Origin: an uncultured delta proteobacterium
GTDB taxonomy: Bacteria > Desulfobacterota > Syntrophia > Syntrophales > Fen-1087
Length of the DNA stretch: 64,000 nucleotides
Direction: 5' to 3'
NCBI GenBank assembly: GCA_963708515.1
Contig: CAVPSX010000011.1
Location: 104,710 to 168,709, forward strand
In this document: one piece after another, positions 1 through 64,000 of the stretch
Layout: each line of letters opens with the position of its first letter
Position numbering within the stretch: the first letter of the stretch is position 1
Translations under genes and position numbers: made by a program
Notes under the pieces: generated by a model
Databases searched by the model: none
What the model saw: the letters and a program-made list of their open reading frames with translations, nothing else
What the model was told of the DNA's origin: nothing

Positions 1-151
1 GCGGGCAGACATCTTTTGCCTGCCACCACCAGGACAGATTATTCTGACATTCTCTTCCGTTCATCATCCGCCTCATTTTAACTTTTGCATTCCATAACAC
101 AAACAAAAAACGCATGTCAAGCCAAAACTTGTTGAAACCGCAAAAATAATT

Positions 152-1354
152 TTAGATTTCTATGTTTGACAACAGGCCTTTGTGCCGCCTGTACCAGAGG
201 TTCGGAAACAGATAGTAAAAAAACCGCGAAACCGGTCCGATGAATTCCCGGGTCCGCCGGTCAAACTGGCAGGCCTGGATAATGATCTCCCGAATGTCAT
301 TCCGGGTGTTCCCCTCGTTGAAAATCTTGTAGGCGCAGTGAAAAAGGGGGCTGTACATGTTCTTTTTTTCCAAGTACTTGTTGACGTTGCGGATGGTATT
401 CGGCCCTTCCGGCGTCCCGTCGATCCGTTCCAGCACCTTGAGATTGGTTTCAATGGGATTGCCTGTGAGCAGCTCATAATAAAGTTTACCATAGCGGTAA
501 TTCTTGCTGGCCTCCGACGAAACAGTCACATACATGTCGCCGACCCCGGCCTGAGAGTGAAAGGCCTGAAAACTGCCGCCCAGCAATCTGGAAAGGGAGC
601 GGATTTCCACACCTGATCTCGCAAAAATTGTTCCCGGAATGGAATCCCCCAGCATGAGCGAATCGGTGAGCCCTTTGATATTGGCGACGATGTTCTTCAG
701 CGAGCCGCAGGCCTCCACACCGACAATGTCAAAATTATAATAGACGCTGAGTTCCCGGCGGTTATAGCGGATGAGTTCATCCCGAAAGAGGGCGGATATC
801 TTTTTTTCCCCGGCAACGGTGACACAGATCGGATTTCCCATGGCAATATCCACATCAAAGAAGGGCCCGCCTACGCAGGCGATGTGATACTTGTGCCGGA
901 TGTTGAATAAATGGCTCCTGATCAACTGCGACGGCGTGATCAGTTCTTTTGTGATTTCATCGGCCATGAGCCCCTTAATCGGTGTAATCAGGCAGGTATC
1001 GCCCACCTTTTTCTCCAGCAGCGGTTTCAGATAGTTCAAGAACTCAGGAAGGCGCGGCATGGTCAGGCAAAGCAGGATCAAATCGTGGTCTTCCACGATG
1101 CGCTCCAGATTGTTTGTCGCCGTTACACTGGGCGGCAGCAGCGGCACGCGGTCCATCCCGCCCAGTTTCCTGGCCAGATCCTGGGTCAGGTGCCTCGGAT
1201 TGAGATGCTCTTTGTTGATCTCCCGGCAGACGGCTGCATCGTGATAATAAATGGTCACGCGTTTATGATCGCGCCCGAACTTATAGGCAAAAGACGTCCC
1301 GAGCCGGCCGGGACCGATAATGGCGATGCGACTGGTATCCAGTTCTGAAATCAT
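152..1354 (-). CDS. gpsA: NAD(P)H-dependent glycerol-3-phosphate dehydrogenase family protein (divergent)
   Basis: Rossmann motif IIGPGRLG, GVEACGSLKN, GVGDMYVT and PEG motifs typical of GpsA. Confidence 0.75.
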   Translation of the reverse strand: MISELDTSRIAIIGPGRLGTSFAYKFGRDHKRVTIYYHDAAVCREINKEHLNPRHLTQDLARKLGGMDRVPLLPPSVTATNNLERIVEDHDLILLCLTMPRLPEFLNYLKPLLEKKVGDTCLITPIKGLMADEITKELITPSQLIRSHLFNIRHKYHIACVGGPFFDVDIAMGNPICVTVAGEKKISALFRDELIRYNRRELSVYYNFDIVGVEACGSLKNIVANIKGLTDSLMLGDSIPGTIFARSGVEIRSLSRLLGGSFQAFHSQAGVGDMYVTVSSEASKNYRYGKLYYELLTGNPIETNLKVLERIDGTPEGPNTIRNVNKYLEKKNMYSPLFHCAYKIFNEGNTRNDIREIIIQACQFDRRTREFIGPVSRFFYYLFPNLWYRRHKGLLSNIEI

Positions 1355-1412
1355 AAGCAAAATTTTTCTGATTCACGATGTCCGCACGGGCAGAAACCTT
1401 AAAAGTCCGGGC

Positions 1413-1441
1413 AGTATAGGAAAGCAAGGACCCGGTGTCAA
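1413..1441 (-). promoter_or_regulatory. sigma70-type promoter for the gpsA-like gene
   Basis: Minus strand reads TTGACA-17 nt-TATACT, about 60 nt upstream of the start. Confidence 0.7.
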
Positions 1442-1491
1442 GTAAAAATGAAAAATATCCAAATATTTCATTGACATGGGATTACTAATCG

Positions 1492-2349
1492 TTACCGTGA
1501 CGATGACATTTCAGGTTTTGTCATAGCCAGGATAAACCGGGTCATCTCCGCCAGGACCCTATCCCGGGCCTGATGGTGTGGTACATGACCGCAGTCTGTT
1601 AAAATCAAGGATTCGGCCGGACCGGAAACCCCGTTCACGATGGCCTCGACCTGCGCGGGCGTCCCGTACTCATCGTCCCGTCCTTGGATCGCCAGAACCG
1701 GGCAACGGACGCCGGGCAGGTATTTCTCGATGTTCCAGTCCCGGAAAGCCGGGGAAAGCCAGGTTTCCGACCAGCCCCGGAAAGCCGCCTCGGCATTGAT
1801 TCCGTGATACTTTGAGAACTTTTCCCGGAGGTCTGTCGAATCGTACAGGCTGACGGCCGCGCGAATCCCTGTCAATGTGACTTCTTCAACGAAGACATGA
1901 GCCGCTTCTGTAATAATGCCCCGAACTTTTTCAGGCCATACAGCCGCAAAGATCAGGGCGATTGTACCGCCGTCACTGTGACCGATCAGAATGGCGTCGT
2001 CGATCTGTAACCGCCGCAGGACTTCCGGAAGGCTCTGCAGGGCTTCCTCTTGGAGATAATTCACTGAGCGGGGGCCGTCCAGCGGATCGGCGTTTCCATG
2101 ACCACCGCGCTCATAAACGACGGCGGGCAGATGGACGGCGAGACTGACCGCCAGCGGAAAATCGCGCCACTGAGCGATACTGCCAAGTCCCTCATGGAGA
2201 AAAACCAGTTTCGTACGGAGCACATCCGTCGAAAGCGGAACCGGTTCGATGACTACAACCGGAAGCCGGTAATGGCCGTCATGGATGTTCAATATGCGGT
2301 GCACCGCATTATCCGGCGCCGCTGGAAGAGAAGCGTTTTGATCGCTCAT
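1492..2349 (-). CDS. alpha/beta fold hydrolase
   Basis: LHEGLG oxyanion motif, GHSDGG nucleophile elbow, QGRDDEY and GHVPH triad residues. Confidence 0.9.
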   Translation of the reverse strand: MSDQNASLPAAPDNAVHRILNIHDGHYRLPVVVIEPVPLSTDVLRTKLVFLHEGLGSIAQWRDFPLAVSLAVHLPAVVYERGGHGNADPLDGPRSVNYLQEEALQSLPEVLRRLQIDDAILIGHSDGGTIALIFAAVWPEKVRGIITEAAHVFVEEVTLTGIRAAVSLYDSTDLREKFSKYHGINAEAAFRGWSETWLSPAFRDWNIEKYLPGVRCPVLAIQGRDDEYGTPAQVEAIVNGVSGPAESLILTDCGHVPHHQARDRVLAEMTRFILAMTKPEMSSSR

Positions 2350-2462
2350 TTACTGATCCTAAGTTCGCTTGACAAAGCATTGATTTTTCGTTTAGATTGC
2401 AGTCGCGCATCGAATATGACAAAGTCCGTGGAAAAATCAAGCACCATAAAAGGGAGCTGTTC

Positions 2463-3152
2463 ATGCCACCTTCAGAAGCAAAAGTAAAAGAAGAAGTCTC
2501 CTATTATGAAAAGGGGCAAATCAAGGAGAAAAAGCAGTCCCTGGCCGGAAAGACCCACGGTGAATATCTCTCATACTTCGGCAACGGTCAGGTCATGGCC
2601 CGGCTTTATTTCGTCAATGGTGTCCGCGAAGGAGAAGCCGTATCTTATTACAAAGACGGACAAATTCGGGAAAAGGGAACATATCGAAACAATAAATTCG
2701 AAGGTGAATATACAAATTATTATGAAGACGGCCAGCTCAGGGAACGGGAATTCTACCGGGATGGCAAACTGGACGGCGAGTATCTGTTCCATTACCGCAA
2801 CGGGCAAATCAGGGATAAGGAATTCTACCAGGACGGAAAGCTGCATGGCGAGTACCTGTCCTTTTTCAAAAACAGCCAAATCAAGGAAAAGGGGGCCTTC
2901 CTCAACGACCGGCGCGAGGGCGAATATGTCGCCTATTACCGCAACGGCCGAATCCGGGAAACGGTAACCTATGAAAACGGCAAGCTCAAGGGAAAATTTC
3001 TGTGTTACGATGAATCGGGACAGCCTGTCCGCGTGAAGGATAAGGATAATATCGAAGACTCCTCTGAAATAGAGGATAATGCGGAAGATAAGAAAAAAAG
3101 GATTGACGACCTGCTGACGAGTCTCGGGAACTTTGAAAAAAAGACGGATTGA
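2463..3152 (+). CDS. MORN-variant repeat protein (YwqK antitoxin-like)
   Basis: About seven ~24-aa repeats of the G-E-Y-x-x-Y-Y-x-N-G-Q-I type; GGGAG SD upstream of ATG 2463. Confidence 0.85.
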   Translation: MPPSEAKVKEEVSYYEKGQIKEKKQSLAGKTHGEYLSYFGNGQVMARLYFVNGVREGEAVSYYKDGQIREKGTYRNNKFEGEYTNYYEDGQLREREFYRDGKLDGEYLFHYRNGQIRDKEFYQDGKLHGEYLSFFKNSQIKEKGAFLNDRREGEYVAYYRNGRIRETVTYENGKLKGKFLCYDESGQPVRVKDKDNIEDSSEIEDNAEDKKKRIDDLLTSLGNFEKKTD

Positions 3153-3162
3153 CGCGACGGTC

Positions 3163-3287
3163 ATTCCATTTCTAAATCAAAGATGATATCGAAGCGGCAA
3201 GGAGGAGGCGACGAGGCGTATTGTACATACGTCGAGGAAGCCGACGACGCAGCCAACAAAGATGGCGCTTTTATTTAGGAAAGGAAT
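3163..3287. repeat. 125-bp MITE/REP-like palindromic intergenic element
   Basis: Terminal inverted repeats ATTCCATTTCTAAAT / ATTTAGGAAAGGAAT (13/15) and an internal hairpin GGCGTAT-TGTAC-ATACGTC. Confidence 0.6.
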
Positions 3288-3307
3288 CACATCATGAAGG
3301 AGGCCTT

Positions 3308-4147
3308 ATGGTCAAGACAATCCTCATCCCCACGGATGGCTCCGAATACGGCCGGACGGCCATCGATTTCGGTATCTATATCGCGAAAAAACTGGAAGCG
3401 CAACTCATCGGGCTACATGTCATCGATATCGGGCTCATGCACGGGACGGTCTTCAGCGATATCTCCGGTTCTATTGGCCTGCCGCCCTATCAGGAATTTC
3501 TCCCCGTGATCGAAGCGGGACTGGATGGACGAGCCGAAACGGTATTGAAAGCCTTTCGGGAGCGCTGCGAGGCCGCGGGATTGCATCCGGAGACCATCAA
3601 GGCCGTCGGTGTCATCGACGAAACCATTATCGAAGAAGGCAAGAAGACGGATTGGATTATGCTGGCTCAGCGCGGTGAAAACTTTCATCTTGCCAAAGGC
3701 GGGATCCTGGGTTCCACGGCGGAACTGGTCGTCCGAAACTCTGGAAAGCCGGTTATGGTGACGCCCAAGACCTATCAGAATATCGAAAGCATGGCCCTGG
3801 CATATGACGGTTCGCCCCCGGCTCATAATGCCCTGAAGCTTGCCGTAAACCTTTCGGAGAAAGCCGCCTGGCCCCTGACGATTATCTGCATCACCGACAA
3901 TCAGGCCGTTGCCGACCGGCTCCATGAAAAAATCGAAGCCACCCTTGAACCCTTCCAGATCGACTGTGAAACGATCGTCATCCGGGGCAAGGAAAGCCGG
4001 GAGCTCATTAAATTCATTGAGGAAGATTCTGTCGAACTGCTTGTCATGGGCGCCTACGGCCACAACCGGCTGCGGCAACTGCTGGTGGGCAGCACGACAT
4101 CCGATGTCATCCGCAGGACTAAGATCCCTGTCCTGCTGACGCGCTAA
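3308..4147 (+). CDS. universal stress protein (two USP domains)
   Basis: ILIPTDGS, ILGSTAE, LAYDGS and MGAYGH..LVGSTT motifs; GGAGG SD before ATG 3308. Confidence 0.92.
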   Translation: MVKTILIPTDGSEYGRTAIDFGIYIAKKLEAQLIGLHVIDIGLMHGTVFSDISGSIGLPPYQEFLPVIEAGLDGRAETVLKAFRERCEAAGLHPETIKAVGVIDETIIEEGKKTDWIMLAQRGENFHLAKGGILGSTAELVVRNSGKPVMVTPKTYQNIESMALAYDGSPPAHNALKLAVNLSEKAAWPLTIICITDNQAVADRLHEKIEATLEPFQIDCETIVIRGKESRELIKFIEEDSVELLVMGAYGHNRLRQLLVGSTTSDVIRRTKIPVLLTR

Positions 4148-4914
4148 ATGCCCTCCCCTTTGATGAGAGCGCCGAGTTCCGCCAGGACGTCATGCCGCGT
4201 CAGATCATAGTAAACCGGCGTAATCGTCACCATGCCCCGTCGCAGCGCGCAGGCGTCGGCTTGCGAATCTTCACGATCGGAAAGCTGCGTCTCTCCGGTC
4301 AGCCAGTAATAGATGTTCTCGCGCGGATCCACGCGCCTTTCATAGCTTTCGATCAATCGCGCCCGTCCCTGTCTGGCGACCACCACCCCCTTGATCTCGC
4401 TTTCGGGAAGCGCCGGAACGTTGATGTTCATGGGAATATGTTTCAGGGGGTGATCCTTCAGCAGAAAGGCCGCCATTTTCCTTGCGAATTTTGCCGCAAC
4501 GGTGAAATCCGCATTGCCGTCGTAGGAATCGAGTGAAACAGCCATGGACGGCACGCCCATGATGGCCCCTTCCGTGGCCGCTGAAACCGTACCGGAATAA
4601 ATCACGTTGATCCCCACATTGGCTCCCCGGTTGATCCCGGAGACCACGAGGTCCACGGGCCTGTCCGACAGTTCCCGGATGCCGATTTTGACGCAGTCCG
4701 CCGGCGTTCCGGCCACGGCATAGCCCAAGAAATGGCCGTTCTTTCTGGCCGGTCGGACCATCAGGGGACGGAAGATGGTGATGGCGTGGCCCACGGCGCT
4801 CTGTTCAACTTCAGGTGCGACGATCAGACAGTCCGCATCCTTCGACAGTTCCTGAGACAGGGCGCTCAAACCTTTCGCGTAAATGCCGTCATCATTGGTC
4901 AAAAGAAATCGCAT
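4144..4914 (-). CDS. surE: 5'/3'-nucleotidase SurE
   Basis: LLTNDDG, GTPADCV, SGINRGANVG..YSGT. Confidence 0.97.
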   Translation of the reverse strand: MRFLLTNDDGIYAKGLSALSQELSKDADCLIVAPEVEQSAVGHAITIFRPLMVRPARKNGHFLGYAVAGTPADCVKIGIRELSDRPVDLVVSGINRGANVGINVIYSGTVSAATEGAIMGVPSMAVSLDSYDGNADFTVAAKFARKMAAFLLKDHPLKHIPMNINVPALPESEIKGVVVARQGRARLIESYERRVDPRENIYYWLTGETQLSDREDSQADACALRRGMVTITPVYYDLTRHDVLAELGALIKGEGI

Positions 4915-4923
4915 ATTTTGCCC

Positions 4924-5523
4924 TCAATAAAGGTCCTTGATATAATTCAGCGTTTCTTCGGCAATAGCAGGCGAATCAATCAGTACGGACAGCTCGTTGT
5001 TATGTTTGAGCGCCGACTGCGTGAGGTTGTGGCTGCCGATGAAGGTGTAACGCCCGTCAATGACTGCAAGCTTGGTATGCGTCGTCTTTTTCGGCGCGTC
5101 AAAATAAACCTCCACGCCGGCCTTTTTCAGTCGCTCGGACGCGTTCCGATTATCACGGTTGACGGACGAGTCCGTTTTTGCATCCTGCTCCAGCACGACG
5201 ATCACCCGGACGCCCCGCCGGGCGGCGTCATCCAGTTCCTTGAGCAGAATTTCCGGACAACTCTTGGGACGCCCGTTGGTCTTGAAGAGAAAAAAAGCCA
5301 TGACAATCTTCGTACGGGCATCCTGGATTCTTTCCGACAGGGCATGAAAATACGCCTTGTTCTTAAGCAGCGTCAGGGGACAGCTGTTCTGATCGATCGG
5401 CTTCTGCAAAGCCGGTTTCCGGTCCGCTGCCTCTGAAGCGAACGGCACGGACAGCGTAAAAGCAGCCATCATGGAAATGAAGAAAATGAAACATAGGATT
5501 TTTTGCACAGGCCATAGCATCAT
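4924..5523 (-). CDS. exported phospholipase D-family nuclease (single HKD motif)
   Basis: Signal-peptide-like N-terminus; HTKLAVID...GSHN...NNE. Confidence 0.85.
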   Translation of the reverse strand: MMLWPVQKILCFIFFISMMAAFTLSVPFASEAADRKPALQKPIDQNSCPLTLLKNKAYFHALSERIQDARTKIVMAFFLFKTNGRPKSCPEILLKELDDAARRGVRVIVVLEQDAKTDSSVNRDNRNASERLKKAGVEVYFDAPKKTTHTKLAVIDGRYTFIGSHNLTQSALKHNNELSVLIDSPAIAEETLNYIKDLY

Positions 5524-5659
5524 TTATCACCTCTGATTGCCCCATATCAAATAATAACATTTTTTTAAATCGACTTTTCGACCCTGACTGCAATCCGGCG
5601 ACATCCTCACCGTTCCCACCTCACGAGGGCGGGGCCAGCGGGATCGCCGCATGCATCGA

Positions 5660-7237
5660 TCAATCCATCTGCCGGGCGGCGCGGATGCCGTCGAGGGCCG
5701 AACTGATGATGCCTCCGGCGTAGCCCGACCCTTCGCCGCAGGGGTAGATGCCCGCGACCGTGACGCTCTGGCCGTCAGGGCCCCTTGAAATCCTGACCGG
5801 CGAAGATGTCCGGGTTTCAACGCCGATCAAATGCGCCTCCGTCGAAGCAAAACCCGGCATTTTCCGCTCGAAGAGCCGGAATCCTTTTTTGAGCGCCTCC
5901 GCCACGAAGCCGGGCAGGAGATCCCGCAAGGAAGCCGCCCGGACGCCGGGCCGGAAAGTGGTCTGTCCGACCACACCGCCGGTTGCATCCTTGAGAAAAT
6001 CTGTCAGACGCTGAGCCGGGGCGCGGTAATCGCCTCCGCCTAAGACAAAGGCCCGCTCTTCCCACTGTCTGCGAAAGGCCAGACCCGCCAGCGGCGCGGC
6101 GCCGAAATCATCCACGCGGACATTGACGACCACGGCGCTGTTGGCATAAGGGCCGTCCCGCCGGGAGGCGCTCATCCCGTTCGTCACGACCCCTCCGGCC
6201 GATGCGCTGCAGCCGATGATCTGCCCGCCGGGACACATACAGAAGCTGTAAACGGAACGGTTCATGTCCTCGATGGCGGCCGTCATAAAATAATCCGCCG
6301 GCGGTAAATCGGGATGTCGACACCATTTGCCGTACTGGATCTCATTGATCAGTTCCTGCGGATGTTCCAAGCGTAGGCCCATCGCAAAGGGTTTGGGTTC
6401 CAGACGGACCCCTCTCTCCTGCAGCTTGCGGTAGGTGTCGTCGGCGCTCTGCCCGATCGCGAGGATCAGGCGCTGAGGCCGAATTTCCTCATGCTCATTG
6501 ATGACTATGCCGACGATACGCTCCCGGTGTATCAGAAAATCGGTCACCCTGGCCTCAAATCTGACTTCAGCTCCGAGCTCGACGAGCTTTTCTCTCAGAC
6601 GGACTACCACCGCGCGCAGTCTGTCCGTTCCGATATGCGGACGGGCGTCCGTCAGAATGTCGGCAGGGGCGCCCAGTTCCACCAGTATGTTTTTGACCCG
6701 GGCGGTCAAGGGATTTTTGACCCGGGATGTGAGCTTGCCGTCGGAAAAGGTTCCCGCGCCGCCCTCGCCGAAATGGACGTTGCTTTCAGGATTCAACCGG
6801 CCTTCCTCCCAGAAGCGGTTCACGTCAGGCACGCGCTGAGCCACGCTTTTCCCACGTTCCAGCAGAAGCGGCGGCATGCCGCTTTCAGCCAGCGACAAGG
6901 CCGCAAAAAGACCCGCCGGGCCGCAGCCGATCACAACCGGCCTCAACCCGGACTTCAAACGAGGGTTTGAAAATGACGCCGGCTTGTCTTGCGATAATCG
7001 CCTGACCGTCACGCCTCCGGCCGGCGTTTCCGTCCAGGCAGTCTCATCGTGCAGCGAGACTTCAACCACATAAATAAAACGGGGCGGACGGCGCCGCCGG
7101 GCGTCGATGGACCGCCGAATGATACACAAGGATTCAATGTTCTCAGCCTGCACGCCGAGGATTGCAGCGGCTTTTCCCGGAAGGACGCCCTCCCCTTCCT
7201 CCAGTGAAACCGCTATGCCCGATATTTCCAGTACCAC
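5660..7237 (-). CDS. uncharacterised FAD-dependent dehydrogenase (NAD(P)/FAD oxidoreductase)
   Basis: IGCGPAG, FGEGGAGTFSDGKL, FCMCPGG, ETRTSSP, GEGSGYAGGI. Confidence 0.9.
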   Translation of the reverse strand: MVLEISGIAVSLEEGEGVLPGKAAAILGVQAENIESLCIIRRSIDARRRRPPRFIYVVEVSLHDETAWTETPAGGVTVRRLSQDKPASFSNPRLKSGLRPVVIGCGPAGLFAALSLAESGMPPLLLERGKSVAQRVPDVNRFWEEGRLNPESNVHFGEGGAGTFSDGKLTSRVKNPLTARVKNILVELGAPADILTDARPHIGTDRLRAVVVRLREKLVELGAEVRFEARVTDFLIHRERIVGIVINEHEEIRPQRLILAIGQSADDTYRKLQERGVRLEPKPFAMGLRLEHPQELINEIQYGKWCRHPDLPPADYFMTAAIEDMNRSVYSFCMCPGGQIIGCSASAGGVVTNGMSASRRDGPYANSAVVVNVRVDDFGAAPLAGLAFRRQWEERAFVLGGGDYRAPAQRLTDFLKDATGGVVGQTTFRPGVRAASLRDLLPGFVAEALKKGFRLFERKMPGFASTEAHLIGVETRTSSPVRISRGPDGQSVTVAGIYPCGEGSGYAGGIISSALDGIRAARQMD

Positions 7238-7303
7238 TCCAAATCCTTATTGATAAAAAACGGCCGCTGGTATAAACATCACGCAAAAAAACAGGAAAGA
7301 CCC

Positions 7304-7807
7304 ATGCCCTGGTACGCCGTCCATACAAGAAGCCGTCACGAGGAGCGATCGCACACGCTGCTCCTGCAGAAGTCCATCCATTCCTTCTTACCGAAGATCG
7401 AAGCCTGGAGCAAGCGGAAAGACAGGCGCAAGAAGATCATGATCCCCATGTTTCCGGGATACCTGTTTGTGGAATCGGCAAACCTCGATAATTACGTCAA
7501 GCTGGACATTCTCAAGACCTTCGGCGTCGTCCAGATCCTGGGAAAAGCCAGGGGGGCCGAACCGATTCCGGTGCCGGACGAGAAGATCGATGCGATACGG
7601 CGCATCATTGAATCCCGGGTCGAGGTCCAGCAACTGCAGTATCCGAAGGTCGGCGAGCCTGCGCGCATCATGGACGGCCCGTTCAAGGGCGTCGAGGGAC
7701 TTGTGATCAGCACGGACTACGCAAAGGAACTTTTTGTCATCTCCATTGATCTGCTGCAGCGATCCGTCGCGATCAAGTTAGAGGGGTTCCAGATCGCCAG
7801 AATCTAA
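7304..7807 (+). CDS. UpxY/RfaH-like NusG-paralog transcription antiterminator
   Basis: WYAVHTRSRHE, PMFPGYLFV, KOW motif IMDGPFKGVEG. Confidence 0.9.
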   Translation: MPWYAVHTRSRHEERSHTLLLQKSIHSFLPKIEAWSKRKDRRKKIMIPMFPGYLFVESANLDNYVKLDILKTFGVVQILGKARGAEPIPVPDEKIDAIRRIIESRVEVQQLQYPKVGEPARIMDGPFKGVEGLVISTDYAKELFVISIDLLQRSVAIKLEGFQIARI

Positions 7808-7897
7808 ATTTTAACCTTGACATTCTTCATGATTTGCGTAAGAAGGGCCGGGCGGGTTCGAAGACCGCCTGAATGTTTAGAAGGAACGATAACCCCA

Positions 7898-8110
7898 TTG
7901 AAAAAAGGCCGGATCATCATCGATTTTGAACGCTGCAAGGAATGCCACCTCTGCATCTACGCCTGTAAAGACGGGCATATCCATCCCGCCTCTGATTATA
8001 ATTCCAAGGGCTACCGCCCTGTCGTTTATTGCGGCGGAGAAGACTGCACGGGCTGCACGTTGTGCGCCATCACCTGCCCGGAAATCGCCATCGAGGTTTA
8101 CCGTGGATAA
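7898..8110 (+). CDS. 2-oxoacid:ferredoxin oxidoreductase delta subunit (2x[4Fe-4S])
   Basis: CKECHLC..C and CTGCTLC...CP; TTG start after AAGGA; overlaps the alpha subunit start. Confidence 0.88.
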   Translation: MKKGRIIIDFERCKECHLCIYACKDGHIHPASDYNSKGYRPVVYCGGEDCTGCTLCAITCPEIAIEVYRG

Positions 8111-9176
8111 GATCCTGATGCAGGGCAACCGGGTCATCGGTGAAGCGGCCATCCGGGCCGGATGCCGCTTTTACGCCGGATATCCCATTACCCCCCAGAA
8201 TGAGCTCACGGAATACATGGCCGAAAATCTCCGTAAAGTGGAAGGGGGAACCTTCATCCAGGCGGAAAGCGAAATCGCCGCGATCAATATGGTCCTGGGG
8301 GCTTCTGCCGCCGGCGCACGGGCCATGACGTCCTCTTCCAGCCCCGGTATTTCCCTGAAACAGGAAGGCATCTCCGCGCTGGCCGCCGACGAACTTCCCG
8401 CCGTGATCGTCAATATCATGCGAGGCGGGCCCGGCCTCGGGAATATTCTACCCGCCCAGGGAGACTACTTTCAGGCCACGCGAGGCGGCGGACACGGGGA
8501 CTACCGGACCATTGTCCTGGCGCCTGCCTCCGTGCAGGAGCTGGCCGACCTCACGATGGACGCCTTTGATCTGGCCGATCGCTACCGCACCCCGGTGATG
8601 ATCCTGGCGGACGCTATGATCGGACAAATGATGGAACCCCTCGTCTTCAAGACGCCTGAACCGAGACAGTACGACGACGGCTATATTCTGAGAGGCGCGG
8701 GTCAGGGCCGGAGCCGATTCATCCGGGGGCTTATCCTGGACGCCATCCGCATGGAAGAGCACAACTGGAAACTCTACCGGAAATATCAGGTCATCACAAA
8801 AAAGGAAGTCCGTCATGAAACCTTTAAAACAGACGATGCCGACGTGCTGATCGTGGCCTACGGCACTGCCGCCCGCATCGCGAAGGGCGCCATCAAACGC
8901 TGCCGGGAAATGGGCATCCGGGTTGGACTGATCCGCCCCATCACGCTCTGGCCTTATCCTGCCGACGTGATCAAGCGTTTTTCAGAAAAGGTCGAAACAT
9001 TCATTGTTTTCGAGATGAGCACCGGCCAGATGCTGGAAGATGTCCGGCTCGCCCTGGGCGGCGCCGGGATCATCCATTTTTACGGAAGGCCCGGCGGGGT
9101 GATTCCAACCCCTGTGGAACTGGCCAGATTCATTGAACATCATACGAAAAATTCTTGGGACCGCGGATCACAGTAA
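8103..9176 (+). CDS. vorB: 2-oxoacid (2-ketoisovalerate-type) ferredoxin oxidoreductase alpha subunit
   Basis: GYPITPQ, QAESEIAA, TSSSSPG, RGGPGLG; GTG start at 8103. Confidence 0.9.
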   Translation: MDKILMQGNRVIGEAAIRAGCRFYAGYPITPQNELTEYMAENLRKVEGGTFIQAESEIAAINMVLGASAAGARAMTSSSSPGISLKQEGISALAADELPAVIVNIMRGGPGLGNILPAQGDYFQATRGGGHGDYRTIVLAPASVQELADLTMDAFDLADRYRTPVMILADAMIGQMMEPLVFKTPEPRQYDDGYILRGAGQGRSRFIRGLILDAIRMEEHNWKLYRKYQVITKKEVRHETFKTDDADVLIVAYGTAARIAKGAIKRCREMGIRVGLIRPITLWPYPADVIKRFSEKVETFIVFEMSTGQMLEDVRLALGGAGIIHFYGRPGGVIPTPVELARFIEHHTKNSWDRGSQ

Positions 9177-9183
9177 GGGCGCG

Positions 9184-9954
9184 ATGATGAAATCGAAGAT
9201 TAATGTTTATCAAAAGATTTTTGGCAGACCCCAATATTTGAAGGAAAACATATTCCATTACTGCGCCGGCTGCGGACACAGCATTGCCCACCGTCTCATT
9301 GCGGAAGTTATCGAAGAGCTCAATATCCGGGACCGGACGATCGGGGTACCGCCCGCCGGATGCGCTGTCCTCGCCTATAACTACTTTGACATCGATATGC
9401 TGGAATCAATGCACGGCCGGGGATGCGCAGTGGCGACCGGCGTCAAGCGAACGCTGCCGGACCGCATCGTTTTCTCTTACCAGGGAGACGGGGACCTCGC
9501 GGCCATCGGCACGGCTGAGACCTTTCACGCGGCCAACCGGGGTGAAAATATTACGGTCCTCTTTATCAACAACGCCGTTTACGGCATGACGGGTGGACAG
9601 ATGGCGCCGACTACGCTGCTGGGACAGTTCTCAACCACCTCCCGGCCAACAAGAGATGCTCTCCTGGACGGGTACCCGATCCGAATGAGCGAAATCCTCT
9701 CTCATCTGGAAGGAACCAGATACATCGAGCGGTGCGCCGTCAACACACCGTCCAATATCGTCAAGGCCAAGCGGGCCATAAAAAAGGCATTCCGGTACCA
9801 GATGGACGACGTCGGCTTCACTATGGTTGAATTACTGTCGCAATGCCCCACGAACTGGAAGATGACGCCCATCGACGCCTGCCGCTGGGTCGATGAGACA
9901 ATGGCCAAGGCATTTCCCCTCGGCGTGATCAAAGATGTCAGGATAAAGGGTTGA
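9184..9954 (+). CDS. 2-oxoacid:ferredoxin oxidoreductase beta (TPP-binding) subunit
   Basis: YCAGCGH, GDGD..IG, NNAVYGMTGGQ, CPT. Confidence 0.92.
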   Translation: MMKSKINVYQKIFGRPQYLKENIFHYCAGCGHSIAHRLIAEVIEELNIRDRTIGVPPAGCAVLAYNYFDIDMLESMHGRGCAVATGVKRTLPDRIVFSYQGDGDLAAIGTAETFHAANRGENITVLFINNAVYGMTGGQMAPTTLLGQFSTTSRPTRDALLDGYPIRMSEILSHLEGTRYIERCAVNTPSNIVKAKRAIKKAFRYQMDDVGFTMVELLSQCPTNWKMTPIDACRWVDETMAKAFPLGVIKDVRIKG

Positions 9955-9959
9955 GGGTC

Positions 9960-10505
9960 ATGATCCATAAAACCATATTTGCCGGTTTCGGCGGGCAGGG
10001 CGTGCTCATGATGGGTTACAGTTATGCTCATGCCGCTATGCATGAGAACTATCACGTCACGTATCTGCCGTCCTACGGGGCGGAAATGCGCGGCGGCACG
10101 GCCAACTGCACGGTCGCCGTTGCCGATGAAGAAATCGCATCTCCGATCGCTTCGGAGCCGGATTTTCTGGTGGTCCTGAACAACCCGTCGCTCTATACGT
10201 TTCAAAACCGTATCGCCCCGAACGGCGCCTTTTTCCTGAACGCATCCATCATCGAGGCGCGGCCCAGCCGCACGGATGTCCGGATTCATGAAATCCCGGC
10301 CGGCGAACTCGCAGACGGCCTCGGTAATCCCCGTGTTCTGAATATCGTGATGATGGGCGCCTATGTCCGCAAAACAGGGCTCGTCTCGGCGGAGACCTAT
10401 TTAAAAAGCCTCAAGGCGATCATCGGAGAAAAGAAGAAATCACTGCTGGAGATGAACCGGAATGCCTTTAAAGCCGGGTATGACTTCGCGGGAGGAACAG
10501 ACTGA
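9960..10505 (+). CDS. 2-oxoacid:ferredoxin oxidoreductase gamma subunit
   Basis: AGFGGQGV, PSYGAEMRGG. Confidence 0.92.
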   Translation: MIHKTIFAGFGGQGVLMMGYSYAHAAMHENYHVTYLPSYGAEMRGGTANCTVAVADEEIASPIASEPDFLVVLNNPSLYTFQNRIAPNGAFFLNASIIEARPSRTDVRIHEIPAGELADGLGNPRVLNIVMMGAYVRKTGLVSAETYLKSLKAIIGEKKKSLLEMNRNAFKAGYDFAGGTD

Positions 10506-10507
10506 TC

Positions 10508-10936
10508 ATGGCGGTCATGCAGATTTCCATACAACTTGACAACGTTCCCGGCGCCCTGACGAAGCTGATCGACATCCTAGACAAAGAAGGCATCAGCGCC
10601 AAGGCCATCTCGGCTGCGAGCACTGATGAAGTCAGTACGCTGCGCCTGGTCGTCAATGACCCCGATAAGGCCGTCACGGTCCTCAAAAGCTTCAATTTCA
10701 AATACGCGATTTATCCGGTCATTGCCGTAGAGGTTCCCTGCCATCCCGGCGGCATGAACGCCGTCGTCAAGCCCCTGAGCGACGGAAATGTCAACATCCA
10801 CTACATCTACACAACCACCGAAAGGCTCGGCAAGGAGACCATCCTGATTCTGGGCGTCGACAAAATCGACGAGGCCACGGATATTCTGAAGCAGAACTGG
10901 ATCAACTTTGTCGGCGACCGCATCTACACCCTGTAG
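10508..10936 (+). CDS. ACT domain-containing amino-acid-binding protein
   Basis: QISIQLDNVPGAL and a second ACT repeat VEVPCHPGG..NIHYIY. Confidence 0.85.
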   Translation: MAVMQISIQLDNVPGALTKLIDILDKEGISAKAISAASTDEVSTLRLVVNDPDKAVTVLKSFNFKYAIYPVIAVEVPCHPGGMNAVVKPLSDGNVNIHYIYTTTERLGKETILILGVDKIDEATDILKQNWINFVGDRIYTL

Positions 10937-10966
10937 ATTATCGAACCGGTTTAGCGGGTCTCAACC

Positions 10967-11401
10967 ATGAGCCTGTTCAATATTTCCCCTGAAAAAGAAG
11001 CCGCCCTGCAGGCACGCATGGACCATCTTGGCGTCGCCGAAAGCGACCTGCGCGAGACCTTTGTCCGCTCCTCCGGTCCCGGCGGCCAGAAGGTCAACAA
11101 AACCGCATCCTGCGTCTATCTCGTTCATGTCCCGACAGGACTTTCCGTTAAATGTCAGCAGGAGCGCTCTCAGGCCCTGAACCGTTTTCTGGCCAGGCGC
11201 TTGCTTCTGGACCGCATCGAGCGCATCCAGACCGGACGGGTCAGCGCCGAGCAGCAGCGGACGGAAAAGATCCGGCGTCAGAAGCGCCGCCGTTCCAAAC
11301 GCGCACAGGAAAAAATCCTGCGAGAGAAGCACATCCAGTCGGATAAAAAAACCCTGCGCGCCAAGGTCACCCCCTCCCCTGCCGGCGAGGATTCCAGATA
11401 A
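10967..11401 (+). CDS. arfB: ArfB-like ribosome rescue peptidyl-tRNA hydrolase
   Basis: SSGPGGQKVNK, QERSQALNR and a basic C-terminal tail. Confidence 0.85.
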   Translation: MSLFNISPEKEAALQARMDHLGVAESDLRETFVRSSGPGGQKVNKTASCVYLVHVPTGLSVKCQQERSQALNRFLARRLLLDRIERIQTGRVSAEQQRTEKIRRQKRRRSKRAQEKILREKHIQSDKKTLRAKVTPSPAGEDSR

Positions 11402-11569
11402 AATTACCGGCATGCGGCATTTGGGATGTTCCCGCATACCAAGCGCCCTATTACCAGGAAATCCTCGGCAAGCGCGCAGGCCATGGACAGTCTGATTGCC
11501 TGCTTGCTGATTCCCGCCGCCTTTACCGCCCCGCTCCAGAAATTGATGCGGCATTGGAAGATCTAAAAT

Positions 11570-11616
11570 AAAAAAGGGAGTGAAAGTCGTTTTGGCGCTT
11601 CCCCTCCCTGTTTTTT
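11570..11616. terminator. bidirectional intrinsic terminator
   Basis: AAAAAAGGGAG...CTCCCTGTTTTTT between convergent arfB and atpE. Confidence 0.7.
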
Positions 11617-11637
11617 ATAATACCTATGACTTGATTG

Positions 11638-12030
11638 TTATGTGATCAGCTTTAAAAGTGGATTGGCGTAAATGACAACAAGCGCAATGACCAGCGCATA
11701 GATCGCCACGGATTCGATCATCGCCAGACCGACCATCATGGTGAGCAGGATTTTGCCCTGCGCTTCAGGGTTTCTGCCAACGGCAGTCGTCGCACCGCTT
11801 AATCCCTGTCCCATACCAAAACCCGCGCCAATGGCACCGAGACCAACGGCCAAACCGGCGGCAAAGACGCTGGACGCCAGCACGATCGCCCTGGTGTAAT
11901 CCACTGTGCCTGCTGCGGCAACCACCTTCTCCGCTGCCATAGCAAACGATGCAAAGAACATCACGAACAGGATCCCGATGACGGCTGTTGCAAACACTTT
12001 TGCGGTTTTTACCATAATTTTTTCTACCAT
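11638..12030 (-). CDS. atpE: F0F1 ATP synthase subunit c with N-terminal extension
   Basis: GxGxG helix, RNPEA loop, MIES..IY carboxylate; start could be 12015. Confidence 0.95.
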   Translation of the reverse strand: MVEKIMVKTAKVFATAVIGILFVMFFASFAMAAEKVVAAAGTVDYTRAIVLASSVFAAGLAVGLGAIGAGFGMGQGLSGATTAVGRNPEAQGKILLTMMVGLAMIESVAIYALVIALVVIYANPLLKLIT

Positions 12031-12209
12031 CCTTTCTTGAGTTTTTTAACTTGATAAAACATGACTGCGTAAAAATCAGATGCTTGCCGCTCCCACCTCC
12101 CTTCCTGAAACGACAATAGAGACCCTGCAAAGCAGGATCGCAAAAACCTGCTTCCCTGCCTTGCGCCGCCTGCCAGATAAGGCCTTTTTGTGCGTACAAT
12201 GTGCCGCCT

Positions 12210-12237
12210 TTTATAATGCAAGGTTATGAATTGTCAA
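12210..12237 (-). promoter_or_regulatory. sigma70-type promoter for atpE
   Basis: Minus strand reads TTGACA-16 nt-TATAAA. Confidence 0.55.
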
Positions 12238-12313
12238 GCACTAATTTGGTAACTTGATCGGCGCATTAATTCTTTGGCAAAGCCGCTGGGATTTATGCTA
12301 TAGGCTTCGGAGA

Positions 12314-12796
12314 ATGGATGACAATCCCATGATGCTGACAGATGAAGAACGCACAATCGGCAGGCTCATTCAGCGGGATCTCGCCCTGACCCGTCGTCCC
12401 TACCGGGAGATCGCAGATCAGACCGGCATGACGGAACAGGACGTCCTGAATGTGATCAAACAGATGCTGGCGTGGAGCCTGATCCGGAAATTTGGCGCTG
12501 TCGTGCGTCACCGGGAGGCGGGTTTTTTCGCAAACGCCATGGTGGTCTGGGCCGTCCCGGAAGATCGCTGTGAACAGGTGGGACAGATGCTGTCGTCTTT
12601 TGCGGAAATCACCCACTGCTACGAGAGGTCGCCCGCATTTGAAGGAAAATACAATCTCTTCAGCATGATCCACCTGCGCAGTCAGGATATCGAAAAAAAC
12701 GTTGAAATAATCGCAACCGCTGCGGGGATACAGGATTATCGGATACTCGCAAGCGAAGAGGAATTCAAAAAGAGCAGCATGGAGTATTTTGCGTGA
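12314..12796 (+). CDS. ahbB: siroheme decarboxylase subunit (AhbB/NirGH, Lrp-like)
   Basis: RHREAG..NAMVVW, ITHCYER, YNLFSMIH, EFKKSSM; overlaps the hemL start. Confidence 0.85.
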   Translation: MDDNPMMLTDEERTIGRLIQRDLALTRRPYREIADQTGMTEQDVLNVIKQMLAWSLIRKFGAVVRHREAGFFANAMVVWAVPEDRCEQVGQMLSSFAEITHCYERSPAFEGKYNLFSMIHLRSQDIEKNVEIIATAAGIQDYRILASEEEFKKSSMEYFA

Positions 12797-14076
12797 ATCC
12801 ATTATCACGGACGCTGTTTGAGAGGGCGAAAAAAATCATTCCCGGGGGCGTCAACAGCCCCGTCCGGGCCTTCGGCGCAGTGCAGGCAACGCCGATCTTC
12901 ATCCGCGAGGCGCGGGGCTCCCGTGTGACGGATGTGGACGGCAATGAATATGTGGATTACGTCATGTCTTGGGGGCCCATGATGCTTGGCCACAGCCATC
13001 CTGCCGTGACCGAGGCGATCCGGCAGGCGGCCGGCAGAGGAACCAGCTACGGGGCGCCGACGGAACTCGAAGTGGAAATGGCTGAAATCATTATTGAAGC
13101 CATTCCATCCCTGCAAATGGTCCGCATGGTCAGCTCCGGTACGGAAGCCGTCATGAGCGCCATCCGCCTGGCCCGCGGCTATACGGGAAGAAACAAAATC
13201 ATCAAATTCGCGGGCTGTTATCACGGCCATGCCGATTCGCTGCTTGTCAAGGCGGGTTCCGGCGTCGCGACGCTCGGCATTCCGGGAAGCCCAGGCATTC
13301 CGGCGGCGCTTGCCGAACTGACGATCACGCTGCCCTTCAACGATATCGACGCCGTGGAAGCGGCCGTTGCGCTTCACCGGGATGATCTGGCCTGCGTGAT
13401 CATCGAACCCGTGGCCGGCAATATGGGCGTGATCCGGCCCAAACCGGGATTCCTCGAAAAATTGCGGGACGTCACCCAGAGACAAGGCGTCCTGCTGATC
13501 TTCGATGAGGTCATCACGGGCTTCCGCCTGACCCACGGCGGGTATCAGAATCTCATCCATATCGAACCGGACCTCACGTGTCTGGGCAAGATCATCGGCG
13601 GGGGTCTCCCGGTCGGCGCCTTCGGCGGCAAACGAGAGATCATGGAAAGACTGGCCCCCGCCGGCCCGGTTTACCAGGCCGGCACGCTCTCGGGCAATTC
13701 CGTCGCCATGGCGGCCGGTCTGGCCACGCTGCAGATCCTCAGGGACAACCGCGACGTTTACGAAATGCTGGACCGCCGCACCTTCCATATCTGCGACGAG
13801 ATGCTGGCGCTCTTCACACAGAAGGGCCTGCCCGTGACACTCAACCGCTCCGGTTCGATGTTTACGATCTTTTTTACCCCGGAGGCGGTTTTTGACTTTG
13901 CCTCGGCTGTCCGGAGCGACACGGAAATGTTTGCGCGGTATTTCCGGGGGATGCTGGCAAACGGCATCAATCTTGCGCCGTCACAGTTTGAGGCGGCGTT
14001 CCTGTCCTTCGCCCATACCCAGGACGACGTGGAAAAAACACTCGATGCCTGCGCGCAAACCTTGAAAACGCTTTAG
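12793..14076 (+). CDS. hemL: glutamate-1-semialdehyde 2,1-aminomutase
   Basis: PGGVNSPVR, SSGTEA, GCYHGH, FDEVITGFR, GKIIGGG, YQAGTLSGN. Confidence 0.97.
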   Translation: MNPLSRTLFERAKKIIPGGVNSPVRAFGAVQATPIFIREARGSRVTDVDGNEYVDYVMSWGPMMLGHSHPAVTEAIRQAAGRGTSYGAPTELEVEMAEIIIEAIPSLQMVRMVSSGTEAVMSAIRLARGYTGRNKIIKFAGCYHGHADSLLVKAGSGVATLGIPGSPGIPAALAELTITLPFNDIDAVEAAVALHRDDLACVIIEPVAGNMGVIRPKPGFLEKLRDVTQRQGVLLIFDEVITGFRLTHGGYQNLIHIEPDLTCLGKIIGGGLPVGAFGGKREIMERLAPAGPVYQAGTLSGNSVAMAAGLATLQILRDNRDVYEMLDRRTFHICDEMLALFTQKGLPVTLNRSGSMFTIFFTPEAVFDFASAVRSDTEMFARYFRGMLANGINLAPSQFEAAFLSFAHTQDDVEKTLDACAQTLKTL

Positions 14077-14117
14077 CACATGGACATTAAAACGAAAGCT
14101 GGCTTTTCTGAAGTGAC

Positions 14118-15455
14118 ATGAAAGAGAAAAAGACCATCATGAATGTCCCTGATTTTGAATCCTTTCTGAATGGGCGGCGTCGCATCGCCGTCGTCGGCCT
14201 GGGCTATGTGGGCCTGCCGCTGGCTATTCACCTGTCGGCTTGTTTTTCCGTAGTCGGTTACGACGTCAAGGAAGGCAGGATTGCCGAACTCAAAGAGGGC
14301 CGCGACCGGACGCTTGAGATCCCGCAGGAAGCATTAAAGAAGACCGCCATCGTTTTCTCCGCCGATGCCGAGGTTTTATCGACCTGCAGCCTGATCATTG
14401 TCGCCGTCCCCACGCCGATCGACGATTCCCGCATCCCGGACCTGAGTCCCCTTAAAAGTGCGGCCACCGCTGTGGGACGGCGTTTGACCGCCGGGTCCAC
14501 GGTCGTCTTCGAATCCACCGTTTATCCGGGCGTCACCGAGGAGGTCTGCGTCCCCATCCTGGAGCGGGAATCGGGATTGAAGCTCGGCAAAGGTTTTACG
14601 GTGGGTTATTCTCCCGAACGGATCAATCCCGGCGATAAGGTCCATACCCTGGACAATATCATCAAGGTTGTCTCGGCGTCAGACCTGGAAACACTGGCGC
14701 TCCTGTCGCAGATATACGGCGCCATCGTCAAGGCCGGCATCTACAAAACATCGGGCATCAAGGTCGCGGAAGCTGCAAAGGTGATTGAAAACACCCAGCG
14801 GGACATCAACATCGCACTGATGAACGAGTTGTCTATTATCTTCAACCGCATGGGCATCGATACGCTGGAAGTCCTCGAAGCCGCCGGCACCAAATGGAAT
14901 TTTCTGCCCTTTCGCCCCGGACTCGTGGGAGGCCACTGCATCAGCGTCGATCCCTACTACCTGACCTATAAGGCGGAAAGCATGGGCTATCATCCGGAAA
15001 TGATCCTGGCCGGACGCCGCATCAATGACAACATGGGGAAATATATCGCCGAGCGCACGATCAAAATCATGATCAACGCCGACATTGCCATACGCAACGC
15101 CCGCGTAGCCGTCCTGGGTATGACCTTCAAGGAAAATATCCCCGATTTGCGCAACACCCGCGTCATCGATATCGTTACGGAACTGAAGGATTACGGCGTG
15201 GATGTGGTCGTTCATGATCCCATGGCCGACCCGGCCGAGGTGGAACAATACTATGGCCTGACCATGACGACGCTTCAGAATATTCAGGGGGTGTCTGCGG
15301 CGATCGTCGCCGTTGCCCATCAGGATTATATAAATCTCGGACTCGCCGGTATCGCCGGTCTCTGCTTCCAGGATCAGCCGATTATCGTCGATGTAAAGGC
15401 CCTCTTCGATCCGGAAGAGGCCCGGAAGCTTGGGATTCGGCTCTGGCGGCTGTAA
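14118..15455 (+). CDS. nucleotide-sugar dehydrogenase (UDP-GlcNAc/GalNAc 6-dehydrogenase, TviB/WbpO-like)
   Basis: GLGYVGLP, ESTVYPG, SPERINPG, GGHCI.VDP, FKENIPD.RN. Confidence 0.93.
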   Translation: MKEKKTIMNVPDFESFLNGRRRIAVVGLGYVGLPLAIHLSACFSVVGYDVKEGRIAELKEGRDRTLEIPQEALKKTAIVFSADAEVLSTCSLIIVAVPTPIDDSRIPDLSPLKSAATAVGRRLTAGSTVVFESTVYPGVTEEVCVPILERESGLKLGKGFTVGYSPERINPGDKVHTLDNIIKVVSASDLETLALLSQIYGAIVKAGIYKTSGIKVAEAAKVIENTQRDINIALMNELSIIFNRMGIDTLEVLEAAGTKWNFLPFRPGLVGGHCISVDPYYLTYKAESMGYHPEMILAGRRINDNMGKYIAERTIKIMINADIAIRNARVAVLGMTFKENIPDLRNTRVIDIVTELKDYGVDVVVHDPMADPAEVEQYYGLTMTTLQNIQGVSAAIVAVAHQDYINLGLAGIAGLCFQDQPIIVDVKALFDPEEARKLGIRLWRL

Positions 15456-15468
15456 AGGAAAAATCCGG

Positions 15469-16479
15469 ATGAGAAACATATTGATCACAGGCGCCGCCGG
15501 TTTCATCGGCTATCATCTGTCAAAGCGGTTCCTTGAGGCCGGCGATGCGGTCGTCGGCCTCGATAATGTGAGTGAGTATTACGATGTGAATCTGAAAATG
15601 GCGCGCCTGGCGCTGTTGCAAGAAAATCCTTCGTTCCGCTTTGTCCGGATGGACATTGCCGACCGCGAGGGCATAGCCAACCTTTTCCGCAAAGAACCCT
15701 TCGAACTTGTGGTTCACCTGGCGGCCCAGGCCGGCGTCCGTTATTCGCTCGTCAATCCCTATGCCTACGTGGACAGCAATGTGGTCGGTTTCATCCATAT
15801 CCTCGAAGGCTGTCGCAGCCGGAACGTGCGGCATCTCATTTTCGCCTCGTCCAGTTCCGTTTACGGGGCCAATACACTGATGCCCTTCTGTGTGCAGCAC
15901 AACGTCGATCACCCCTTGAGCCTGTATGCGGCCACCAAGAAGGCCAATGAACTCATGGCCCATACCTATGCCAGCCTCTATCAGATGCCCTGCACGGGAC
16001 TGCGCTTTTTCACCGTTTACGGACCCTGGGGCCGGCCCGATATGGCCCTTTTTCTCTTCACAAAAGCCATCCTGCAGGATCAACCCATCGACGTGTACAA
16101 TCAGGGCAACATGCAACGGGACTTCACCTTTATTGACGACATAGTTGAAGGCGTTTACCGGGTTTCGGCCAGTATTCCAGCGCCGAATCCTGCATGGCGG
16201 GGAGACTGCCCGGACCCGGCGACGAGTTTCGCGCCCTATAAGATTTACAATATCGGCAATAACAGCCCGGTTGCATTGCTTGACTTTATCGCATGCCTTG
16301 AAAAGTGTCTCAACAGGAAAGCAAAAAAGAACTTTCTACCGCTGCAGCCGGGCGATGTCCCGGCCACCTGTGCAGATGTGGATGCCCTCATGTCTGCGGT
16401 GGGCTTCAAGCCGGCGACCCCCATCGCGGAAGGGATAGAAAAATTCGTGTCCTGGTATCGGGAATATTACCAAGTTTAG
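15469..16479 (+). CDS. NAD-dependent epimerase (UDP-glucuronate 4-epimerase-like)
   Basis: TGAAGFIG, HLAAQAGVRYS, YAATK, YGPWGRPDM. Confidence 0.93.
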   Translation: MRNILITGAAGFIGYHLSKRFLEAGDAVVGLDNVSEYYDVNLKMARLALLQENPSFRFVRMDIADREGIANLFRKEPFELVVHLAAQAGVRYSLVNPYAYVDSNVVGFIHILEGCRSRNVRHLIFASSSSVYGANTLMPFCVQHNVDHPLSLYAATKKANELMAHTYASLYQMPCTGLRFFTVYGPWGRPDMALFLFTKAILQDQPIDVYNQGNMQRDFTFIDDIVEGVYRVSASIPAPNPAWRGDCPDPATSFAPYKIYNIGNNSPVALLDFIACLEKCLNRKAKKNFLPLQPGDVPATCADVDALMSAVGFKPATPIAEGIEKFVSWYREYYQV

Positions 16480-16509
16480 GACAGGCAATACAGAAAGGAA
16501 AGCATTTTC

Positions 16510-17541
16510 ATGAAAACTGCATTCATCACCGGCATCACCGGCCAGGACGGCTCCTATTTGGCCGAGCTCCTGCTCGAAAAGGGATACACCGTGCACGGCC
16601 TGATCCGCCGGGCATCGACCTTCAACACGGACCGCATCGACCATCTCTACCGGGACTTCCATGATCCGCAAGCGCGCATCTATCTGCACTACGGCGATCT
16701 TTCCGTATCGGGCCATCTCACGGACCTGCTTCACGACATAAAGCCCGATGAGGTCTATCACCTGGGCGCCCAGAGCCATGTGCGCGTCAGCTTTGACATG
16801 CCCGAATACACCGGCGATATCACCGGTCTCGGCACGCTGCGACTGCTGGAGGCCATCCGGAAGACGGGGATCAAGACGCGATTCTATCAGGCTTCTTCCA
16901 GCGAAATGTTCGGCGCCGCGCCGCCGCCCCAGCATGAACTGACGCCTTTTCAGCCGCAGAGTCCTTACGCCGCCGCCAAGGTTTACGCCTACTATATTGT
17001 CCGGAACTACCGGGACGCCTATCATCTCTTTGCCTGCAACGGCATCCTGTTCAACCATGAATCCCCGCGGCGCGGTGAAACCTTTGTCACGCGGAAAGTG
17101 ACGCGCGCCGCCGCCCGCATCAAGCAGGGCCTTCAGGACAAGCTTTTTCTTGGCAATCTGGAAGCGAAGCGGGACTGGGGGTTTGCCGGTGATTATGTGG
17201 AGGCCATGTGGCTTATGTTGCAGCAGGAAATACCTGACGATTTCGTCATCGCCACGGGTGAAACTCACTCGGTCAGGGAATTTGTAGAAAAGGTTTTTCA
17301 GAAGCTGGACATGGACTACCAGAAACATGTCGTCATCGACCCAAAATATTTCCGTCCCACTGAAGTGGATGTCCTGCTGGGCGATTCGACCAAAGCAAAG
17401 CAGCGATTGGGCTGGAATCCGAAAGTGGGCTTCGATAAACTAATCGGCATGATGGTGGCTGCGGATATGGAACAAGCCGGCAAGGAAAAAACCCTGTGTG
17501 ATGCGGGCTACAGCTCCACCGGCAATCACCGGGCGATCTAA
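16510..17541 (+). CDS. gmd: GDP-mannose 4,6-dehydratase
   Basis: [35 protein letters not shown]. Confidence 0.97.
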
Positions 17542-17544
17542 TAA

Positions 17545-17733
17545 GAGTTTTGCATAACCGGCGAAAAATGGTTTGCAAGCGGCGAATATAAGATTTTTCG
17601 ACTTTCCAGAAATTAGACTAATTTTTCGATTTCAAATATGTTTAAGCATTCTCAAGGGGGACATGACGAAGTCGTGTCCCCCTCAACGAAAAAGATTTTG
17701 AGCCGCGGGCGTTGTCCATTTTTCAACGGTCTC
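17545..17733 (+). mobile_element. MITE-like dispersed repeat, copy 1
   Basis: Shares TTTGCATAACCG..AAAATGG.T.GCAAGCGGCGAAT and AAAGATTTTGAG.CGCGG..CCATTTT..GGTCTC with 39220-39383 and, inverted, with 56683-56863. Confidence 0.75.
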
Positions 17734-17737
17734 ATAA

Positions 17738-18713
<976 letters not shown>

Positions 18714-18790
18714 CTTGATTGATTTTACTGTGCGCCTGCTTGTTTTTATTGACTTTCCCCCTTACATTCATGTTATGAAGCGCGGCAGCC

Positions 18791-19075
18791 ATGAGTAAGT
18801 TGGACAAAAAAACGCTCGTCCAGATGGGCTATGCCAGCAGTATCGGCATCGCCATGGTCCTGGCGGTCTTTGGAAGCCTCTTTTTTGGCCACTGGCTGGA
18901 CAAGAAATTCGGGACGCTCCCGTATTTCACGATTATCTTTCTGCTCATCGGCGTGTTCGCCGGTTTTAAAAATATTTACAATCTGATTCTGCGGAATTTC
19001 AAGAATGAAGAACCCGTGATCAAGAGTTTGAAACGTGAATCCCATAGAAAAAGACCCCCTCCAGCGAAAGCTTGA
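18791..19075 (+). CDS. atpZ: AtpZ/AtpI-family ATP synthase membrane protein, copy 1
   Basis: SSIGIAM..G.WLDKKFGT.P..G..AGF.N pattern; followed by atpI. Confidence 0.85.
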   Translation: MSKLDKKTLVQMGYASSIGIAMVLAVFGSLFFGHWLDKKFGTLPYFTIIFLLIGVFAGFKNIYNLILRNFKNEEPVIKSLKRESHRKRPPPAKA

Positions 19076-19445
19076 AATACTCAACTGGATCATTCTGGGC
19101 TTGTTTGTGGCGCTCAGCCTGCTGTTCTTTTCCACCGATTTCACGCTCGGTATCCTGCTGGGTGGCCTCATCAGTGTTGCCAGTTTTTCCTGGCGGCAAC
19201 GGGACCTGCGGAAGGTATTTCGCAACCTGACCGAGCGGGCGCGATCGGCCATTATGTTCCGCTACTACATCCGTTTCTTCGTTTCGGCCGTCCTGATCTA
19301 CCTGATCATCACCCGGACGTCAGCCGACGTGATCGGTCTGCTGGTCGGCCTCTCCATCGTCATCATTAACATTGTCCTGACCCTGCTGATGGGGCTCATG
19401 ATAAAACCCGATCCGGCAGACAAGATAGAGGAGGAAGCACCTTAA
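19035..19445 (+). CDS. atpI: ATP synthase subunit I (4 TM)
   Basis: Four hydrophobic segments, GILLGG, RYYIRF, IGLLVGLS; follows atpZ. Confidence 0.82.
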   Translation: MNPIEKDPLQRKLEILNWIILGLFVALSLLFFSTDFTLGILLGGLISVASFSWRQRDLRKVFRNLTERARSAIMFRYYIRFFVSAVLIYLIITRTSADVIGLLVGLSIVIINIVLTLLMGLMIKPDPADKIEEEAP

Positions 19446-19702
19446 TGAAAAACTTCCTGCACAAAAGACGGCCATCATCACCGGCGCCATTGCCGACAGC
19501 ATTCACTGGCTGCTCGTGCTGCCGCCCCATGTCCATGTCAGAGAAATAATGATCCGCCCTACGGGTCAGAGCTACCCATGACGCCATCAGACATCGCCCT
19601 TTTATCGGAACCCTGCATATTCCTCCTGAGACGAATCCATCCGGACAGGGCGGTTTGAGAAATCACCGACACAGCACCAATATCGTATGGTTGAAAAAGT
19701 TA

Positions 19703-19732
19703 TTGACACAGAAGGCTGTTCCTTTCTAAACT
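19703..19732 (+). promoter_or_regulatory. sigma70-type promoter for the thaumatin-lipoprotein pair
   Basis: TTGACA-18 nt-TAAACT; AAGGAG SD before ATG 19780. Confidence 0.55.
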
Positions 19733-19779
19733 CCGTCCGCAAAAAACGAAGCCCTTATTAATAACCAAGGAGCGCAACG

Positions 19780-20763
19780 ATGCCTACGATCCGGCATGCA
19801 ATTCTGTTCTTCATATGGACTCTTTGGGTTGTTCCGACCGCGATGGCGGCCGGCCCGGTCCCGCACAAGATCACGTTCAAGAACAACTGTTCGCAAACCA
19901 TCTGGGTGGGGCAGGACGGAACAATCCGGGACGGGTGGGAAATGAAGACGGGAAATTCCGTCACAAAAAGCATCCCCGTGGGATTCTCTGGCAGGTGGTG
20001 GCCGCGAACCGGCTGCCACTTCGACGCAACGGGTAAATGTCCCACCGAGGGCGTGAATTGCTGCGACTCGGGGGGGTGTATTACCTCCGATCCAAAATAC
20101 TTTGGTTTGAAATGCAACGGTGGCGGACGCCCGCCCGTATCGCTATTCGAGCCCACTTTTGACGCCCCCAGCGGACACGGACCGATCGATTACCTGGATT
20201 TGAGCGCGGTGGACGGGTTTTCCGTGCCGATGCAAATGGCGCCCAATCCGGGAACCTTTAACCCCAACCCGGACCCCGGGATGAAAGCCGGCATATGGTG
20301 TCAAACCAAGGGCTGGAAGACAAACCCTACCTGCCCTGCAGAACTATGGGACAAAAACAAAAACCTCTGCTGGGGGCCGTGCGCTTATTTTACGACCGTG
20401 AAAGAGGTAAAGACCGGGAAGAACAAAGCCAACATCTGCTGCGACAACACGAATGTGGACTATCCCCCGACTCCGACGAAAAAGTGCGAGAACAATGACT
20501 TCAGTGGCGGTTTTGGCTGCTCGCCATACTCTCCCGGCAATGATGATGAAAGATGCTATGCGAAGGATTCGGGCAAGCATGGCTACTGGGGGGCAATTGT
20601 TGATTCGACATGGCCCGGAATCAAAAATTCCACGCAGTATATCACCAATGTGAATACCGGGATTCCCGGCGTGTACGCCTGGCAGTTCGACGATTTCAAC
20701 AGCACTTACAACTGCAGGAAAACCGGGGGATCCGTAGATTATACGATCACCTTCTGCCCCTGA
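19780..20763 (+). CDS. secreted thaumatin/PR-5 family protein
   Basis: Signal peptide (AMA); ITFKNNC..TIW, SGR.W.RTGC.FD, PP.SL.E, DY.D.S.VDGF.VPM, Y.W.FDD, YTITFCP; 18 Cys. Confidence 0.9.
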   Translation: MPTIRHAILFFIWTLWVVPTAMAAGPVPHKITFKNNCSQTIWVGQDGTIRDGWEMKTGNSVTKSIPVGFSGRWWPRTGCHFDATGKCPTEGVNCCDSGGCITSDPKYFGLKCNGGGRPPVSLFEPTFDAPSGHGPIDYLDLSAVDGFSVPMQMAPNPGTFNPNPDPGMKAGIWCQTKGWKTNPTCPAELWDKNKNLCWGPCAYFTTVKEVKTGKNKANICCDNTNVDYPPTPTKKCENNDFSGGFGCSPYSPGNDDERCYAKDSGKHGYWGAIVDSTWPGIKNSTQYITNVNTGIPGVYAWQFDDFNSTYNCRKTGGSVDYTITFCP

Positions 20764-20799
20764 ATGAACTTAGGGCTTGTGGTTTTTAAAGGATTGACC

Positions 20800-21942
20800 A
20801 TGACAACTGGCAAACAATGCAATTGGGCGAACAATCTGACTCCTTTATTCCTCGTTTTCTGTCTGCTGATCGCCGGCTGCAGCAGTGGGGGACAAGCGCA
20901 AGTCTATGCAGTCGGCTCGGCCGTGTCTGATGGGACCACAGGGGTGAATATCCCGGTTTACTGGAACAATGCCATTACCGAACTCTCCCGGATCGATTCC
21001 ACGTGCGATGGCTATGCAAACTCTATCATTGTGGCTGGACAAGACACCCATATCGCCGGAACCACTTTTGTATGCTCTGACGGTGGAACAGCGAAAACAC
21101 CCGTCGCGGCCTACTGGAAAAATGGTGTCCGCACCGACCTGGAACGGCCGGCGGCCCATGCGCAGGAAGCATCGGAAGCGCAGCAGGTCTTTCTGGCCAA
21201 CGGATCCATCTACGTTGCCGGGTACGTGACGGGCGATAACGGCCCCCTTCCCGTATACTGGCGGGACGGAAGGATTGTCTATCTCACTGCAATTCCATAT
21301 GGGGGCACGAAGGCCCGTGCGTCAAATATTTATGTTGACGGAACGGATGTCTATGTTAGCGGTGCCGCCCTGTTCGATACCGCCTACCCGGTATATTGGA
21401 AGAACGGGGAGGTGTTCACGCTGCCCATTCCCAGCGGATTCCGCGGGACCAGCGTCCCTCTGCCCATTCATGTGTCCGGCGGAGACGTTTATGTTTTCGG
21501 GCATCTCCACCGCCTGCGGACACCAACGAACTGGGATAGATCGGAGCGGCCCGTCTACTGGAAAAACGGGACGCTTGTCCCCCTCTTCCCCTTGACAAGC
21601 GGCGCCGGATACTCTTACGGCGGCACGGTTTTCAACGGGACGCCCTACAGCGCCGGGGCATATGTCGAGGGGGTTCTTTATACCCCCTCCGTATGGGCGG
21701 ATCAAACGCGGCAGCGGCTGCCGATGATTGACGAGGGGCTCTACGGCATGGCGCATGATGTGTTCGTGGATGAGGGAGGAATTTACGTGGTCGGCTGGAA
21801 TCATGAGTCAACAAACCCGACCGACCCGGAAGCGCTCCTGAGAGCTGTTCCCTGCTACTGGATCAATGGCGCCAGGGTGGACCTGCCGGTGCTGAAGGCG
21901 GGTTCATCGGCTTACGCCCGGGAGATATATGTCGCCCGATAA
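20800..21942 (+). CDS. lipoprotein with seven YWKNG-type repeats (probable beta-propeller)
   Basis: Lipobox LIAG-C; repeats VYWNN, AYWKNG, VYWRDG, VYWKNG, VYWKNG, SVWAD, CYWING, each followed by a DVYV.G-type strand. Confidence 0.8.
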   Translation: MTTGKQCNWANNLTPLFLVFCLLIAGCSSGGQAQVYAVGSAVSDGTTGVNIPVYWNNAITELSRIDSTCDGYANSIIVAGQDTHIAGTTFVCSDGGTAKTPVAAYWKNGVRTDLERPAAHAQEASEAQQVFLANGSIYVAGYVTGDNGPLPVYWRDGRIVYLTAIPYGGTKARASNIYVDGTDVYVSGAALFDTAYPVYWKNGEVFTLPIPSGFRGTSVPLPIHVSGGDVYVFGHLHRLRTPTNWDRSERPVYWKNGTLVPLFPLTSGAGYSYGGTVFNGTPYSAGAYVEGVLYTPSVWADQTRQRLPMIDEGLYGMAHDVFVDEGGIYVVGWNHESTNPTDPEALLRAVPCYWINGARVDLPVLKAGSSAYAREIYVAR

Positions 21943-21948
21943 ATCGAC

Positions 21949-23635
21949 TTATCCCCTCGTCATGCGCCGGTATTTGATCCGGTGCGGCTGGCTGGCCGCA
22001 GCACCGAGGCGCAGCTTCCGGTCGGCTTCATATTCGGAATAGTTCCCGTCGAACCAGACGACGCGGCTCTCCCCTTCAAATGCGAGGATATGCGTCGCGA
22101 TCCGGTCGAGAAACCACCGGTCATGGCTGATGATCACGGCGCAACCGGCAAAATTCTCCAGCGCCTCTTCGAGCGCGCGCATGGTGTTGACGTCGAGGTC
22201 GTTGGTCGGCTCGTCGAGCAGCAGGACATTCGCGCCTTCCTTGAGCATGCGCGCCAGATGGACGCGGTTGCGTTCACCGCCCGATAACATGCCCACCTTC
22301 TTCTGCTGGTCGGCGCCGGAAAGGTTGAACCGGGCCACATAAGCCCGTGAATTGACCAGTTTACCACCGAGCTGGATCATCTCCTGTCCTTCGGAAATCA
22401 CCTCCCAGATGGTCCTGTCGGGATTCAGAACGTCGCGACTCTGATCCACATAGGCCAGCTTCACGGTCTCGCCGACCCGGATGGTACCGGAATCCGGTGT
22501 TTCCTGCCCCGTGATCATGCGGAAGAGGGTCGTCTTGCCGGCGCCGTTCGGTCCGATGACGCCTACAATCCCGCCGGGCGGCAGTGAAAACGACACCCTC
22601 TCCATCAGGAGCCGGTCGCCGTATCCTTTTGTCACATTTTCCGCTTCGATGGCCATCCTGCCGAGCCTCGGGCCGGGGGGAATGTAGATCTCCAGTTCGC
22701 CGGCGCGTTTTTCCCCTTCCTGCCCCAGCAGTTGCTCGTAGGAACTGATGCGCGCCTTTGATTTGGCGTGCCGTCCCTTGGGGGACATGCGAATCCACTC
22801 TAACTCCCGCTGCAGCGTTTTCTGCCGTTCCGTCTCGCTTTTTTCCTCGAGGCGCAGCCGGTTTTGCTTCTGCTCGAGCCAGGACGAATAGTTTCCCTGC
22901 CAGGGAATGCCCTGGCCCTTGTCGAGTTCCAGAATCCAGCCCGCCACATTGTCCAGAAAATACCGGTCGTGTGTGACTGCGATAATCGTACCGGCATAGC
23001 GCTGCAGATGATGTTCAAGCCACGCGACGGACTCAGCATCCAGATGGTTCGTCGGTTCGTCGAGCAGCAGGATATCGGGCTTCTGCAGGAGCAGCCGGCA
23101 CAGGGCAACGCGCCTTCTCTCGCCGCCCGACAGGATGTTCACGGGCGTATCTCCCGCGGGGCAGCGCAGGGCGTCCATGGCCATTTCCAGACGCGAGTCC
23201 AGGTCCCAGGCGTCCAGGGCGTCGAGCTTTTCCTGTACTTTCCCCTGGCGTTCGATCAGGGCGTTCATCTGCTCATCCGTCATGGGCTCGGCAAACTGTT
23301 CGTTGATCCGGTTGTATTCGCCGATCAGATCGACCACCTCCCGGACGCCCTCTTCGACGATCTCGCGCACCGTTTTTTCTTCATTCACAAGCGGCTCCTG
23401 CTCGAGAAAACCCACCGTGTATCCCGGCGAGAGGATCGTTTTGCCGTTGAAGTCCTTGTCCACATCGGCCAGAATGCGCAACAAGCGAACTCTTGCCCGA
23501 TCCGTTGAGTCCCAGGACGCCGATCTTCGCACCATAGAAATAGGACAGGTAGATGTCCTTCAGCACCGCTTTCTTGTCATGGTATTTGCTCACTCCGATC
23601 ATGGAGTAGATAACCTTGTTGATTTCAGCCGTCAT
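21949..23635 (-). CDS. ettA: energy-dependent translational throttle EttA (ABC-F), one apparent +1 frameshift near 23486
   Basis: N-terminus SYFYGAKIGVLGLNGSGKSS (ORF 23381..23635) joins LLRILA.. (ORF 21949..23535); two ABC cassettes and RELEWIR..KGR.AKSKAR linker. Confidence 0.9.
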
Positions 23636-23950
23636 GGATTGTCAATGCCTCCCCGTTTTTCATTATCATTGATGAAGCGGAAAAATAAACATCATGATTT
23701 CTTGCCGGGGGAGTTTACTACAACGGAAATGAAAATGCGATAAATAGATGGATGACGATGAATCTGCCTGAGATCCGGATGTGATACGATCAATAACTAA
23801 ATTATTTTTAGGCATTTTCACCTTGACGAATAATGACATTTCTTCTATATATTGCGTTGCAATATTAGGATCTGTCGTTCCGAACGAATGCAAGGATTTC
23901 TTGCTCGAAATGACAAAAGTAAGAGCGTGGCCCGGGGGAATGGAGAGCCG

Positions 23951-24700
23951 TTGATCAAAATTGAACATCTCTACAAATCCTACGATAAAAAACCTGTCCT
24001 CAAAGATGTGACCCTTTCGGTACAACGCGGCTCAATCATGGGGCTCCTTGGTCCCAATGGCGCAGGAAAGACAACCCTCATCTCCATCCTTACTGGCGTG
24101 ATCAGTAAGGACAGCGGAAGCATAACTGTAAACGGCATGGATCTCGACCATGAGATCGGCGCCATACAAACAAGGTGCAGTTACGTGCCCCAGACTCTTG
24201 CTTTCTATCCGCGGCTGACAGCCCGCGAAAACCTGGAATATTTTGGCGCCCTGCGGGATCTGAAGGGAAAGAAACTGAAGGAGAGCATGGAATTCTGCAT
24301 TGATATCGGAAGCATGCAAGAATTCTTGAATAAACGGGTGGATAAGTGTTCCGGCGGCATGAAAAGGCGCTTGAATATGGCCATCGGTCTCCTGAACGAC
24401 CCGGAAATATTGTATCTGGACGAGCCTACGCTGGGCGTCGATGCGCAATCAAGGAACTATATCCTTAAGACGATAAAAAAGATCAACTCTGAACGGAAGA
24501 CGACAATCATCTATACATCCCACTATATGGATGAGATTGAGCAGGTTTCCGACGAAATCGCCATTATCGATGAGGGCAAAATCATTCTTCAAGGCACCAA
24601 GCAGGACATTTTGACACGCGCCGATGCCGTTTGCGGCCATGGGACACTTGAGGAGCTTTTCCTTAAGCTGACAAACATCAGATTGCGCGACGAAGATTGA
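23951..24700 (+). CDS. ABC-2 type exporter ATP-binding protein
   Basis: GPNGAGKT, SGGMKRR, LDEPT, TSHYM; TTG start after GGAG. Confidence 0.92.
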   Translation: MIKIEHLYKSYDKKPVLKDVTLSVQRGSIMGLLGPNGAGKTTLISILTGVISKDSGSITVNGMDLDHEIGAIQTRCSYVPQTLAFYPRLTARENLEYFGALRDLKGKKLKESMEFCIDIGSMQEFLNKRVDKCSGGMKRRLNMAIGLLNDPEILYLDEPTLGVDAQSRNYILKTIKKINSERKTTIIYTSHYMDEIEQVSDEIAIIDEGKIILQGTKQDILTRADAVCGHGTLEELFLKLTNIRLRDED

Positions 24701-24714
24701 CCGTAGCATCAACA

Positions 24715-25932
24715 ATGATAAAACTACTTTACATCCTGAAAAAAGAATTTTTACTGATCGCCAGGGACATCCATGCCGTAACCGTCCTTTTCGTCATGCC
24801 GGTCGTTTTCATTCTGATCATGACCCTCGCCATGCGGGATCTGTTTGACCTCCATAGCAGTGTTGTCATTGACGTCCTCACTGTGAACCATGACGCGGGA
24901 AAGCGGTCGGGGATGTTTTTGAAGGCGATGGAAGAACACGACACATTCCGGTTTCACCTCATCGAAAAAGACACCGTCACGGAGAGCGTCAAGGAGCAGA
25001 TGCTGTCCCGTGACTACAAGTTCGCACTGATCATCAAAAACAACTTTTCCGCCTTCGTGAATAAAAAAGGGAAGGGAAAGGATGAGAATCCTTTGGAACT
25101 CCTCGTTAATCCCACGGTAACCGTCCAGACACAGCTTGTTCTAAAAAGCGCGCTGGAAGGAAATCTGTCGAAGTTGAGATGGGACGCCTTTATCGATCGC
25201 ATCGACCAACTGCTGACCCTCGCCGGAATCGACAAGAAGAAACTGAAGGCGGGAAAAGATAGTCCCATCGATGTCCAATACGTTTACAAGGGGGGGCGGT
25301 ATTCCAAGGTGCCTTCCGCCGTCCAGCAGAGCGTTCCCGCGTGGCTCGTGTTTTCCATGTTCTTTATCGTCATCCCCCTATCCAACACCTTCATATCCGA
25401 AAGGGATCAGGGCACTTTCATGCGCCTTAAAAGCATGAATGTTTCGAGACTCTATCTGATCCTGGGCAAGATGATCCCTTATCTTCTGCTTAACATGATC
25501 CAGGTGATTTTTATGATTGCCGTCGGTGTTTATGTCGTCCCCTTATGCGGCGGCACCGCTCTTACCATCGGAGATTCCCTGGGTGGACTTATCCTGATCG
25601 CCTCCGCCGTGAGCTTCAGCGCCATTTCCGTGGCGCTCCTGATTGCCTCCGTAGCCAGAACGACGGAGCAGGCAACGACTATCGGAGCCGTCCTGAATAT
25701 TATCTTTGGCGCCCTCGGAGGACTCATGGTGCCCAAGTTTGTCATGCCCGGGTTTATGCAGAACCTCGCCAATTTCTCCCCTATGTCCTGGGGGCTGGAA
25801 GGGTTTCTCGATATCTTCCTGCGAAACGGCGGCGTTTCCGATGTCTTACCCAAAAGCCTGTCCCTGTTTACCTTAGGGCTGGTCATGCTTGGTCTGACGC
25901 TGATTTTATTGCGAAGGCAAAGAGAGGTCTGA
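24715..25932 (+). CDS. ABC-2 type exporter permease
   Basis: N-terminal TM, periplasmic loop, VQQSVPAWLVFSMFF, five C-terminal TMs, SPMSWG. Confidence 0.9.
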   Translation: MIKLLYILKKEFLLIARDIHAVTVLFVMPVVFILIMTLAMRDLFDLHSSVVIDVLTVNHDAGKRSGMFLKAMEEHDTFRFHLIEKDTVTESVKEQMLSRDYKFALIIKNNFSAFVNKKGKGKDENPLELLVNPTVTVQTQLVLKSALEGNLSKLRWDAFIDRIDQLLTLAGIDKKKLKAGKDSPIDVQYVYKGGRYSKVPSAVQQSVPAWLVFSMFFIVIPLSNTFISERDQGTFMRLKSMNVSRLYLILGKMIPYLLLNMIQVIFMIAVGVYVVPLCGGTALTIGDSLGGLILIASAVSFSAISVALLIASVARTTEQATTIGAVLNIIFGALGGLMVPKFVMPGFMQNLANFSPMSWGLEGFLDIFLRNGGVSDVLPKSLSLFTLGLVMLGLTLILLRRQREV

Positions 25933-25937
25933 AACCG

Positions 25938-26204
25938 ATGAAAGGTTCCCTTGATGACGGATTGAAGACGGAGTTAAAGAAACTGATCGTTGAAGAGTGC
26001 GATCTTACGGTCGATCCGGGGGAAATTGGCGACGACGAACCCCTTTTCGGCAGCGATGCAAACATCGGTTTGGACTCCATAGACGCCCTGCAGATATCTA
26101 TAGCGATTGATAAAAAATACAAAATCACCATCACCGACAGCAAGGAAACAAGACGGGTCATGAGATCGATAAACACCTTTGCCGACTTTATTCAACCGGA
26201 GTAG
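25938..26204 (+). CDS. acyl carrier protein
   Basis: Acidic 88-aa protein with PLFG..GLDSIDALQ phosphopantetheine site. Confidence 0.92.
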   Translation: MKGSLDDGLKTELKKLIVEECDLTVDPGEIGDDEPLFGSDANIGLDSIDALQISIAIDKKYKITITDSKETRRVMRSINTFADFIQPE

Positions 26205-26207
26205 AGA

Positions 26208-27383
26208 TTGAAAAGAAGGGCATTTATAACCGGAAAGGCGATGACCTGCTCTCTCGGCGATTCCCTGGAAGAGATTGTAGGCGCTGTCCGCCATAAGAGA
26301 ATAAGGCTTGACCGTATCCCCTTTACGCTTGCCTCCCTGCCCTATTCCAAACCATACTATCTTATACAACGCAATGTCGGGGATAAGCTGGATGAGCGCT
26401 CCGAAGCGTATTTCTATGAGGTTCTCTTCTCTGCGGTGTCCCGCGCTCTCCTCGATGCCGGCTTGAACAGAACGGAGATCAAGGATATGAACGTGTTCTT
26501 CGGCTCTACATCTATGGACGTTCCCGTGTTTGAGGGCAACCACCGCAAGTCATCTTCAACTGTTTCGGGGATGTTCCTCCAGTCATCCTATGGGTACGGA
26601 AAAATCGCCGGCGCCATCGTTGAGAGGTTCGGAATAGGGGGTAACTGCTATTCCTTTACCACAGCCTGCACCTCGAGCGCCAACGCCTTGCTTTACGCCG
26701 CAGCCATGATAGAGGAAGGGCTGATAGAGAGGGCTTTGGTTGTGGGCTACGACTTGTTCAACAACCTCGGTTTTTACGGGTTTGAAGCCCTGAAATCCAT
26801 TGCCGAGACGGATTACAGACCCTTTGACAGAACGCGTGACGGACTGATCCTTGGCGAGGCTTGCGGAGCGGTCATACTGGAAGGAAAACGAAGAAAGACC
26901 GGAGATTTCATGCACCTTGGCGGAGCGAATCTCTGTGACACTTACAGCGTCACCAGCCACGATGAAGAAGGGTTTGCCGTTGCGGAAACGATGAACAGGG
27001 CTCTCAGGCAGGCGGGGATTTCCCCCAGGGACATATGCGCCGTCAAGGCCCACGCCACGGGAACGGAAAACAATGACAGGACCGAGTGCGCCGCCATGAG
27101 GGTAACCTTCGGGTGTGAGATGCCCCCAGTAACATGCGTCAAGCCTTTCATTGGCCACACCGTGGGCGCCTGTGGCGTCAACGAGTTGATCCTGTTCACA
27201 GAATCGGTAAAGACGGGATTTGTACCCTCCACACCTGGCTTTCGGGAAGTGGACGATGAATTGAATCTGACGCCCCTGACGGAAAACATGGAAGCCGGTG
27301 AGGGTATATTTATGCTCAACTATTTTGGGTTCGGCGGCAACTGCACGACCCTTATCCTCTCCAATAAGGGCGATAGGGAATGA
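26208..27383 (+). CDS. beta-ketoacyl-ACP synthase (FabF/aryl-polyene KS-like)
   Basis: TACTSS (Cys), AHATGT (His), KPFIGHT (His), FGFGG. Confidence 0.92.
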   Translation: MKRRAFITGKAMTCSLGDSLEEIVGAVRHKRIRLDRIPFTLASLPYSKPYYLIQRNVGDKLDERSEAYFYEVLFSAVSRALLDAGLNRTEIKDMNVFFGSTSMDVPVFEGNHRKSSSTVSGMFLQSSYGYGKIAGAIVERFGIGGNCYSFTTACTSSANALLYAAAMIEEGLIERALVVGYDLFNNLGFYGFEALKSIAETDYRPFDRTRDGLILGEACGAVILEGKRRKTGDFMHLGGANLCDTYSVTSHDEEGFAVAETMNRALRQAGISPRDICAVKAHATGTENNDRTECAAMRVTFGCEMPPVTCVKPFIGHTVGACGVNELILFTESVKTGFVPSTPGFREVDDELNLTPLTENMEAGEGIFMLNYFGFGGNCTTLILSNKGDRE

Positions 27384-28252
27384 GCGAAATGTATATTCAC
27401 AGCGCCTCATCCTTTATCGGGGCGGAAAGCACGGACGCAAATTTCTTAAAAGAAAAGCTTAACAGCTACACCGAGGAACATTTCCGCAGGGTAAACAGAT
27501 TCATCCTTCTTACCCTGCTAGGCGCCCGTCAGTGTATCCATCATCACGCCCTTGATTTTGATACGGCCATTTACCTCACAACGGAGCACGGCAACCTTGG
27601 TGAGACCGCTTCGGTTCTCGATGAAATATATACGGCCCGGTCTCTGCCAAAACCATTCGGTTTCATCAATACGATGAGCAATACCGCGGCTTTCTATCTT
27701 GCACGGAACCTGGGCGTCCGGGGCCGCAACATCATGGTCTCCAGCCAGCATCTTTCCTTTGAAAGGGGGCTGGAGCTTCTGCATGTGGATTTTGCCCTTG
27801 GCGCGACAGGGAACGCCCTGATCGGCGGCGTGGATGAGGCCCTCCTTTCACGAGCTGCCCTGGAAGAACAAACCAATCGCGTCTTTAGGATGGTTAACGG
27901 GAGCGGCTGGCTTTATGTTAAGCCTGTGAAGGATGGCGCCTGTGGGGCAATTTCAGAGATCCGGTCGTTTAGCGACGGACATTCATGTATGAAATGGATA
28001 AGAGAAAGAAGAAGATCGCATACAGACGTCGTTTCTTTCGGCGCCCTCATCGATGATGATGAAGCCGCCGCGATGAAGGAAATTTTACATCCCGTTGCCG
28101 AGTTTGATTACCTCTGTGACTATGGATATTCAGGCTCAGCCACGGCCTGCGGTGTAAGCCTGTTCATAATGCTTTTCCATGGAAAAATCCTGCTGCATAT
28201 CAACAGGGACCAGCGCGGTCATTTTGCAGTCATCGAAGTTGAGAGGTATTGA
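27380..28252 (+). CDS. non-catalytic ketosynthase partner (chain-length-factor-like)
   Basis: RRVNRF, P..F.NT.SN..A and L.GGVDE KS N-terminal motifs without catalytic Cys/His; coupled to the KS gene. Confidence 0.75.
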   Translation: MSEMYIHSASSFIGAESTDANFLKEKLNSYTEEHFRRVNRFILLTLLGARQCIHHHALDFDTAIYLTTEHGNLGETASVLDEIYTARSLPKPFGFINTMSNTAAFYLARNLGVRGRNIMVSSQHLSFERGLELLHVDFALGATGNALIGGVDEALLSRAALEEQTNRVFRMVNGSGWLYVKPVKDGACGAISEIRSFSDGHSCMKWIRERRRSHTDVVSFGALIDDDEAAAMKEILHPVAEFDYLCDYGYSGSATACGVSLFIMLFHGKILLHINRDQRGHFAVIEVERY

Positions 28253-28284
28253 AGAACTGCGACAATACCCTTCCTTTTTCTCTC

Positions 28285-29284
28285 TTATGAAATCTTACGA
28301 AGCATCAGGTGGACTTCTTTCTCTGCCTTGCCGGCCATCCTGAGTAGATTGGCAATATTGGGCAGATCGATCTCGCTGTCTTTTCTTTTGAATGTTCTCG
28401 CGCAAACCAAGGCAAAGTTGCGCCAGAGATCGCCTGTCTCCGTCATTTTTTTGTAGGCCTCCCGCAATACAGGCATCTCCAACGTTCATAAGCTTCCTGA
28501 AGAAATGCGGCGTACATATAGCGAAATCCGCCCCCCACCGGTGCCGACCTCTTCCTGCATAAGCGCAATGTGTCCCAAAAGTGATCTTATATATTTTTCA
28601 TTCTTCTTTCCACCGAGCTTTTCGATGATAATTGGCGAGATAGGATATCCCGCGGACCCACAGGGGGTCGGGGCACGCAGCATCATGAAATTCGTCCGCT
28701 TGATCGATTTCCGAATCAGGGAATTGATGTCGATTTTTTCAGGAATATATGTCGGATAATACATGAAGCCTTTCGGGGCCATGATACCCTTTGCGAACCG
28801 GGCGTTCTGCAAATCCTGCGGTTTTATCCGTGTGGGCTCTTCGAAGACCGGTTCACTCACCAGATATCCCCGTTTTCTTTACCGAAGATAACGATGTTGT
28901 GGGCATTAAATGGGATTCTCGATTCCTGAGGAAAATAGGGAAGCCAGTAAACAGATGTCTGAACCCCGACAACCTGATTTTTGTCGACCAGTTCACTGAG
29001 ATCCTCCATGGCCTTTACTTCATCCCGGTATTTCCTGACTTCGAATTTGACCCCAAGGCGCCTTGAAATCCCGCCAATGATCGATTTGGGAATGCTGCGG
29101 TAGGCGATGATCGGCATCCCGCCTGTCATCTCGACAAAAGGCAGAAAAACGAACATCAGTCCACTGGCAAGTCCGAAAACCATGGGCTCGGGATCTCCAG
29201 CCCATGATGCCTTAAAAGCGAAGTTACCGTACCTGTTTCGCAATGCGCATAAGGTCTGTGCTCATATCGATCCTTGACTTTCAA
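28285..29284 (-). pseudogene. BtrH-N / C39-peptidase-like protein with at least 5 apparent frameshifts
   Basis: Reconstructed MKVKDRYEHRPYAHCETG..SLL..G.EI.EPMVFG..SGL, FNAHN, MQEEVGTGG.GFR..YAAFLQEA, GDLWR.FA across several frames. Confidence 0.8.
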
Positions 29285-29698
29285 TTATGCATCCTCCCTG
29301 AAGTTTATAAGATCGTCCACTTGAATTTTGAATATCTTTGCGTATTCCTGCAACTTATTCTGGTCCAGTTTTTTGAATACGTTGGGTTTGAAGTGTCGCT
29401 TCAATCGCCACACGGCAATGCCCATAGCCTGTGCAAGAGCTTTGGGATCCAGCAACCGTCTGTACATAAAATATTCTATAGGAGATGATTCATTTCTCAA
29501 GACACGTTGCCTGACTTCCTCTGCCTTCTCTTGAAGAGCATCGGCAAAGGGCACCGTCATGACCAAATGGTCGTCATATCTTTCAAATTGCGTTTTATAT
29601 TTACCCTGATCATCGACTTTGTAAATCGTCCAGGCCATCTGTTTCCAGCGTGCTTCGCGGGTCGTGATCTGGTTTTGCTTGACATCCTTAGTTGTCAT
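29285..29698 (-). CDS. conserved small protein of flexirubin/dialkylresorcinol-type clusters
   Basis: Y.VD..G.Y, SPIEYFMY, WRLKRHFKP.VFKKL..LQEYA pattern; directly upstream of the BtrH-like gene. Confidence 0.7.
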   Translation of the reverse strand: MTTKDVKQNQITTREARWKQMAWTIYKVDDQGKYKTQFERYDDHLVMTVPFADALQEKAEEVRQRVLRNESSPIEYFMYRRLLDPKALAQAMGIAVWRLKRHFKPNVFKKLDQNKLQEYAKIFKIQVDDLINFREDA

Positions 29699-30018
29699 CC
29701 TTCCCCCTTTTTTCTCACAAGAGACGGGAAATTTACTTTGTGGTTATAAAATATAAAAAAGGTTGTTGTAATCAAGCCGGTCACGTCCACCGGGCAGGTA
29801 ATATAATTGATAATTGTGTTTGTGGCAAGAACAGTTATCATAAACAAAGAGGCAATAAAGGGAATGCGAAAGGGGTGAGCACGTGGTACGGTGATACGGA
29901 TTTTTGAAACTTCAGTTCAAATGGTAATCGTGTGGTCAATATTCCATTGACACACAAGACTCCTTGTCTTATGACTCGTCAGTAAAAAAGCAATATCTTA
30001 TCAATCCTGCTTCATACA

Positions 30019-31830
30019 ATGACTATAAAATCAAAAGTCCTCCTCAAAAGCGTTTTCGGCTATGACACCTTCTGGCCTCTTCAGGAAGAAATTATTGCTC
30101 ATATCCTGGAGAATAAGGATGCACTGGTCGTGATGCCCACGGGGGGCGGAAAATCCATCTGCTATCAGATCCCGGCACTGATATTTGAGGGGTTGACCAT
30201 CGTGGTTTCTCCTCTGATCTCCCTCATGAAAGACCAGGTGGACCAACTGAAGGAATGCGGCGTTCCCGCGGTCTTTCTGAACAGCACCTTAAGCGCCTCG
30301 CAGTACCGGAGTCATGTGGAACACATCAGGAAAAAGCCGTCAAGTTGCTCTACATGGCGCCGGAAGCGCTGTTGGCAACAAGGAATATGGCCCTGCTGTC
30401 TCATTGAAAGTCGACTGCTTCGCCGTAGATGAGGCGCACTGCATTTCCGAGTGGGGGCACGATTTCCGCCCGGAATACCGGCAGTTGATGGAGTTCCGTT
30501 CCATGTTTCCCGACGCTGCCTGCGCCGCCCTGACCGCCACTGCCACGTCCCGTGTCCGGGAGGATATCAGGAAATCCCTGCGGTATCGTCAGCCAATGAG
30601 TTTATTGGCCAGCTTCAATCGCCCGAATCTTTTTCTGGAAGTGGCCCCAAAGACGAGCCCCTCGAACAGACCCTTGAATTCCTGAATCAATATCGGAACG
30701 AATCGGGGATCATCTACTGTGCGACCCGCCAGCGGACAGACGATCTTTATGCCGCCCTCCACCGAAAGGGTTATTCAGTTCGTCCCTATCATGCAGGGCT
30801 TTCGGATGTGGAGCGCGCAGAAAATCAAGACCTTTTCAGCCGGGATGACATCCAGATCATCGTGGCGACGATCGCCTTCGGCATGGGGATCAACAAATCC
30901 AATATCCGTTTCGTCGTTCATCACGACCTGTCCAAAAGTATCGACAACTACTATCAGGAAATCGGCCGGGCCGGTCGGGACGGTCTGCCCGCTCATTGCC
31001 TGCTGCTTTTCGGATATGGCGATATCCACAGTGTGCAGTATTTTATAACACAGAAAACGGAACAGGAGCAAAAGGTTGCCAATATCCTACTGAGCGCTCT
31101 CATTGGCTTTGCGGAAACAGATCTCTGCCGTCGCATTCCTCTGCTGCAATACTTCGGAGAGACATACAAGCCGGCCTCTTGCGGGATGTGCGATAATTGC
31201 CGGATCGAGAAAAAGGATTTGGTCGATATTACGATTCCTGCCCAGATGTTTCTATCCTGCGTCAAACGAACTGATGAGATATTCGGCGCCGGCCACATCA
31301 TCGATGTATTGCGGGGCTCAAACTCACAGAAAGTATTGAAATTCGGACATGACAAGTTGTCAACCTATGGGATAGGAACCATGTATTCTGACGGACAATG
31401 GCGCCACCTTGCACGCCAATTCATCCAGAAGGGACTGCTGAGTCACGAATACGAACACGGGTCGTTGAAGCTGACCCCGAAGGCCTGGGAATTTCTGCGG
31501 GCCAAAGATACCTTCATGGGAGGGCTGGAAGAGGCAAAAAAAGGAAAGGACGGAAAAGCCAAAGGAGAGAAAGAGGCGCTGGCACCCTATGATCCTCTAT
31601 TGTTTGAAGCTCTCCGGAAGAAAAGGAAGCAACTTGCCGATCAGGCAAACCTTCCCCCCTTTACGATTTTCCATGACAGGACTCTGAAAGAAATGATCAC
31701 GTGCATGCCCGGAACACTGGATGAATTGGCGGGAATCTATGGGATCGGAGCGGCAAAACTCGAAAAATATGGCGATATTTTTCTGGCAATCTTAAATCAG
31801 CACAGGCATAGTCATAATATCCCGGAATAA
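30019..31830 (+). CDS. recQ: DNA helicase RecQ with about 5 apparent indels between 30330 and 30650
   Basis: [47 protein letters not shown], Zn-binding [13 protein letters not shown] and HRDC domains. Confidence 0.92.
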
Positions 31831-32015
31831 TCAAAATCATCCGAGGACAAAACGACACGCCCCCCGATTTATCGAAGGACAACAGATATAGACATCAACC
31901 CGTCATACGTCGAACAGCCCATCACACCCGTCCCCATGACGCCTGATCAGCGGGTCTAGCGAAAAGGATTTCTGCGCCACGGTGAAACTATTTTTCATCG
32001 GTTATAAAAGGTGGC

Positions 32016-33770
32016 TCAGGCGGATTTGGCCATTGCGGGTGCGGGAGTCCCCGAAACCCAGGTTACTTTTTTCACGGGGACTTTCACGCCTGAAGGTTTG
32101 CGGCTTTCCAGGGCCATGGCGGCGGCATTATTCTCGCGTGTGCAGACCGGCTCATAGGTCCAGCCCCCGGCCAGACGCGCCTCTTCTTTTTTCAGGCTCC
32201 TGTACACGTATCGCCCGATTAGAGGCGCGACCATCCTGGTTTTCCAGCCGAATTCAGCATAGATTGCCTTCAGGAGCACATCCATCTTTCCGGTGAGCCT
32301 CCCGTTGTTGCGGTACCACTTGCGCATCGCCCAGATGGCGCCCGCATAGGTCGAGCGCAGAGGGAAAACCTCACGGGAAAAGCGATCCCGCACCCGGTGC
32401 TCCGCGTGATTCTGATGACGCCGCCAGCCTTTGAGCGTGACGTCGATCAGGCGGGCCAGGCTCGGACCATTGATCTCAAAATCCCGCCGGAATGCTTTCA
32501 GCAGAACATGTTCCTCTTCGCCGTTGCGGAAGTTTTTATGCCGGTAACTGAAGCGATGCTGACCGTGGGCGTCCGCCGCAGGATACTCATCCTCGGAAAG
32601 CAGCGTCCCCTCGCGGCGATGGCTCTCGTACAAGGGCGTGCCGGGATTCGGCATATAGAGCATGAACTGGTGAAATACGGTGTCATGACTCACGGCATGA
32701 TTGATGACGGCGTCGATATTTGCGGGGCTGTGGTCGTCCAGGCCGATAATGGATGAGCCCAGCACCCGGATCCCGTGTGAATGGAGACGATCCACCAGCG
32801 CGTGCGTATCCACCCCTTTGAGCTTCTTATAGTCGCTGTTCTCGCCCTCGAGACCCATCCACACCCAACTGATGCCCAGACCGACCAACTGGTCAATGGT
32901 ATAGGATTCCAGAACGCGCGCCGAGCTGAAGACGTAAAGCGCCCAGCTTTTCTGATGGGCTTCCATCAATTCCAACAGGCGCAGCGCCCGCTTTTTGTGG
33001 AGCAGAAAATTCTCATCGAGAACAAAAAAGGAGTGCGTTTTGAGTTCTTCCGCGATGCGGGACATGACGGCGAAGAGTTCGTCGCCCGTTTCAAAAAAGT
33101 TCATGAAATGCCCCTTGCCGCCGAACAGGGCCGAGGTGGAGCAGAAATTACACCCCACGGGACAACCGACGGACGGGATCAGGATCGCCGCCGTCCCGCC
33201 CGGCCTCTGTCCCAGACCGACACCCATAACACGGGCGCCGAATCCCGATAGGACGGCCGGATGGCGGACGGCGGCGTCTTCATCCTCGCCTAAAAACCGG
33301 CGAAACCAGCGGATACCGTCGCCCCTGACGATGTCGTCCGCGTCGATCGTCTGAAGAAGGTCGCCTTTGCTTGCGATATGTCCGCCGACGACAATACGGG
33401 CACCCGGCCGGTGTTGCCGGATGAGTTCGCACATCCGCTTGACCTTCCCCATGTTGGGAATAATGGCGCCGATCCCGATGACATCGTAGTCATTTTCCTG
33501 AATTTCTTCCATGAAACGGTCCTGGGAGGGAAAATCCAGCAGCGTGCAGGGTGCGTCGATGTTGGCCTGAATCATCATGAGCCCGAAGGAGCGATGAAAC
33601 ATCCTCAGGGAAAAACCGCCCTGAACGCGCGTCACCTGATTGTGATAGAGCTCCATGGGGTTGATGGCTCGGCTTCCGTATGCATCATCCTGCGCATAAG
33701 GCCCGAAGACGCTCGTCAATAGAATTCGCGTTTCCCTCCCCCCGGGGAAATGGGTGACCTGCTGCTGCAT
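32016..33770 (-). CDS. cobalamin-binding radical SAM protein
   Basis: N-terminal B12-binding-like domain (IVVGGH, GDG) and GCPVGCNFC; GGAGG SD before ATG 33770. Confidence 0.88.
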   Translation of the reverse strand: MQQQVTHFPGGRETRILLTSVFGPYAQDDAYGSRAINPMELYHNQVTRVQGGFSLRMFHRSFGLMMIQANIDAPCTLLDFPSQDRFMEEIQENDYDVIGIGAIIPNMGKVKRMCELIRQHRPGARIVVGGHIASKGDLLQTIDADDIVRGDGIRWFRRFLGEDEDAAVRHPAVLSGFGARVMGVGLGQRPGGTAAILIPSVGCPVGCNFCSTSALFGGKGHFMNFFETGDELFAVMSRIAEELKTHSFFVLDENFLLHKKRALRLLELMEAHQKSWALYVFSSARVLESYTIDQLVGLGISWVWMGLEGENSDYKKLKGVDTHALVDRLHSHGIRVLGSSIIGLDDHSPANIDAVINHAVSHDTVFHQFMLYMPNPGTPLYESHRREGTLLSEDEYPAADAHGQHRFSYRHKNFRNGEEEHVLLKAFRRDFEINGPSLARLIDVTLKGWRRHQNHAEHRVRDRFSREVFPLRSTYAGAIWAMRKWYRNNGRLTGKMDVLLKAIYAEFGWKTRMVAPLIGRYVYRSLKKEEARLAGGWTYEPVCTRENNAAAMALESRKPSGVKVPVKKVTWVSGTPAPAMAKSA

Positions 33771-34043
33771 GTTTGCCTCCTGCTTTTGTATTTTGTTCAT
33801 TCTCAAGGGCCGCGTGCGTGATTTGCAACGACCCTAAAATATAAAATTACTGAATGAAAGCAATATATTACGTTTTACAAAAGTTTTACAAACCGGATTT
33901 GACGACCTGCAATAAATCCCGGATCGCCCCGACGGAGGAGGATGCAGGGGAAAAGAAAACGGAAAAGATATTGGAGACTGGCCTGAAGCTATTTTATGAA
34001 GGTCTGCGGTTGACTCTTTGGGTCGCCTGTGTAAAAATGCGCC

Positions 34044-35009
34044 ATGATTTCTCGATTGAAGTGGTTCTTCCACCCGGTATTTATATTTGTATGCTCCATC
34101 CTGGCTTTGGCCTTGTCTCTGTTTCTCTATATTTACTGGTATATCGAGGTCAGTTCCGGGCTCAAAGCCGCCGTGCAACGTTATAACCTCGATCCGCGAC
34201 AGTTCCTCGAGGCTCAGACCTGGGTGGTCATTCTCGTCCTGTCGATCCTGGTCGGACTCATTGTCGTCGGTATTCTGATCATCTTCGTGTACAGTCAGAA
34301 GATGGCGCGCCTCAACCGGCTGCAGCACGAATTCATCAACAATTTCACACATGAACTGAAGACGCCGGTTACGTCCCTGAAGCTCTACCTGGAGACGTTC
34401 CTGAAGCACGAACTGCCCCGGAAGGAACAGACAAAATACATCGGCTACATGCTTCAGGACGTAGACCGCCTCGGGGACAATATCAGCCGCATCCTGAACC
34501 TGGCCAGAATCGAGACGAAGACCTACGGCGGGGACTTTATCCCGTCCGATCTGGTAAAAACCGTTGAGCAATTCCATCAGAACAACCGCCACGTTTTTGG
34601 AAATTGCGACATTCGGATTCACAATCCTTCCGGACAACCATTTTTTTACAACATCAACCCGCTTCTCTTTGAAATGCTGGTGATGAATATCCTCAATAAC
34701 GGCATCAAATACAATGACAGTGAAAACCCCCGAATAGATATCCGCTTTCTGCAGGCAAACGGCAGACTGCATATCCGTTTCGAAGACAACGGCATCGGTC
34801 TTGAAAAAGCAGAGAGAAAAAAGATTTTCCGGAAATTTTACCAGACGAAAAGAGCGGAGATCCTCTCACCCAGGGGCAGCGGACTGGGCCTGTATCTGGT
34901 ACAGAATATCGCGCGGATGCACCGGGGAAAGGTCATTGCGGAAAAACGACCGGATGAAAAGGGGTCTGTTTTTACGCTGATCCTGCCCTTTCAGCCTCAA
35001 CAAGCGTGA
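34044..35009 (+). CDS. membrane sensor histidine kinase
   Basis: Two TMs, THELKTP, NGIKY, DNGIG, GSGLGL. Confidence 0.95.
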   Translation: MISRLKWFFHPVFIFVCSILALALSLFLYIYWYIEVSSGLKAAVQRYNLDPRQFLEAQTWVVILVLSILVGLIVVGILIIFVYSQKMARLNRLQHEFINNFTHELKTPVTSLKLYLETFLKHELPRKEQTKYIGYMLQDVDRLGDNISRILNLARIETKTYGGDFIPSDLVKTVEQFHQNNRHVFGNCDIRIHNPSGQPFFYNINPLLFEMLVMNILNNGIKYNDSENPRIDIRFLQANGRLHIRFEDNGIGLEKAERKKIFRKFYQTKRAEILSPRGSGLGLYLVQNIARMHRGKVIAEKRPDEKGSVFTLILPFQPQQA

Positions 35010-35023
35010 TGCGTGGAACGACC

Positions 35024-35761
35024 ATGGAAGATTCAGGGAAAAAACGCATTCTCATCATCGAAGACGATAGCCATATCGCGGAGGGTCTGAAGCTGAACCT
35101 GTCTTTCCAGGGCTATGAAGTGGACATCGCCCCGGACGGGGTCAGCGGTCTGCAGAAATGGAAAACGGGGCAGCCTCACCTGATTGTTCTGGACATCATG
35201 CTTCCCGGCATCGACGGACTCTCGATATTGCAGAGCATTCGCCTGGTGGATGAGCGGCTGCCGATCCTGATCATTTCGGCAAAGGGAAGTTCTGAAGACC
35301 GAGTCAAGGGACTGAGCTACGGCGTGGATGACTATCTTGCCAAGCCCTTTAATCTGGAGGAGTTTCTGCTGCGTGTGGAACGGCTACTGGCCCGTGTCTC
35401 ATGGGCCGCGGGAACGGAAGATCTCCAGCCGGCCGGTCTGCCCCGGTCCTACGCTTTCGGCGGCAACCGGATCGATTTCGGCGATTCGACAGCCGATTGC
35501 AGGGCAGGCAGGATCATCCTGACTGATCAGGAAATGAAGCTCCTGAAACTGTTTATCGCCAACCGGGGCAAGCCCCTCACCCGGAAGCAGCTTCTCGAAA
35601 TCGGATGGGGCTATACCGGTATCATTGCCACACGAACCGTGGATAATTTTATCGTCCGCCTGCGCAAGTACTTTGAAGATGATCCCCATCAGCCCGTTTA
35701 TTTCCGGAGCCTTCGATCCGTGGGCTATGTCTTCGATCACGAAGACCCTGCGCCGTCTTGA
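35024..35761 (+). CDS. OmpR-family response regulator
   Basis: IIEDD, LDIMLP, DDYLAKPF, winged-helix TRTVDNFI.RLR..GY. Confidence 0.95.
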   Translation: MEDSGKKRILIIEDDSHIAEGLKLNLSFQGYEVDIAPDGVSGLQKWKTGQPHLIVLDIMLPGIDGLSILQSIRLVDERLPILIISAKGSSEDRVKGLSYGVDDYLAKPFNLEEFLLRVERLLARVSWAAGTEDLQPAGLPRSYAFGGNRIDFGDSTADCRAGRIILTDQEMKLLKLFIANRGKPLTRKQLLEIGWGYTGIIATRTVDNFIVRLRKYFEDDPHQPVYFRSLRSVGYVFDHEDPAPS

Positions 35762-35848
35762 AAGGGGATCAAATCAGCAGGTGATCCGCGCTTTTTTTGC
35801 CATTTTTTGTTGACTTCACAGTTTGTACATGTTATGAGCGCACCGCCG

Positions 35849-36133
35849 ATGGATCATGACGAGAAGAAATCATTCGTTCATATGGCTTATGCTGGCAGCG
35901 TCGGATTGGCTTTTGTTCTTTTGATCTTTGGCGGGCTCTTTGTCGGTAACTGGCTGGACAGGAAGCTGGAGACCTCGTTTCTCTTCACGACCCTGCTTTT
36001 TGTCGCGGGCGTCGCTGCAGGATTCAGAAACCTGTATGTCCTGATAAAAAGGTCCTTCCAGGACGACAAGACGATTATCACAAGCCTCCGGAATGAACCG
36101 CACCGTAAACGGCCTGATCCGGCAAGGGATTGA
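35849..36133 (+). CDS. atpZ: AtpZ/AtpI-family protein, copy 2
   Basis: Paralog of 18791..19075 (M.YA.S.G.A..G.WLD.K..T; C-terminal SL..E.HRKRP.PA). Confidence 0.82.
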   Translation: MDHDEKKSFVHMAYAGSVGLAFVLLIFGGLFVGNWLDRKLETSFLFTTLLFVAGVAAGFRNLYVLIKRSFQDDKTIITSLRNEPHRKRPDPARD

Positions 36134-36205
36134 AAACATTTACATTGTACCAATTTCCGCATCACCCTTGGAAAATAGCATTGCCTTGAGGAGGTACACG
36201 AAAAG

Positions 36206-36865
36206 ATGCACAGTCTGTCTTTCCTACAATTGATATTCCCCTCGATTCCCACATACATCACCTATACCTGGTTTGTCATGGCGCTGCTGGTTTTTTTCTC
36301 ATTTTTGGCAACGCGGCGCTTGCAGATGACGCCGGGGGTTTTTCAGAATACCATGGAGGTTTTCGTCGGCGCAATTGACAAACTCCTCCTCGATACCATG
36401 GGGCACCATGGAAAGCGTTTTTTCCCGCTTATCGCAACCCTCGGGTTTTTCATCCTCTCCTCAAACCTGATCGGCCTGATTCCAGGGCTGGAATCGCCCA
36501 CGTCGAATTTAAATACAACCGTCGCAATGGCCCTCGTCGTCTTCTTCATGACCCATATCGTCGGCGTTCAGGTTCAGGGCCTCAAGTATTTCAAGCAGTT
36601 CATGGGGCCGGTCTGGTGGCTGACGCCCCTGATGCTGCCCATCGAGCTCATCAGCCACATTTCCCGTCCCATCTCCCTGTCCATGCGTCTGTTCGGAAAC
36701 ATCGAGGGCGGTCACATCGTTCTGTTGATTCTCTTCTTTCTTGTCCCGCTATTGGTGCCACTGCCCATCATTATTCTGAAGCTCCTGATTTCCGTCATCC
36801 AGACCCTCGTCTTCATGCTGCTGTCCATGATGTATATCGCCGGGGCAATGGAAGAACATCACTAA
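36206..36865 (+). CDS. atpB: F0F1 ATP synthase subunit a
   Basis: [35 protein letters not shown]. Confidence 0.96.
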
Positions 36866-36945
36866 AAACAGATCACGCCGAGATTATTTTCCCGACAGGT
36901 AGGAGAGGAAAAGGAGACGTTTCGGCCGGGACCTTTGTGCCGTCG

Positions 36946-38361
36946 CTACTTTCCAGACAGGTATGCGTGAATCGCCCGGGCGGCCTGTTTGCCGGCGCCC
37001 ATGGCGAGGATGACCGTGGCGGAGCCGGTGACGATGTCGCCGCCGGCATAGACGCCGGAACGGGTGGTTTCTCCCGACGCCCCTTTGGTGATAATGTAGC
37101 CCCGGCGGTTCGTCTCAAGTCCTGGCGTCGTCGCCGGAACGATCGGATTGGCCATGGTGCCCACGGCCACCACGACGGTGTCCACATCGATGACAAACTC
37201 GGATCCCTCAATCGGAACGGGGCTGCGCCGGCCCGAGGCGTCGGGCTCGCCGAGTTCCATGCGGATGCACTTCATGCCCGTGACCCAGCCTTTCTCGTCT
37301 CCGATATATTCAACGGGATTCGTCAGGAGCCTGAACTGGACCCCTTCCTCATGGGCATGATGGACTTCTTCCTTCCGGGCAGGCATTTCCACATCTGTGC
37401 GGCGGTAGATGATATAGGCGTTTTCCGCGCCCAGCCGCAGCGCCGTCCGGACCGAATCCATGGCCACATTGCCGCCGCCGATGACGGCGACGTTCCTGCC
37501 GCGGACGATGGGCGTGTCGTATTCCGGAAAGAGATAGGCTTTCATGAGGTTCGAGCGCGTAAGGTATTCATTGGCTGAATAAATGCCGCTGAGATTTTCT
37601 CCGGGAATGTTCATGAACACCGGTGCGCCGGCGCCGACAGCGATATAAACGGCATCATAGCCCTCGGCAAAGAGTTCGTCGATCGTCGCGATCCGTCCGA
37701 TGACGGCGTTGGTTTCGATCTTCACGCCCAATTTCGTCAGATAATCAACCTCCGCCTCCACAATCGCCTTGGGCAGGCGGAATTCGGGAATGCCGTAAAC
37801 GAGAACGCCGCCGGCCTTGTGCAGACCCTCAAAGATCGTTACAGCATAGCCCAGTTTGACGAGATCGCCGGCGATGGTCAGCCCCGAAGGCCCGGCGCCG
37901 ACAACGGCGATCTTCTTCCCGTTGGAGGCGGCTGGCTCCGGAATGGCGATCTGGCCCACTTTTCGTTCATAATCCGCGGCAAAGCGCTCCAGGCGGCCAA
38001 TTGCCACCGGGTCGCCTTTCTTGCCGAGGATACAGACCTTTTCACACTGCTCCTCCTGGGGACAGACGCGGCCGCAGACGGCGGGCAGACTGTTGGTCTC
38101 TTTGAGAATATACGCGGCCTCCAGGAAGTTCCCGTCGGCGATCGCCTGAATGAATTCCGGAATTCTCACCTCCACGGGACACCCCGCGATGCAGCCGGGC
38201 TTCTTGCACTGGATGCAGCGTTTCGCCTCCAGCATGGCCGTTTCTTCAGAATATCCCAGAGGAACTTCCTCGAAGTTCTTTACCCGGACACCGGGAACCT
38301 GTTCCGGCATGGGCTGCCGGGGGATTTTTTCCTTCTTGAGTTTTTTCTCTTCAGTTTCCAT
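36946..38361 (-). CDS. nfnB: NfnB/SudA-like large subunit (GltD-like) of NADH-dependent ferredoxin:NADP oxidoreductase
   Basis: EAKRCIQC..C..GCP, CGRVCPQE.QCE, GAGPSG, GGGNVAMD; coupled to nfnA. Confidence 0.88.
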   Translation of the reverse strand: METEEKKLKKEKIPRQPMPEQVPGVRVKNFEEVPLGYSEETAMLEAKRCIQCKKPGCIAGCPVEVRIPEFIQAIADGNFLEAAYILKETNSLPAVCGRVCPQEEQCEKVCILGKKGDPVAIGRLERFAADYERKVGQIAIPEPAASNGKKIAVVGAGPSGLTIAGDLVKLGYAVTIFEGLHKAGGVLVYGIPEFRLPKAIVEAEVDYLTKLGVKIETNAVIGRIATIDELFAEGYDAVYIAVGAGAPVFMNIPGENLSGIYSANEYLTRSNLMKAYLFPEYDTPIVRGRNVAVIGGGNVAMDSVRTALRLGAENAYIIYRRTDVEMPARKEEVHHAHEEGVQFRLLTNPVEYIGDEKGWVTGMKCIRMELGEPDASGRRSPVPIEGSEFVIDVDTVVVAVGTMANPIVPATTPGLETNRRGYIITKGASGETTRSGVYAGGDIVTGSATVILAMGAGKQAARAIHAYLSGK

Positions 38362-39187
38362 GCCATCCACACCTGTGTTTTTCATAAGCCACGCTTTCCT
38401 GTTCGCAGTACATGCGCAGGCGGCTGGTCAAAAGATCGAAATCCACCTGATGGCCGTCGAATTCAGGACCGTCCACGCAGGTGAACCGCGTCTTTCCGCC
38501 CACGGAGACGCGGCAGGCCCCGCACATGCCCGTCGCATCCACCATGATCGGATTGAGGCTGACGATGGTCTTGATCCCGTGGGGCCGCGTCAGATTGGCG
38601 ATCACCTTCATCATGGGAACCGGTCCGATGGCAAAGACTTCCTCGATTTTCTCACCCTCGTTGATCAGATTCTGCAAAACGGCGCTGACAAAACCATGGA
38701 CACCATAGCTGCCGTCGTCCGTGGCGACGATCAGCCGGTCGCTGACCTGTTTCATCTCTTCTTCCAGAATCAGCAAATCCTTTGTCCGGGCGCCGATGAT
38801 GGAAATGACCCGGTTTCCCGCCTGCTTCAGGGCCGCCGCCAATGGATAGACAACGCCGACGCCCACGCCGCCGCCGATGCAGACGACCTGTCCGATTTTC
38901 TTGATATCCGTGGGATTACCGAGAGGCCCCTGGACATCGCTGAAATGGTCGCCCACCTCCATCCCGGCCATGGCGGCCGTCGTCTTTCCGACGACCTGGA
39001 AGATGATCGTGATCGTGCCCCTTTCCGGATCAGAATCCACGATCGTGAGCGGAATCCGCTCCCCTTTTTCATCCATGAGCAGGACGATGAACTGGCCAGC
39101 CTTGCGCTTCCTGGCAATGGCCGGCGCTTCGAGGATCATTTTGACGACGTTTTCCGACAAAGCGACTTTTTCAACAATTTTATTCAA
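38351..39187 (-). CDS. nfnA: NfnA/SudB-like small subunit (FAD/NAD, [2Fe-2S])
   Basis: ERIPLTI, GPLG, MVDATGMCGACR..CVDGPEF. Confidence 0.9.
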   Translation of the reverse strand: MNKIVEKVALSENVVKMILEAPAIARKRKAGQFIVLLMDEKGERIPLTIVDSDPERGTITIIFQVVGKTTAAMAGMEVGDHFSDVQGPLGNPTDIKKIGQVVCIGGGVGVGVVYPLAAALKQAGNRVISIIGARTKDLLILEEEMKQVSDRLIVATDDGSYGVHGFVSAVLQNLINEGEKIEEVFAIGPVPMMKVIANLTRPHGIKTIVSLNPIMVDATGMCGACRVSVGGKTRFTCVDGPEFDGHQVDFDLLTSRLRMYCEQESVAYEKHRCGWHGN

Positions 39188-39219
39188 GCTGCTTTCTCCT
39201 GATCATTTTATGGCCAAAT

Positions 39220-39383
39220 GGATTTGCATAACCGTTGCAAAATGGTTCGCAAGCGGCGAATCAAATGTTTTCCGCCTTTCCAGAGATTACATCAGCGGCT
39301 TGTCGTGAATCATGATTACGTCTGGTTGTCCTCTTAGCAGAAAAGATTTTTGAGACGCGGCGAAGCCATTTTGCAGAGGTCTC
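39220..39383 (+). mobile_element. MITE-like dispersed repeat, copy 2
   Basis: Same termini as copy 1 (TTTGCATAACCG...; ...CCATTTTGCAGAGGTCTC); lacks the GGGGACA hairpin. Confidence 0.72.
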
Positions 39384-39421
39384 GAGCCTTTGACAAACAA
39401 TTTTCAGAGCACCCGGTTCTG

Positions 39422-39448
39422 AAAAAATGAGGGAGCCGGTGGGCTCCC
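39422..39448 (-). terminator. intrinsic terminator after flxA
   Basis: Minus strand GGGAGCC-CACC-GGCTCCC followed by TCATTTTTT. Confidence 0.65.
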
Positions 39449-39487
39449 AATAACAGCACTAAAAACTTCGGATTTGGAACGGCTTCG

Positions 39488-40327
39488 TTAGTATTCCTTG
39501 GTCAGCTTATCCAGTTCCGCCAGGGAAAAAACCGGACCGTCCTTGCAGACATACTTGCTGCCGACATTGCAGCGTCCGCATTTGCCGATGCCACATTTCA
39601 TGCGCATCTCCAGCGAAGTGATGATGTTTTCCTTGGAGAAGCCGAGATCGAAGAAAACCGGTAGTGTAAACCGGATCATGATGGGCGGCCCGCAGATCAC
39701 CGTGACGGCGTTTTCGGAACTGGGCGCGACCTCCTTGCAGACCGTGGGCACAAATCCCTCGCGCCCTTTCCAGCCCGCGTCGCCCTTATCGACGGTTACA
39801 TTCAGATTGATGTCCGAACGTTTCGCCCAAGCCTCTATCTCGTCCTTGTAGATGAGGAGCCCCGGATTCCGCGCGCCGTAGATAACCGTAATATTTCCGA
39901 AGCGGGCCCGGTTGGATTCATGGATCATATAGTTCAGCAAGGACCGCAGTGTGGTAAAGGCGAACCCGCCGCCAACGATCACGATATTCTTGCCTTCCAG
40001 ATACGCGATCGGCCATGAATTCCCCAGAGGCCCCCGGACGCCCATCAAAGTACCCGGTTCCATGTCATGAAGCGCGCTCGTCACGACGCCCGCTCTCTGG
40101 ACGGTAAACTCGATATAACCCGACTGCGTTGGCGAGGAGGCGATCCCGATGGGAGATTCGCCCTTGCCGAAGATGGACAGTTCGCCGAACTGTCCCGGGA
40201 TATAGGCGAACTTTGCCTCATCCTCATTATTGACAAACTCAAAGCGGAAGGTCTTGATGTCCTTCGTGTCCACTTCCGTGATTATTTTTGCAACCTTGAC
40301 CGGATAAGGAATATATGGATTCTCCAT
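39488..40327 (-). CDS. flxA: FlxA-like FAD/NAD-binding oxidoreductase
   Basis: PGQF, GPLGN, CGPPIM, EMRMKCGIGKCGRC..CKDGPVF. Confidence 0.85.
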   Translation of the reverse strand: MENPYIPYPVKVAKIITEVDTKDIKTFRFEFVNNEDEAKFAYIPGQFGELSIFGKGESPIGIASSPTQSGYIEFTVQRAGVVTSALHDMEPGTLMGVRGPLGNSWPIAYLEGKNIVIVGGGFAFTTLRSLLNYMIHESNRARFGNITVIYGARNPGLLIYKDEIEAWAKRSDINLNVTVDKGDAGWKGREGFVPTVCKEVAPSSENAVTVICGPPIMIRFTLPVFFDLGFSKENIITSLEMRMKCGIGKCGRCNVGSKYVCKDGPVFSLAELDKLTKEY

Positions 40328-40341
40328 GACGACTCCCGACG

Positions 40342-41367
40342 TTATAATTTCGAAATATCTTCGACGATTTTTCTGATATCGATGTTCACGGGACAATACA
40401 TGACGCACCGGCCACAGCCCACACAGGCAATGGCATTGAAGTTGTCCACAAAATACTTGAATTTATGCATCGCCCGCTGACGCCACCGTTCCTTCTGGCT
40501 GGACCGGGGATTGTGGCCGGAAGTCTCCTTCGTGAAGAGCGGAAACATGCAGGAATCCCAGTTTCTCAGGCGAATCCCGTCGTTGCCTTTGACCTCGTCG
40601 CTGATGTCGAAGCAATGGCAGGTCGGGCACAGATATGTGCAGGTCCCGCAGGCCAGACACTTCTGATGAATCGTATTCCAGAAGGGATGCTCGAAGTTCA
40701 CATCCAGGATGGGCTTGACGGCCTTTGCCGGAATGTGTGATTTGATCTCTTGAGCAGCCTTTTCGGCGACGGTCTTTTTGGCCGCGAGCGCCTGGTCGCC
40801 CGCCTTGGGGGCGTCTGCAAAATATTTCAACAGTTTTTCGCCCTTGGGCGTGACGAACTCGGCCAGATAGTCCGTCCCGATCTCTGTCAGGAGAACATCG
40901 GCGCCGTCCGCCGCGGTCGGGCTCCCATCCACGGAGGTGCAGAAACAGGTGCTATAAGGAGGATGGACACAGGCCAGGGAAATCACGGTGGTCTTTTCCC
41001 GCTTGTCGATATAGAAGGGATCCCGGTATTTTTCCTGATCGAAGAGCATATCCAGCAGTAGATAGCTGTGAGCATCGCAGGGACGGACCCCGAACAGGAC
41101 CGATTCCTTCGCACCCTCGGCCGCACCGGAAAATGCCATGCCGTTTTCCGTCCGGGTATATTTCATCATCCGTTCCGAATGGGGAAAGAAGAAATTCTTC
41201 GGGGCATTTTTCGAATTCGCAAAACGGATCAGAGGCGTTTGGCCCTTTTCCAGTTGCTTGAAGAGAACATTATCTTCCTCTTTCACGGGTGCGAAAACCG
41301 GCATGTCCTGCGCAATCTTCCCAATGATCCCGGCCAGCTTATCCTCTTTGATTAACCTCGTTTCCAT
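40342..41367 (-). CDS. flxB: FlxB-like 4Fe-4S protein (AsrA/HydB family)
   Basis: GVRPCD, CFC, CLACGTC...CPTCHCF, RNWDSC, CVGCGRC...CP. Confidence 0.82.
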   Translation of the reverse strand: METRLIKEDKLAGIIGKIAQDMPVFAPVKEEDNVLFKQLEKGQTPLIRFANSKNAPKNFFFPHSERMMKYTRTENGMAFSGAAEGAKESVLFGVRPCDAHSYLLLDMLFDQEKYRDPFYIDKREKTTVISLACVHPPYSTCFCTSVDGSPTAADGADVLLTEIGTDYLAEFVTPKGEKLLKYFADAPKAGDQALAAKKTVAEKAAQEIKSHIPAKAVKPILDVNFEHPFWNTIHQKCLACGTCTYLCPTCHCFDISDEVKGNDGIRLRNWDSCMFPLFTKETSGHNPRSSQKERWRQRAMHKFKYFVDNFNAIACVGCGRCVMYCPVNIDIRKIVEDISKL

Positions 41368-41390
41368 ATTTTCCCTATAACCCCTTATGC

Positions 41391-42239
41391 TTAAATCAGA
41401 GCCAAGCTCTTCATGAGCGGTCGCGGATCCACGTTGTGCAGATTGAACCAGATGTCCGGTCCCTGTAGCCCCAGAGCCAAGGCGATCAATTCCGTAAAGT
41501 AGAAGACGGGCAGCCGGACATTGTCGTCCGCCCGCATATCCAGATTGGCCATGCAGACGGGACAGGCCGTCACGACGCAGTTCGCGCCGGCTTCCCTGGC
41601 CATGGTCATGATCTTATTGACCATTTTTGCGACGATATCCGTCCGGCTGATGGTCAGCGACCCGCCGCAACAGTCGGTCTTATACGACCACAGGCGCGCA
41701 TCGGACCCCAAGACGCCCAGGATCTTATCCAGGATCACCGGGTTCTCGTAATCGTCGAATTCGCAGATCTCCGGCGGGCGCAGCAGCAGGCACCCGTAAT
41801 AGGAAACCGGTTTCAGGCCTTTTAACGGCTTTATGACCTTGCCTTCCAGGGCATCCAGACCAATGTCCTTGAAAATGATGTCAAGCGGATTCCGGATGGC
41901 GATCCCGCCGTGGTATTTGCCCCCGATGATCTCCTCCACGTCGCCTTTCAATTGCTTGTCCGCCTTGAGATGATGTTCTGCCGTCTTGAAACGATTGAAG
42001 CAGGCCGCGCAGGGCACCATCACATCGAGGGCGTCTTTTTCCGCCGCCACGAGATTTCTGGCAGGCAGGGCGATGGAAAGCTTGAAGTTGGTGCTGTGGG
42101 CGGAGGTGGCGCCGCAGCAGGACCAGTCGTCCACTTCCTTGAGCTCAATCCCCAGCGCGCGGCTTACCGCCCGGACCGACTGGTCATATTCCTTGGCCGT
42201 GCCATGGAGAGAGCATCCCGGATAATATGAAACTTTCAA
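41391..42239 (-). CDS. hdrB: heterodisulfide reductase subunit B
   Basis: YYPGC, WSCCG, C..C, YYGC, DCCGG, ACPVC (two CCG domains). Confidence 0.93.
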   Translation of the reverse strand: MKVSYYPGCSLHGTAKEYDQSVRAVSRALGIELKEVDDWSCCGATSAHSTNFKLSIALPARNLVAAEKDALDVMVPCAACFNRFKTAEHHLKADKQLKGDVEEIIGGKYHGGIAIRNPLDIIFKDIGLDALEGKVIKPLKGLKPVSYYGCLLLRPPEICEFDDYENPVILDKILGVLGSDARLWSYKTDCCGGSLTISRTDIVAKMVNKIMTMAREAGANCVVTACPVCMANLDMRADDNVRLPVFYFTELIALALGLQGPDIWFNLHNVDPRPLMKSLALI

Positions 42240-42270
42240 CGATAGCCTCCTTTGTGTCTATTCACGCTCT

Positions 42271-42798
42271 TTATACCTGCTTCGTCTTCTCGAAAATTTT
42301 CTTGACGGACCCGAGATCCTTCGTTTTCGGGGAAGAAAGCGACAGCTTGCCTTTCAGGAACATGTCGATGCCCATGCCCATATCGGAGAAGAGATCCCCG
42401 GATTTGAGTTTATACTGCACCATCATCGTGGGCTCGTTGATCCGGCCGAACATCTTGATATTGGACAAAAACGATTCATGGAACTTCAGGATGTTCTTTT
42501 CTTTTGCGCCCACGCCCGTCTCGATGGCCATTTGTCGGAGTGCATCCATCATGCGCGCGATGTCCACCTCGTTGGGGCAGCGCGTGATGCAGGTCTCGCA
42601 GGAGGCGCAGAGCCATATCGTGGAGCTGTTGAGAACCTCACTCTTGCGGCCCATCTGGATCATCCGGATGACCTTGTTGGGGTTGTATTCCATGGCAAAG
42701 GCCAGGGGACAGCCGGCCGTGCATTTCCGGCAGTGGTAGCACCGCTGGAGAGGCACGCCGTCGATTTTCTCGTTTACTTGCTCTAAAAAGGTTTGCAT
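42271..42798 (-). CDS. hdrC: heterodisulfide reductase subunit C
   Basis: CYHCRKCTAGCP, IWLCASCETC..RCP. Confidence 0.93.
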   Translation of the reverse strand: MQTFLEQVNEKIDGVPLQRCYHCRKCTAGCPLAFAMEYNPNKVIRMIQMGRKSEVLNSSTIWLCASCETCITRCPNEVDIARMMDALRQMAIETGVGAKEKNILKFHESFLSNIKMFGRINEPTMMVQYKLKSGDLFSDMGMGIDMFLKGKLSLSSPKTKDLGSVKKIFEKTKQV

Positions 42799-42806
42799 GT
42801 TCGCTC

Positions 42807-43829
42807 CTAATGCCCACCCCCGCCGGGGTTGTAAGTGAAGTCTTCCTTGTCGTTTTCCTTGTACGTGCTCAGCGGTGCGGAACTATCCAGCGATGCGCCG
42901 GCCCGGTGCTCAAAGAGTTCAAAAGCGTCCTTATCGAGCTTTTTCAGGAACTTCCTGAGATCCACGCCCATGGGGCATACGCTGATGCAGGACCCGCAGT
43001 CCACGCAGCGGCCGACCATGTGATACATGCGCATCAACTGAAACATCTGCGTATCCGACGGATCGTCGCTGATGCCGACCCACTGGGGCTGGCTCTGCTC
43101 GGCAAAACAGATCCGGCAGTAGCAGGACGGACACGTGTTCCGGCAGGCGGCGCAGCGGATGCATTTTGCCATTTCCCTGGTGAAGTAAGCCCAGCGCTCC
43201 TCGATCGGCAGGTTCTCGAATTCGTCGACCTCCGCATATTCCGAGTCCGCGTCCATGGGCGGCGCCGGTTCACCGACCATCAAGTCTGAAATCACGGGAT
43301 TGTTATACCTGCATGTCCGGCAGTTGTCGGCCAGGACCTCCCTGAGGGCGATTTTCTTTTCACCGGCTGCCGTCTTGACGACGAGTTCATCGTTCGTTGC
43401 GGACCCGCCCAGAATCTCCTCCTGGTCCAGGGCAATGGCCAGTTTCTTCTTATCCACATACCCCGTGCACGGAACGCCGATGATCACGCATTCGCTGCGA
43501 TCGTACTGCAGTTCCTGAAGATGAATGACCAGCGAGCGGGAGGTGCAGCCTCTCGCCACGACGCCGAAGGCCTTTTTGATGCGGTCCTGAGGCTTGACGC
43601 GCTTCTGCGACTCCTTGTGCTGCATGACCAGGTCATGGACGAATTTCGCGAGGTTCTGCGTGCAGAACCGGTTCCAGACCAGTTTGTCCGCATCTTTGGG
43701 GTTCGTAATGAAACAGGGTGTTGCCGTCAGCGGCAGGGTTCCATCCTCGTAGCCGATAACGGCGTCCACCTTCTTCTCGATCAGCAATTTTCTGGCTTCT
43801 TCCCGCAGCTTCTTTTCGATATTTTCCAC
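42807..43829 (-). CDS. flxC: FlxC-like 4Fe-4S dicluster protein
   Basis: RGC..R, IGVPC.G, CIRCAACR..CP.CYC, GRCVDCG.C..CP. Confidence 0.78.
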   Translation of the reverse strand: MENIEKKLREEARKLLIEKKVDAVIGYEDGTLPLTATPCFITNPKDADKLVWNRFCTQNLAKFVHDLVMQHKESQKRVKPQDRIKKAFGVVARGCTSRSLVIHLQELQYDRSECVIIGVPCTGYVDKKKLAIALDQEEILGGSATNDELVVKTAAGEKKIALREVLADNCRTCRYNNPVISDLMVGEPAPPMDADSEYAEVDEFENLPIEERWAYFTREMAKCIRCAACRNTCPSCYCRICFAEQSQPQWVGISDDPSDTQMFQLMRMYHMVGRCVDCGSCISVCPMGVDLRKFLKKLDKDAFELFEHRAGASLDSSAPLSTYKENDKEDFTYNPGGGGH

Positions 43830-43849
43830 AGTTCCCGATTCCTCGTTCG

Positions 43850-44290
43850 TTATTGATAGCTTTTAACCAATTTGCTGGCCGGCCCCAGTTCCCTTACGGC
43901 CTGAGTCACCCCTTTGATGACCTGGGCAAAACGGTCGCCTTCGGAAGCGGAAATCCACGTAAATATGGTTCTGTCGCCTTCCATCCCAATGTAATTCAGG
44001 AAACGTTTTAACGTCGCAAACTTGCGCCGCGCCACCAAATTTCCTGACAAATAGTGGCATTCACCCGGATGTCAACCGGAAACCAGAACGCCGTCGGCGC
44101 CTTCCTGAAGGGCCTTCATGACATAAAAGGGGTTGATCCTGCCGGTACAGGGAACGCGGATGATGCGAACATTGGGCGGATATTGGATTCTGCTGATCCC
44201 TGCCAGATCGGCTCCGGCATAGGTGCACCAGTTGCAGACAATGGCAGCGATTTTCGGCTCCCAGCCTTCTTTTGCTTGATTTTCAGCCAT
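43850..44290 (-). CDS. mvhD: MvhD/FlxD [2Fe-2S] protein, selenoprotein (UGA at 44074-44072)
   Basis: [33 protein letters not shown] continuing in frame to WISASEG. Confidence 0.92.
44031..44058 (-). promoter_or_regulatory. putative bacterial SECIS hairpin
   Basis: GCCACUAUUU-GUCAGG-AAAUUUGGUGGC stem-loop starting 13 nt after the in-frame UGA. Confidence 0.7.
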
Positions 44291-44335
44291 ATATTCTCCT
44301 TCCAGCGGCAATACGGCTTTCAGCAGCCGTTCGCA

Positions 44336-47300
44336 TTAATTTATATTAAATATCTGCGCCAGTACTTCTTCGTTGTTAAAGCCGTTGAGATCCGCTGCGT
44401 TCATTCGGCAGGAGGCCGTGCAGATGCCGCAACCCTTGCAGAGAACCGAATTGACGACGGCGCAGCCTTCGGCGGCGTCCACCGCAATGGCGCTGAAGGG
44501 GCAGTTGATCTCGCAAAGCCCGCAGGCCATGCAGCGCTCCTTGATCACATAGGCGGTCTTCCCTTCGGCCTCGATATAATCCTTGGTCAGGATCGTACAG
44601 GCCCGCGACACCGCCGCAAAGGCCTGGGTGACCGCCTCTTCGCTGAGTTTCGGCGCGTGCGCCATGCCGCACATGAAGACGCCGTCCGTCTGAAAATCAA
44701 CGGGGCGCAGCTTCACATGGGCTTCGAGGAAGAAGCCGTCCTGGTTGGTGGGCACCTTGAGCATCTTGCCGATGTCTTCGTTGCCGGGATTGGGAACGGT
44801 CCCAACGCTCAGGGCCAGCAGATCGGTCTTCAATTCCACTTTCTCGTTGAGAATCGGATCGAAAACACGGACGGCGATCTGATTTCCGTCCTGACGGACT
44901 TCCGGTTTCCGGTCTTCGTCGTAACGGATGAATTTGACGTTCAGCTCACGGGCTCTTTTGTAGTAGTCTTCCTTCAAACCGAAGGTTCGGATATCCCTGT
45001 AGAGGATCGTGACATCCTTTTCCGGATCGGCCTCTTTGAGTTTCAGGGCGTTCTTGATGGCCTCCGAACAGCAGTAACGGCTGCAGTAGGGCCTTTCGGC
45101 ATTGCGGGAGCCGACGCACTGGATCATGACGACGCTTTTTGCCGCGGACAGTTTGGCGTCATTTTCGGCGATATACTTTTCCAGTTCACGCTGGGGAACG
45201 ACCTGGGCCGAGAGCCCCTGAAGATATTCCTTATTCTCCAGTTCGTAGGCGCCCGTGGCGACGATCACAACGCCGTGCTCAAACTGGGTCTCGCCTTCCT
45301 TCTTCTGTTCGACCGTGGTTTTGTAGTTGCCGATGAAGCCCTCAATTTTTTTAATATCGGCGCCCGTATAGACATGAATCAGCTTGCTGTCCGTGACTTG
45401 CCGCAGCAAGCCGGCCAGATGCTTCTTCGTATCCAGGCCTTCGAGGGTGTAATAGAGGTGGCGGTAGTTGCCGCCGAGCTCAAACTGCTTTTCCACGATA
45501 TGGGATTCAAAACCCTGATCGGCCAGCGCGAGCGCCGCCGAAATGCCGGCCAGCCCGCCGCCGATGATCAGCACGGCGTGGTTGACGCTGAGCTGTCCCG
45601 GCTTCAGGGGTTTCAGATACTGGGCCTTGGCAATGGCCATGCGGACAAGGTCCTTTGCCTTTTCCGTGGCGGCCTCGGGTTCGTGCATGTGCACCCACGA
45701 GTTCTGGTCGCGGATGTTTGCCATCTCAAAGAGATAACGGTTCAAACCGGCCTTTTCGCAGTTCTCCTGGAAGAGCCCTTCATGGGTCCGGGGTGAGCAG
45801 GAGGCCACAACCACGCGGGTCAGGTTGTATTCCTTGATCACTTCGCCCATCTTGACGGCCGTATCCTGGGAGCAGGTAAAGAGGTTGTCCGTGGTAAACA
45901 CCACATTGGGCAGGGTTTTCGCATATTCCACAACGGCGGGCACATCCACCACGCCGCCGATATTGATGCCGCAATGGCAAACAAAGACGCCCGTCCGCGG
46001 CCCGATGCCGCGGAGGTCGTTTTCCAGAGGCACTGACGCCTCGCAGGTCATCGTTCCACGGCGCGATGCAAGCAGACCCTGGGCGCAGGCGGCCGCGCCG
46101 CTGGCTTCCATGACCGTTTCGGGGATGTCCTTGGGGCCGCCGAAGGCGCCGCAGACAAAAACGCCTTCCCGGCTGGTCTGAACGGGATTTTCCAGAGTGG
46201 TCTTGCAAAAGCCGTGTTCCTGCAGCTCGATTCCCAGCGCCTTGGACAGCCCGGCAGCATCTTTGGGAGGCGTCAAACCGACGGACAGGACAACCATATC
46301 GAATTCCTCCTCCACGAGGGTCCCGTCTTCCTTAACATATTTGAGAAGCAGGTTCTTGCTCTGCTGAAGTTCCTTGATGGTGGACGGCATGGAGCGGATG
46401 TAGCGGATGCCGTATTCATTCTTGGCGCGGTTGACAAACCGGTCAAAATCCTTGCCGTGGGCGCGGATATCCATGTAGAAGATGGTGGGCTCCAGGTTCT
46501 TGGCGTGCTCCTTGCCGATGATCGCTTCCTTCGTGGCGTACATGCAGCAGACCGACGAACACCAGCTGTTGTCGCAGGAGGTGTCGCGGGAGCCCACGCA
46601 CTGGATGAAGGCAATCTTCCGGGGTTCCTTGCCGTCCGAGAGCCGCTGGACATGGCCGAAATAGGGACCAGAGGCCGACAGAATCCGCTCAAACTGAATG
46701 CTGGTCACCACATTGGCGTAAATTCCGAAGCCGTATTCGCCGCGCAGCCCCGCATCAAAGGCTTCAAAGCCCGGCGCCGCAATGATCGCACCGACTTCGA
46801 TATTTTCTTCTGCAAACGCATCGTCATGGTTGACGGCCCCGGCAATACATGCCTCCACGCACTGATAGCATTCGGAGCAGATGCCGCAGGCGAGACACCG
46901 GTTCGCTTCCCGGACAGCCGCATCCTCGCTGAAGCCGATCCCCACTTCCCGGAATGTGGTTTTCCGCTCGTCCGGCTTCATGTGGGGATACTTCTCGCGG
47001 AATACCTTGGCAACCCCGGTGGTGTCCCCCTTGTCCGCCAGATCTTTCGTCCAGTCCCTGGCGCGGCCCGCGGCAACATCCTCGCCTTTCAGGTAGCGGT
47101 CGATCGAAACCGCGGCTTCCTTTCCGGCAAAGACGGCCTTGACGACCGTGGCAGGCCCCGTGACCACGTCACCGCCGGCGAAGACGCCGGGGACGTTCGT
47201 CTGGAAGGTCACCGGATCCACATCGAAGTTTTTCCACTTATTGATGGCGATGCCGCTTTCTTTCGTCACAAAATCAAGGTCCGCCGCCTGGCCGATGGCC

Positions 47301-48766
47301 GGGATGACGGCGTCGCACTCAACGATGAATTCAGAACCTTTAATGGGCACAGGACGGCGGCGGCCGCTCGCATCCGGCTCTCCCAGCTCCATCCGGAGGC
47401 ATTCGATCCCCGTGAGCTTGCCGTCCTTGCCGACAATGCGAACCGGGGCTACCTGGAATTCCATCTTGATGCCCTCTTCGAGGGCCTCCTCGATTTCCTC
47501 CGGGGCTGCCGGCATTTCCTTGCGCGAGCGGCGATAGAGCACGAAAACGTCTCTGGAACCTGTGCGGACGGCGGTCCGGACGGCGTCCATGGCGACATTC
47601 CCGCCGCCGACAACGGCTACACGGTTGCCCAGGAAAACCTTCTCGCCCAGATTGACGCGCCGCAGATAATCGACCCCGTGAATGACGCCCTGCATCTCCT
47701 CTCCGGGAATATCCAGTTTGCTGGAGAGTACCGTCCCGCAGCCGATGAAAACGGCGTCGTAATCTTTCTGGAGTTTATCGAACGGAACGTCCTTGCCGAT
47801 CGCGGTATTGAGGTGGATTTTGACGCCCAGATCCTCAATCACCTTGATTTCCGCCTTGAGGACATCCTTGGGCAGGCGGTATTCGGGGATCCCCACCGCG
47901 AGCCAGCCGCCCGCCACGGGGAGAGATTCGAAGGCATCCACGCCGTAGCCCTGCGCCGCCAGGTAGTAGGCCGCGGAGAGCCCCGCCGGACCGGCGCCGA
48001 CAATAGCGACTTTCTTGTCTTTTTTCTCTTTCACTTCGGGAATATACCGGGTCTCGTCATTGAGATCGAGATCCGCCACAAAGCGTTTCAGGTGCATGAT
48101 GTCGATGGGCTGCTCCACCTTGCCCCGCATACAGGCTTCTTCGCAGGGATGGTTGCAGACGCGGCCGCATACCGAGGGGAAGGGGTTGTCCTGCTTGATG
48201 AGTTTGAGGGCTTCCCTGTACTTGCCCGCCGAGATCAGGGCGACGTACCCCTGGACGCTGATATGCGTGGGACAGGCCGCCTTGCAGGGAGACACACCAA
48301 GCTTGTCAATGGCAAACCCGCTCGGAATGGCCTGGGGAAAGTGGCGGTACACGGCCTTTCTTTCGTCCATGCCTTCGTTGAAACTGGACTTGACGGACAC
48401 GGGGCAGACCTTGGCACAGTCCCCGCAGCCCGTGCACTTGTCGAGATCGATAAACCGGGGGGTTTTGGTCAGTCTGACCCTGAAACGGCCCGGTTCGCCT
48501 TCCACGGCTTCCACCGTGCGGCGCGTCATGATTTCAACATTGGGATGGCGACCGACCTCCACGAGTTTGGGGGAAAGGATGCAGGCCGAACAGTCATTGG
48601 TGGGGAATGTTTTATCCAGCTGGGCCATCACGCCGCCGATGCTGATGCCGTTTTCAACGAGGTAAACCTTCATTCCGGAATTGGCAAGGTCCAGGGACGC
48701 CTGGATACCGGCGATACCCGACCCGACCACCATTACTGCACCGACTTTTTCATTATCTTTCAACAC
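44336..48766 (-). CDS. hdrL: HdrL: large HdrA with an inserted GltD-like NAD(P)H-binding module
   Basis: LDKTFPTNDC, ferredoxin motifs, GltD block (CGRVC, GAGPAG, GGGNVAMD), two QCVGSR..CS..CC HdrA cores, C-terminal ferredoxin. Confidence 0.88.
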   Translation of the reverse strand: MLKDNEKVGAVMVVGSGIAGIQASLDLANSGMKVYLVENGISIGGVMAQLDKTFPTNDCSACILSPKLVEVGRHPNVEIMTRRTVEAVEGEPGRFRVRLTKTPRFIDLDKCTGCGDCAKVCPVSVKSSFNEGMDERKAVYRHFPQAIPSGFAIDKLGVSPCKAACPTHISVQGYVALISAGKYREALKLIKQDNPFPSVCGRVCNHPCEEACMRGKVEQPIDIMHLKRFVADLDLNDETRYIPEVKEKKDKKVAIVGAGPAGLSAAYYLAAQGYGVDAFESLPVAGGWLAVGIPEYRLPKDVLKAEIKVIEDLGVKIHLNTAIGKDVPFDKLQKDYDAVFIGCGTVLSSKLDIPGEEMQGVIHGVDYLRRVNLGEKVFLGNRVAVVGGGNVAMDAVRTAVRTGSRDVFVLYRRSRKEMPAAPEEIEEALEEGIKMEFQVAPVRIVGKDGKLTGIECLRMELGEPDASGRRRPVPIKGSEFIVECDAVIPAIGQAADLDFVTKESGIAINKWKNFDVDPVTFQTNVPGVFAGGDVVTGPATVVKAVFAGKEAAVSIDRYLKGEDVAAGRARDWTKDLADKGDTTGVAKVFREKYPHMKPDERKTTFREVGIGFSEDAAVREANRCLACGICSECYQCVEACIAGAVNHDDAFAEENIEVGAIIAAPGFEAFDAGLRGEYGFGIYANVVTSIQFERILSASGPYFGHVQRLSDGKEPRKIAFIQCVGSRDTSCDNSWCSSVCCMYATKEAIIGKEHAKNLEPTIFYMDIRAHGKDFDRFVNRAKNEYGIRYIRSMPSTIKELQQSKNLLLKYVKEDGTLVEEEFDMVVLSVGLTPPKDAAGLSKALGIELQEHGFCKTTLENPVQTSREGVFVCGAFGGPKDIPETVMEASGAAACAQGLLASRRGTMTCEASVPLENDLRGIGPRTGVFVCHCGINIGGVVDVPAVVEYAKTLPNVVFTTDNLFTCSQDTAVKMGEVIKEYNLTRVVVASCSPRTHEGLFQENCEKAGLNRYLFEMANIRDQNSWVHMHEPEAATEKAKDLVRMAIAKAQYLKPLKPGQLSVNHAVLIIGGGLAGISAALALADQGFESHIVEKQFELGGNYRHLYYTLEGLDTKKHLAGLLRQVTDSKLIHVYTGADIKKIEGFIGNYKTTVEQKKEGETQFEHGVVIVATGAYELENKEYLQGLSAQVVPQRELEKYIAENDAKLSAAKSVVMIQCVGSRNAERPYCSRYCCSEAIKNALKLKEADPEKDVTILYRDIRTFGLKEDYYKRARELNVKFIRYDEDRKPEVRQDGNQIAVRVFDPILNEKVELKTDLLALSVGTVPNPGNEDIGKMLKVPTNQDGFFLEAHVKLRPVDFQTDGVFMCGMAHAPKLSEEAVTQAFAAVSRACTILTKDYIEAEGKTAYVIKERCMACGLCEINCPFSAIAVDAAEGCAVVNSVLCKGCGICTASCRMNAADLNGFNNEEVLAQIFNIN

Positions 48767-49141
48767 CTGATCACTCCTAAAGGGTTATATCTATTAAAGA
48801 ACGTGGATCCTGTTGCTGCTGCACAAATTGAGGCTGGGGGCCAAACAGGCGAGCGGTTATCACGATTTATCCACTCATGTCAAGGCCTATTTCGGGATTT
48901 TCTGTCGTGCCCTGCCCTTTGCGCCGCATCCCTGTTCAGCATCCATTTTTTGGTCCATTCGGTTGATGCGTATTTTGATTTAAAAAGAATTGAAATGAGT
49001 CGCCGTTGACCTACGTATAGCAGGAAGAAAGTGATCGGTTGTGAATGTTATCAACTAATTAAATGATTCTGAGAAGTTTGTATATTTAGGATTATGGACC
49101 GAACCAATGGCAGGGATAGGAATGCGACAACCTTTTGCCGA

Positions 49142-49193
49142 GCCCATCTTGCTCGCTTGTTATGTGGCTCTCAGCCAAGCGATCAAGATGGGC
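49142..49193. repeat. 18-bp inverted repeat downstream of the lipoprotein gene
   Basis: GCCCATCTTGCTCGCTTG / CAAGCGATCAAGATGGGC (17/18). Confidence 0.6.
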
Positions 49194-49227
49194 GACTGAC
49201 TAATCAATACAAAGCAGGTACTTCGAC

Positions 49228-49683
49228 TCAGCGATAGCCGCTTTCTTGTGCGTTGTGAATGATCGAGACCAAGTTGCCTGAAGCGTAATCGCGTCTAGAG
49301 CCGCTGGCGAAGATCAAGCGACCTTGGCCCTTGTAAACCATCTCGTGGCGATAACGGTCGCTGCCGCCACGATAGAACGGGATCCAAGCCTTGCCGGTTA
49401 TATAGGTACCCTGATCGGTAGGCTGGCCGATCAGATCGGTCACTTGTTTCATGCTCATTCCTATCTTCAGCTTCGTGAACTTGCTGCCCGGTGCCGGTTT
49501 GCCGGCAATCTCGCCTTCCCAGTCGTTGATGCCCTTTACGGTTTGTACGTCCTTGGGTGACTCGGCTTTTTCAATGGGTGCCTCACTTGCGCTGCTACCG
49601 GACTTTTGTGCCGTCTGGCAACCCATCAGCAAAAAAGTGGCAACGATCACTACAGCTACGTACACAAATCGATTTGTCATCAT
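49228..49683 (-). CDS. small lipoprotein (SmpA/BamE/OsmE-like domain)
   Basis: Lipobox LLMG-C; LKIGMS..QV..LIG.P motif. Confidence 0.75.
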   Translation of the reverse strand: MMTNRFVYVAVVIVATFLLMGCQTAQKSGSSASEAPIEKAESPKDVQTVKGINDWEGEIAGKPAPGSKFTKLKIGMSMKQVTDLIGQPTDQGTYITGKAWIPFYRGGSDRYRHEMVYKGQGRLIFASGSRRDYASGNLVSIIHNAQESGYR

Positions 49684-50114
49684 GAGTCAATCTCCGTTGT
49701 TGAATTGACGAAAAGTTATTTTTTCTGTCAGAGAAGACTACGAAGCTATAACTATTATGTCAAGGAGATTTTATCGAAACCTGATATCGTTTGCCATTTG
49801 ATATCAGCAACTTTTCATGACCCTGCCGGATTGTGTAGTACAGGAAGCTATACGTACTATAATCCGATTGCTCATTTTAAATCGCAAATACGGCGGAGAT
49901 GCTGGCTATACAAGTTCTCGGATTTTGATTTGGAGTCGACGTGGTGATTACCGCTCGAAAGCAGTGATGCCTTTGGAGTCCATGGAAATACCTCCCCGGT
50001 CACTTGCGTCATTTCTATTCTGTCTTCCTATTCCCACCCGCTTGGGTTTTATCCAACGGAAACCGGACAGTGTGTCGCGGTTTCCGGCGGACGTTTATCT
50101 GCTGTGGGTCAGAC

Positions 50115-50405
50115 TCATTTCTTCGCTTTGGCCGGTTTCTTGGCTGCCGGTTTTTTAGCGACCGCTTTTGCTTTGACCGGCGCTTTCGCTTTGGCTTTTG
50201 CCTTTGCTTTGACCGGCGCTTTCGCTTTGGCTTTTGCCTTTGCTTTTACCGGCGCCTTTGCAACCGCTTTTACCTTGGCTTTGGCTGTTTTCGCTGCCGC
50301 TTTTACCGGAGCCTTCACGAGGGTCTTTGTTTTGGCAGGGGTCTTTGTTCAGGTCTTTGCCGCGGCCTTCGCCGGTTTTGCCGGAACCTTCTTTGCTGTC
50401 GCCAT
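50115..50405 (-). pseudogene. Lys/Ala/Pro-rich histone H1-like protein with an in-frame TGA at codon 19
   Basis: GGAGG SD, then MATAKKVPAKPAKAAAKT*TKTPAKTKTLVKAPVKAAAK...KKPAKAKK; 36-bp tandem repeat near 50167-50254. Confidence 0.7.
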
Positions 50406-50995
50406 ACGTACTTCCTCCTTTTCAAATATTCGACCCCGCCTCACTGGGCCCCGGCCCGGCCGTGCCCTCCCGCGTGCGAAATCGTTAGACTCACCAGGAT
50501 GAATACTTTTTATCGTCGCTTTTATGTCAGCCGCATCTCCTGAAATCTTGCTGTCAACAGCAGATAGGTTTTTCTTTTTTTGAGCAAAGTGAGAAACAAG
50601 TTTCTGTTTTTCTGTTCCCAGAGCTTTTCTCTGCTGTTTGATTATCTTCTGAAGCTCAGCTTTTTCTGCCGCGCGAACTTGCTGGGGAGATAAAATTTCC
50701 ACACGTAAGCCTGTAAACGGACCTATAGAGCCAGGGATCAAATTGTATTTTTGAGCGATAGAATCTTCAATTTGGTAACCATTGACAAACTCCTTATTGC
50801 CTAAAACATCAAGGAATAATTTGCTCATAATTAGTCACCAATCCATTTCTGGCTCAATCCGATTAATGCGTACTTCCTCTTATATAGTACATGCCGTATT
50901 CATTCAAGGATTAGTTGAGGTCGGCGTAGTTTGATCATAACGCATTGAAATCTCGTATCCATATAAGAAAGCCAATGCCTGCCGAGTGCAGGAAG

Positions 50996-51301
50996 TTATG
51001 ATACGGCAACCGCGAGTGGTCGAATTTGCCGCGCTACTTGGTCTGACAGCGTTTCTTCCACTATATCCATGTCATATCGGCTTTGAATGTTCAGCCAGTA
51101 ACGCGGATTCTGCCCAAAATATCGGCCCAAACGCAGAGCAAGCTCGGCAGTTACCGGCCGTTTCCCGTTCACGACGTAATTGATACGCATGGGGGGAACA
51201 CCAATATCTTTCGCAAGGCGATATTGCGACAACGCCAACTCATCCAGTAATTCTTTTAGATATGTACCGGGATGCACCGGTGGAATACGTTTCTTGACCA
51301 C
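50996..51301 (-). CDS. higA: HigA-family antitoxin
   Basis: PVHPG..L, HTH, TAELALRL..YFG..YWLN.Q..YD. Confidence 0.92.
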   Translation of the reverse strand: MVKKRIPPVHPGTYLKELLDELALSQYRLAKDIGVPPMRINYVVNGKRPVTAELALRLGRYFGQNPRYWLNIQSRYDMDIVEETLSDQVARQIRPLAVAVS

Positions 51302-51313
51302 ACCACACCTCCA

Positions 51314-51595
51314 CTAATGATAATCCTCTATTTCTGCATCTTCTGCATGCCCGTCTAACCATATAAGACAGATTCGCAATTGACTGTTAATGCGGATACT
51401 CCATTGCCCTTTACGATCCCCTTTTAAAGCGTCTAGCCGATTTGAGGGCGGAAATCGTAAATCCTGAATCTCAATAGCTGCATCAATTGCGTTCAATTTC
51501 ATAAATGCCCGCTCTTGAATATCGCCAGGAAATTTACGAGAAAAGTCAGGACGAAAAATCTTCTCTGTTTCGTTACACTGAAAAGATCGAATCAT
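51314..51595 (-). CDS. higB: HigB-family (RelE-like) toxin
   Basis: MIRSF, PPSNRL..LKGDR.GQWSIRIN, DYH C-terminus; toxin-first order. Confidence 0.92.
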   Translation of the reverse strand: MIRSFQCNETEKIFRPDFSRKFPGDIQERAFMKLNAIDAAIEIQDLRFPPSNRLDALKGDRKGQWSIRINSQLRICLIWLDGHAEDAEIEDYH

Positions 51596-51600
51596 GGGTT

Positions 51601-51631
51601 AAATAGTAAACTATTTGTTTATTAATGTCAA
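51601..51631 (-). promoter_or_regulatory. higBA promoter with overlapping palindromic operator
   Basis: TTGACA-17 nt-TACTAT; palindrome AAATAGT-AA-ACTATTT (51601-51616) over the -10 box. Confidence 0.7.
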
Positions 51632-51800
51632 GCAAAAATGGGACCAGATTCTGGCAATATGAAAAGCAATACCGTTTGAAATCAAGCATATTCATCAAGG
51701 GCGACGTTTTGTGGATAACAGCTATCCGCATCAACCGGATGAACCACATTTAATCTCTTTTTACGGCCTTGTCGGAGGCGCTAAAAAGGCTGGCAGTTAG

Positions 51801-52079
51801 TTACCGTTCTTCCCTCGTATGCCAGATACGCAGCACATGGATTTTGGATTCCCGGATTTCGTAGCGCATCTCGTAATGGTTCACCAGGATGCGGCGCACC
51901 TCACGCGGTCCGAACTCTTCTAATTTTTCTCCGATGCGTGGATACTCCTTGAGACGGGCCAGTGCGGCCGTCAGTGATTGCACCATGCGGGCGGCTGCCT
52001 GTTTGTTAACCGGCGCCGGAAAATCGTATAACCGCACCAGATCGGAAAGCGCCTTGCTGGTCCATTTCAGTTCCATCAT
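51801..52079 (-). CDS. RelE/ParE-family toxin
   Basis: LKWTSKALSDL.RL, PRIGE.L, REVRR, YEMRYE, LRIWHTRE.R. Confidence 0.88.
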   Translation of the reverse strand: MMELKWTSKALSDLVRLYDFPAPVNKQAAARMVQSLTAALARLKEYPRIGEKLEEFGPREVRRILVNHYEMRYEIRESKIHVLRIWHTREER

Positions 52080-52219
52080 TGCGGAGATGGCAGCGGGGTT
52101 TCGGTGCTAAGGCTTTCTGCCCACTCTTGTACCGCCTGGTGGTCAATGACTCTGCCGGCATCGACATCGGACATCGCTTCTATTGTCAATCGCTGACGCT
52201 CCTCTTCATGGTCTACCCA
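52076..52219 (-). pseudogene. N-terminally truncated CopG/RHH-type antitoxin
   Basis: Frame reads WVDHEEERQRLTIEAMSDVDAGRVIDHQAVQEWAESLSTETPLPSPQ*, overlapping the toxin ATG; in-frame stop six codons upstream of the W. Confidence 0.78.
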
Positions 52220-52329
52220 TGTGAATAATAATGATTAAGTTAAGAAGTTTCTGTCAACGTAGGTTTATGTCATGTCATAGAGGATGAAACGCAAATTGAG
52301 CATCCGGACTTATTACGAAGCCGTATTTC

Positions 52330-52357
52330 TTGACTTTCCAAAATCCTTTGATATGAT
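52330..52357 (+). promoter_or_regulatory. sigma70-type promoter for the cyclase-alr genes
   Basis: TTGACT-16 nt-TATGAT with extended TG. Confidence 0.55.
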
Positions 52358-52451
52358 CCCGCGAGCACCGGCCAGGGAGGTTGCAAGCCTTGGCCGGACA
52401 GATCAGTATTGTCGTATCATTCCCGCAAGTCGAGATCTCCTCGATTGAGAA

Positions 52452-54707
52452 ATGCCAATGAAAGAGCGTTTTAAAAAATGGGGCGCCGTCTCCACCCTGA
52501 AGATCACACTGTTCATCATATTTCTTGCCTTGATCCTGTTTCTTGCGGATGTCACCTTCCTGCGATTCATGGAATTGAAGGCCCTTGACTTGAGAATGGT
52601 TTCGCGAGGGAATCTCTCTTCCGGCGGGGAAACGGTCATTGTCGCCATTGATGAAAAGAGCTTAAGCGAGCTGGGGCGATGGCCTTGGCCACGTACAGTG
52701 ATGGCGCGGCTTGTGGACCAGCTCAAGGCATATGGCGTAAAGGTGATTGGCTTTGATGTCATTTTCTCGGAACCTGATGATAACGCCAGCATAAAAACCA
52801 TCTCAGAGCTGTCCAGCGAGATCGCAAGGATAGGCATTCCCGATACAAGACTGAAAGGACTGCTGGAGAGAAAACGCGGCGACGCCGACACGGATGCGGA
52901 GCTGGCCCGTTCCGTCGAGCGGGGGAAAAATGTAACCCTTGGTTATTTCTTCCATATCTCAGATAAGGAGGTGGGCCATTTAACCCCTGAACAAATCAAG
53001 GCCGGCGCCGCCGATATCGCCAACGGCCGCTATCAGATGGTACGGGCCGCGAAAAAAATAGACGAGCATGTGTTTGTACGCGCCTATTCCGCCGTGACCA
53101 ATATTCGGAAGCTGACCGATGCCGCTGAAAACAGTGGTTATTTCAATGCCTTTCCGGACAGCGACGGTGTAATTCGCTGGGCGCCTATGGTCATCCGATT
53201 TGAGGATGATTACTATGCTCCCCTTTCGCTCGCCATGCTGCTTCAATATCAGGAATGGCCTATGTTGTCTCTCAAAATCGCCGACTTCGGCGTAGAGTCG
53301 GTCAGACTGGATAACCTGGTCATCCCGACGGACGAGACGGGGCGATTACTGGTCAATTATCTGGGGCCTGCCGGCACCTTCCCGCATTATTCGATTTCCG
53401 ATGTCCTTCACGGCCGGCTTTCGGCCGACCTATTCAAAGACAAAATCGTCCTGGTGGGCGCAACGGCCACCGGCATCTACGATATGCGCGTGACGCCCTT
53501 CAGCGCCGTATATCCGGGAGTGGAAATCCACGCGACGGTTATCGATAATATCCTGCATCAGCATTTTCTGATCCATTCCGGCTGGACGAAATTTATCGAC
53601 TTTTGCATGATCCTCGTGCTGGGATTCATCGTCGGTGTCGTAATTCCCCGGGCCAGGGCCGCCCGCGGCGTGCTGCTTATTCTGGTTCTGCTGGCCGTGT
53701 TCGTCGGGGCCAACACCTATGTTTTTTCCCGTTACAACATCTGGCTGAACCTGATCTATCCGGTCCTGACCATGATGACCATTTATCTTGCCATTACCGT
53801 TTACCGCTACATCACCGAAGAAAGGGAAAAGAAAAAAATCCGGGGCGCCTTTCAGTACTATTTGACGGCTTCCGTCATAAACGAAATGCTTAAGGACCCC
53901 ACCAAGCTTAAGCTGGGCGGCGATAAGAAGGATCTGACGGTCCTCTTCTCGGATATCCGCGGCTTCACCACGATCTCGGAGAAACTGACGCCGGAAGAAC
54001 TTGTGCATCTGCTCAATGAATATCTCACGGCCATGACCGAGATCGTTTTCAAATACGACGGACTTCTGGACAAATATATGGGCGACGCCATCATGGCGGT
54101 TTACGGCGCTCCTCTGCATCAGCCCGATCATCGCATCCGCGCCTGCCGGACTGCGCTGGACATGGTTGAATCGCTGAAGAAACTACAGCAGAAATGGTCC
54201 GAAGAAGGTCGTCCGATTCTCAACATCGGCATCGGGATCAACAGCGGCGACATGGTGGTGGGGAATATGGGTTCCCAGATGCGATTCGATTATACCGTCA
54301 TGGGCGACAGTGTGAACCTGGGTTCCCGGTTGGAAGGGATTAACAAGGAATATGGCACGAGCATCATTATCAGCGAATATACTTATGAAGGCGTCAAGGA
54401 TGTCCTGACCTGCCGAGAACTGGATTCCGTCCGGGTCAAGGGCAAGAAGCTGCCCGTCAAAATCTACGAATTGCTCTGTGACAAGAATGACGCCGCACCT
54501 TTGGAGGCTTTTATCCAGCGCTTTAATGAAGCGCTGGATAAATATAAACAGGCCCTGTGGGATGAAGCCTGCGCCGCATTTGAAAAGGTACTGGAGATCC
54601 GGCCGGACGATCCTCCCTCCCGGGTTTATATCCAGCGCTGCGAGGACCTGAGGGAATGCCCGCCGGACCAGCCTTGGGATTGTGTCTTTACGATGACGAA
54701 GAAATAA
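52452..54707 (+). CDS. CHASE2-domain class III adenylate cyclase
   Basis: GRWPWPR and PGVEIHA (CHASE2), 3 TMs, FSDIRGFT, DKYMGDA, DYTVMGDSVNLGSRLE, TPR-like tail. Confidence 0.94.
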   Translation: MPMKERFKKWGAVSTLKITLFIIFLALILFLADVTFLRFMELKALDLRMVSRGNLSSGGETVIVAIDEKSLSELGRWPWPRTVMARLVDQLKAYGVKVIGFDVIFSEPDDNASIKTISELSSEIARIGIPDTRLKGLLERKRGDADTDAELARSVERGKNVTLGYFFHISDKEVGHLTPEQIKAGAADIANGRYQMVRAAKKIDEHVFVRAYSAVTNIRKLTDAAENSGYFNAFPDSDGVIRWAPMVIRFEDDYYAPLSLAMLLQYQEWPMLSLKIADFGVESVRLDNLVIPTDETGRLLVNYLGPAGTFPHYSISDVLHGRLSADLFKDKIVLVGATATGIYDMRVTPFSAVYPGVEIHATVIDNILHQHFLIHSGWTKFIDFCMILVLGFIVGVVIPRARAARGVLLILVLLAVFVGANTYVFSRYNIWLNLIYPVLTMMTIYLAITVYRYITEEREKKKIRGAFQYYLTASVINEMLKDPTKLKLGGDKKDLTVLFSDIRGFTTISEKLTPEELVHLLNEYLTAMTEIVFKYDGLLDKYMGDAIMAVYGAPLHQPDHRIRACRTALDMVESLKKLQQKWSEEGRPILNIGIGINSGDMVVGNMGSQMRFDYTVMGDSVNLGSRLEGINKEYGTSIIISEYTYEGVKDVLTCRELDSVRVKGKKLPVKIYELLCDKNDAAPLEAFIQRFNEALDKYKQALWDEACAAFEKVLEIRPDDPPSRVYIQRCEDLRECPPDQPWDCVFTMTKK

Positions 54708-54721
54708 TCAGGAGGTCAATA

Positions 54722-56674
54722 TTGGCTGAGGAAAATCGGTACAGAAGCTGGGTGGAGGTCGATCTTGACCATTTTACAAACAACTGGGATGAGATGAAGC
54801 GTCTCGTGGGCCCCGGCGTCCGCATCATGCAGGTCGTCAAGGCGGACGCCTACGGCCACGGCGCGATAGAAATCGCCCATCTGGCACTGAAAAACGGAGC
54901 GGCCTGTTTCGGGGTTGCCAACGCCGATGAAGGCGTCCAGCTCCGTGTCGGCGGCATCAACGCTCCCATTGTCATCCTGAGCCCCTCCCCCGATTCCGAA
55001 ATCAATCTGATCATCAAATACAGCCTGATCCCCTCCGTCTCCGACATCGGCTTCGCCCGGGAATTGCAGAAACGCCTAAAAAAGGCCGACCTGCGGGCGC
55101 CTATCCACATCGAGGTGGACACCGGCATGGGCCGGGGGGGTACCATTCATTACGAAGCCTTTGACATGATAAAGGAAATCCTTTCCTTGCCCAATATTAT
55201 CATTGAAGGAATCTTTTCCCACCTGGCCGCCAGCGAGACACAGATCGACTACAATCAAAGGCAGTGGCATCTGTTCCGGGGGCTCCTCGATCGACTAACG
55301 GACCATCAGATCGAGATCCCCATCAAGCACATGTGCAACAGCGGGGCCATCCTGAACTATCCGCAATTCCATCTGAATATGGTCCGTCCCGGAATCATGT
55401 CCTACGGCATCTATCCTTCTGATGAAACGAGAGACAAGGCCCAATTGGCTCCGGTAATGAGCTTCAAGAGCCGGATTGTGCTTACCAAGGAATTCCCGGA
55501 GGGCTACAGCATCGGCTACAACCGGACCTACATCACGTACAAACCGACCCGGATCGCCACCATCCCCGTCGGTTACGGCGACGGCTACGGCGTGATCCTG
55601 TCCAATCAGGGCGAAGTGCTGATCCGCGGCAAGCGCGCTCCCGTTGTGGGCAGGGTTTCCATGGACATGTGCACCGTCAACGTCACGCACATTCCCGACT
55701 GCCGGACGGGCGACGAAGTGGTCATGATGGGCAGGCAGGGCGACGATTCGATCACCGCCAACGAGATCGCCGATCGGACCAAGACCATCAGTTACGAGAT
55801 CCTGTGCGCCCTTGGCAAACGGGCGCCGCGCGTTTTTCTGCAAAAAGGAAAAACGGATAGCGTGGCTCCCCGCCTGCGGCGGATATTCATCCCCGATGAA
55901 GAAAAATCAATCGCCCGGATCGACAACATCATCCGGCACTGCTTTCACACGCGGGCAAGGAACGAGGAATTGGGCGATGCCATTTATTATGAAATGTTCG
56001 AAACCCTCTTCGGCAAGGAAGACCGGCAGCTTGAATTGCGGACGAACTTCCGTTATGATATTAACGTGACCGAATTCACCGAGGAAGAAATCCGTGCAGA
56101 CCGCCAGGCCGGCAAGGAGTTCCGTGTCACGACCCTTATCGCGTACACCAAAACGCTTAACCACCCTGTCTTCATGATCGGCTGCGCTGCGAACAATGAG
56201 CAATTGGCGTCCTTCTTCGACGATAAACGCTGCGAATACCGGTGGCTCCTGGGTCAGCGGCAGGATGCCATCACGGAAAAGGACTTCCGTGTCAGCCGGG
56301 TGCGAATCGATGAGGAGGAGGTCCCCATCATCCGGACGGAAGCGACCGACCGTGGTTACGAAGTCTGGTGCGGCAGTGAAGATCTGAAGAAAAAAGTCAA
56401 CCGGCAAGCCAGAATTTCCATTGAAATTGTCACCCGGAAATCAAAACGGAACCACCTTTTCTCCGTTTATCTCGTCTATCCGACACGCGGACTGGACATT
56501 ACTTTCAATTACCACGGCGCCCGCATTAAAAATGTCCGCGATATCAGTTTTTTTGCCGGCCGGCATCCCGACCCTGAGATCATCCGGGAAAAAGGAAAAT
56601 CCATCAGGCTTCGAATCAGCGACGATGAATGGATTTTCCCCACCAGCGGCGTGACCTTTATCTGGGATCCATAA
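54722..56674 (+). CDS. alr: alanine racemase fused to a ~270-aa C-terminal domain of unknown function
   Basis: VVKADAYGHG, DTGMGR, VRPGI, IGYNRTY, GYGDG, GRVSMD, TISYE; TTG start after GGAGG; frame continues about 820 nt past the usual Alr end. Confidence 0.9.
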   Translation: MAEENRYRSWVEVDLDHFTNNWDEMKRLVGPGVRIMQVVKADAYGHGAIEIAHLALKNGAACFGVANADEGVQLRVGGINAPIVILSPSPDSEINLIIKYSLIPSVSDIGFARELQKRLKKADLRAPIHIEVDTGMGRGGTIHYEAFDMIKEILSLPNIIIEGIFSHLAASETQIDYNQRQWHLFRGLLDRLTDHQIEIPIKHMCNSGAILNYPQFHLNMVRPGIMSYGIYPSDETRDKAQLAPVMSFKSRIVLTKEFPEGYSIGYNRTYITYKPTRIATIPVGYGDGYGVILSNQGEVLIRGKRAPVVGRVSMDMCTVNVTHIPDCRTGDEVVMMGRQGDDSITANEIADRTKTISYEILCALGKRAPRVFLQKGKTDSVAPRLRRIFIPDEEKSIARIDNIIRHCFHTRARNEELGDAIYYEMFETLFGKEDRQLELRTNFRYDINVTEFTEEEIRADRQAGKEFRVTTLIAYTKTLNHPVFMIGCAANNEQLASFFDDKRCEYRWLLGQRQDAITEKDFRVSRVRIDEEEVPIIRTEATDRGYEVWCGSEDLKKKVNRQARISIEIVTRKSKRNHLFSVYLVYPTRGLDITFNYHGARIKNVRDISFFAGRHPDPEIIREKGKSIRLRISDDEWIFPTSGVTFIWDP

Positions 56675-56682
56675 CAAATATA

Positions 56683-56863
56683 GGGGCCTTTCAAAAATGG
56701 CTTCACCGCAGCTCAAAATCTTTTTCTCTTGAAATATGATGATGCTTAAATATATTTTAAATCAATAAATTAGTCATGGGGACATGACAGAGTCGTGTCC
56801 CCATCAACGAAAAATCTTTCATTCGCTGCTTGCGAACCATTTTTCACCGGTTATGCAAAGCTC
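56683..56863 (-). mobile_element. MITE-like dispersed repeat, copy 3 (inverted)
   Basis: Reverse complement matches the termini and central AT-rich core of copy 1; contains ATGGGGACATGAC-AGA-GTCGTGTCCCCAT. Confidence 0.75.
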
Positions 56864-56893
56864 CCATATAGGGTTTATGGAGTTTTTTTAATT

Positions 56894-57946
56894 ATGAACA
56901 AATTGCGTGTCGGCGTTATTATGGGCGGCATGTCTTCCGAACGGGAAGTCTCGCTCAACAGCGGCAGGAATGTCTTCGACAACCTGGATCGTCAATATTA
57001 TGAGCCCAAACCGGTTTTCATGGACGGCCAGGGGCGGCTGTGGATCATCCCCTGGCAGCTTGTCTCCCAGAACACAACGGTGGATATTGCCGACCATCTC
57101 GAAAGAGAAGCCCGCCGGATCGCCTATGAAGATCTGAGAAAAGAAATCGATTTTGCCTTCATTGCCCTGCACGGCAAGTACGGCGATGACGGCTGTATTC
57201 AGGGCCTGCTGGAACTCCTGAGGATCCCGTATACCGGCCCGGGGGTGCTGGCCTCGGCGCTGGGCATGGACAAGTATCTCCAGCAGAAAGTCCTCGAGGC
57301 AGCGGGCATTGATGTTCCCCGCAGCATGTTGATCCGCGCCGCAGACTGGAGGGAAAATCCCTCGGCCGTTCGGGAGGCCGTCGGAACCCGCTTCCCATTT
57401 CCCTGCTTTACCAAACCGATCCGGGAAGGCTCCAGCGTCGGCGTTACAAAAGTTATCGATGAAAGAACCCTGGCTGAAGGCATTGACGAGGCCCTGAAAT
57501 GGGACAATGCCGTGCTGGTCGAGGAGCATCTGGACGGCACCGAGTTTTCCGCGATTGTGCTGGAAGGAGACGAAGCCGAAACGCTCGGGCTAACGGAAAT
57601 CTATCCACAGAGCGCCTATTACACGTATGACGATAAATATATGCCCGGCCGCTGCCGGAAATTCACCCCTCCAAAAAATATCCCCACGGAAAAGATCGCT
57701 GCAATCAAGCAATGCGTCATCCGGGCCTTCCATGCCCTCGGCTTCAGGTCTTACGGCCGCATCGACGGATTTATCCTGAAGGACAACCGGATTCTGATCA
57801 CCGATCCCAACTCCTCATCGGGAATGGCGCCTTCGTCGTTTTTTTTTGAGCAGGCCGCCTGTGCGGGTATGCTGCCCGTCATGATTTTATCCCGACTGAT
57901 TGAAAACGCCGTCAAAATTCATGCGGAAAAGCACGGCCCCCTGTAA
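56894..57946 (+). CDS. ddl: D-alanine--D-alanine ligase family protein 1 (atypical DPNSSSG motif)
   Basis: GGMSSEREVS, LHGKYGDDG, MDK, EGSSVG, YDDKY, GRID. Confidence 0.88.
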   Translation: MNKLRVGVIMGGMSSEREVSLNSGRNVFDNLDRQYYEPKPVFMDGQGRLWIIPWQLVSQNTTVDIADHLEREARRIAYEDLRKEIDFAFIALHGKYGDDGCIQGLLELLRIPYTGPGVLASALGMDKYLQQKVLEAAGIDVPRSMLIRAADWRENPSAVREAVGTRFPFPCFTKPIREGSSVGVTKVIDERTLAEGIDEALKWDNAVLVEEHLDGTEFSAIVLEGDEAETLGLTEIYPQSAYYTYDDKYMPGRCRKFTPPKNIPTEKIAAIKQCVIRAFHALGFRSYGRIDGFILKDNRILITDPNSSSGMAPSSFFFEQAACAGMLPVMILSRLIENAVKIHAEKHGPL

Positions 57947-58181
57947 AATCAAGAGATTCCGGCTTTTTTCATCCTGTTTCATATAATTTTCACTTGCACT
58001 TCCCGTGTTTTTTTGCCATGTTGCACGCAAGCGCTGGGGGAGTACCGCCCAATCCCCCAATCTATATTTTAGCGAAAGTCATTATTCATGAAACGCTCTT
58101 ATCGAAGCAGCAACCTGGAATTCTACGGAGACTACCTGGGTTTTGCTGTTGCCTGATGAGGTGTCAAAAAGGAAGAAAGAC

Positions 58182-59255
58182 ATGACGGAAGGACAGGCGG
58201 CAGAGGCAAAACTTAAAGTGGGCGTCATCATGGGAGGCGTTTCTTCGGAAAAGGAAGTCTCCCTGGAGAGCGGCAGGAATATTTTCAGCAAACTCGACCG
58301 CGGCAAATACGAGCCCATCCCCATTTTCATGGACAGCGAGGCGGCCTTTTGGGAAATCCCGCTAAAGCTGCTCATGCGCAACAGTACGCGCGACATCGAG
58401 GAAGACCTCACCTCCGAGGCGACGCGGATACCCTATGAAACCCTGAAATCGCGCGTGGACCTGATCTGCCTGGGCCTGCACGGAAAATACGGCGAAGACG
58501 GCTGCATCCAGGGACTGTTCGAGCTGCTGCGCATTCCATATACCGGCTCCGGCGTTCTGGCCTCGGCCCTGGGAATGGATAAATGGACCGGCCGGAAGAT
58601 TCTGTCCCTCAGCGGCATCGACGTCCCGCGCACATTGCCGGTTTTCAAGCGGCAGTGGACATCCGGGGCGCGTGCTGCGATCCTGGAGGAGGTCGCTGAC
58701 AGGATCGGTTTCCCCTGCGTCATCAAGCCCACGCGTGAAGGGTGCAGCACGGCCGTGACCAAGGTGGTTTCCCCGGATGACATTACGGCGGCCCTCGATG
58801 ACGCCTTCATCTGGGATGACACCGCCCTGGTGGAGGAATTTCTGGCGGGAATGGAGGTGACCTGCGGCGTAATCGGCAATGACCAGCCCCAGGCTCTGGC
58901 AACTTCCGAAACCATCCCCACGGCGGCGATTCTGTCACTCGAAGACAAGTTTCTCTACGGCCAGGGCGAAAACAAGACGCCTGCCCGTCTGCCCGGGGAA
59001 ACCCTCCGGAAAATTGAGGATGTCGCTGTGATGACCTTCCGGAGTCTCGATCTGAAATGTTATGCGAGGATCGATATGTTCGTCACCCCGGAAGGACGGG
59101 TGGTTGTGCTCGAACCGAATACCCTGCCGGGAATGACGCCCTCCACCGTCCTCTTTCATCAAGCGGCGGCTGCCGGCATCACCCAGTCGGGTCTGATCGA
59201 CCGGGTGATTCAGTTCGCCCTGGAGGCGCATGCTCAGAAAAAAGGACCCCTGTAA
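58182..59255 (+). CDS. ddl: D-alanine--D-alanine ligase family protein 2
   Basis: GGVSSEKEVS, LHGKYGEDG, MDK, ARID, EPNTLPGMT. Confidence 0.88.
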   Translation: MTEGQAAEAKLKVGVIMGGVSSEKEVSLESGRNIFSKLDRGKYEPIPIFMDSEAAFWEIPLKLLMRNSTRDIEEDLTSEATRIPYETLKSRVDLICLGLHGKYGEDGCIQGLFELLRIPYTGSGVLASALGMDKWTGRKILSLSGIDVPRTLPVFKRQWTSGARAAILEEVADRIGFPCVIKPTREGCSTAVTKVVSPDDITAALDDAFIWDDTALVEEFLAGMEVTCGVIGNDQPQALATSETIPTAAILSLEDKFLYGQGENKTPARLPGETLRKIEDVAVMTFRSLDLKCYARIDMFVTPEGRVVVLEPNTLPGMTPSTVLFHQAAAAGITQSGLIDRVIQFALEAHAQKKGPL

Positions 59256-60035
59256 ATGAAGCCCCTTGTTGCAGGCCTCGACACCATCGGCAGAACCGTT
59301 ATCCATTACGTCGAAGAAACGGGAAGGATTATGCTCCTGTTTTCCTCGATCCTGTTCTGGATGTTCCGCCCCCCCATCAAATGGTGGAATATTCTCAAGC
59401 AAATGGAATTCGTGGGTGTTAAATCCATTTTTGTCGTCGTCCTGACGGGAACCTTTACCGGTATGGTCATGACCCTCCAAGGATATCATGGTTTTAGACT
59501 GTTCAGCGCCGAAACCATGGTCGGTTCCACGGTGGCGCTGAGCATGACACGCGAACTGGGGCCGGTGTTGACCTCGCTCATGGTCACGGCGCGCGCCGGA
59601 TCGGCCATGGCGGCGGAACTGGGAACCATGCGCGTCACCGAACAGATCGATGCCCTGTCTGTAATGGCCGCCAATCCCATCAAGCACCTGATTGTCCCGC
59701 GCGTCATTGCCGGCGTTCTCATGGTTCCCCTGCTGACGGTCATCGCCAATTTCGTCGGGATCGCGGGGAGCTTCTTCGTGGGCGTCGAACTCCTGAATAT
59801 CAATCAGGGCGATTTCGTCAATAATATCTACAAGATGTTGGAGTTAGACGACATTTACAACGGCCTCGTCAAGGCCGCCTTTTTCGGTCTGGTTCTGTCG
59901 GTCATCGGTTGCTACAAGGGATTCAATACCACCGGCGGCGCGGAAGGCGTGGGCCGGGCCACGACGCAGGCCGTGGTGATTTCATCGATTACGATTCTTG
60001 TAAGCGACTACTTTCTGACGGCGATTATGTTCTAA
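59256..60035 (+). CDS. mlaE: MlaE-family ABC permease
   Basis: RELGPV, AELGTMRVTEQIDAL, GAEGVGRATT.AVV. Confidence 0.94.
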   Translation: MKPLVAGLDTIGRTVIHYVEETGRIMLLFSSILFWMFRPPIKWWNILKQMEFVGVKSIFVVVLTGTFTGMVMTLQGYHGFRLFSAETMVGSTVALSMTRELGPVLTSLMVTARAGSAMAAELGTMRVTEQIDALSVMAANPIKHLIVPRVIAGVLMVPLLTVIANFVGIAGSFFVGVELLNINQGDFVNNIYKMLELDDIYNGLVKAAFFGLVLSVIGCYKGFNTTGGAEGVGRATTQAVVISSITILVSDYFLTAIMF

Positions 60036-60062
60036 ATTAAGCGATAAAGATTGTTTTATGAT

Positions 60063-60809
60063 ATGATTAAGCTTGTGGATATTCATAAATCCTATGGGAA
60101 GCAGAAGGTCCTGGACGGCCTGAGCCTGACCATCGAAGCGGGCAAGACCACCGTGATCATCGGACGTAGCGGCGGTGGAAAAAGTGTCCTGCTGAAACAC
60201 ATCATCGGCCTGATCAAGCCGGACAGCGGTCACGTGCTGATTGATCAGAGTGATATCACCCGGCTCTCTGAAAAAGACCTCAATGAGGTGCGTAAAAAGT
60301 TCGGCATGCTCTTTCAGGAGGCGGCACTTTTCGATTCCATGACGGTGGGTGAAAACGTGGCTTTCCCGCTGCGGGAACAAACTGAGTTGAAGGATGAGGA
60401 AATCAGGCATATCGTGGCGGATCGTCTCCGAGCCGTCGGTTTATCCGGGGTGGAGGGGAAAATGCCTTCCGAACTCAGCGGCGGCATGCGCAAGCGCGTC
60501 GGCCTGGCGCGTGCAATCGCCTTACACCCGCAGATCGTGCTCTTTGACGAGCCGACGACGGGGTTGGACCCGATCATGACGGAAGCCATCAATCAGCTCA
60601 TCATCGACACGCAGAAAAACTTCAACCTGACCTGTGTGGTAATCAGCCATGATATTCAATCCATTTTCCGCATTGGCCATAAAATTGCCATGCTCTACGA
60701 AGGACAGATCATCGCATACGGCACGCCGGATGAGATCCGGGCATCGGACAATCCCGTGATGAAACAGTTTCTATCCGGAAGCGTGGACGGACCGATTCAA
60801 GTTTTATAA
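60063..60809 (+). CDS. mlaF: MlaF-family ABC ATPase
   Basis: GRSGGGKS, LFQEAALFDS, PSELSGGMRKR, DEPTTGLDP. Confidence 0.94.
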   Translation: MIKLVDIHKSYGKQKVLDGLSLTIEAGKTTVIIGRSGGGKSVLLKHIIGLIKPDSGHVLIDQSDITRLSEKDLNEVRKKFGMLFQEAALFDSMTVGENVAFPLREQTELKDEEIRHIVADRLRAVGLSGVEGKMPSELSGGMRKRVGLARAIALHPQIVLFDEPTTGLDPIMTEAINQLIIDTQKNFNLTCVVISHDIQSIFRIGHKIAMLYEGQIIAYGTPDEIRASDNPVMKQFLSGSVDGPIQVL

Positions 60810-60828
60810 AAGGGGACAAGGAGAAAAA

Positions 60829-62310
60829 ATGGGTACCATCGCAACAGAGGCAAAAGTCGGCCTGTTTATTCTCATCGCCATGCTGATTTTGGGATATATG
60901 ACCATGCAGGTGGGTCAGAGGGGATTCGGCATGAAAAAGGGCTACCATGTCGATGTCGTATTTGACAATGCTGCCGGCCTGAACAAGTACTCGTCCGTGC
61001 AGATTGCCGGTGTGGAAGTGGGCCGCGTGGATGATATCCTGCTGAAGGACGGCAAGGCCCTGGTCCGATTACAGATCATTCCCACGGTGATCCTGGAGAA
61101 GGACGTCGTCGCTTCAATCAAGACACGCGGCGTTCTGGGGGACAAGTATATCGAAATCACTCCGGGTACGCGTGGGATGGCTGCCCTGGAACCGGGCGAA
61201 CAGATTCAGAAAGTACAACGCCAGGCCGACATCGACCGTCTTCTCCATCAGATCGGCGCGATTGCCGACGACATCAAAACAGTCTCCGGCACGCTCAGCA
61301 ATGTCCTGGGCGGCCAGGCCGGCCAGGAGAGCATCGGCGGCATCCTCGAAAACATGCAGATGCTGACAAAGAATATCAACAATCTGGTAGTCAGCAATGA
61401 GGCGACCATTCGCAGCATGCTGCTCAACGCCCAGGAACTGACAACCAATCTGAACCGGGTGGTGGTGAAAAATGACGACAAGGTCGGTGAAATGATCGAC
61501 AGCCTGCGCGGCGCCTCCAAAGAAATGGAGAAAACCTTTGCTTCATTCAGCCAGATTGCCGATGAGGTAAAACGAGGGGAAGGCACCCTCGGACAGCTCA
61601 TGAAGGACGATACCACGATCACCAATCTGAACAAGACCCTTGCATCACTGCAGGAGGTGAGCGACAAAATCAACCAGGGCAAAGGCACCCTGGGAAAGCT
61701 CGTCAATGAAGAAGAAACCGTCAACAACCTGAACGAGAGCCTTTCCGGCATCAACCGCTACGTCAACAAGGCCGAGCAATTCCGTACCTTTCTGGGTTAC
61801 CGGGGCGAATACCTCTGGAACACAAGCAATTTCAAAAGCTATCTGGACATCAAAATTCAGCCCAAGCAGGATCAGTTCTATCTTCTGGGCCTGGTGAGCG
61901 ATCCCCGGGGCCGGCTGACCGTTCGGGAGTCCACCACGAACGGCGTCATGACAAAGACGGAAGAATGGGACAAGAACGGCCTGCTATTCAACGCCCAGAT
62001 CGGCAAACGTTTCCGGAACGTGGTCCTGCGGGGCGGCATTCTGGAATCCACAGGTGGAGTCGGCGTGGACTACATGGCCCTCAACGACCGGCTGAAACTA
62101 ACCTTTGAAGCATTTGATTTCTCTTCAAGCCGTAACGCCCACCTTAAGGGGTACGCTGATATTCAGTTATTCAAGTATCTCTACCTGACAGGCGGATGGG
62201 ATGACTTTATCAGCAACCAGGGGAACAGTTCCGGCTTTGTGGGCCTTTCTATCCGCTTTGAAGACGACGATCTGAAATACCTGCTCACATCGACGCCGAT
62301 CCCGAAATAG
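60829..62310 (+). CDS. mlaD: MlaD/MCE-domain protein with long helical region and beta-rich C-terminus
   Basis: EAKVG TM, GL..S.V..AGV.VG.V, G.LGDKYIEI.PG, repeated GTLG.L motifs. Confidence 0.88.
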   Translation: MGTIATEAKVGLFILIAMLILGYMTMQVGQRGFGMKKGYHVDVVFDNAAGLNKYSSVQIAGVEVGRVDDILLKDGKALVRLQIIPTVILEKDVVASIKTRGVLGDKYIEITPGTRGMAALEPGEQIQKVQRQADIDRLLHQIGAIADDIKTVSGTLSNVLGGQAGQESIGGILENMQMLTKNINNLVVSNEATIRSMLLNAQELTTNLNRVVVKNDDKVGEMIDSLRGASKEMEKTFASFSQIADEVKRGEGTLGQLMKDDTTITNLNKTLASLQEVSDKINQGKGTLGKLVNEEETVNNLNESLSGINRYVNKAEQFRTFLGYRGEYLWNTSNFKSYLDIKIQPKQDQFYLLGLVSDPRGRLTVRESTTNGVMTKTEEWDKNGLLFNAQIGKRFRNVVLRGGILESTGGVGVDYMALNDRLKLTFEAFDFSSSRNAHLKGYADIQLFKYLYLTGGWDDFISNQGNSSGFVGLSIRFEDDDLKYLLTSTPIPK

Positions 62311-62507
62311 AGGTTTCATCTTCCCCTCCGGCTATTCTGCTGTCTACGGCGGTGCTTGAAAAATGCAACCTTTCCAATAAGAAATAAACTCGGACATCCT
62401 TCAATGGAAACAGATAAATAGCCATGGAAAGCAAGTCTGCACAGTCAAAAAAATGGACTTGACAATGGGGAACCAATTCTTATATTAGCTGCGCGTCCGG
62501 GTCAACC

Positions 62508-63062
62508 GTGCCGAAAGAGAGGAGATCTCCCTGGGTCATGTATTTCAATGCTTCACAGATGTCCCTTGCGGAGAACGCCTTCCAGCACGCTGAAAAGCTC
62601 GCGGGACGTTATTTCCGGATCAGTCCGGAAGCGATGAAGGCTCATCGCTATGATATCAGAACGCTGGCCTTTCTGGATCAGCACGAGGTCAGCAGCCAGG
62701 CATTTGCGCATTTATGCAAGTATCACTACCAACAGGGTGATAAAACAGACCCGGAGCAGGGAATTCATTTTTACCGGATCTGCCTGCAGGATAACCGGAT
62801 ATTAGATGCGGTGGACCGAGCCGGGCCTTTTATAAAGCTGAACCCCCTGCTGCTGTATATTGCCGCTCATGAACTGGTGCACGTGATCCGATTTGATAGC
62901 GGATATATTGATTTTGACGCGCCGGTGGCGGAGAAGCAGCGGGAAGAGGAAAAAGTTCACGAGATCACCCGGGACATGCTGCACAGCCTGGGCGCCCCGG
63001 AGATGAATCTCGTCGTGGAGTGTTTCAGCGGCCGTTATCAGATCGGCGATTTATATCAGTAA
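62508..63062 (+). CDS. hypothetical protein with an HEXXH zinc-binding motif
   Basis: LLYIAAHELVH and downstream EE; TTGACA..TATATT promoter just upstream. Confidence 0.7.
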   Translation: MPKERRSPWVMYFNASQMSLAENAFQHAEKLAGRYFRISPEAMKAHRYDIRTLAFLDQHEVSSQAFAHLCKYHYQQGDKTDPEQGIHFYRICLQDNRILDAVDRAGPFIKLNPLLLYIAAHELVHVIRFDSGYIDFDAPVAEKQREEEKVHEITRDMLHSLGAPEMNLVVECFSGRYQIGDLYQ

Positions 63063-63098
63063 CAGCATAAATGAAAAGCGCTTGGAGGTAAACAGGTC

Positions 63099-63395
63099 AT
63101 GCCCATTTACGAGTACAAATGCAAGAAATGTGGGAAGGAATACGAGATATTCCAAAGGATTACGGATCCTGCACGGACATCCTGCAAATTTTGCAAGGGA
63201 CCCGCACGGAAACTCATATCCAGAACAACCTTCCATTTGAGGGGTTCCGGCTGGTACGCTACGGACTACGGTGGAAAGAAAGCGCCGGCCAGTGAAACAA
63301 CGCATGAAGATAAATCAGCCGCCGCTTCGACGAGCGATCCCGCCCCCGATACAACCGTTAAGTCACCCAACACAACAGCAGAAAGTGGCGATTAA
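63099..63395 (+). CDS. FmdB-family zinc ribbon protein
   Basis: MPIYEYKC..CG, C..C, F.LRGSGWY.TDY; GGAGGT SD. Confidence 0.92.
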   Translation: MPIYEYKCKKCGKEYEIFQRITDPARTSCKFCKGPARKLISRTTFHLRGSGWYATDYGGKKAPASETTHEDKSAAASTSDPAPDTTVKSPNTTAESGD

Positions 63396-63591
63396 TAACA
63401 TTCTTTTGAACTGCGATGGTCCAGATGGAGGCGGATTCCCCAACGGGAATCCGCCTCTTTTTCATCTCATAATGCACCAGCCGGCGCGAACAGCATCGGT
63501 CACCTGTCCCTGCTGTCAGAGCAGGGTATGATGTCGTTTTCATTCATGTTGGTCGTCGAAAAAAAGGAACGGTAACCATTGAGAAAAAGCA

Positions 63592-64000
63592 TTACTTGAA
63601 ATCGTTGTCTGATGACTCATACCCCCTGATCATCTGGGTTTCAACCTGCTGACGGATCTGCTCAAACTCATTTTCATCCAGCTCAGCAGGCACGACCGTC
63701 AGTTCTCTGCCAAAGCGCAGCAGCACCCTGCTGAAGGGTTTAGGCACCATGAAACGGTCCCAACTGCTGAATATCCAGGGATTTTCATAGGAGACACACG
63801 CCGGACAGATCGCCGCCCCCGTCCGCTGCGCCAGGGTGATCAGACCCGGTTTGACCACCCTCGGCGGCCCGAGCGGGCCATCGACAATGTGACCGCCCAC
63901 CCGGTCCTGTATCAGGGCATCCGCCATCTGCCGCAGGGCTTCCTTTCCGCCCAGACTGCTGGAACCGCGGATCGCCCGCCAACCAATATGCGCCACGACG
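63592..64000 (-). CDS. DUF374 / lysophospholipid acyltransferase family protein (5' end outside the window)
   Basis: IRGSSS.GG, VDGP.GP, SWDRF.VP.PF. Confidence 0.85.
   Translation of the reverse strand, partial: VVAHIGWRAIRGSSSLGGKEALRQMADALIQDRVGGHIVDGPLGPPRVVKPGLITLAQRTGAAICPACVSYENPWIFSSWDRFMVPKPFSRVLLRFGRELTVVPAELDENEFEQIRQQVETQMIRGYESSDNDFK

What the first reader, a model, noticed from the sequence alone, without database searches (positions are those of the whole stretch)
19780..21942. Secreted thaumatin/PR-5 protein paired with a 7-repeat beta-propeller lipoprotein in an anaerobe
Seen: a two-gene unit with its own promoter. Gene 1 is a signal-peptide protein with the full thaumatin signature, the acidic-cleft residues R-E-D-D-D (SGR, LFE, DYLD, VDG) and 18 Cys. 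Gene 2 starts 36 nt after its stop and is a lipoprotein with seven YWKNG-type repeats. Known: thaumatin-like proteins are mainly plant, fungal and animal beta-1,3-glucan-binding or glucanase proteins and are only sporadic in bacteria. Inference: a surface-anchored propeller plus a disulfide-rich thaumatin could form an undescribed glycan-capture, anti-eukaryote or partner-adhesion module. This is unexpected in an organism whose other genes here point to strict anaerobic syntrophy.
Basis: partly seen in the sequence, partly recalled or inferred. Interest (0 to 1): 0.85.

Follow-up and report, generated by a model that had tools for sequence, protein, structure and literature searches.

The report
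Thaumatin protein with propeller lipoprotein partner
A sediment anaerobe carries a mobile two-gene unit that encodes an exported, disulfide-rich thaumatin-family protein and a seven-repeat lipoprotein predicted to bind it, a pairing not described before and of untested function.

Summary
Gene 1 (19780-20763) is a signal-peptide protein that matches Pfam Thaumatin (94.2 bits, cut-off 27.4). It keeps the R/E/D/D/D cleft residues, and all 18 Cys are conserved in its relatives. Gene 2 (20800-21942) starts 36 nt later and is a lipoprotein (IAGC lipobox) with seven W-centred repeats. It matches no Pfam or NCBIfam family and only weakly resembles Kelch propellers.

The contig is not chimeric: a congener is syntenic and independent metagenome contigs bridge the junctions.

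The two genes form a cassette. All 13 loci that hold a close orthologue of the propeller have the thaumatin gene just upstream. Flanking genes differ between loci, including a congener and a MAG labelled Nitrospirota.

A complex prediction supports binding (median ipSAE 0.63, best control 0.00). It places the propeller face on the thaumatin cleft.

Sister thaumatin proteins instead carry C-terminal repeats or an N-terminal lipoprotein extension, which suggests that tethering to the envelope is the common theme.

Best reading: a membrane-tethered thaumatin/propeller heterodimer acting on a glycan. The main rival is an enzyme-inhibitor pair. Glycan specificity, location and role are untested. 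No fold could be predicted because the tool was off.

The parts
19703..19732 (+). sigma-70-like promoter candidate TTGACA-18-TAAACT, 48 nt upstream of the start codon
   Evidence: 10 of 12 matches; the number of such sites in the region is not above the shuffled expectation, so this is a candidate only
19768..19773 (+). ribosome-binding site AAGGAG, 6 nt before the ATG of gene 1
   Evidence: read from the sequence
19780..20763 (+). gene 1: exported thaumatin-family protein, 327 aa, 18 Cys
19780..19848 (+). predicted Sec signal peptide (residues 1-23, A-M-A before A24)
   Evidence: read by eye from the translation; homologues have equivalent hydrophobic N-termini; no predictor was run
20764..20799 (+). 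36-nt intergenic spacer with AAAGGA ribosome-binding site (20789-20794)
   Evidence: a 1-nt insertion behind 20787 in a related strain shows the spacer is not coding
20800..21942 (+). gene 2: lipoprotein with seven W-centred (YWKNG-type) repeats, 380 aa, Kelch-like propeller inferred
20869..20880 (+). lipobox I-A-G-C (Cys27 is the lipidated residue)
   Evidence: C27 kept in at least 90% of 32 aligned homologues

Best explanation
The unit is a horizontally mobile two-gene cassette. Gene 1 makes a Sec-exported, disulfide-rich protein of the thaumatin (PR-5) family with an intact acidic cleft. Gene 2 makes a lipoprotein built of seven Kelch-like repeats, most likely a seven-bladed propeller. The two proteins most likely bind each other in the cell envelope. 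The lipoprotein would then be the membrane tether and partner of the otherwise soluble thaumatin protein. The complex would recognise, and perhaps cleave, a glycan of the beta-glucan type.

Shown: family membership of gene 1; the lipobox and repeats of gene 2; strict co-occurrence and co-transfer of the two genes.

Supported by a model only: direct binding.

Inferred: the tether role, from alternative anchoring architectures in sister proteins; the glycan target, from homology and domain fusions; and an outer-membrane location, from Ser at +2, which is the E. coli sorting rule as I recall it.

My odds: functional unit 0.9, direct binding 0.65, tether role 0.45, beta-glucan-type target 0.3.
For: Family: Pfam Thaumatin 94.2 bits. 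Plant thaumatin-like proteins in the PDB match down to E 9e-19, with the cleft residues aligned. The cleft residues and all 18 Cys are conserved in 25 relatives.

Oxidative folding is plausible. The genome has a DsbA-like gene (28.1 bits, over its cut-off) next to a VKOR-like gene (26.2 bits, just under 27.5), and no DsbB.

Linkage: close propeller orthologues (56-92% identical) sit directly downstream of the thaumatin gene in 6 of 6 genome loci (L011-L015, L017) and 7 of 7 metagenome loci (L039-L045). In 41 related genomes, the close orthologues of both genes occur in the same 3 genomes.

Cassette: only these two genes are shared between L012, L013, L014, L015 and L017. In a congener (L012) the flanks map to another contig of the window's genome. 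In L015 the flanks are 29-48% identical to their best matches in the window's genome, while the pair is 65% identical. None of 30 relatives of that genome holds a close orthologue. Pairwise identities of the two proteins track each other (r 0.88 over 55 pairs from 11 loci, which are not independent).

Binding: complex prediction gave a median ipSAE of 0.63 (runs 0.43, 0.86, 0.63) against a best of 3 controls of 0.00. The runs agree in at least 35% of their contacts, and the partner's pLDDT is at least 87. In the tool's calibration this mark was reached by 58 of 80 solved complexes and 2 of 110 mismatched pairs. Those counts hold only roughly here, because my own alignments were used.

Tether theme: inside the same well-supported clade (17 rows, SH-aLRT 99), four proteins instead carry 4-6 C-terminal 35-residue repeats. 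In L016 the same repeats end a second secreted protein. Thaumatin proteins from MAGs labelled Desulfobacterales have a roughly 340-residue N-terminal extension behind a lipoprotein-like leader.

Glycan theme: metagenomic relatives are fused to PA14/GLEYA (P0195) and to an InlB B-repeat with a sub-threshold BACON match (P0172).
Against: No fold could be predicted, and no assay of any kind exists.

The predicted interface buries the conserved cleft (TLP residues 70-72, 124, 126, 128, 144-145, 303, 305). If that is right, the cleft cannot bind a glycan at the same time. This fits a docking or inhibitor role better than a simple tether.

In the paired subfamily the predicted interface residues of the propeller are not more conserved than the rest (0.61 against 0.71). 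On the thaumatin side the difference is marginal (0.76 against 0.73).

The 35-residue repeats of the fused forms show no detectable similarity to gene 2 (hhalign probability 0.2%). The fusions are therefore an analogy, not a Rosetta-stone fusion of the same partner.

Thaumatin proteins about 40% identical have no such lipoprotein within the held flanks.

Expression is not shown. Only short contigs from two RNA libraries lie on the genes, and these can be DNA carry-over.

The lineage is known for fatty-acid and alkane syntrophy rather than glycan use. This is my own knowledge, prompted by the record titles.
Confidence: 0.45

Rival explanations
1. Enzyme-inhibitor (effector-immunity type) pair. 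The thaumatin protein is an exported glycan-active or membrane-active antagonist. The lipoprotein encoded just downstream plugs its active cleft in the producer's own envelope, as lipoprotein lysozyme inhibitors do for lysozymes (that comparison is from recall).
For: The predicted interface covers the cleft residues R72, E124, D145 and D305, across a large contact area of 82-115 contacts per run. The gene order is enzyme then lipoprotein, 36 nt apart. The two genes co-occur strictly and move together. Many predicted contact residues of the lipoprotein are specific to the paired subfamily: identity at those positions is 0.61 in the paired subfamily and 0.09 in distant homologues. A thaumatin-fold protein that acts as a protein inhibitor exists in the PDB: xylanase inhibitor TL-XI, 3g7m.
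Against: Sister thaumatin proteins exist without the lipoprotein, for example the fused forms. L016 has none within 6 kb. Relatives about 40% identical lack it too. No secretion-system or toxin context is shared between loci. No orphan copies of the close lipoprotein subfamily were seen (0 of 13 loci). There is no PADLOC match. A beta-1,3-glucan-directed protein would not need self-protection in a bacterium.
Confidence: 0.2
2. The two proteins are functionally linked but do not bind each other. Both act on the same envelope or environmental polymer, for example a propeller lectin that holds a glycan and a thaumatin protein that binds or cuts it, and they are merely co-expressed.
For: Co-occurrence and co-transfer need only a shared pathway. 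The wider YWKNG lipoprotein family (720 proteins at E <= 0.001) mostly occurs without a thaumatin gene: 15 of 15 distant loci. The family therefore has a function of its own. The model's score varied between runs (0.43 to 0.86).
Against: The complex score passes the tool's mark with all three controls at 0.00. Contact residues are conserved in a subfamily-specific way.
Confidence: 0.2
3. A released anti-eukaryote (antifungal or anti-protist) PR-5-like defence protein, with the lipoprotein as an export or release helper.
For: Homology to plant PR-5 proteins with the cleft residues kept. The stretch occurs in sediment and freshwater metagenomes from 13 studies.
Against: There is no evidence of secretion beyond the periplasm. 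The recurring anchoring architectures in sister proteins argue for retention at the cell. Antifungal activity cannot be read from sequence.
Confidence: 0.1
4. Chance neighbours or an assembly artefact.
For: None found. The window comes from a 23-contig assembly with 4.85% estimated contamination.
Against: A congener (L011) has the same order gmd-fcl-atpZ-atpI-TLP-lipoprotein-ABC-F. In run X2 a 1968-nt contig spans 19466-21432 with 2 differences and 1 gap, and a 593-nt contig spans 21540-22132. At least half of the sampled words of the stretch are held by 18 runs. GC content is 0.53-0.59, like the rest of the window.
Confidence: 0.02

Closest known systems
Plant PR-5 / thaumatin-like proteins (PDB 3zs3 and 2ahn thaumatin-like proteins, 1pcv osmotin, 1du5 zeamatin)
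   Same: Same Pfam family. The N-terminal core (residues 30-165) and the C-terminal strand region (284-327) align, with the R/E/D/D/D cleft residues in register. Both are exported and rich in disulfides.
   Different: The middle region (about 166-283) is roughly 100 residues longer and aligns poorly. There are 18 Cys, where the long plant forms have 16 as I recall. The classical signature pattern, as I recall it, is not met strictly. The host is bacterial, and a dedicated lipoprotein partner gene is present. Identity to the plant proteins is low: E 1e-9 to 9e-19.
Thaumatin-like xylanase inhibitor TL-XI (PDB 3g7m)
   Same: A thaumatin-fold protein whose role is to bind another protein. It is a weak sequence match (E 3.2e-4).
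   Different: TL-XI is a short, 151-residue form. Its partner is a glycoside hydrolase, not a propeller lipoprotein. That no complex structure is known is my recall and was not checked.
Thaumatin 'eukaryotic-like motif' proteins of Legionella (PMC4256840; passages read)
   Same: Bacterial proteins that carry the thaumatin motif, of unknown function.
   Different: They were reported only as motif hits in an intracellular pathogen. No partner gene is described, and they were not compared with this protein here.
Kelch-repeat propellers (Keap1 Kelch domain; designed SAKe6 propellers)
   Same: The repeat length is about 45-55 residues, with a conserved Gly and Trp per repeat. The family profile gives weak matches: SAKe6FR E 0.0021, SAKe6FE 0.005, Keap1 0.13-0.26.
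   Different: No Pfam Kelch model matched at E <= 1. The repeat motif is V-Y-W-K-N-G. There are seven repeats, and the protein is a bacterial lipoprotein.
Widespread uncharacterised YWKNG-repeat lipoproteins (mostly Bacteroidota by the Atlas labels)
   Same: Gene 2 belongs to this family: 720 proteins at E <= 0.001, with the same seven-repeat plan and an N-terminal lipoprotein-like leader. The Atlas clusters nearest to its homologue P0062 are unnamed 'hypothetical protein' clusters.
   Different: The thaumatin-linked subfamily (at least 46% identical) has its own conserved loop motifs, and it is the only part of the family found next to a thaumatin gene.

Membership tests
Thaumatin family (Pfam PF00314 / PR-5) | Profile HMM score above the curated cut-off | tested here: met
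   94.2 bits against 27.4, E 1.2e-26, two stretches. All 51 homologues found carry PF00314.
Thaumatin family (Pfam PF00314 / PR-5) | Acidic-cleft residues R, E, D, D, D (the name REDDD is recalled) | tested here: met
   They are aligned with those of 3zs3_A and 2ahn_A. R72, E124, D137, D140, D145, D304 and D305 are invariant in 25 of 25 rows.
Thaumatin family (Pfam PF00314 / PR-5) | Conserved cysteine framework (eight disulfides in long plant forms; recalled) | tested here: inconclusive
   There are 18 Cys, each conserved in 24-25 of 25 bacterial relatives. Their pairing, and a one-to-one mapping onto the plant disulfides, was not determined.
   The strict pattern gives no match. The equivalent region reads GKCPTEGVNCCDSGGC. 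The pattern is recalled, so this carries little weight against the HMM result.
Thaumatin family (Pfam PF00314 / PR-5) | Thaumatin fold (beta-sandwich core plus disulfide-rich lobes) | not testable with these tools
Thaumatin family (Pfam PF00314 / PR-5) | Beta-1,3-glucan binding or hydrolysis, or antifungal activity | not testable with these tools
   Needs an assay.
Bacterial lipoprotein (gene 2) | Signal peptide ending in a lipobox [LVI][ASTVI][GAS]C (pattern recalled) | tested here: met
   I24-A25-G26-C27 follows a hydrophobic run. C27 is kept in at least 90% of 32 rows.
Kelch-type beta-propeller (gene 2) | Match to Kelch repeat models or to solved Kelch propellers | tested here: inconclusive
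   No Pfam Kelch model matched at E <= 1. The family profile against the PDB gave SAKe6FR E 0.0021 and Keap1 0.13-0.26. There are seven repeats, each with an invariant Trp.
DUF5122 / delta-60 propeller repeat | Pfam PF17164 above its cut-off | tested here: not met
   12.7 bits against a cut-off of 27, E 0.16. NCBIfam gave no hit.
Effector-immunity / enzyme-inhibitor pair | Adjacent co-oriented genes, an envelope-located second protein, and the active site covered by the partner | tested here: inconclusive
   The adjacency and the lipoprotein are met. Cleft coverage is seen only in a model. Toxicity and protection cannot be tested here. There is no PADLOC match.

The most novel reading that the evidence does not exclude
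The conserved acidic cleft of a thaumatin-fold protein has been taken over as the docking site for the top face of a dedicated, previously unnamed Kelch-like propeller lipoprotein. The result is a two-protein envelope module, an adhesin or composite glycan receptor, that anaerobic sediment bacteria exchange horizontally as a unit. If so, this would be the first thaumatin-fold protein known with a dedicated protein partner in bacteria. It would also be the first functional handle on the large YWKNG lipoprotein family.
Probability: 0.3. Interest if true: 0.7.

Novelty: new variant of a known kind. Interest (0 to 1): 0.58.

Why it matters
Thaumatin-like proteins are textbook plant defence and allergen proteins. 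I found no bacterial member that has been characterised. Searches found only a motif-level mention in Legionella, and one search found no paper that holds 'YWKNG'.

This clade offers a defined, testable system:
- a conserved partner gene,
- a predicted interface that involves the catalytic-type cleft,
- natural variants in which the partner is replaced by fused anchoring modules.

Experiments could show what the thaumatin fold does in prokaryotes. They could also show whether its cleft binds glycans or proteins, and give a first function to a widespread lipoprotein family that has no Pfam model. The practical stakes are modest. The value lies in protein-family evolution and in the envelope biology of syntrophic anaerobes.

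Tried and rejected
No fold search was run for that reason.

The protein Atlas does not hold gene 2's exact sequence. Its homologue P0062 gave only unnamed clusters and no structure.

NCBIfam gave no hit for either protein. PADLOC gave none either.

Pfam scans of 32 propeller homologues gave only scattered sub-threshold hits (NHL, PorZ propeller, LVIVD and unrelated families) and no consistent family.

I tested whether the 35-residue C-terminal repeats of the fused thaumatin proteins are homologous to gene 2. hhalign gave a probability of 0.2%, so the idea was rejected. Their precomputed label PF26696 is not in the local Pfam copy, so I cannot name it. P0007 has a sub-threshold Tectonin hit (24.6 bits against a cut-off of 30).

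I tested whether predicted interface residues are more conserved than the rest. They are not on the propeller (0.61 against 0.71), and only marginally on the thaumatin side. This is not used as support.

I looked for conserved neighbours of the unpaired thaumatin genes in L018-L028. None is shared by 3 or more loci apart from the thaumatin gene itself.

Expression: RNA-library contigs cover only short parts. X19 covers 20170-20342 at about 93% identity, 20796-21001 at 99%, and 21620-21781. X20 covers 21504-21725. These may be DNA carry-over or relatives, so this is no evidence of transcription. Parts without RNA cover mean nothing. The high depths and joints at 22050-22585 lie in the conserved ABC ATPase gene and come from other organisms.

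The promoter and terminator scans were not above the shuffled expectation, and no terminator follows gene 2.

In one search the ABC-F 'match' of 82.8% came from my query being translated in the wrong frame behind a frameshift. It therefore reflects DNA-level conservation, and the synteny itself was confirmed.

The tree was built with the 'quick' method and contains long branches. I use only the 17-row clade (SH-aLRT 99) and make no claim about a eukaryotic or bacterial origin of the family.

Supplementary files of papers were not requested.
Full report
WHAT IS THERE. The window is G000:C11:104710-168709, from an assembly of 2.8 Mb in 23 contigs, 99.4% complete and 4.85% contaminated.

Two co-oriented ORFs fill 19780-21942. 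They follow a 334-nt gap after an ATP-synthase-I-like gene, and they end 6 nt before a convergent ABC-F ATPase gene.

Upstream lie a GDP-mannose 4,6-dehydratase gene, an epimerase gene of the GDP-fucose-synthase type, and ATPase_gene1 and ATP-synt_I genes. GC content across the region (0.53-0.59) is like the rest of the window.

GENE 1 (19780-20763, 327 aa).
- It matches Pfam Thaumatin at 94.2 bits (cut-off 27.4, E 1.2e-26) and has no NCBIfam match.
- Against PDB sequences it matches 25 distinct thaumatin-family sequences. The best are the thaumatin-like proteins 3zs3_A (E 9.1e-19) and 2ahn_A (8.1e-16), followed by osmotin, NP24, zeamatin and thaumatin itself.
- The match comes in two pieces, residues 30-165 and 284-327. 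The middle region, about 166-283, is longer and more divergent than in the plant proteins.
- In those alignments SGR, LFE, DYLD, VDG and FDD stand opposite the plant SGR, LVE, DYYD, VDG and YDD. R72, E124, D137, D140, D145, D304 and D305 are invariant in an alignment of 25 relatives.
- All 18 Cys are kept in 24 or 25 of the 25 rows.
- The strict PROSITE-type signature, as I recall it, is not matched.
- The N-terminus has the look of a Sec signal peptide with A-M-A before A24. This was read by eye.
- A periplasmic oxidation system is plausible. A DsbA-like gene (28.1 bits) lies next to a VKOR-like gene (26.2 bits, just under its 27.5 cut-off) on contig 6. No DsbB was found.

GENE 2 (20800-21942, 380 aa).
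- The ORF opens at 20764, but three things point to the ATG at 20800. The homologues start there. AAAGGA precedes it. A related strain has a 1-nt insertion behind 20787.
- The leader ends in I-A-G-C (Cys27), which is conserved in the family.
- Seven repeats of 45-55 residues each hold an invariant Trp: W55, W106, W154, W200, W254, W299 and W354. Most sit in a V-Y-W-K-N-G context that follows a V-Y-V-x-G strand.
- Neither Pfam nor NCBIfam gives a significant hit.
- A profile of 32 family members gives weak matches to Kelch propellers in the PDB: the designed SAKe6FR at E 0.0021, SAKe6FE at 0.005, and Keap1 at 0.13-0.26.
- The family is large, with 720 proteins at E <= 0.001 in the word-indexed search. 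By the Atlas labels of a homologue's neighbours it is mostly unnamed and mostly Bacteroidota.
- The only invariant positions across the family are the repeat Trp/Gly residues and one Asp. That suits a scaffold better than an enzyme.

NOT AN ARTEFACT. A congener (L011 = G001) has the same order: gmd, fcl, atpZ, atpI, thaumatin, lipoprotein, ABC-F.

The stretch 19600-22000 is held, at half of its sampled words or more, by 18 public runs. Runs from 13 studies hold it or a part of it. By their records these are sediment and freshwater metagenomes.

In run X2 a 1968-nt contig spans 19466-21432 with 2 differences and 1 gap, and a 593-nt contig spans 21540-22132. X6 contigs cover 19221-20541 and 20951-21790 with 0-1 differences.

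THE PAIR IS THE CONSERVED UNIT.
- Among 41 related genomes, close orthologues of both genes occur in the same 3 (G000, G001, G006). One further genome has only a distant propeller homologue.
- A scan of species genomes with the thaumatin alignment returned 28 loci. Six of them (L011-L015, L017) hold a close lipoprotein orthologue, always directly downstream. By record title these are 'delta proteobacterium', Syntrophaceae, Smithella, 'Deltaproteobacteria' and one 'Nitrospirota' chromosome.
- A metagenome scan with the lipoprotein returned 22 loci. All 7 close orthologues (64-96% identical; L039-L045) have the thaumatin gene just upstream, two of them cut by the contig end. The 15 distant ones (22-33%) have none in the held flanks. 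L044 and L045 may be the same organism.
- Between L012, L013, L014, L015 and L017, nothing but these two genes is shared.
- In the congener L012, the flanks map to contig 18 of the window's genome rather than to this locus.
- In L015, the flanks are 29-48% identical to their best matches in the window's genome, while the pair is 65% identical. None of 30 relatives of that genome has a close orthologue.
- Pairwise identities of the two proteins across 11 loci correlate at r = 0.88. The 55 pairs are not independent.

Together these results show a two-gene cassette that is inherited and transferred as a unit.

HOW COMMON. Pfam Thaumatin scores over its cut-off in 12 of 401 sampled genomes of the phylum, in 17 of 401 at E <= 0.001, and in 0 of 14 control genomes.

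In the library of 1.84 billion representatives, 630 clusters match at E <= 0.001, 140 at 1e-10, and only 18 at 1e-30. Named hits further out include a tardigrade protein (37% identical over the full length) and cotton thaumatin-like proteins.

BINDING. Complex prediction was run on the mature chains with my alignments. It gave ipSAE scores of 0.43, 0.86 and 0.63 (median 0.63) against 0.00 for all three controls. The partner's pLDDT was at least 87, and the runs agree in at least 35% of their contacts.

The tool's verdict is that the model supports binding but does not show it. In its calibration the mark was reached by 58 of 80 solved complexes and 2 of 110 mismatched pairs, and those counts hold only roughly with my own alignments.

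In the best run, the contacts on the thaumatin protein include the cleft (70-72, 124, 126, 128, 144-145, 303, 305), the loops 130-135, 230-237 and 248-253, and residues 314-317. On the lipoprotein the contacts come from loops spread over the whole chain, as expected for one face of a propeller.

Many of those lipoprotein positions are fixed within the paired subfamily and different in distant homologues: C69, G71, Y72, P101, P166, F192, D193, Y196, L293, Y294, L314, Y315, M317 and R374. On average, though, the interface is not more conserved than the rest.

ARCHITECTURES OF SISTER PROTEINS. In a quick maximum-likelihood tree of 39 rows, all paired thaumatin proteins fall in one clade of 17 rows (SH-aLRT 99). 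That clade also holds P0007-P0010. These four carry 4-6 C-terminal repeats of about 35 residues.

In L016 such a gene is cut by an IS3-type transposase pair. A second secreted protein nearby ends in the same repeats. The repeats therefore behave as a shared C-terminal module. They are not detectably related to gene 2.

Thaumatin proteins in Desulfobacterales-labelled MAGs have a lipoprotein-like leader and an internally duplicated N-terminal extension of about 340 residues. Nitrospirota-labelled ones have another kind of C-terminal extension. Metagenomic relatives are fused to PA14/GLEYA, or to an InlB B-repeat with a weak BACON hit.

The recurring theme is a thaumatin domain kept at the cell envelope, or joined to binding modules, by different means.

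MECHANISM. My best reading has three parts:
- The lipoprotein is the membrane-bound partner of the exported thaumatin protein.
- The heterodimer sits in the envelope. An outer-membrane location is suggested by Ser at +2, which is the E. coli rule as I recall it.
- The heterodimer acts on a glycan.

Because the model buries the cleft, two variants stay open. In one, the cleft is the docking site or part of a composite site. In the other, the lipoprotein is an inhibitor that masks an active cleft.

The inhibitor rival is weakened by sister proteins that lack the lipoprotein, and by the absence of orphan copies of the lipoprotein. It is not excluded.

COMPARISON AND NOVELTY. Gene 1 is a member of the thaumatin family: the HMM and the cleft residues are met, the fold and activity are untested, and the recalled strict signature is not met. 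NCBI already labels some relatives 'thaumatin family protein'.

Gene 2 belongs to an unnamed repeat family that resembles Kelch propellers but is not shown to be one of them.

In the searchable literature I found only the Legionella motif report (PMC4256840; passages read). No listed paper links thaumatin to these lineages (15 of 327 listed). The phrases 'bacterial thaumatin' and 'prokaryotic thaumatin' occur in none of the 20 papers listed out of 55. No paper holds 'YWKNG'.

The pairing, its mobility and the predicted cleft-to-propeller interface appear to be undescribed. I rate the finding a new variant of a known kind, of moderate to good interest.

Noticed in passing
window 21949-23635 (-): The ABC-F (EttA-like) ATPase gene is split into two ORFs, of 84 aa and 528 aa, by a frameshift near 23470-23490, within the GKSSL/LRILADVDKDF stretch. 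The congener L011 reads through intact. This is either a real pseudogene or an assembly error.
   Followed up: partly
L002 1435-2547 (-) = G000 contig 11, outside the window: A 370-aa lipoprotein-like protein with bacterial TSP3 (DxDxDG) repeats (60.7 bits). Its Cys-rich C-terminal part gives a weak thaumatin match (23.3 bits, below the cut-off). Similar weak matches in ORFs of 381-387 aa occur in two genomes of the same order, G275 and G331.
   Followed up: partly
L016 133-3832: A thaumatin gene with C-terminal 35-residue repeats is interrupted by an IS3-type transposase pair (1516-2660). A second secreted protein (2828-3832) ends in the same repeats, so the repeats are a shared C-terminal module of unknown role.
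   Followed up: partly
L023, L024, L025, L027, L028 (thaumatin ORFs of 606-655 aa): Thaumatin proteins in Desulfobacterales-labelled MAGs carry a lipoprotein-like leader and an internally duplicated N-terminal extension of about 340 residues that has no Pfam match.
   Followed up: partly
P0187 (XP_055349015.1, Paramacrobiotus metropolitanus): A tardigrade protein is 37% identical over the full length of the bacterial protein, including the expanded middle region. In the quick tree it groups with the metagenomic proteins P0204 and P0195 (PA14 fusion), on long branches. Transfer or contamination was not examined.
   Followed up: no
G000 contig 6, 20065-20909: A DsbA-like thioredoxin gene and a VKOR-like gene are adjacent, and no DsbB was found in the genome. 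This is the alternative route for periplasmic disulfide formation, here in a presumed strict anaerobe.
   Followed up: partly
window 18791-19445 (+): The ATPase_gene1 (AtpZ-like) and ATP-synt_I genes are not followed by the other ATP synthase genes. The thaumatin cassette comes next, in the congener L011 as well.
   Followed up: no
P0195 and P0172 (metagenomic proteins): Thaumatin domains fused to PA14 plus GLEYA (P0195), or followed by an InlB B-repeat and a sub-threshold BACON match (P0172). This points to carbohydrate or adhesion roles for some non-plant thaumatin proteins.
   Followed up: no

Follow-up and report, generated by a model that had tools for sequence, protein, structure and literature searches.

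A D-alanine locus with a C-terminally extended alanine racemase, paired unlike Ddl ligases and an upstream CHASE2 cyclase gene

Among the textbook targets of antibiotics are alanine racemase (Alr) and D-Ala-D-Ala ligase (Ddl), each regarded as a simple homodimer. The two ligases DdlA and DdlB of E. coli and Salmonella are redundant, unlinked and equipped with a Tyr216 lid in both cases. Other ligases carry Phe at the Tyr216 position, namely the D-Ala-D-lactate ligases of Lactobacillus and Leuconostoc (1ehi) and the E. coli DdlB Y216F variant (1iow). According to passages of PMC3378904, the Y216-E15-S150 triad is linked to dipeptide versus depsipeptide specificity, E. coli Y216F acquires depsipeptide activity and L. 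reuteri F258Y turns vancomycin-sensitive. Van clusters combine a sensor (VanS/VanR), a racemase with an extra domain (VanT) and an alternative-lid ligase (VanC/G or VanA/B). As for CHASE2 cyclases, those of Sinorhizobium meliloti act via the cAMP-dependent CRP-like regulator Clr, as described in excerpts of PMC13001267 and PMC5498481.

The locus described here lies in a 64-kb window, that is, the whole stretch of DNA that was analysed. The original prediction had placed a CHASE2 cyclase gene 14 nt before an alr gene with a large extra domain, followed by two ddl paralogues on the same strand, and this layout was borne out in every part, with all four genes on the + strand. Besides the cyclase gene and alr, the neighbours at the locus include mlaEFD and toxin-antitoxin genes. 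What is unusual about the locus, the cell-wall D-alanine gene cluster of a syntrophic bacterium, is the combination of an undescribed racemase tail, two unlike ligases that are always paired, and a membrane cAMP-making sensor that usually heads the D-alanine operon.

The + strand run opens with the gene of the class III adenylate cyclase (52452-54707, 751 aa). A promoter-like site about 95 nt 5' of its start (52330..52357, + strand; TTGACT, 16 nt with TG, TATGAT) was predicted by pattern alone, with 10/12 consensus matches in a consensus scan. Pfam analysis of the protein returned CHASE2 (238 bits, 1.5e-70) and Guanylate_cyc (94.9 bits, 6e-27), and among solved structures that have a natural cyclase domain the best match was P. 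aeruginosa CyaB (3r5g, 1.5e-43). When aligned with CyaB and Cya2 (2w01), the protein had the metal Asp residues, the Lys (DKYMGD)/Asp (FDYTV) pair, the Asn and the Arg all present. We take the Lys/Asp pair to set substrate specificity, the Asp residues to be metal ligands and Asn/Arg to be the transition-state residues. By its sequence, the product is a membrane sensor of the CHASE2 type whose adenylate-cyclase-type catalytic domain is intact. The genome holds 11 CAP-type cNMP-binding domain matches, which could be ordinary candidate receivers of cAMP. A CRP-type palindrome was rejected as a signal: its consensus matched 11 times in the 64-kb window against 19.8 expected, with none of the matches 5' of the cyclase gene.

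The cyclase gene ends with the TAA at 54705-54707, and the 14 nt that part it from the TTG start of alr at 54722 contain a ribosome-binding site read off the sequence (AGGAGG, 54710..54715, + strand). The full alr frame (54722-56674, + strand) encodes 650 aa. As relatives have 650-652 aa, this start was favoured over the upstream ATG at 54656. The catalytic part (54722..55858, + strand, aa 1-379) contains Ala_racemase_N and Ala_racemase_C over aa 1-374 (Pfam, 224.8 and 161.3 bits), and the protein scored 367 bits against TIGR00492, above the cut-off of 168. Residues K40 and Y266 were invariant in a 53-row Alr alignment; after K39/Y265 of Geobacillus Alr, they are presumably the PLP-binding Lys and the second catalytic Tyr. 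The single strong Ala_racemase_N match of the genome was this alr. Its product exceeds the size of a single-module Alr (about 360-390 aa) by an extra module of 270 aa.

This tail (55859..56674, + strand) comprises a conserved linker, a helical hairpin and a beta-sandwich of ~215 aa. For its ~270 aa, Pfam gave no match even at E 10; at E 0.1, NCBIfam and PADLOC gave none either. The tail represents an undescribed family. Modelled alone with AlphaFold2, the tail reached a pLDDT of 92.8 and a pTM of 0.87. The full-length Alr model had a pTM of 0.59, with a pLDDT below 50 in the linker (aa 381-395), whose position it does not fix. The models show the tail as a separately folding hairpin and beta-sandwich joined through the conserved linker. 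Its fold matches (Z 11.2-8.1) were lpg2210, BDI_1141, OST1/ribophorin and M1 aminopeptidase N-domains, and the 50 matches listed were beta-sandwiches of kinds other than CAP-like or GAF-like. Foldseek against the PDB gave M1 aminopeptidases at a TM of only 0.34-0.38, and the ESM Atlas gave unnamed clusters only (best 0.94; named search up to 0.77). Neither a ligand nor a partner or catalytic site was found for the tail.

We have collected 707 tail relatives (357-1138 aa, E <= 0.001). Across this wider family no polar residue was invariant, invariance being confined to a C-terminal W..P..G..F.W. The tail is joined to a racemase in at least three phyla; relatives also stand behind 2-3 membrane helices, and in one case (P0228) the fusion partner is a PycC-like nucleotide cyclase domain, which keeps open a link of the tail to nucleotide signalling. 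The sole context seen for a membrane-anchored relative, in genome G040, had an AEP-like primase, an HD phosphohydrolase and a dCMP-type deaminase alongside, as well as Ros/MucR and a PD-(D/E)XK nuclease. An alignment-based scan for membrane-anchored relatives gave nothing in viral contigs, and tblastn with three members of the family gave no match in plasmids or phages.

The two ligases, Ddl1 (56894-57946, + strand, 350 aa) and Ddl2 (58182-59255, + strand, 357 aa), are 46% identical. Both exceeded the cut-offs of NF002528 (269.7 and 273.3 bits, respectively; cut-off 262) and TIGR01205 (257.3 and 250.7 bits; cut-off 245.65). They are the only Ddl genes of the genome, whose Mur ligases are on another contig that has no ddl. 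Since the locus holds the sole alr and ddl genes, we consider them to be housekeeping genes, not inducible add-ons as in Van clusters; the idea of an accessory peptidoglycan "terminus system" has accordingly been dropped. In E. coli DdlB numbering, the ATP-grasp residues K144, K215, R255, D257, E270, N272 and G276 are kept in both proteins, with Asp in Ddl1 at 270. Ddl1 has the canonical lid (E15/S150/Y216) together with D270 and F282, a signature fixed in 59-60 of 60 rows. In Ddl2 the lid is altered to C150/F216 and accompanied by E270, T281 and V282, as in 43/43 orthologue rows. The complete E15-S150-Y216 triad is therefore found in Ddl1 and not in Ddl2, and the expectation that the two ligases would be unlike was confirmed at the specificity-linked residues (S150/Y216 vs C150/F216).

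The same two types recur within single chains. Among 74 fused Ddl-Ddl proteins examined, the N-terminal half was nearer to Ddl1 in 73 and the C-terminal half nearer to Ddl2 in 73 (by bit score), and all 74 had S150/Y216/D270 in the N-terminal half and C150/F216/E270/T281 in the C-terminal half. We found no description of such fused tandem proteins (about 715-870 aa) in the literature searched. Ddl1 and Ddl2 were both present or both absent in 10/10 genomes tested, seven having both types unlinked and three having neither and one distant Ddl instead. Because the two types match the two halves of the fused proteins, Ddl1 and Ddl2 likely form a heterodimer, as judged from the fusions and co-occurrence. 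This gives backing to the heterodimer that had been offered as one alternative for the ligase pair.

Between alr and ddl1 lie 219 nt, occupied by an interspersed repeat of ~180 nt (56687..56869, no strand assigned) that has 184 blastn matches in its own genome, many of 170-190 nt and 74-90% identity, and at which the depth of the metagenome contig spikes. With one promoter-like and one terminator-like site, the repeat parts alr from ddl1 in this genome, a point against the reading of the locus proposed below; in relatives, the gap is 3-12 nt at 19/57 loci. Downstream, mlaE (59256-60035, + strand) abuts the ddl2 stop and is followed by genes for a MlaF-like ATPase (60051-60809, + strand) and a MlaD/MCE-like protein (60829-62310, + strand, 493 aa), all three assigned by Pfam and NCBIfam. 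MlaE scored 286.8 bits in NCBIfam, above the cut-off of 212.2, and MlaF scored 237 bits, below the equivalog cut-off of 441; the 493-aa protein contains the MlaD domain. In 20/52 relatives mlaE is the next gene after ddl2; the distance between the two is -4 to +3 nt in 14 such loci. Further along the + strand are the gene of a 184-aa protein (62508-63062), whose translation contains a HELVH motif, and that of a Zn_ribbon_8 protein assigned by Pfam (63099-63395). Each was present in 39/80 related loci, immediately 3' of ddl2 where mlaEFD is absent, and these conserved downstream neighbours may be candidate members of the transcription unit. An Rfam scan of positions 50000-64000 was negative up to E 1.

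We have then compared gene order across 80 species-level loci, with cyclase counts limited to the 56 whose upstream sequence extends over 2.6 kb or more. The cyclase gene was immediately 5' of alr in 44/56, and 18 of these 44 have a gap no longer than 28 nt; ddl1 was downstream of alr in 57/71 loci and both ddl genes in 43/58. The gene beyond the cyclase was common to only 4/80 loci; an adjacency kept in 44/56 while the outer flank turns over supports that the arrangement is beyond chance. Non-conservation of the cyclase adjacency, which had been named as grounds for abandoning the original prediction, was hence not what we observed within the order. The adjacency persisted down to 62-70% tail identity, and the cyclase domain of the neighbour was 74-93% identical across loci. 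In the other 12/56 loci unrelated genes stood upstream of alr, one locus keeping a CHASE2-only ORF. The Ddl pair was replaced by one distant Ddl in three genomes that still had the tail. Cyclase, tail and Ddl pair are separable from one another, and the tail is tied neither to this cyclase nor to the Ddl pair. All 13 genomes sampled from the six families that carry the label "same order" had the tail, as did 1/387 other genomes of the phylum sample. As the cyclase-alr adjacency is confined to one order, shared descent accounts for part of it. In one metatranscriptome run, the share of sampled words was 0.06 and the contigs were only 150-420 nt long and mostly 90-95% alike; none of these short contigs bridged a gene junction. 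We infer from the sequence that cyclase and alr may be co-transcribed.

We read the locus as the housekeeping D-alanine branch of peptidoglycan synthesis in a form specific to this order, and give this reading an even chance. The tail would be a binding or regulatory module acting in cis on the racemase. In the heterodimer that Ddl1 and Ddl2 would form, the two active sites would differ: that of Ddl1 would make D-Ala-D-Ala, and that of Ddl2 (Cys150/Phe216) would have a loosened second-substrate pocket. The cAMP made by the cyclase would act through ordinary CAP-family receptors, and the operon would couple an envelope-facing sensor to the expression of wall-precursor genes, not to the racemase directly. 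A direct route, in which an outside cue acts on the CHASE2 cyclase and then cAMP, or the cyclase itself, acts on the Alr tail and sets D-Ala supply, had been part of the original prediction, and the kept adjacency amid a changing flank, the short gaps (14 nt here) and the occurrence of the tail behind membrane helices or, once, with a cyclase domain, which are typical contexts of sensor modules, are compatible with it. The tail, however, matched no cNMP-binding family (CAP/CNB PF00027, GAF) in Pfam to E 10, and its best folds were sandwiches like the M1 aminopeptidase N-domain. Moreover, 5/5 genomes that have no adjacency keep the tail and have no cyclase orthologue (best match of 39-44% identity, at paralogue level), and among tailed racemases of another, distant group 0/5 assessable loci had a cyclase neighbour, PIN-PhoH being the neighbour in four and a SPOR protein in one. 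The 11 CAP-type domain matches are alternative receivers. The analysis thus lends no support to cAMP acting directly on the racemase, and we consider the direct route very unlikely.

The gene order might also be inherited baggage: in one order the cyclase would simply stand ahead of the D-Ala genes, and the two would not be functionally coupled. The limitation to that order, the loss of the cyclase in 12/56 loci and the separability of every part agree with this possibility, which we regard as doubtful: the adjacency outlasts the flank and considerable divergence of the tail, gaps are short and strands identical, and the neighbouring cyclase domain is far better conserved (74-93%) than the best match where adjacency is lost (39-44%). 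If the ligases instead worked independently in the manner of Van enzymes, Ddl1 would make D-Ala-D-Ala and Ddl2 alone an alternative terminus such as D-Ala-D-lactate. The fixed Phe and Cys of Ddl2 (43/43 rows), read with the Y216F and F258Y phenotypes given in the excerpt of PMC3378904, point in that direction, but the joint retention or loss of the pair (10/10) and the 74 fusions speak against it. In addition, both ligases fell far short of the NCBIfam Van cut-offs (Ddl1 and Ddl2, respectively: VanG, 197.3 and 214.1 bits vs 495; D_ala_D_lac, 159.7 and 182.5 vs 550), and no vanH-, vanX/Y- or vanRS-like neighbour was found at the locus. A gene of ~900 nt between ddl1 and ddl2 in relatives was considered as VanH-like and rejected, as its product, with a signal peptide and a C-terminal Phe or Trp, looks like an outer-membrane beta-barrel protein. 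Independent ligases therefore seem unlikely to us. The boldest combination, a tail that is an allosteric receptor (for cAMP or a wall precursor) together with a heterodimer whose non-equivalent active sites yield two stem termini, D-Ala-D-Ala as well as a D-Ala-D-X dipeptide or depsipeptide, is highly improbable; if true, it would amount to a signal-tunable peptidoglycan terminus in a diderm anaerobe.

An order-wide, obligate pair of a canonical and a Phe/Cys-lid Ddl, which other lineages have as one fused protein, would represent a quaternary form new for this enzyme, and the pair would offer a natural test of the role of the lid triad. Once identified, the ligand of the tail could expose a hitherto unknown point at which the supply of wall precursors is controlled. 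The cyclase connection is the weakest part of our reading of the locus; the cyclase-alr link nonetheless offers a defined instance, open to testing, in which a CHASE2 sensor is connected with envelope genes.

Compared with the homodimeric DdlA and DdlB of E. coli and Salmonella (2dln, 1iov, 3i12), the ligases described here belong to the same family, have the same catalytic residues and are likewise two paralogues per genome. Ddl1 and Ddl2 differ in carrying unlike, fixed signatures, in being retained or lost together and in being fused in other lineages, which points to a heterodimer. With the Phe-lid ligases, Ddl2 shares the Phe at Tyr216, to which it adds Cys150, Thr281 and Val282; it always has a Tyr-lid partner, and its host is a diderm anaerobe. 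The set of sensor, extended racemase and alternative-lid ligase recalls Van clusters, but here VanT and Van ligase cut-offs were not reached, and a two-component system, vanH and vanX are all absent. The cyclase has the same domain pair as the S. meliloti CHASE2 cyclases, CHASE2 and class III cyclase; for that system the excerpts cited above report no tie to cell-wall precursor genes, whereas the cyclase gene of the present locus stands at the head of the alr operon. Finally, MurF-Alr (NF008897) and membrane-bound VanT (NF033132) also join an Alr core to a second module, which in both is N-terminal and of known function, whereas the tail of the present racemase is C-terminal and belongs to an undescribed family.

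The window carries a plus-strand run of seven genes, encoding in order the cyclase, the alanine racemase (Alr), Ddl1, Ddl2, MlaE, an MlaF-like protein and an MlaD/MCE-like protein. The cyclase gene (52452-54707, 751 aa) specifies a CHASE2 domain at aa 24-392, followed at aa 493-672 by a class III cyclase domain. Its TAA stop codon (54705-54707) is followed by 14 nt containing AGGAGG and then by the TTG start of alr (54722), which opens the frame of a 650-aa racemase; this start fits the length of the related racemases, 650-652 aa. After a gap of 219 nt comes ddl1 (56894-57946), after another of 235 nt ddl2 (58182-59255), and mlaE, starting at 59256, abuts the ddl2 stop. The genes of an MlaF-like ATPase and of a 493-aa MlaD/MCE-like protein complete the run on the same strand. 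Just upstream of the cyclase, the minus strand encodes a ParE-like toxin (51801-52079) and a second toxin-antitoxin module, with a HigB-like toxin (51314-51595) and its HTH_3 partner (50996-51301). Since these genes lie on the opposite strand, the cyclase is the first gene of the run.

We have then investigated the conservation of this arrangement. A scan with one genome per species for the tail, the extra C-terminal part of Alr, gave 217 loci that code for a relative of it, and the best 80 of these were kept, all being Syntrophales-type MAGs by title. The original prediction, that the cyclase lies 14 nt before a tailed Alr followed by two Ddl on the same strand, was right, and among the 56 loci whose sequence extends 2.6 kb or more upstream, 44 have the CHASE2 cyclase immediately before alr. 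A further locus had a CHASE2-only ORF in this place, and in the loci lacking the cyclase the upstream genes were mutually unrelated. Between the cyclase stop and the start of alr there were 9-290 nt (at most 28 nt in 18/44), intergenic gaps in relatives being approximate, as they were measured to the aligned start. Downstream, ddl1 followed alr in 57/71 loci (gap of 3-12 nt in 19), ddl1 and ddl2 were both present in 43/58, and mlaE came after ddl2 in 20/52, abutting it (-4 to +3 nt) in 14.

None of the toxin-antitoxin genes (50996-52079) was shared with the 80 related loci, and only 4/80 have the large oxidoreductase gene that lies further upstream, indicating that the conserved block begins at the cyclase. 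In the region 44336-49009, the minus strand encodes a multi-domain flavin/4Fe-4S oxidoreductase of 1476 aa; a 931-aa plus-strand ORF overlapping its gene, without family match, is probably only a shadow frame, the DNA here being GC-rich. Each of the two genes downstream of mlaD was present in 39/80 loci; where mlaEFD is absent, they come immediately behind ddl2. They encode, on the plus strand, a 184-aa protein that matches no Pfam family but has a HELVH motif of the HExxH type (62508-63062, with a promoter-like site at 62459-62486) and a Zn_ribbon_8 protein (63099-63395).

The alr-ddl1 gap in the window holds an interspersed repeat of ~180 nt (56687-56869), with 184 blastn matches in its own genome, where near-full copies are 74-90% identical. 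Metagenome contig depth was very high at this repeat, and in a relative's contig lacking it, 56670 is joined to 56894 by 40 other letters. The repeat contains a promoter-like and a terminator-like site, so the coupling of alr and ddl1 may be looser in the source genome than in its relatives.

Alr and the two Ddl are the housekeeping enzymes of this genome. The source assembly (2.8 Mb, 23 contigs, 99.4% complete) has one true Ala_racemase_N match, and its only strong Ddl matches are ddl1 and ddl2 (149-154 bits), the next ATP-grasp match reaching 87 bits. The Mur ligases are on a different contig, which carries neither ddl gene. One dcw-region Mur ligase (G000:C18:130906-131527, on a contig of the source genome) is matched twice in succession, in open frames of 283 and 205 aa, which may reflect a frameshift or an assembly error.

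The original prediction also proposed that an external cue acts on D-amino-acid supply through the Alr tail, a proposal that the distribution of the three elements did not support. In five genomes without the adjacency, whose completeness is not stated, the best match to the cyclase was 39-44% identical, the level of the cyclase paralogue in the source genome, as against 74-93% (cyclase domain) for the orthologues beside alr; the tailed Alr was kept in all five. A second group of tailed racemases, 33-47% identical overall, carries NCBI labels of Cloacimonadota and, for another lineage, Gemmatimonadota. Among its seven metagenome loci, the five with usable upstream sequence had PIN-PhoH (four) or a SPOR-domain gene (one) before alr, and a cyclase in 0/5. 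The Ddl pair was likewise dispensable: three of five further genomes had the tailed Alr with a single Ddl, 30-34% identical to Ddl2, and in two of these three the cyclase was still beside alr. In a phylum sample of 401 genomes, the tail was found in the source genome, in 13 genomes labelled as belonging to the same order (13 of 13 in six families) and in one of 387 others; since the 366 genomes without a match are unlisted, the tail need not occur in every genome of the order. Alr with its tail is the constant, and needs neither the cyclase nor the Ddl pair. A locus of a distant tailed-racemase lineage (L114:7977-14241) reads SPOR-domain gene, alr, then genes for MlaD, an ABC auxiliary lipoprotein, an unknown product and STAS-MlaE, and is a second, independent alr-Mla neighbourhood.

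The cyclase itself looks functional and is read as an adenylate cyclase. In the alignment it has both metal Asp, Lys and Asp as the substrate-position pair, and also the Asn and Arg, roles that we presume for these residues; in Cya2 (2w01), the same alignment places Glu and Gly where the substrate pair would be. The closest natural cyclase to the catalytic domain was Pseudomonas aeruginosa CyaB (3r5g, 1.5e-43). CHASE2 cyclases of Sinorhizobium meliloti are reported to act through Clr (PMC13001267, PMC5498481). The source genome has a second CHASE2 cyclase paralogue on the same contig, outside the window (G000:C11:84143-85995), whose tblastn match consists of two pieces, of 37% and 55% identity, in different reading frames, perhaps owing to a frameshift. 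At one Syntrophales-type metagenome locus (L121:2828-5146), the CHASE2 cyclase-alr-ddl run is immediately preceded by the gene of a GAF-GAF-PAS class III cyclase.

In Alr, the racemase domains extend to about aa 374, and the tail comprises the last ~270 aa. It gave no match in Pfam (E up to 10) or in NCBIfam and PADLOC (E up to 0.1). Modelled alone from a 71-row alignment (pLDDT 92.8, pTM 0.87), it formed two helices followed by a beta-sandwich of ~215 aa. In a VIA-align fold search, the best matches, spanning residues 57-271, were lpg2210 (4g2a; Z 11.2, rmsd 3.8 Å, 169 aligned residues), BDI_1141 (3kd4; Z 11.1, rmsd 3.4 Å, 160 aligned residues), OST1/ribophorin (Z 10.6 and 10.4) and the N-terminal domains of M1 aminopeptidases (Z 8.1-10.0). 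Foldseek agreed, at TM values of 0.34-0.38 only, and the shared fold says nothing on function. In the full-length monomer model (pTM 0.59), the linker (aa 381-395) had a pLDDT below 50, so the orientation of the tail is not fixed, yet three residues of this linker, P383, R386 and R387, show a conservation of 90% or more between phyla.

An exhaustive profile-free search with the tail returned 161 representatives at E <= 0.001. Beyond the tailed racemases, its relatives included proteins of ~350-420 aa, with one to three N-terminal hydrophobic helices in 29 of the 31 inspected. In the metagenome protein P0228 (459 aa), a tail relative (aa 221-442) is fused behind a nucleotide cyclase domain of the PycC-like kind (aa 26-167), which matches the Guanylate_cyc and PADLOC PycC models. 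Only a C-terminal W..P..G..F.W was near-invariant across the whole family, which argues for a binding module and against an enzyme. The only membrane-anchored relative found in the phylum sample (L108:301-9042, on G040:C28) has as neighbours an AEP-like primase, an HD phosphohydrolase, a dCMP-type deaminase, Ros/MucR, a Rad52-like protein and a PD-(D/E)XK nuclease, a context suggestive of a mobile or defence-type island.

Ddl1 and Ddl2 are 46% identical and differ at five sites (Escherichia coli DdlB numbering). Ddl1 orthologues have S150, Y216, D270, S281 and F282 in 59-60 of 60 rows, and Ddl2 orthologues C150, F216, E270, T281 and V282 in 43 rows; seven more rows retrieved as ddl2 carry all five Ddl1 residues and are presumed to be ddl1 genes matched again by the Ddl2 query. 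All remaining catalytic residues are present in both proteins. One paper ties the Y216-E15-S150 triad to specificity, and describes depsipeptide activity for Y216F and vancomycin sensitivity for Lactobacillus reuteri F258Y (PMC3378904).

In a search for longer relatives of Ddl2, 370 of 8000 scored candidates reached E <= 1e-30, and the 74 fused Ddl-Ddl proteins of 700-870 aa among ranks 1-74 were examined. Their N-half was nearer Ddl1 in 73/74, with S150/Y216 in 74/74 and D270 in 73, and their C-half was nearer Ddl2 in 73/74, with C150/F216/E270/T281 in 74/74; those with names are labelled Candidatus Dependentiae, plus one Bathyarchaeia MAG. Ten further genomes of the order had both Ddl types (seven) or neither (three), a both-or-neither pattern in 10/10. 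From these fusions and this pattern we infer that Ddl1 and Ddl2 would form a heterodimer, the best-supported part of the earlier interpretation. Many relatives have, between ddl1 and ddl2, a gene absent from the window (L022:12212-13048, L033:11950-12792, L014:12030-12821 and L060:5868-6665, loci from other genomes or metagenomes). Its ~260-aa product was considered as a VanH-type dehydrogenase, which was ruled out by its signal peptide and C-terminal Phe or Trp, being outer-membrane-barrel-like.

In the open-access literature we found no paper on alanine racemase and Syntrophales, on an alanine racemase with a C-terminal extension and a domain of unknown function, or joining CHASE2 with alanine racemase or a CHASE2 adenylate cyclase with peptidoglycan, and, among the matches listed, nothing relevant on a Ddl heterodimer or paralogue. 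Compared with the vancomycin-resistance systems, Ddl1 and Ddl2 both scored below every curated Van ligase cut-off and the racemase below those of VanT; the cluster is a real, conserved and undescribed variant of the D-alanine branch.
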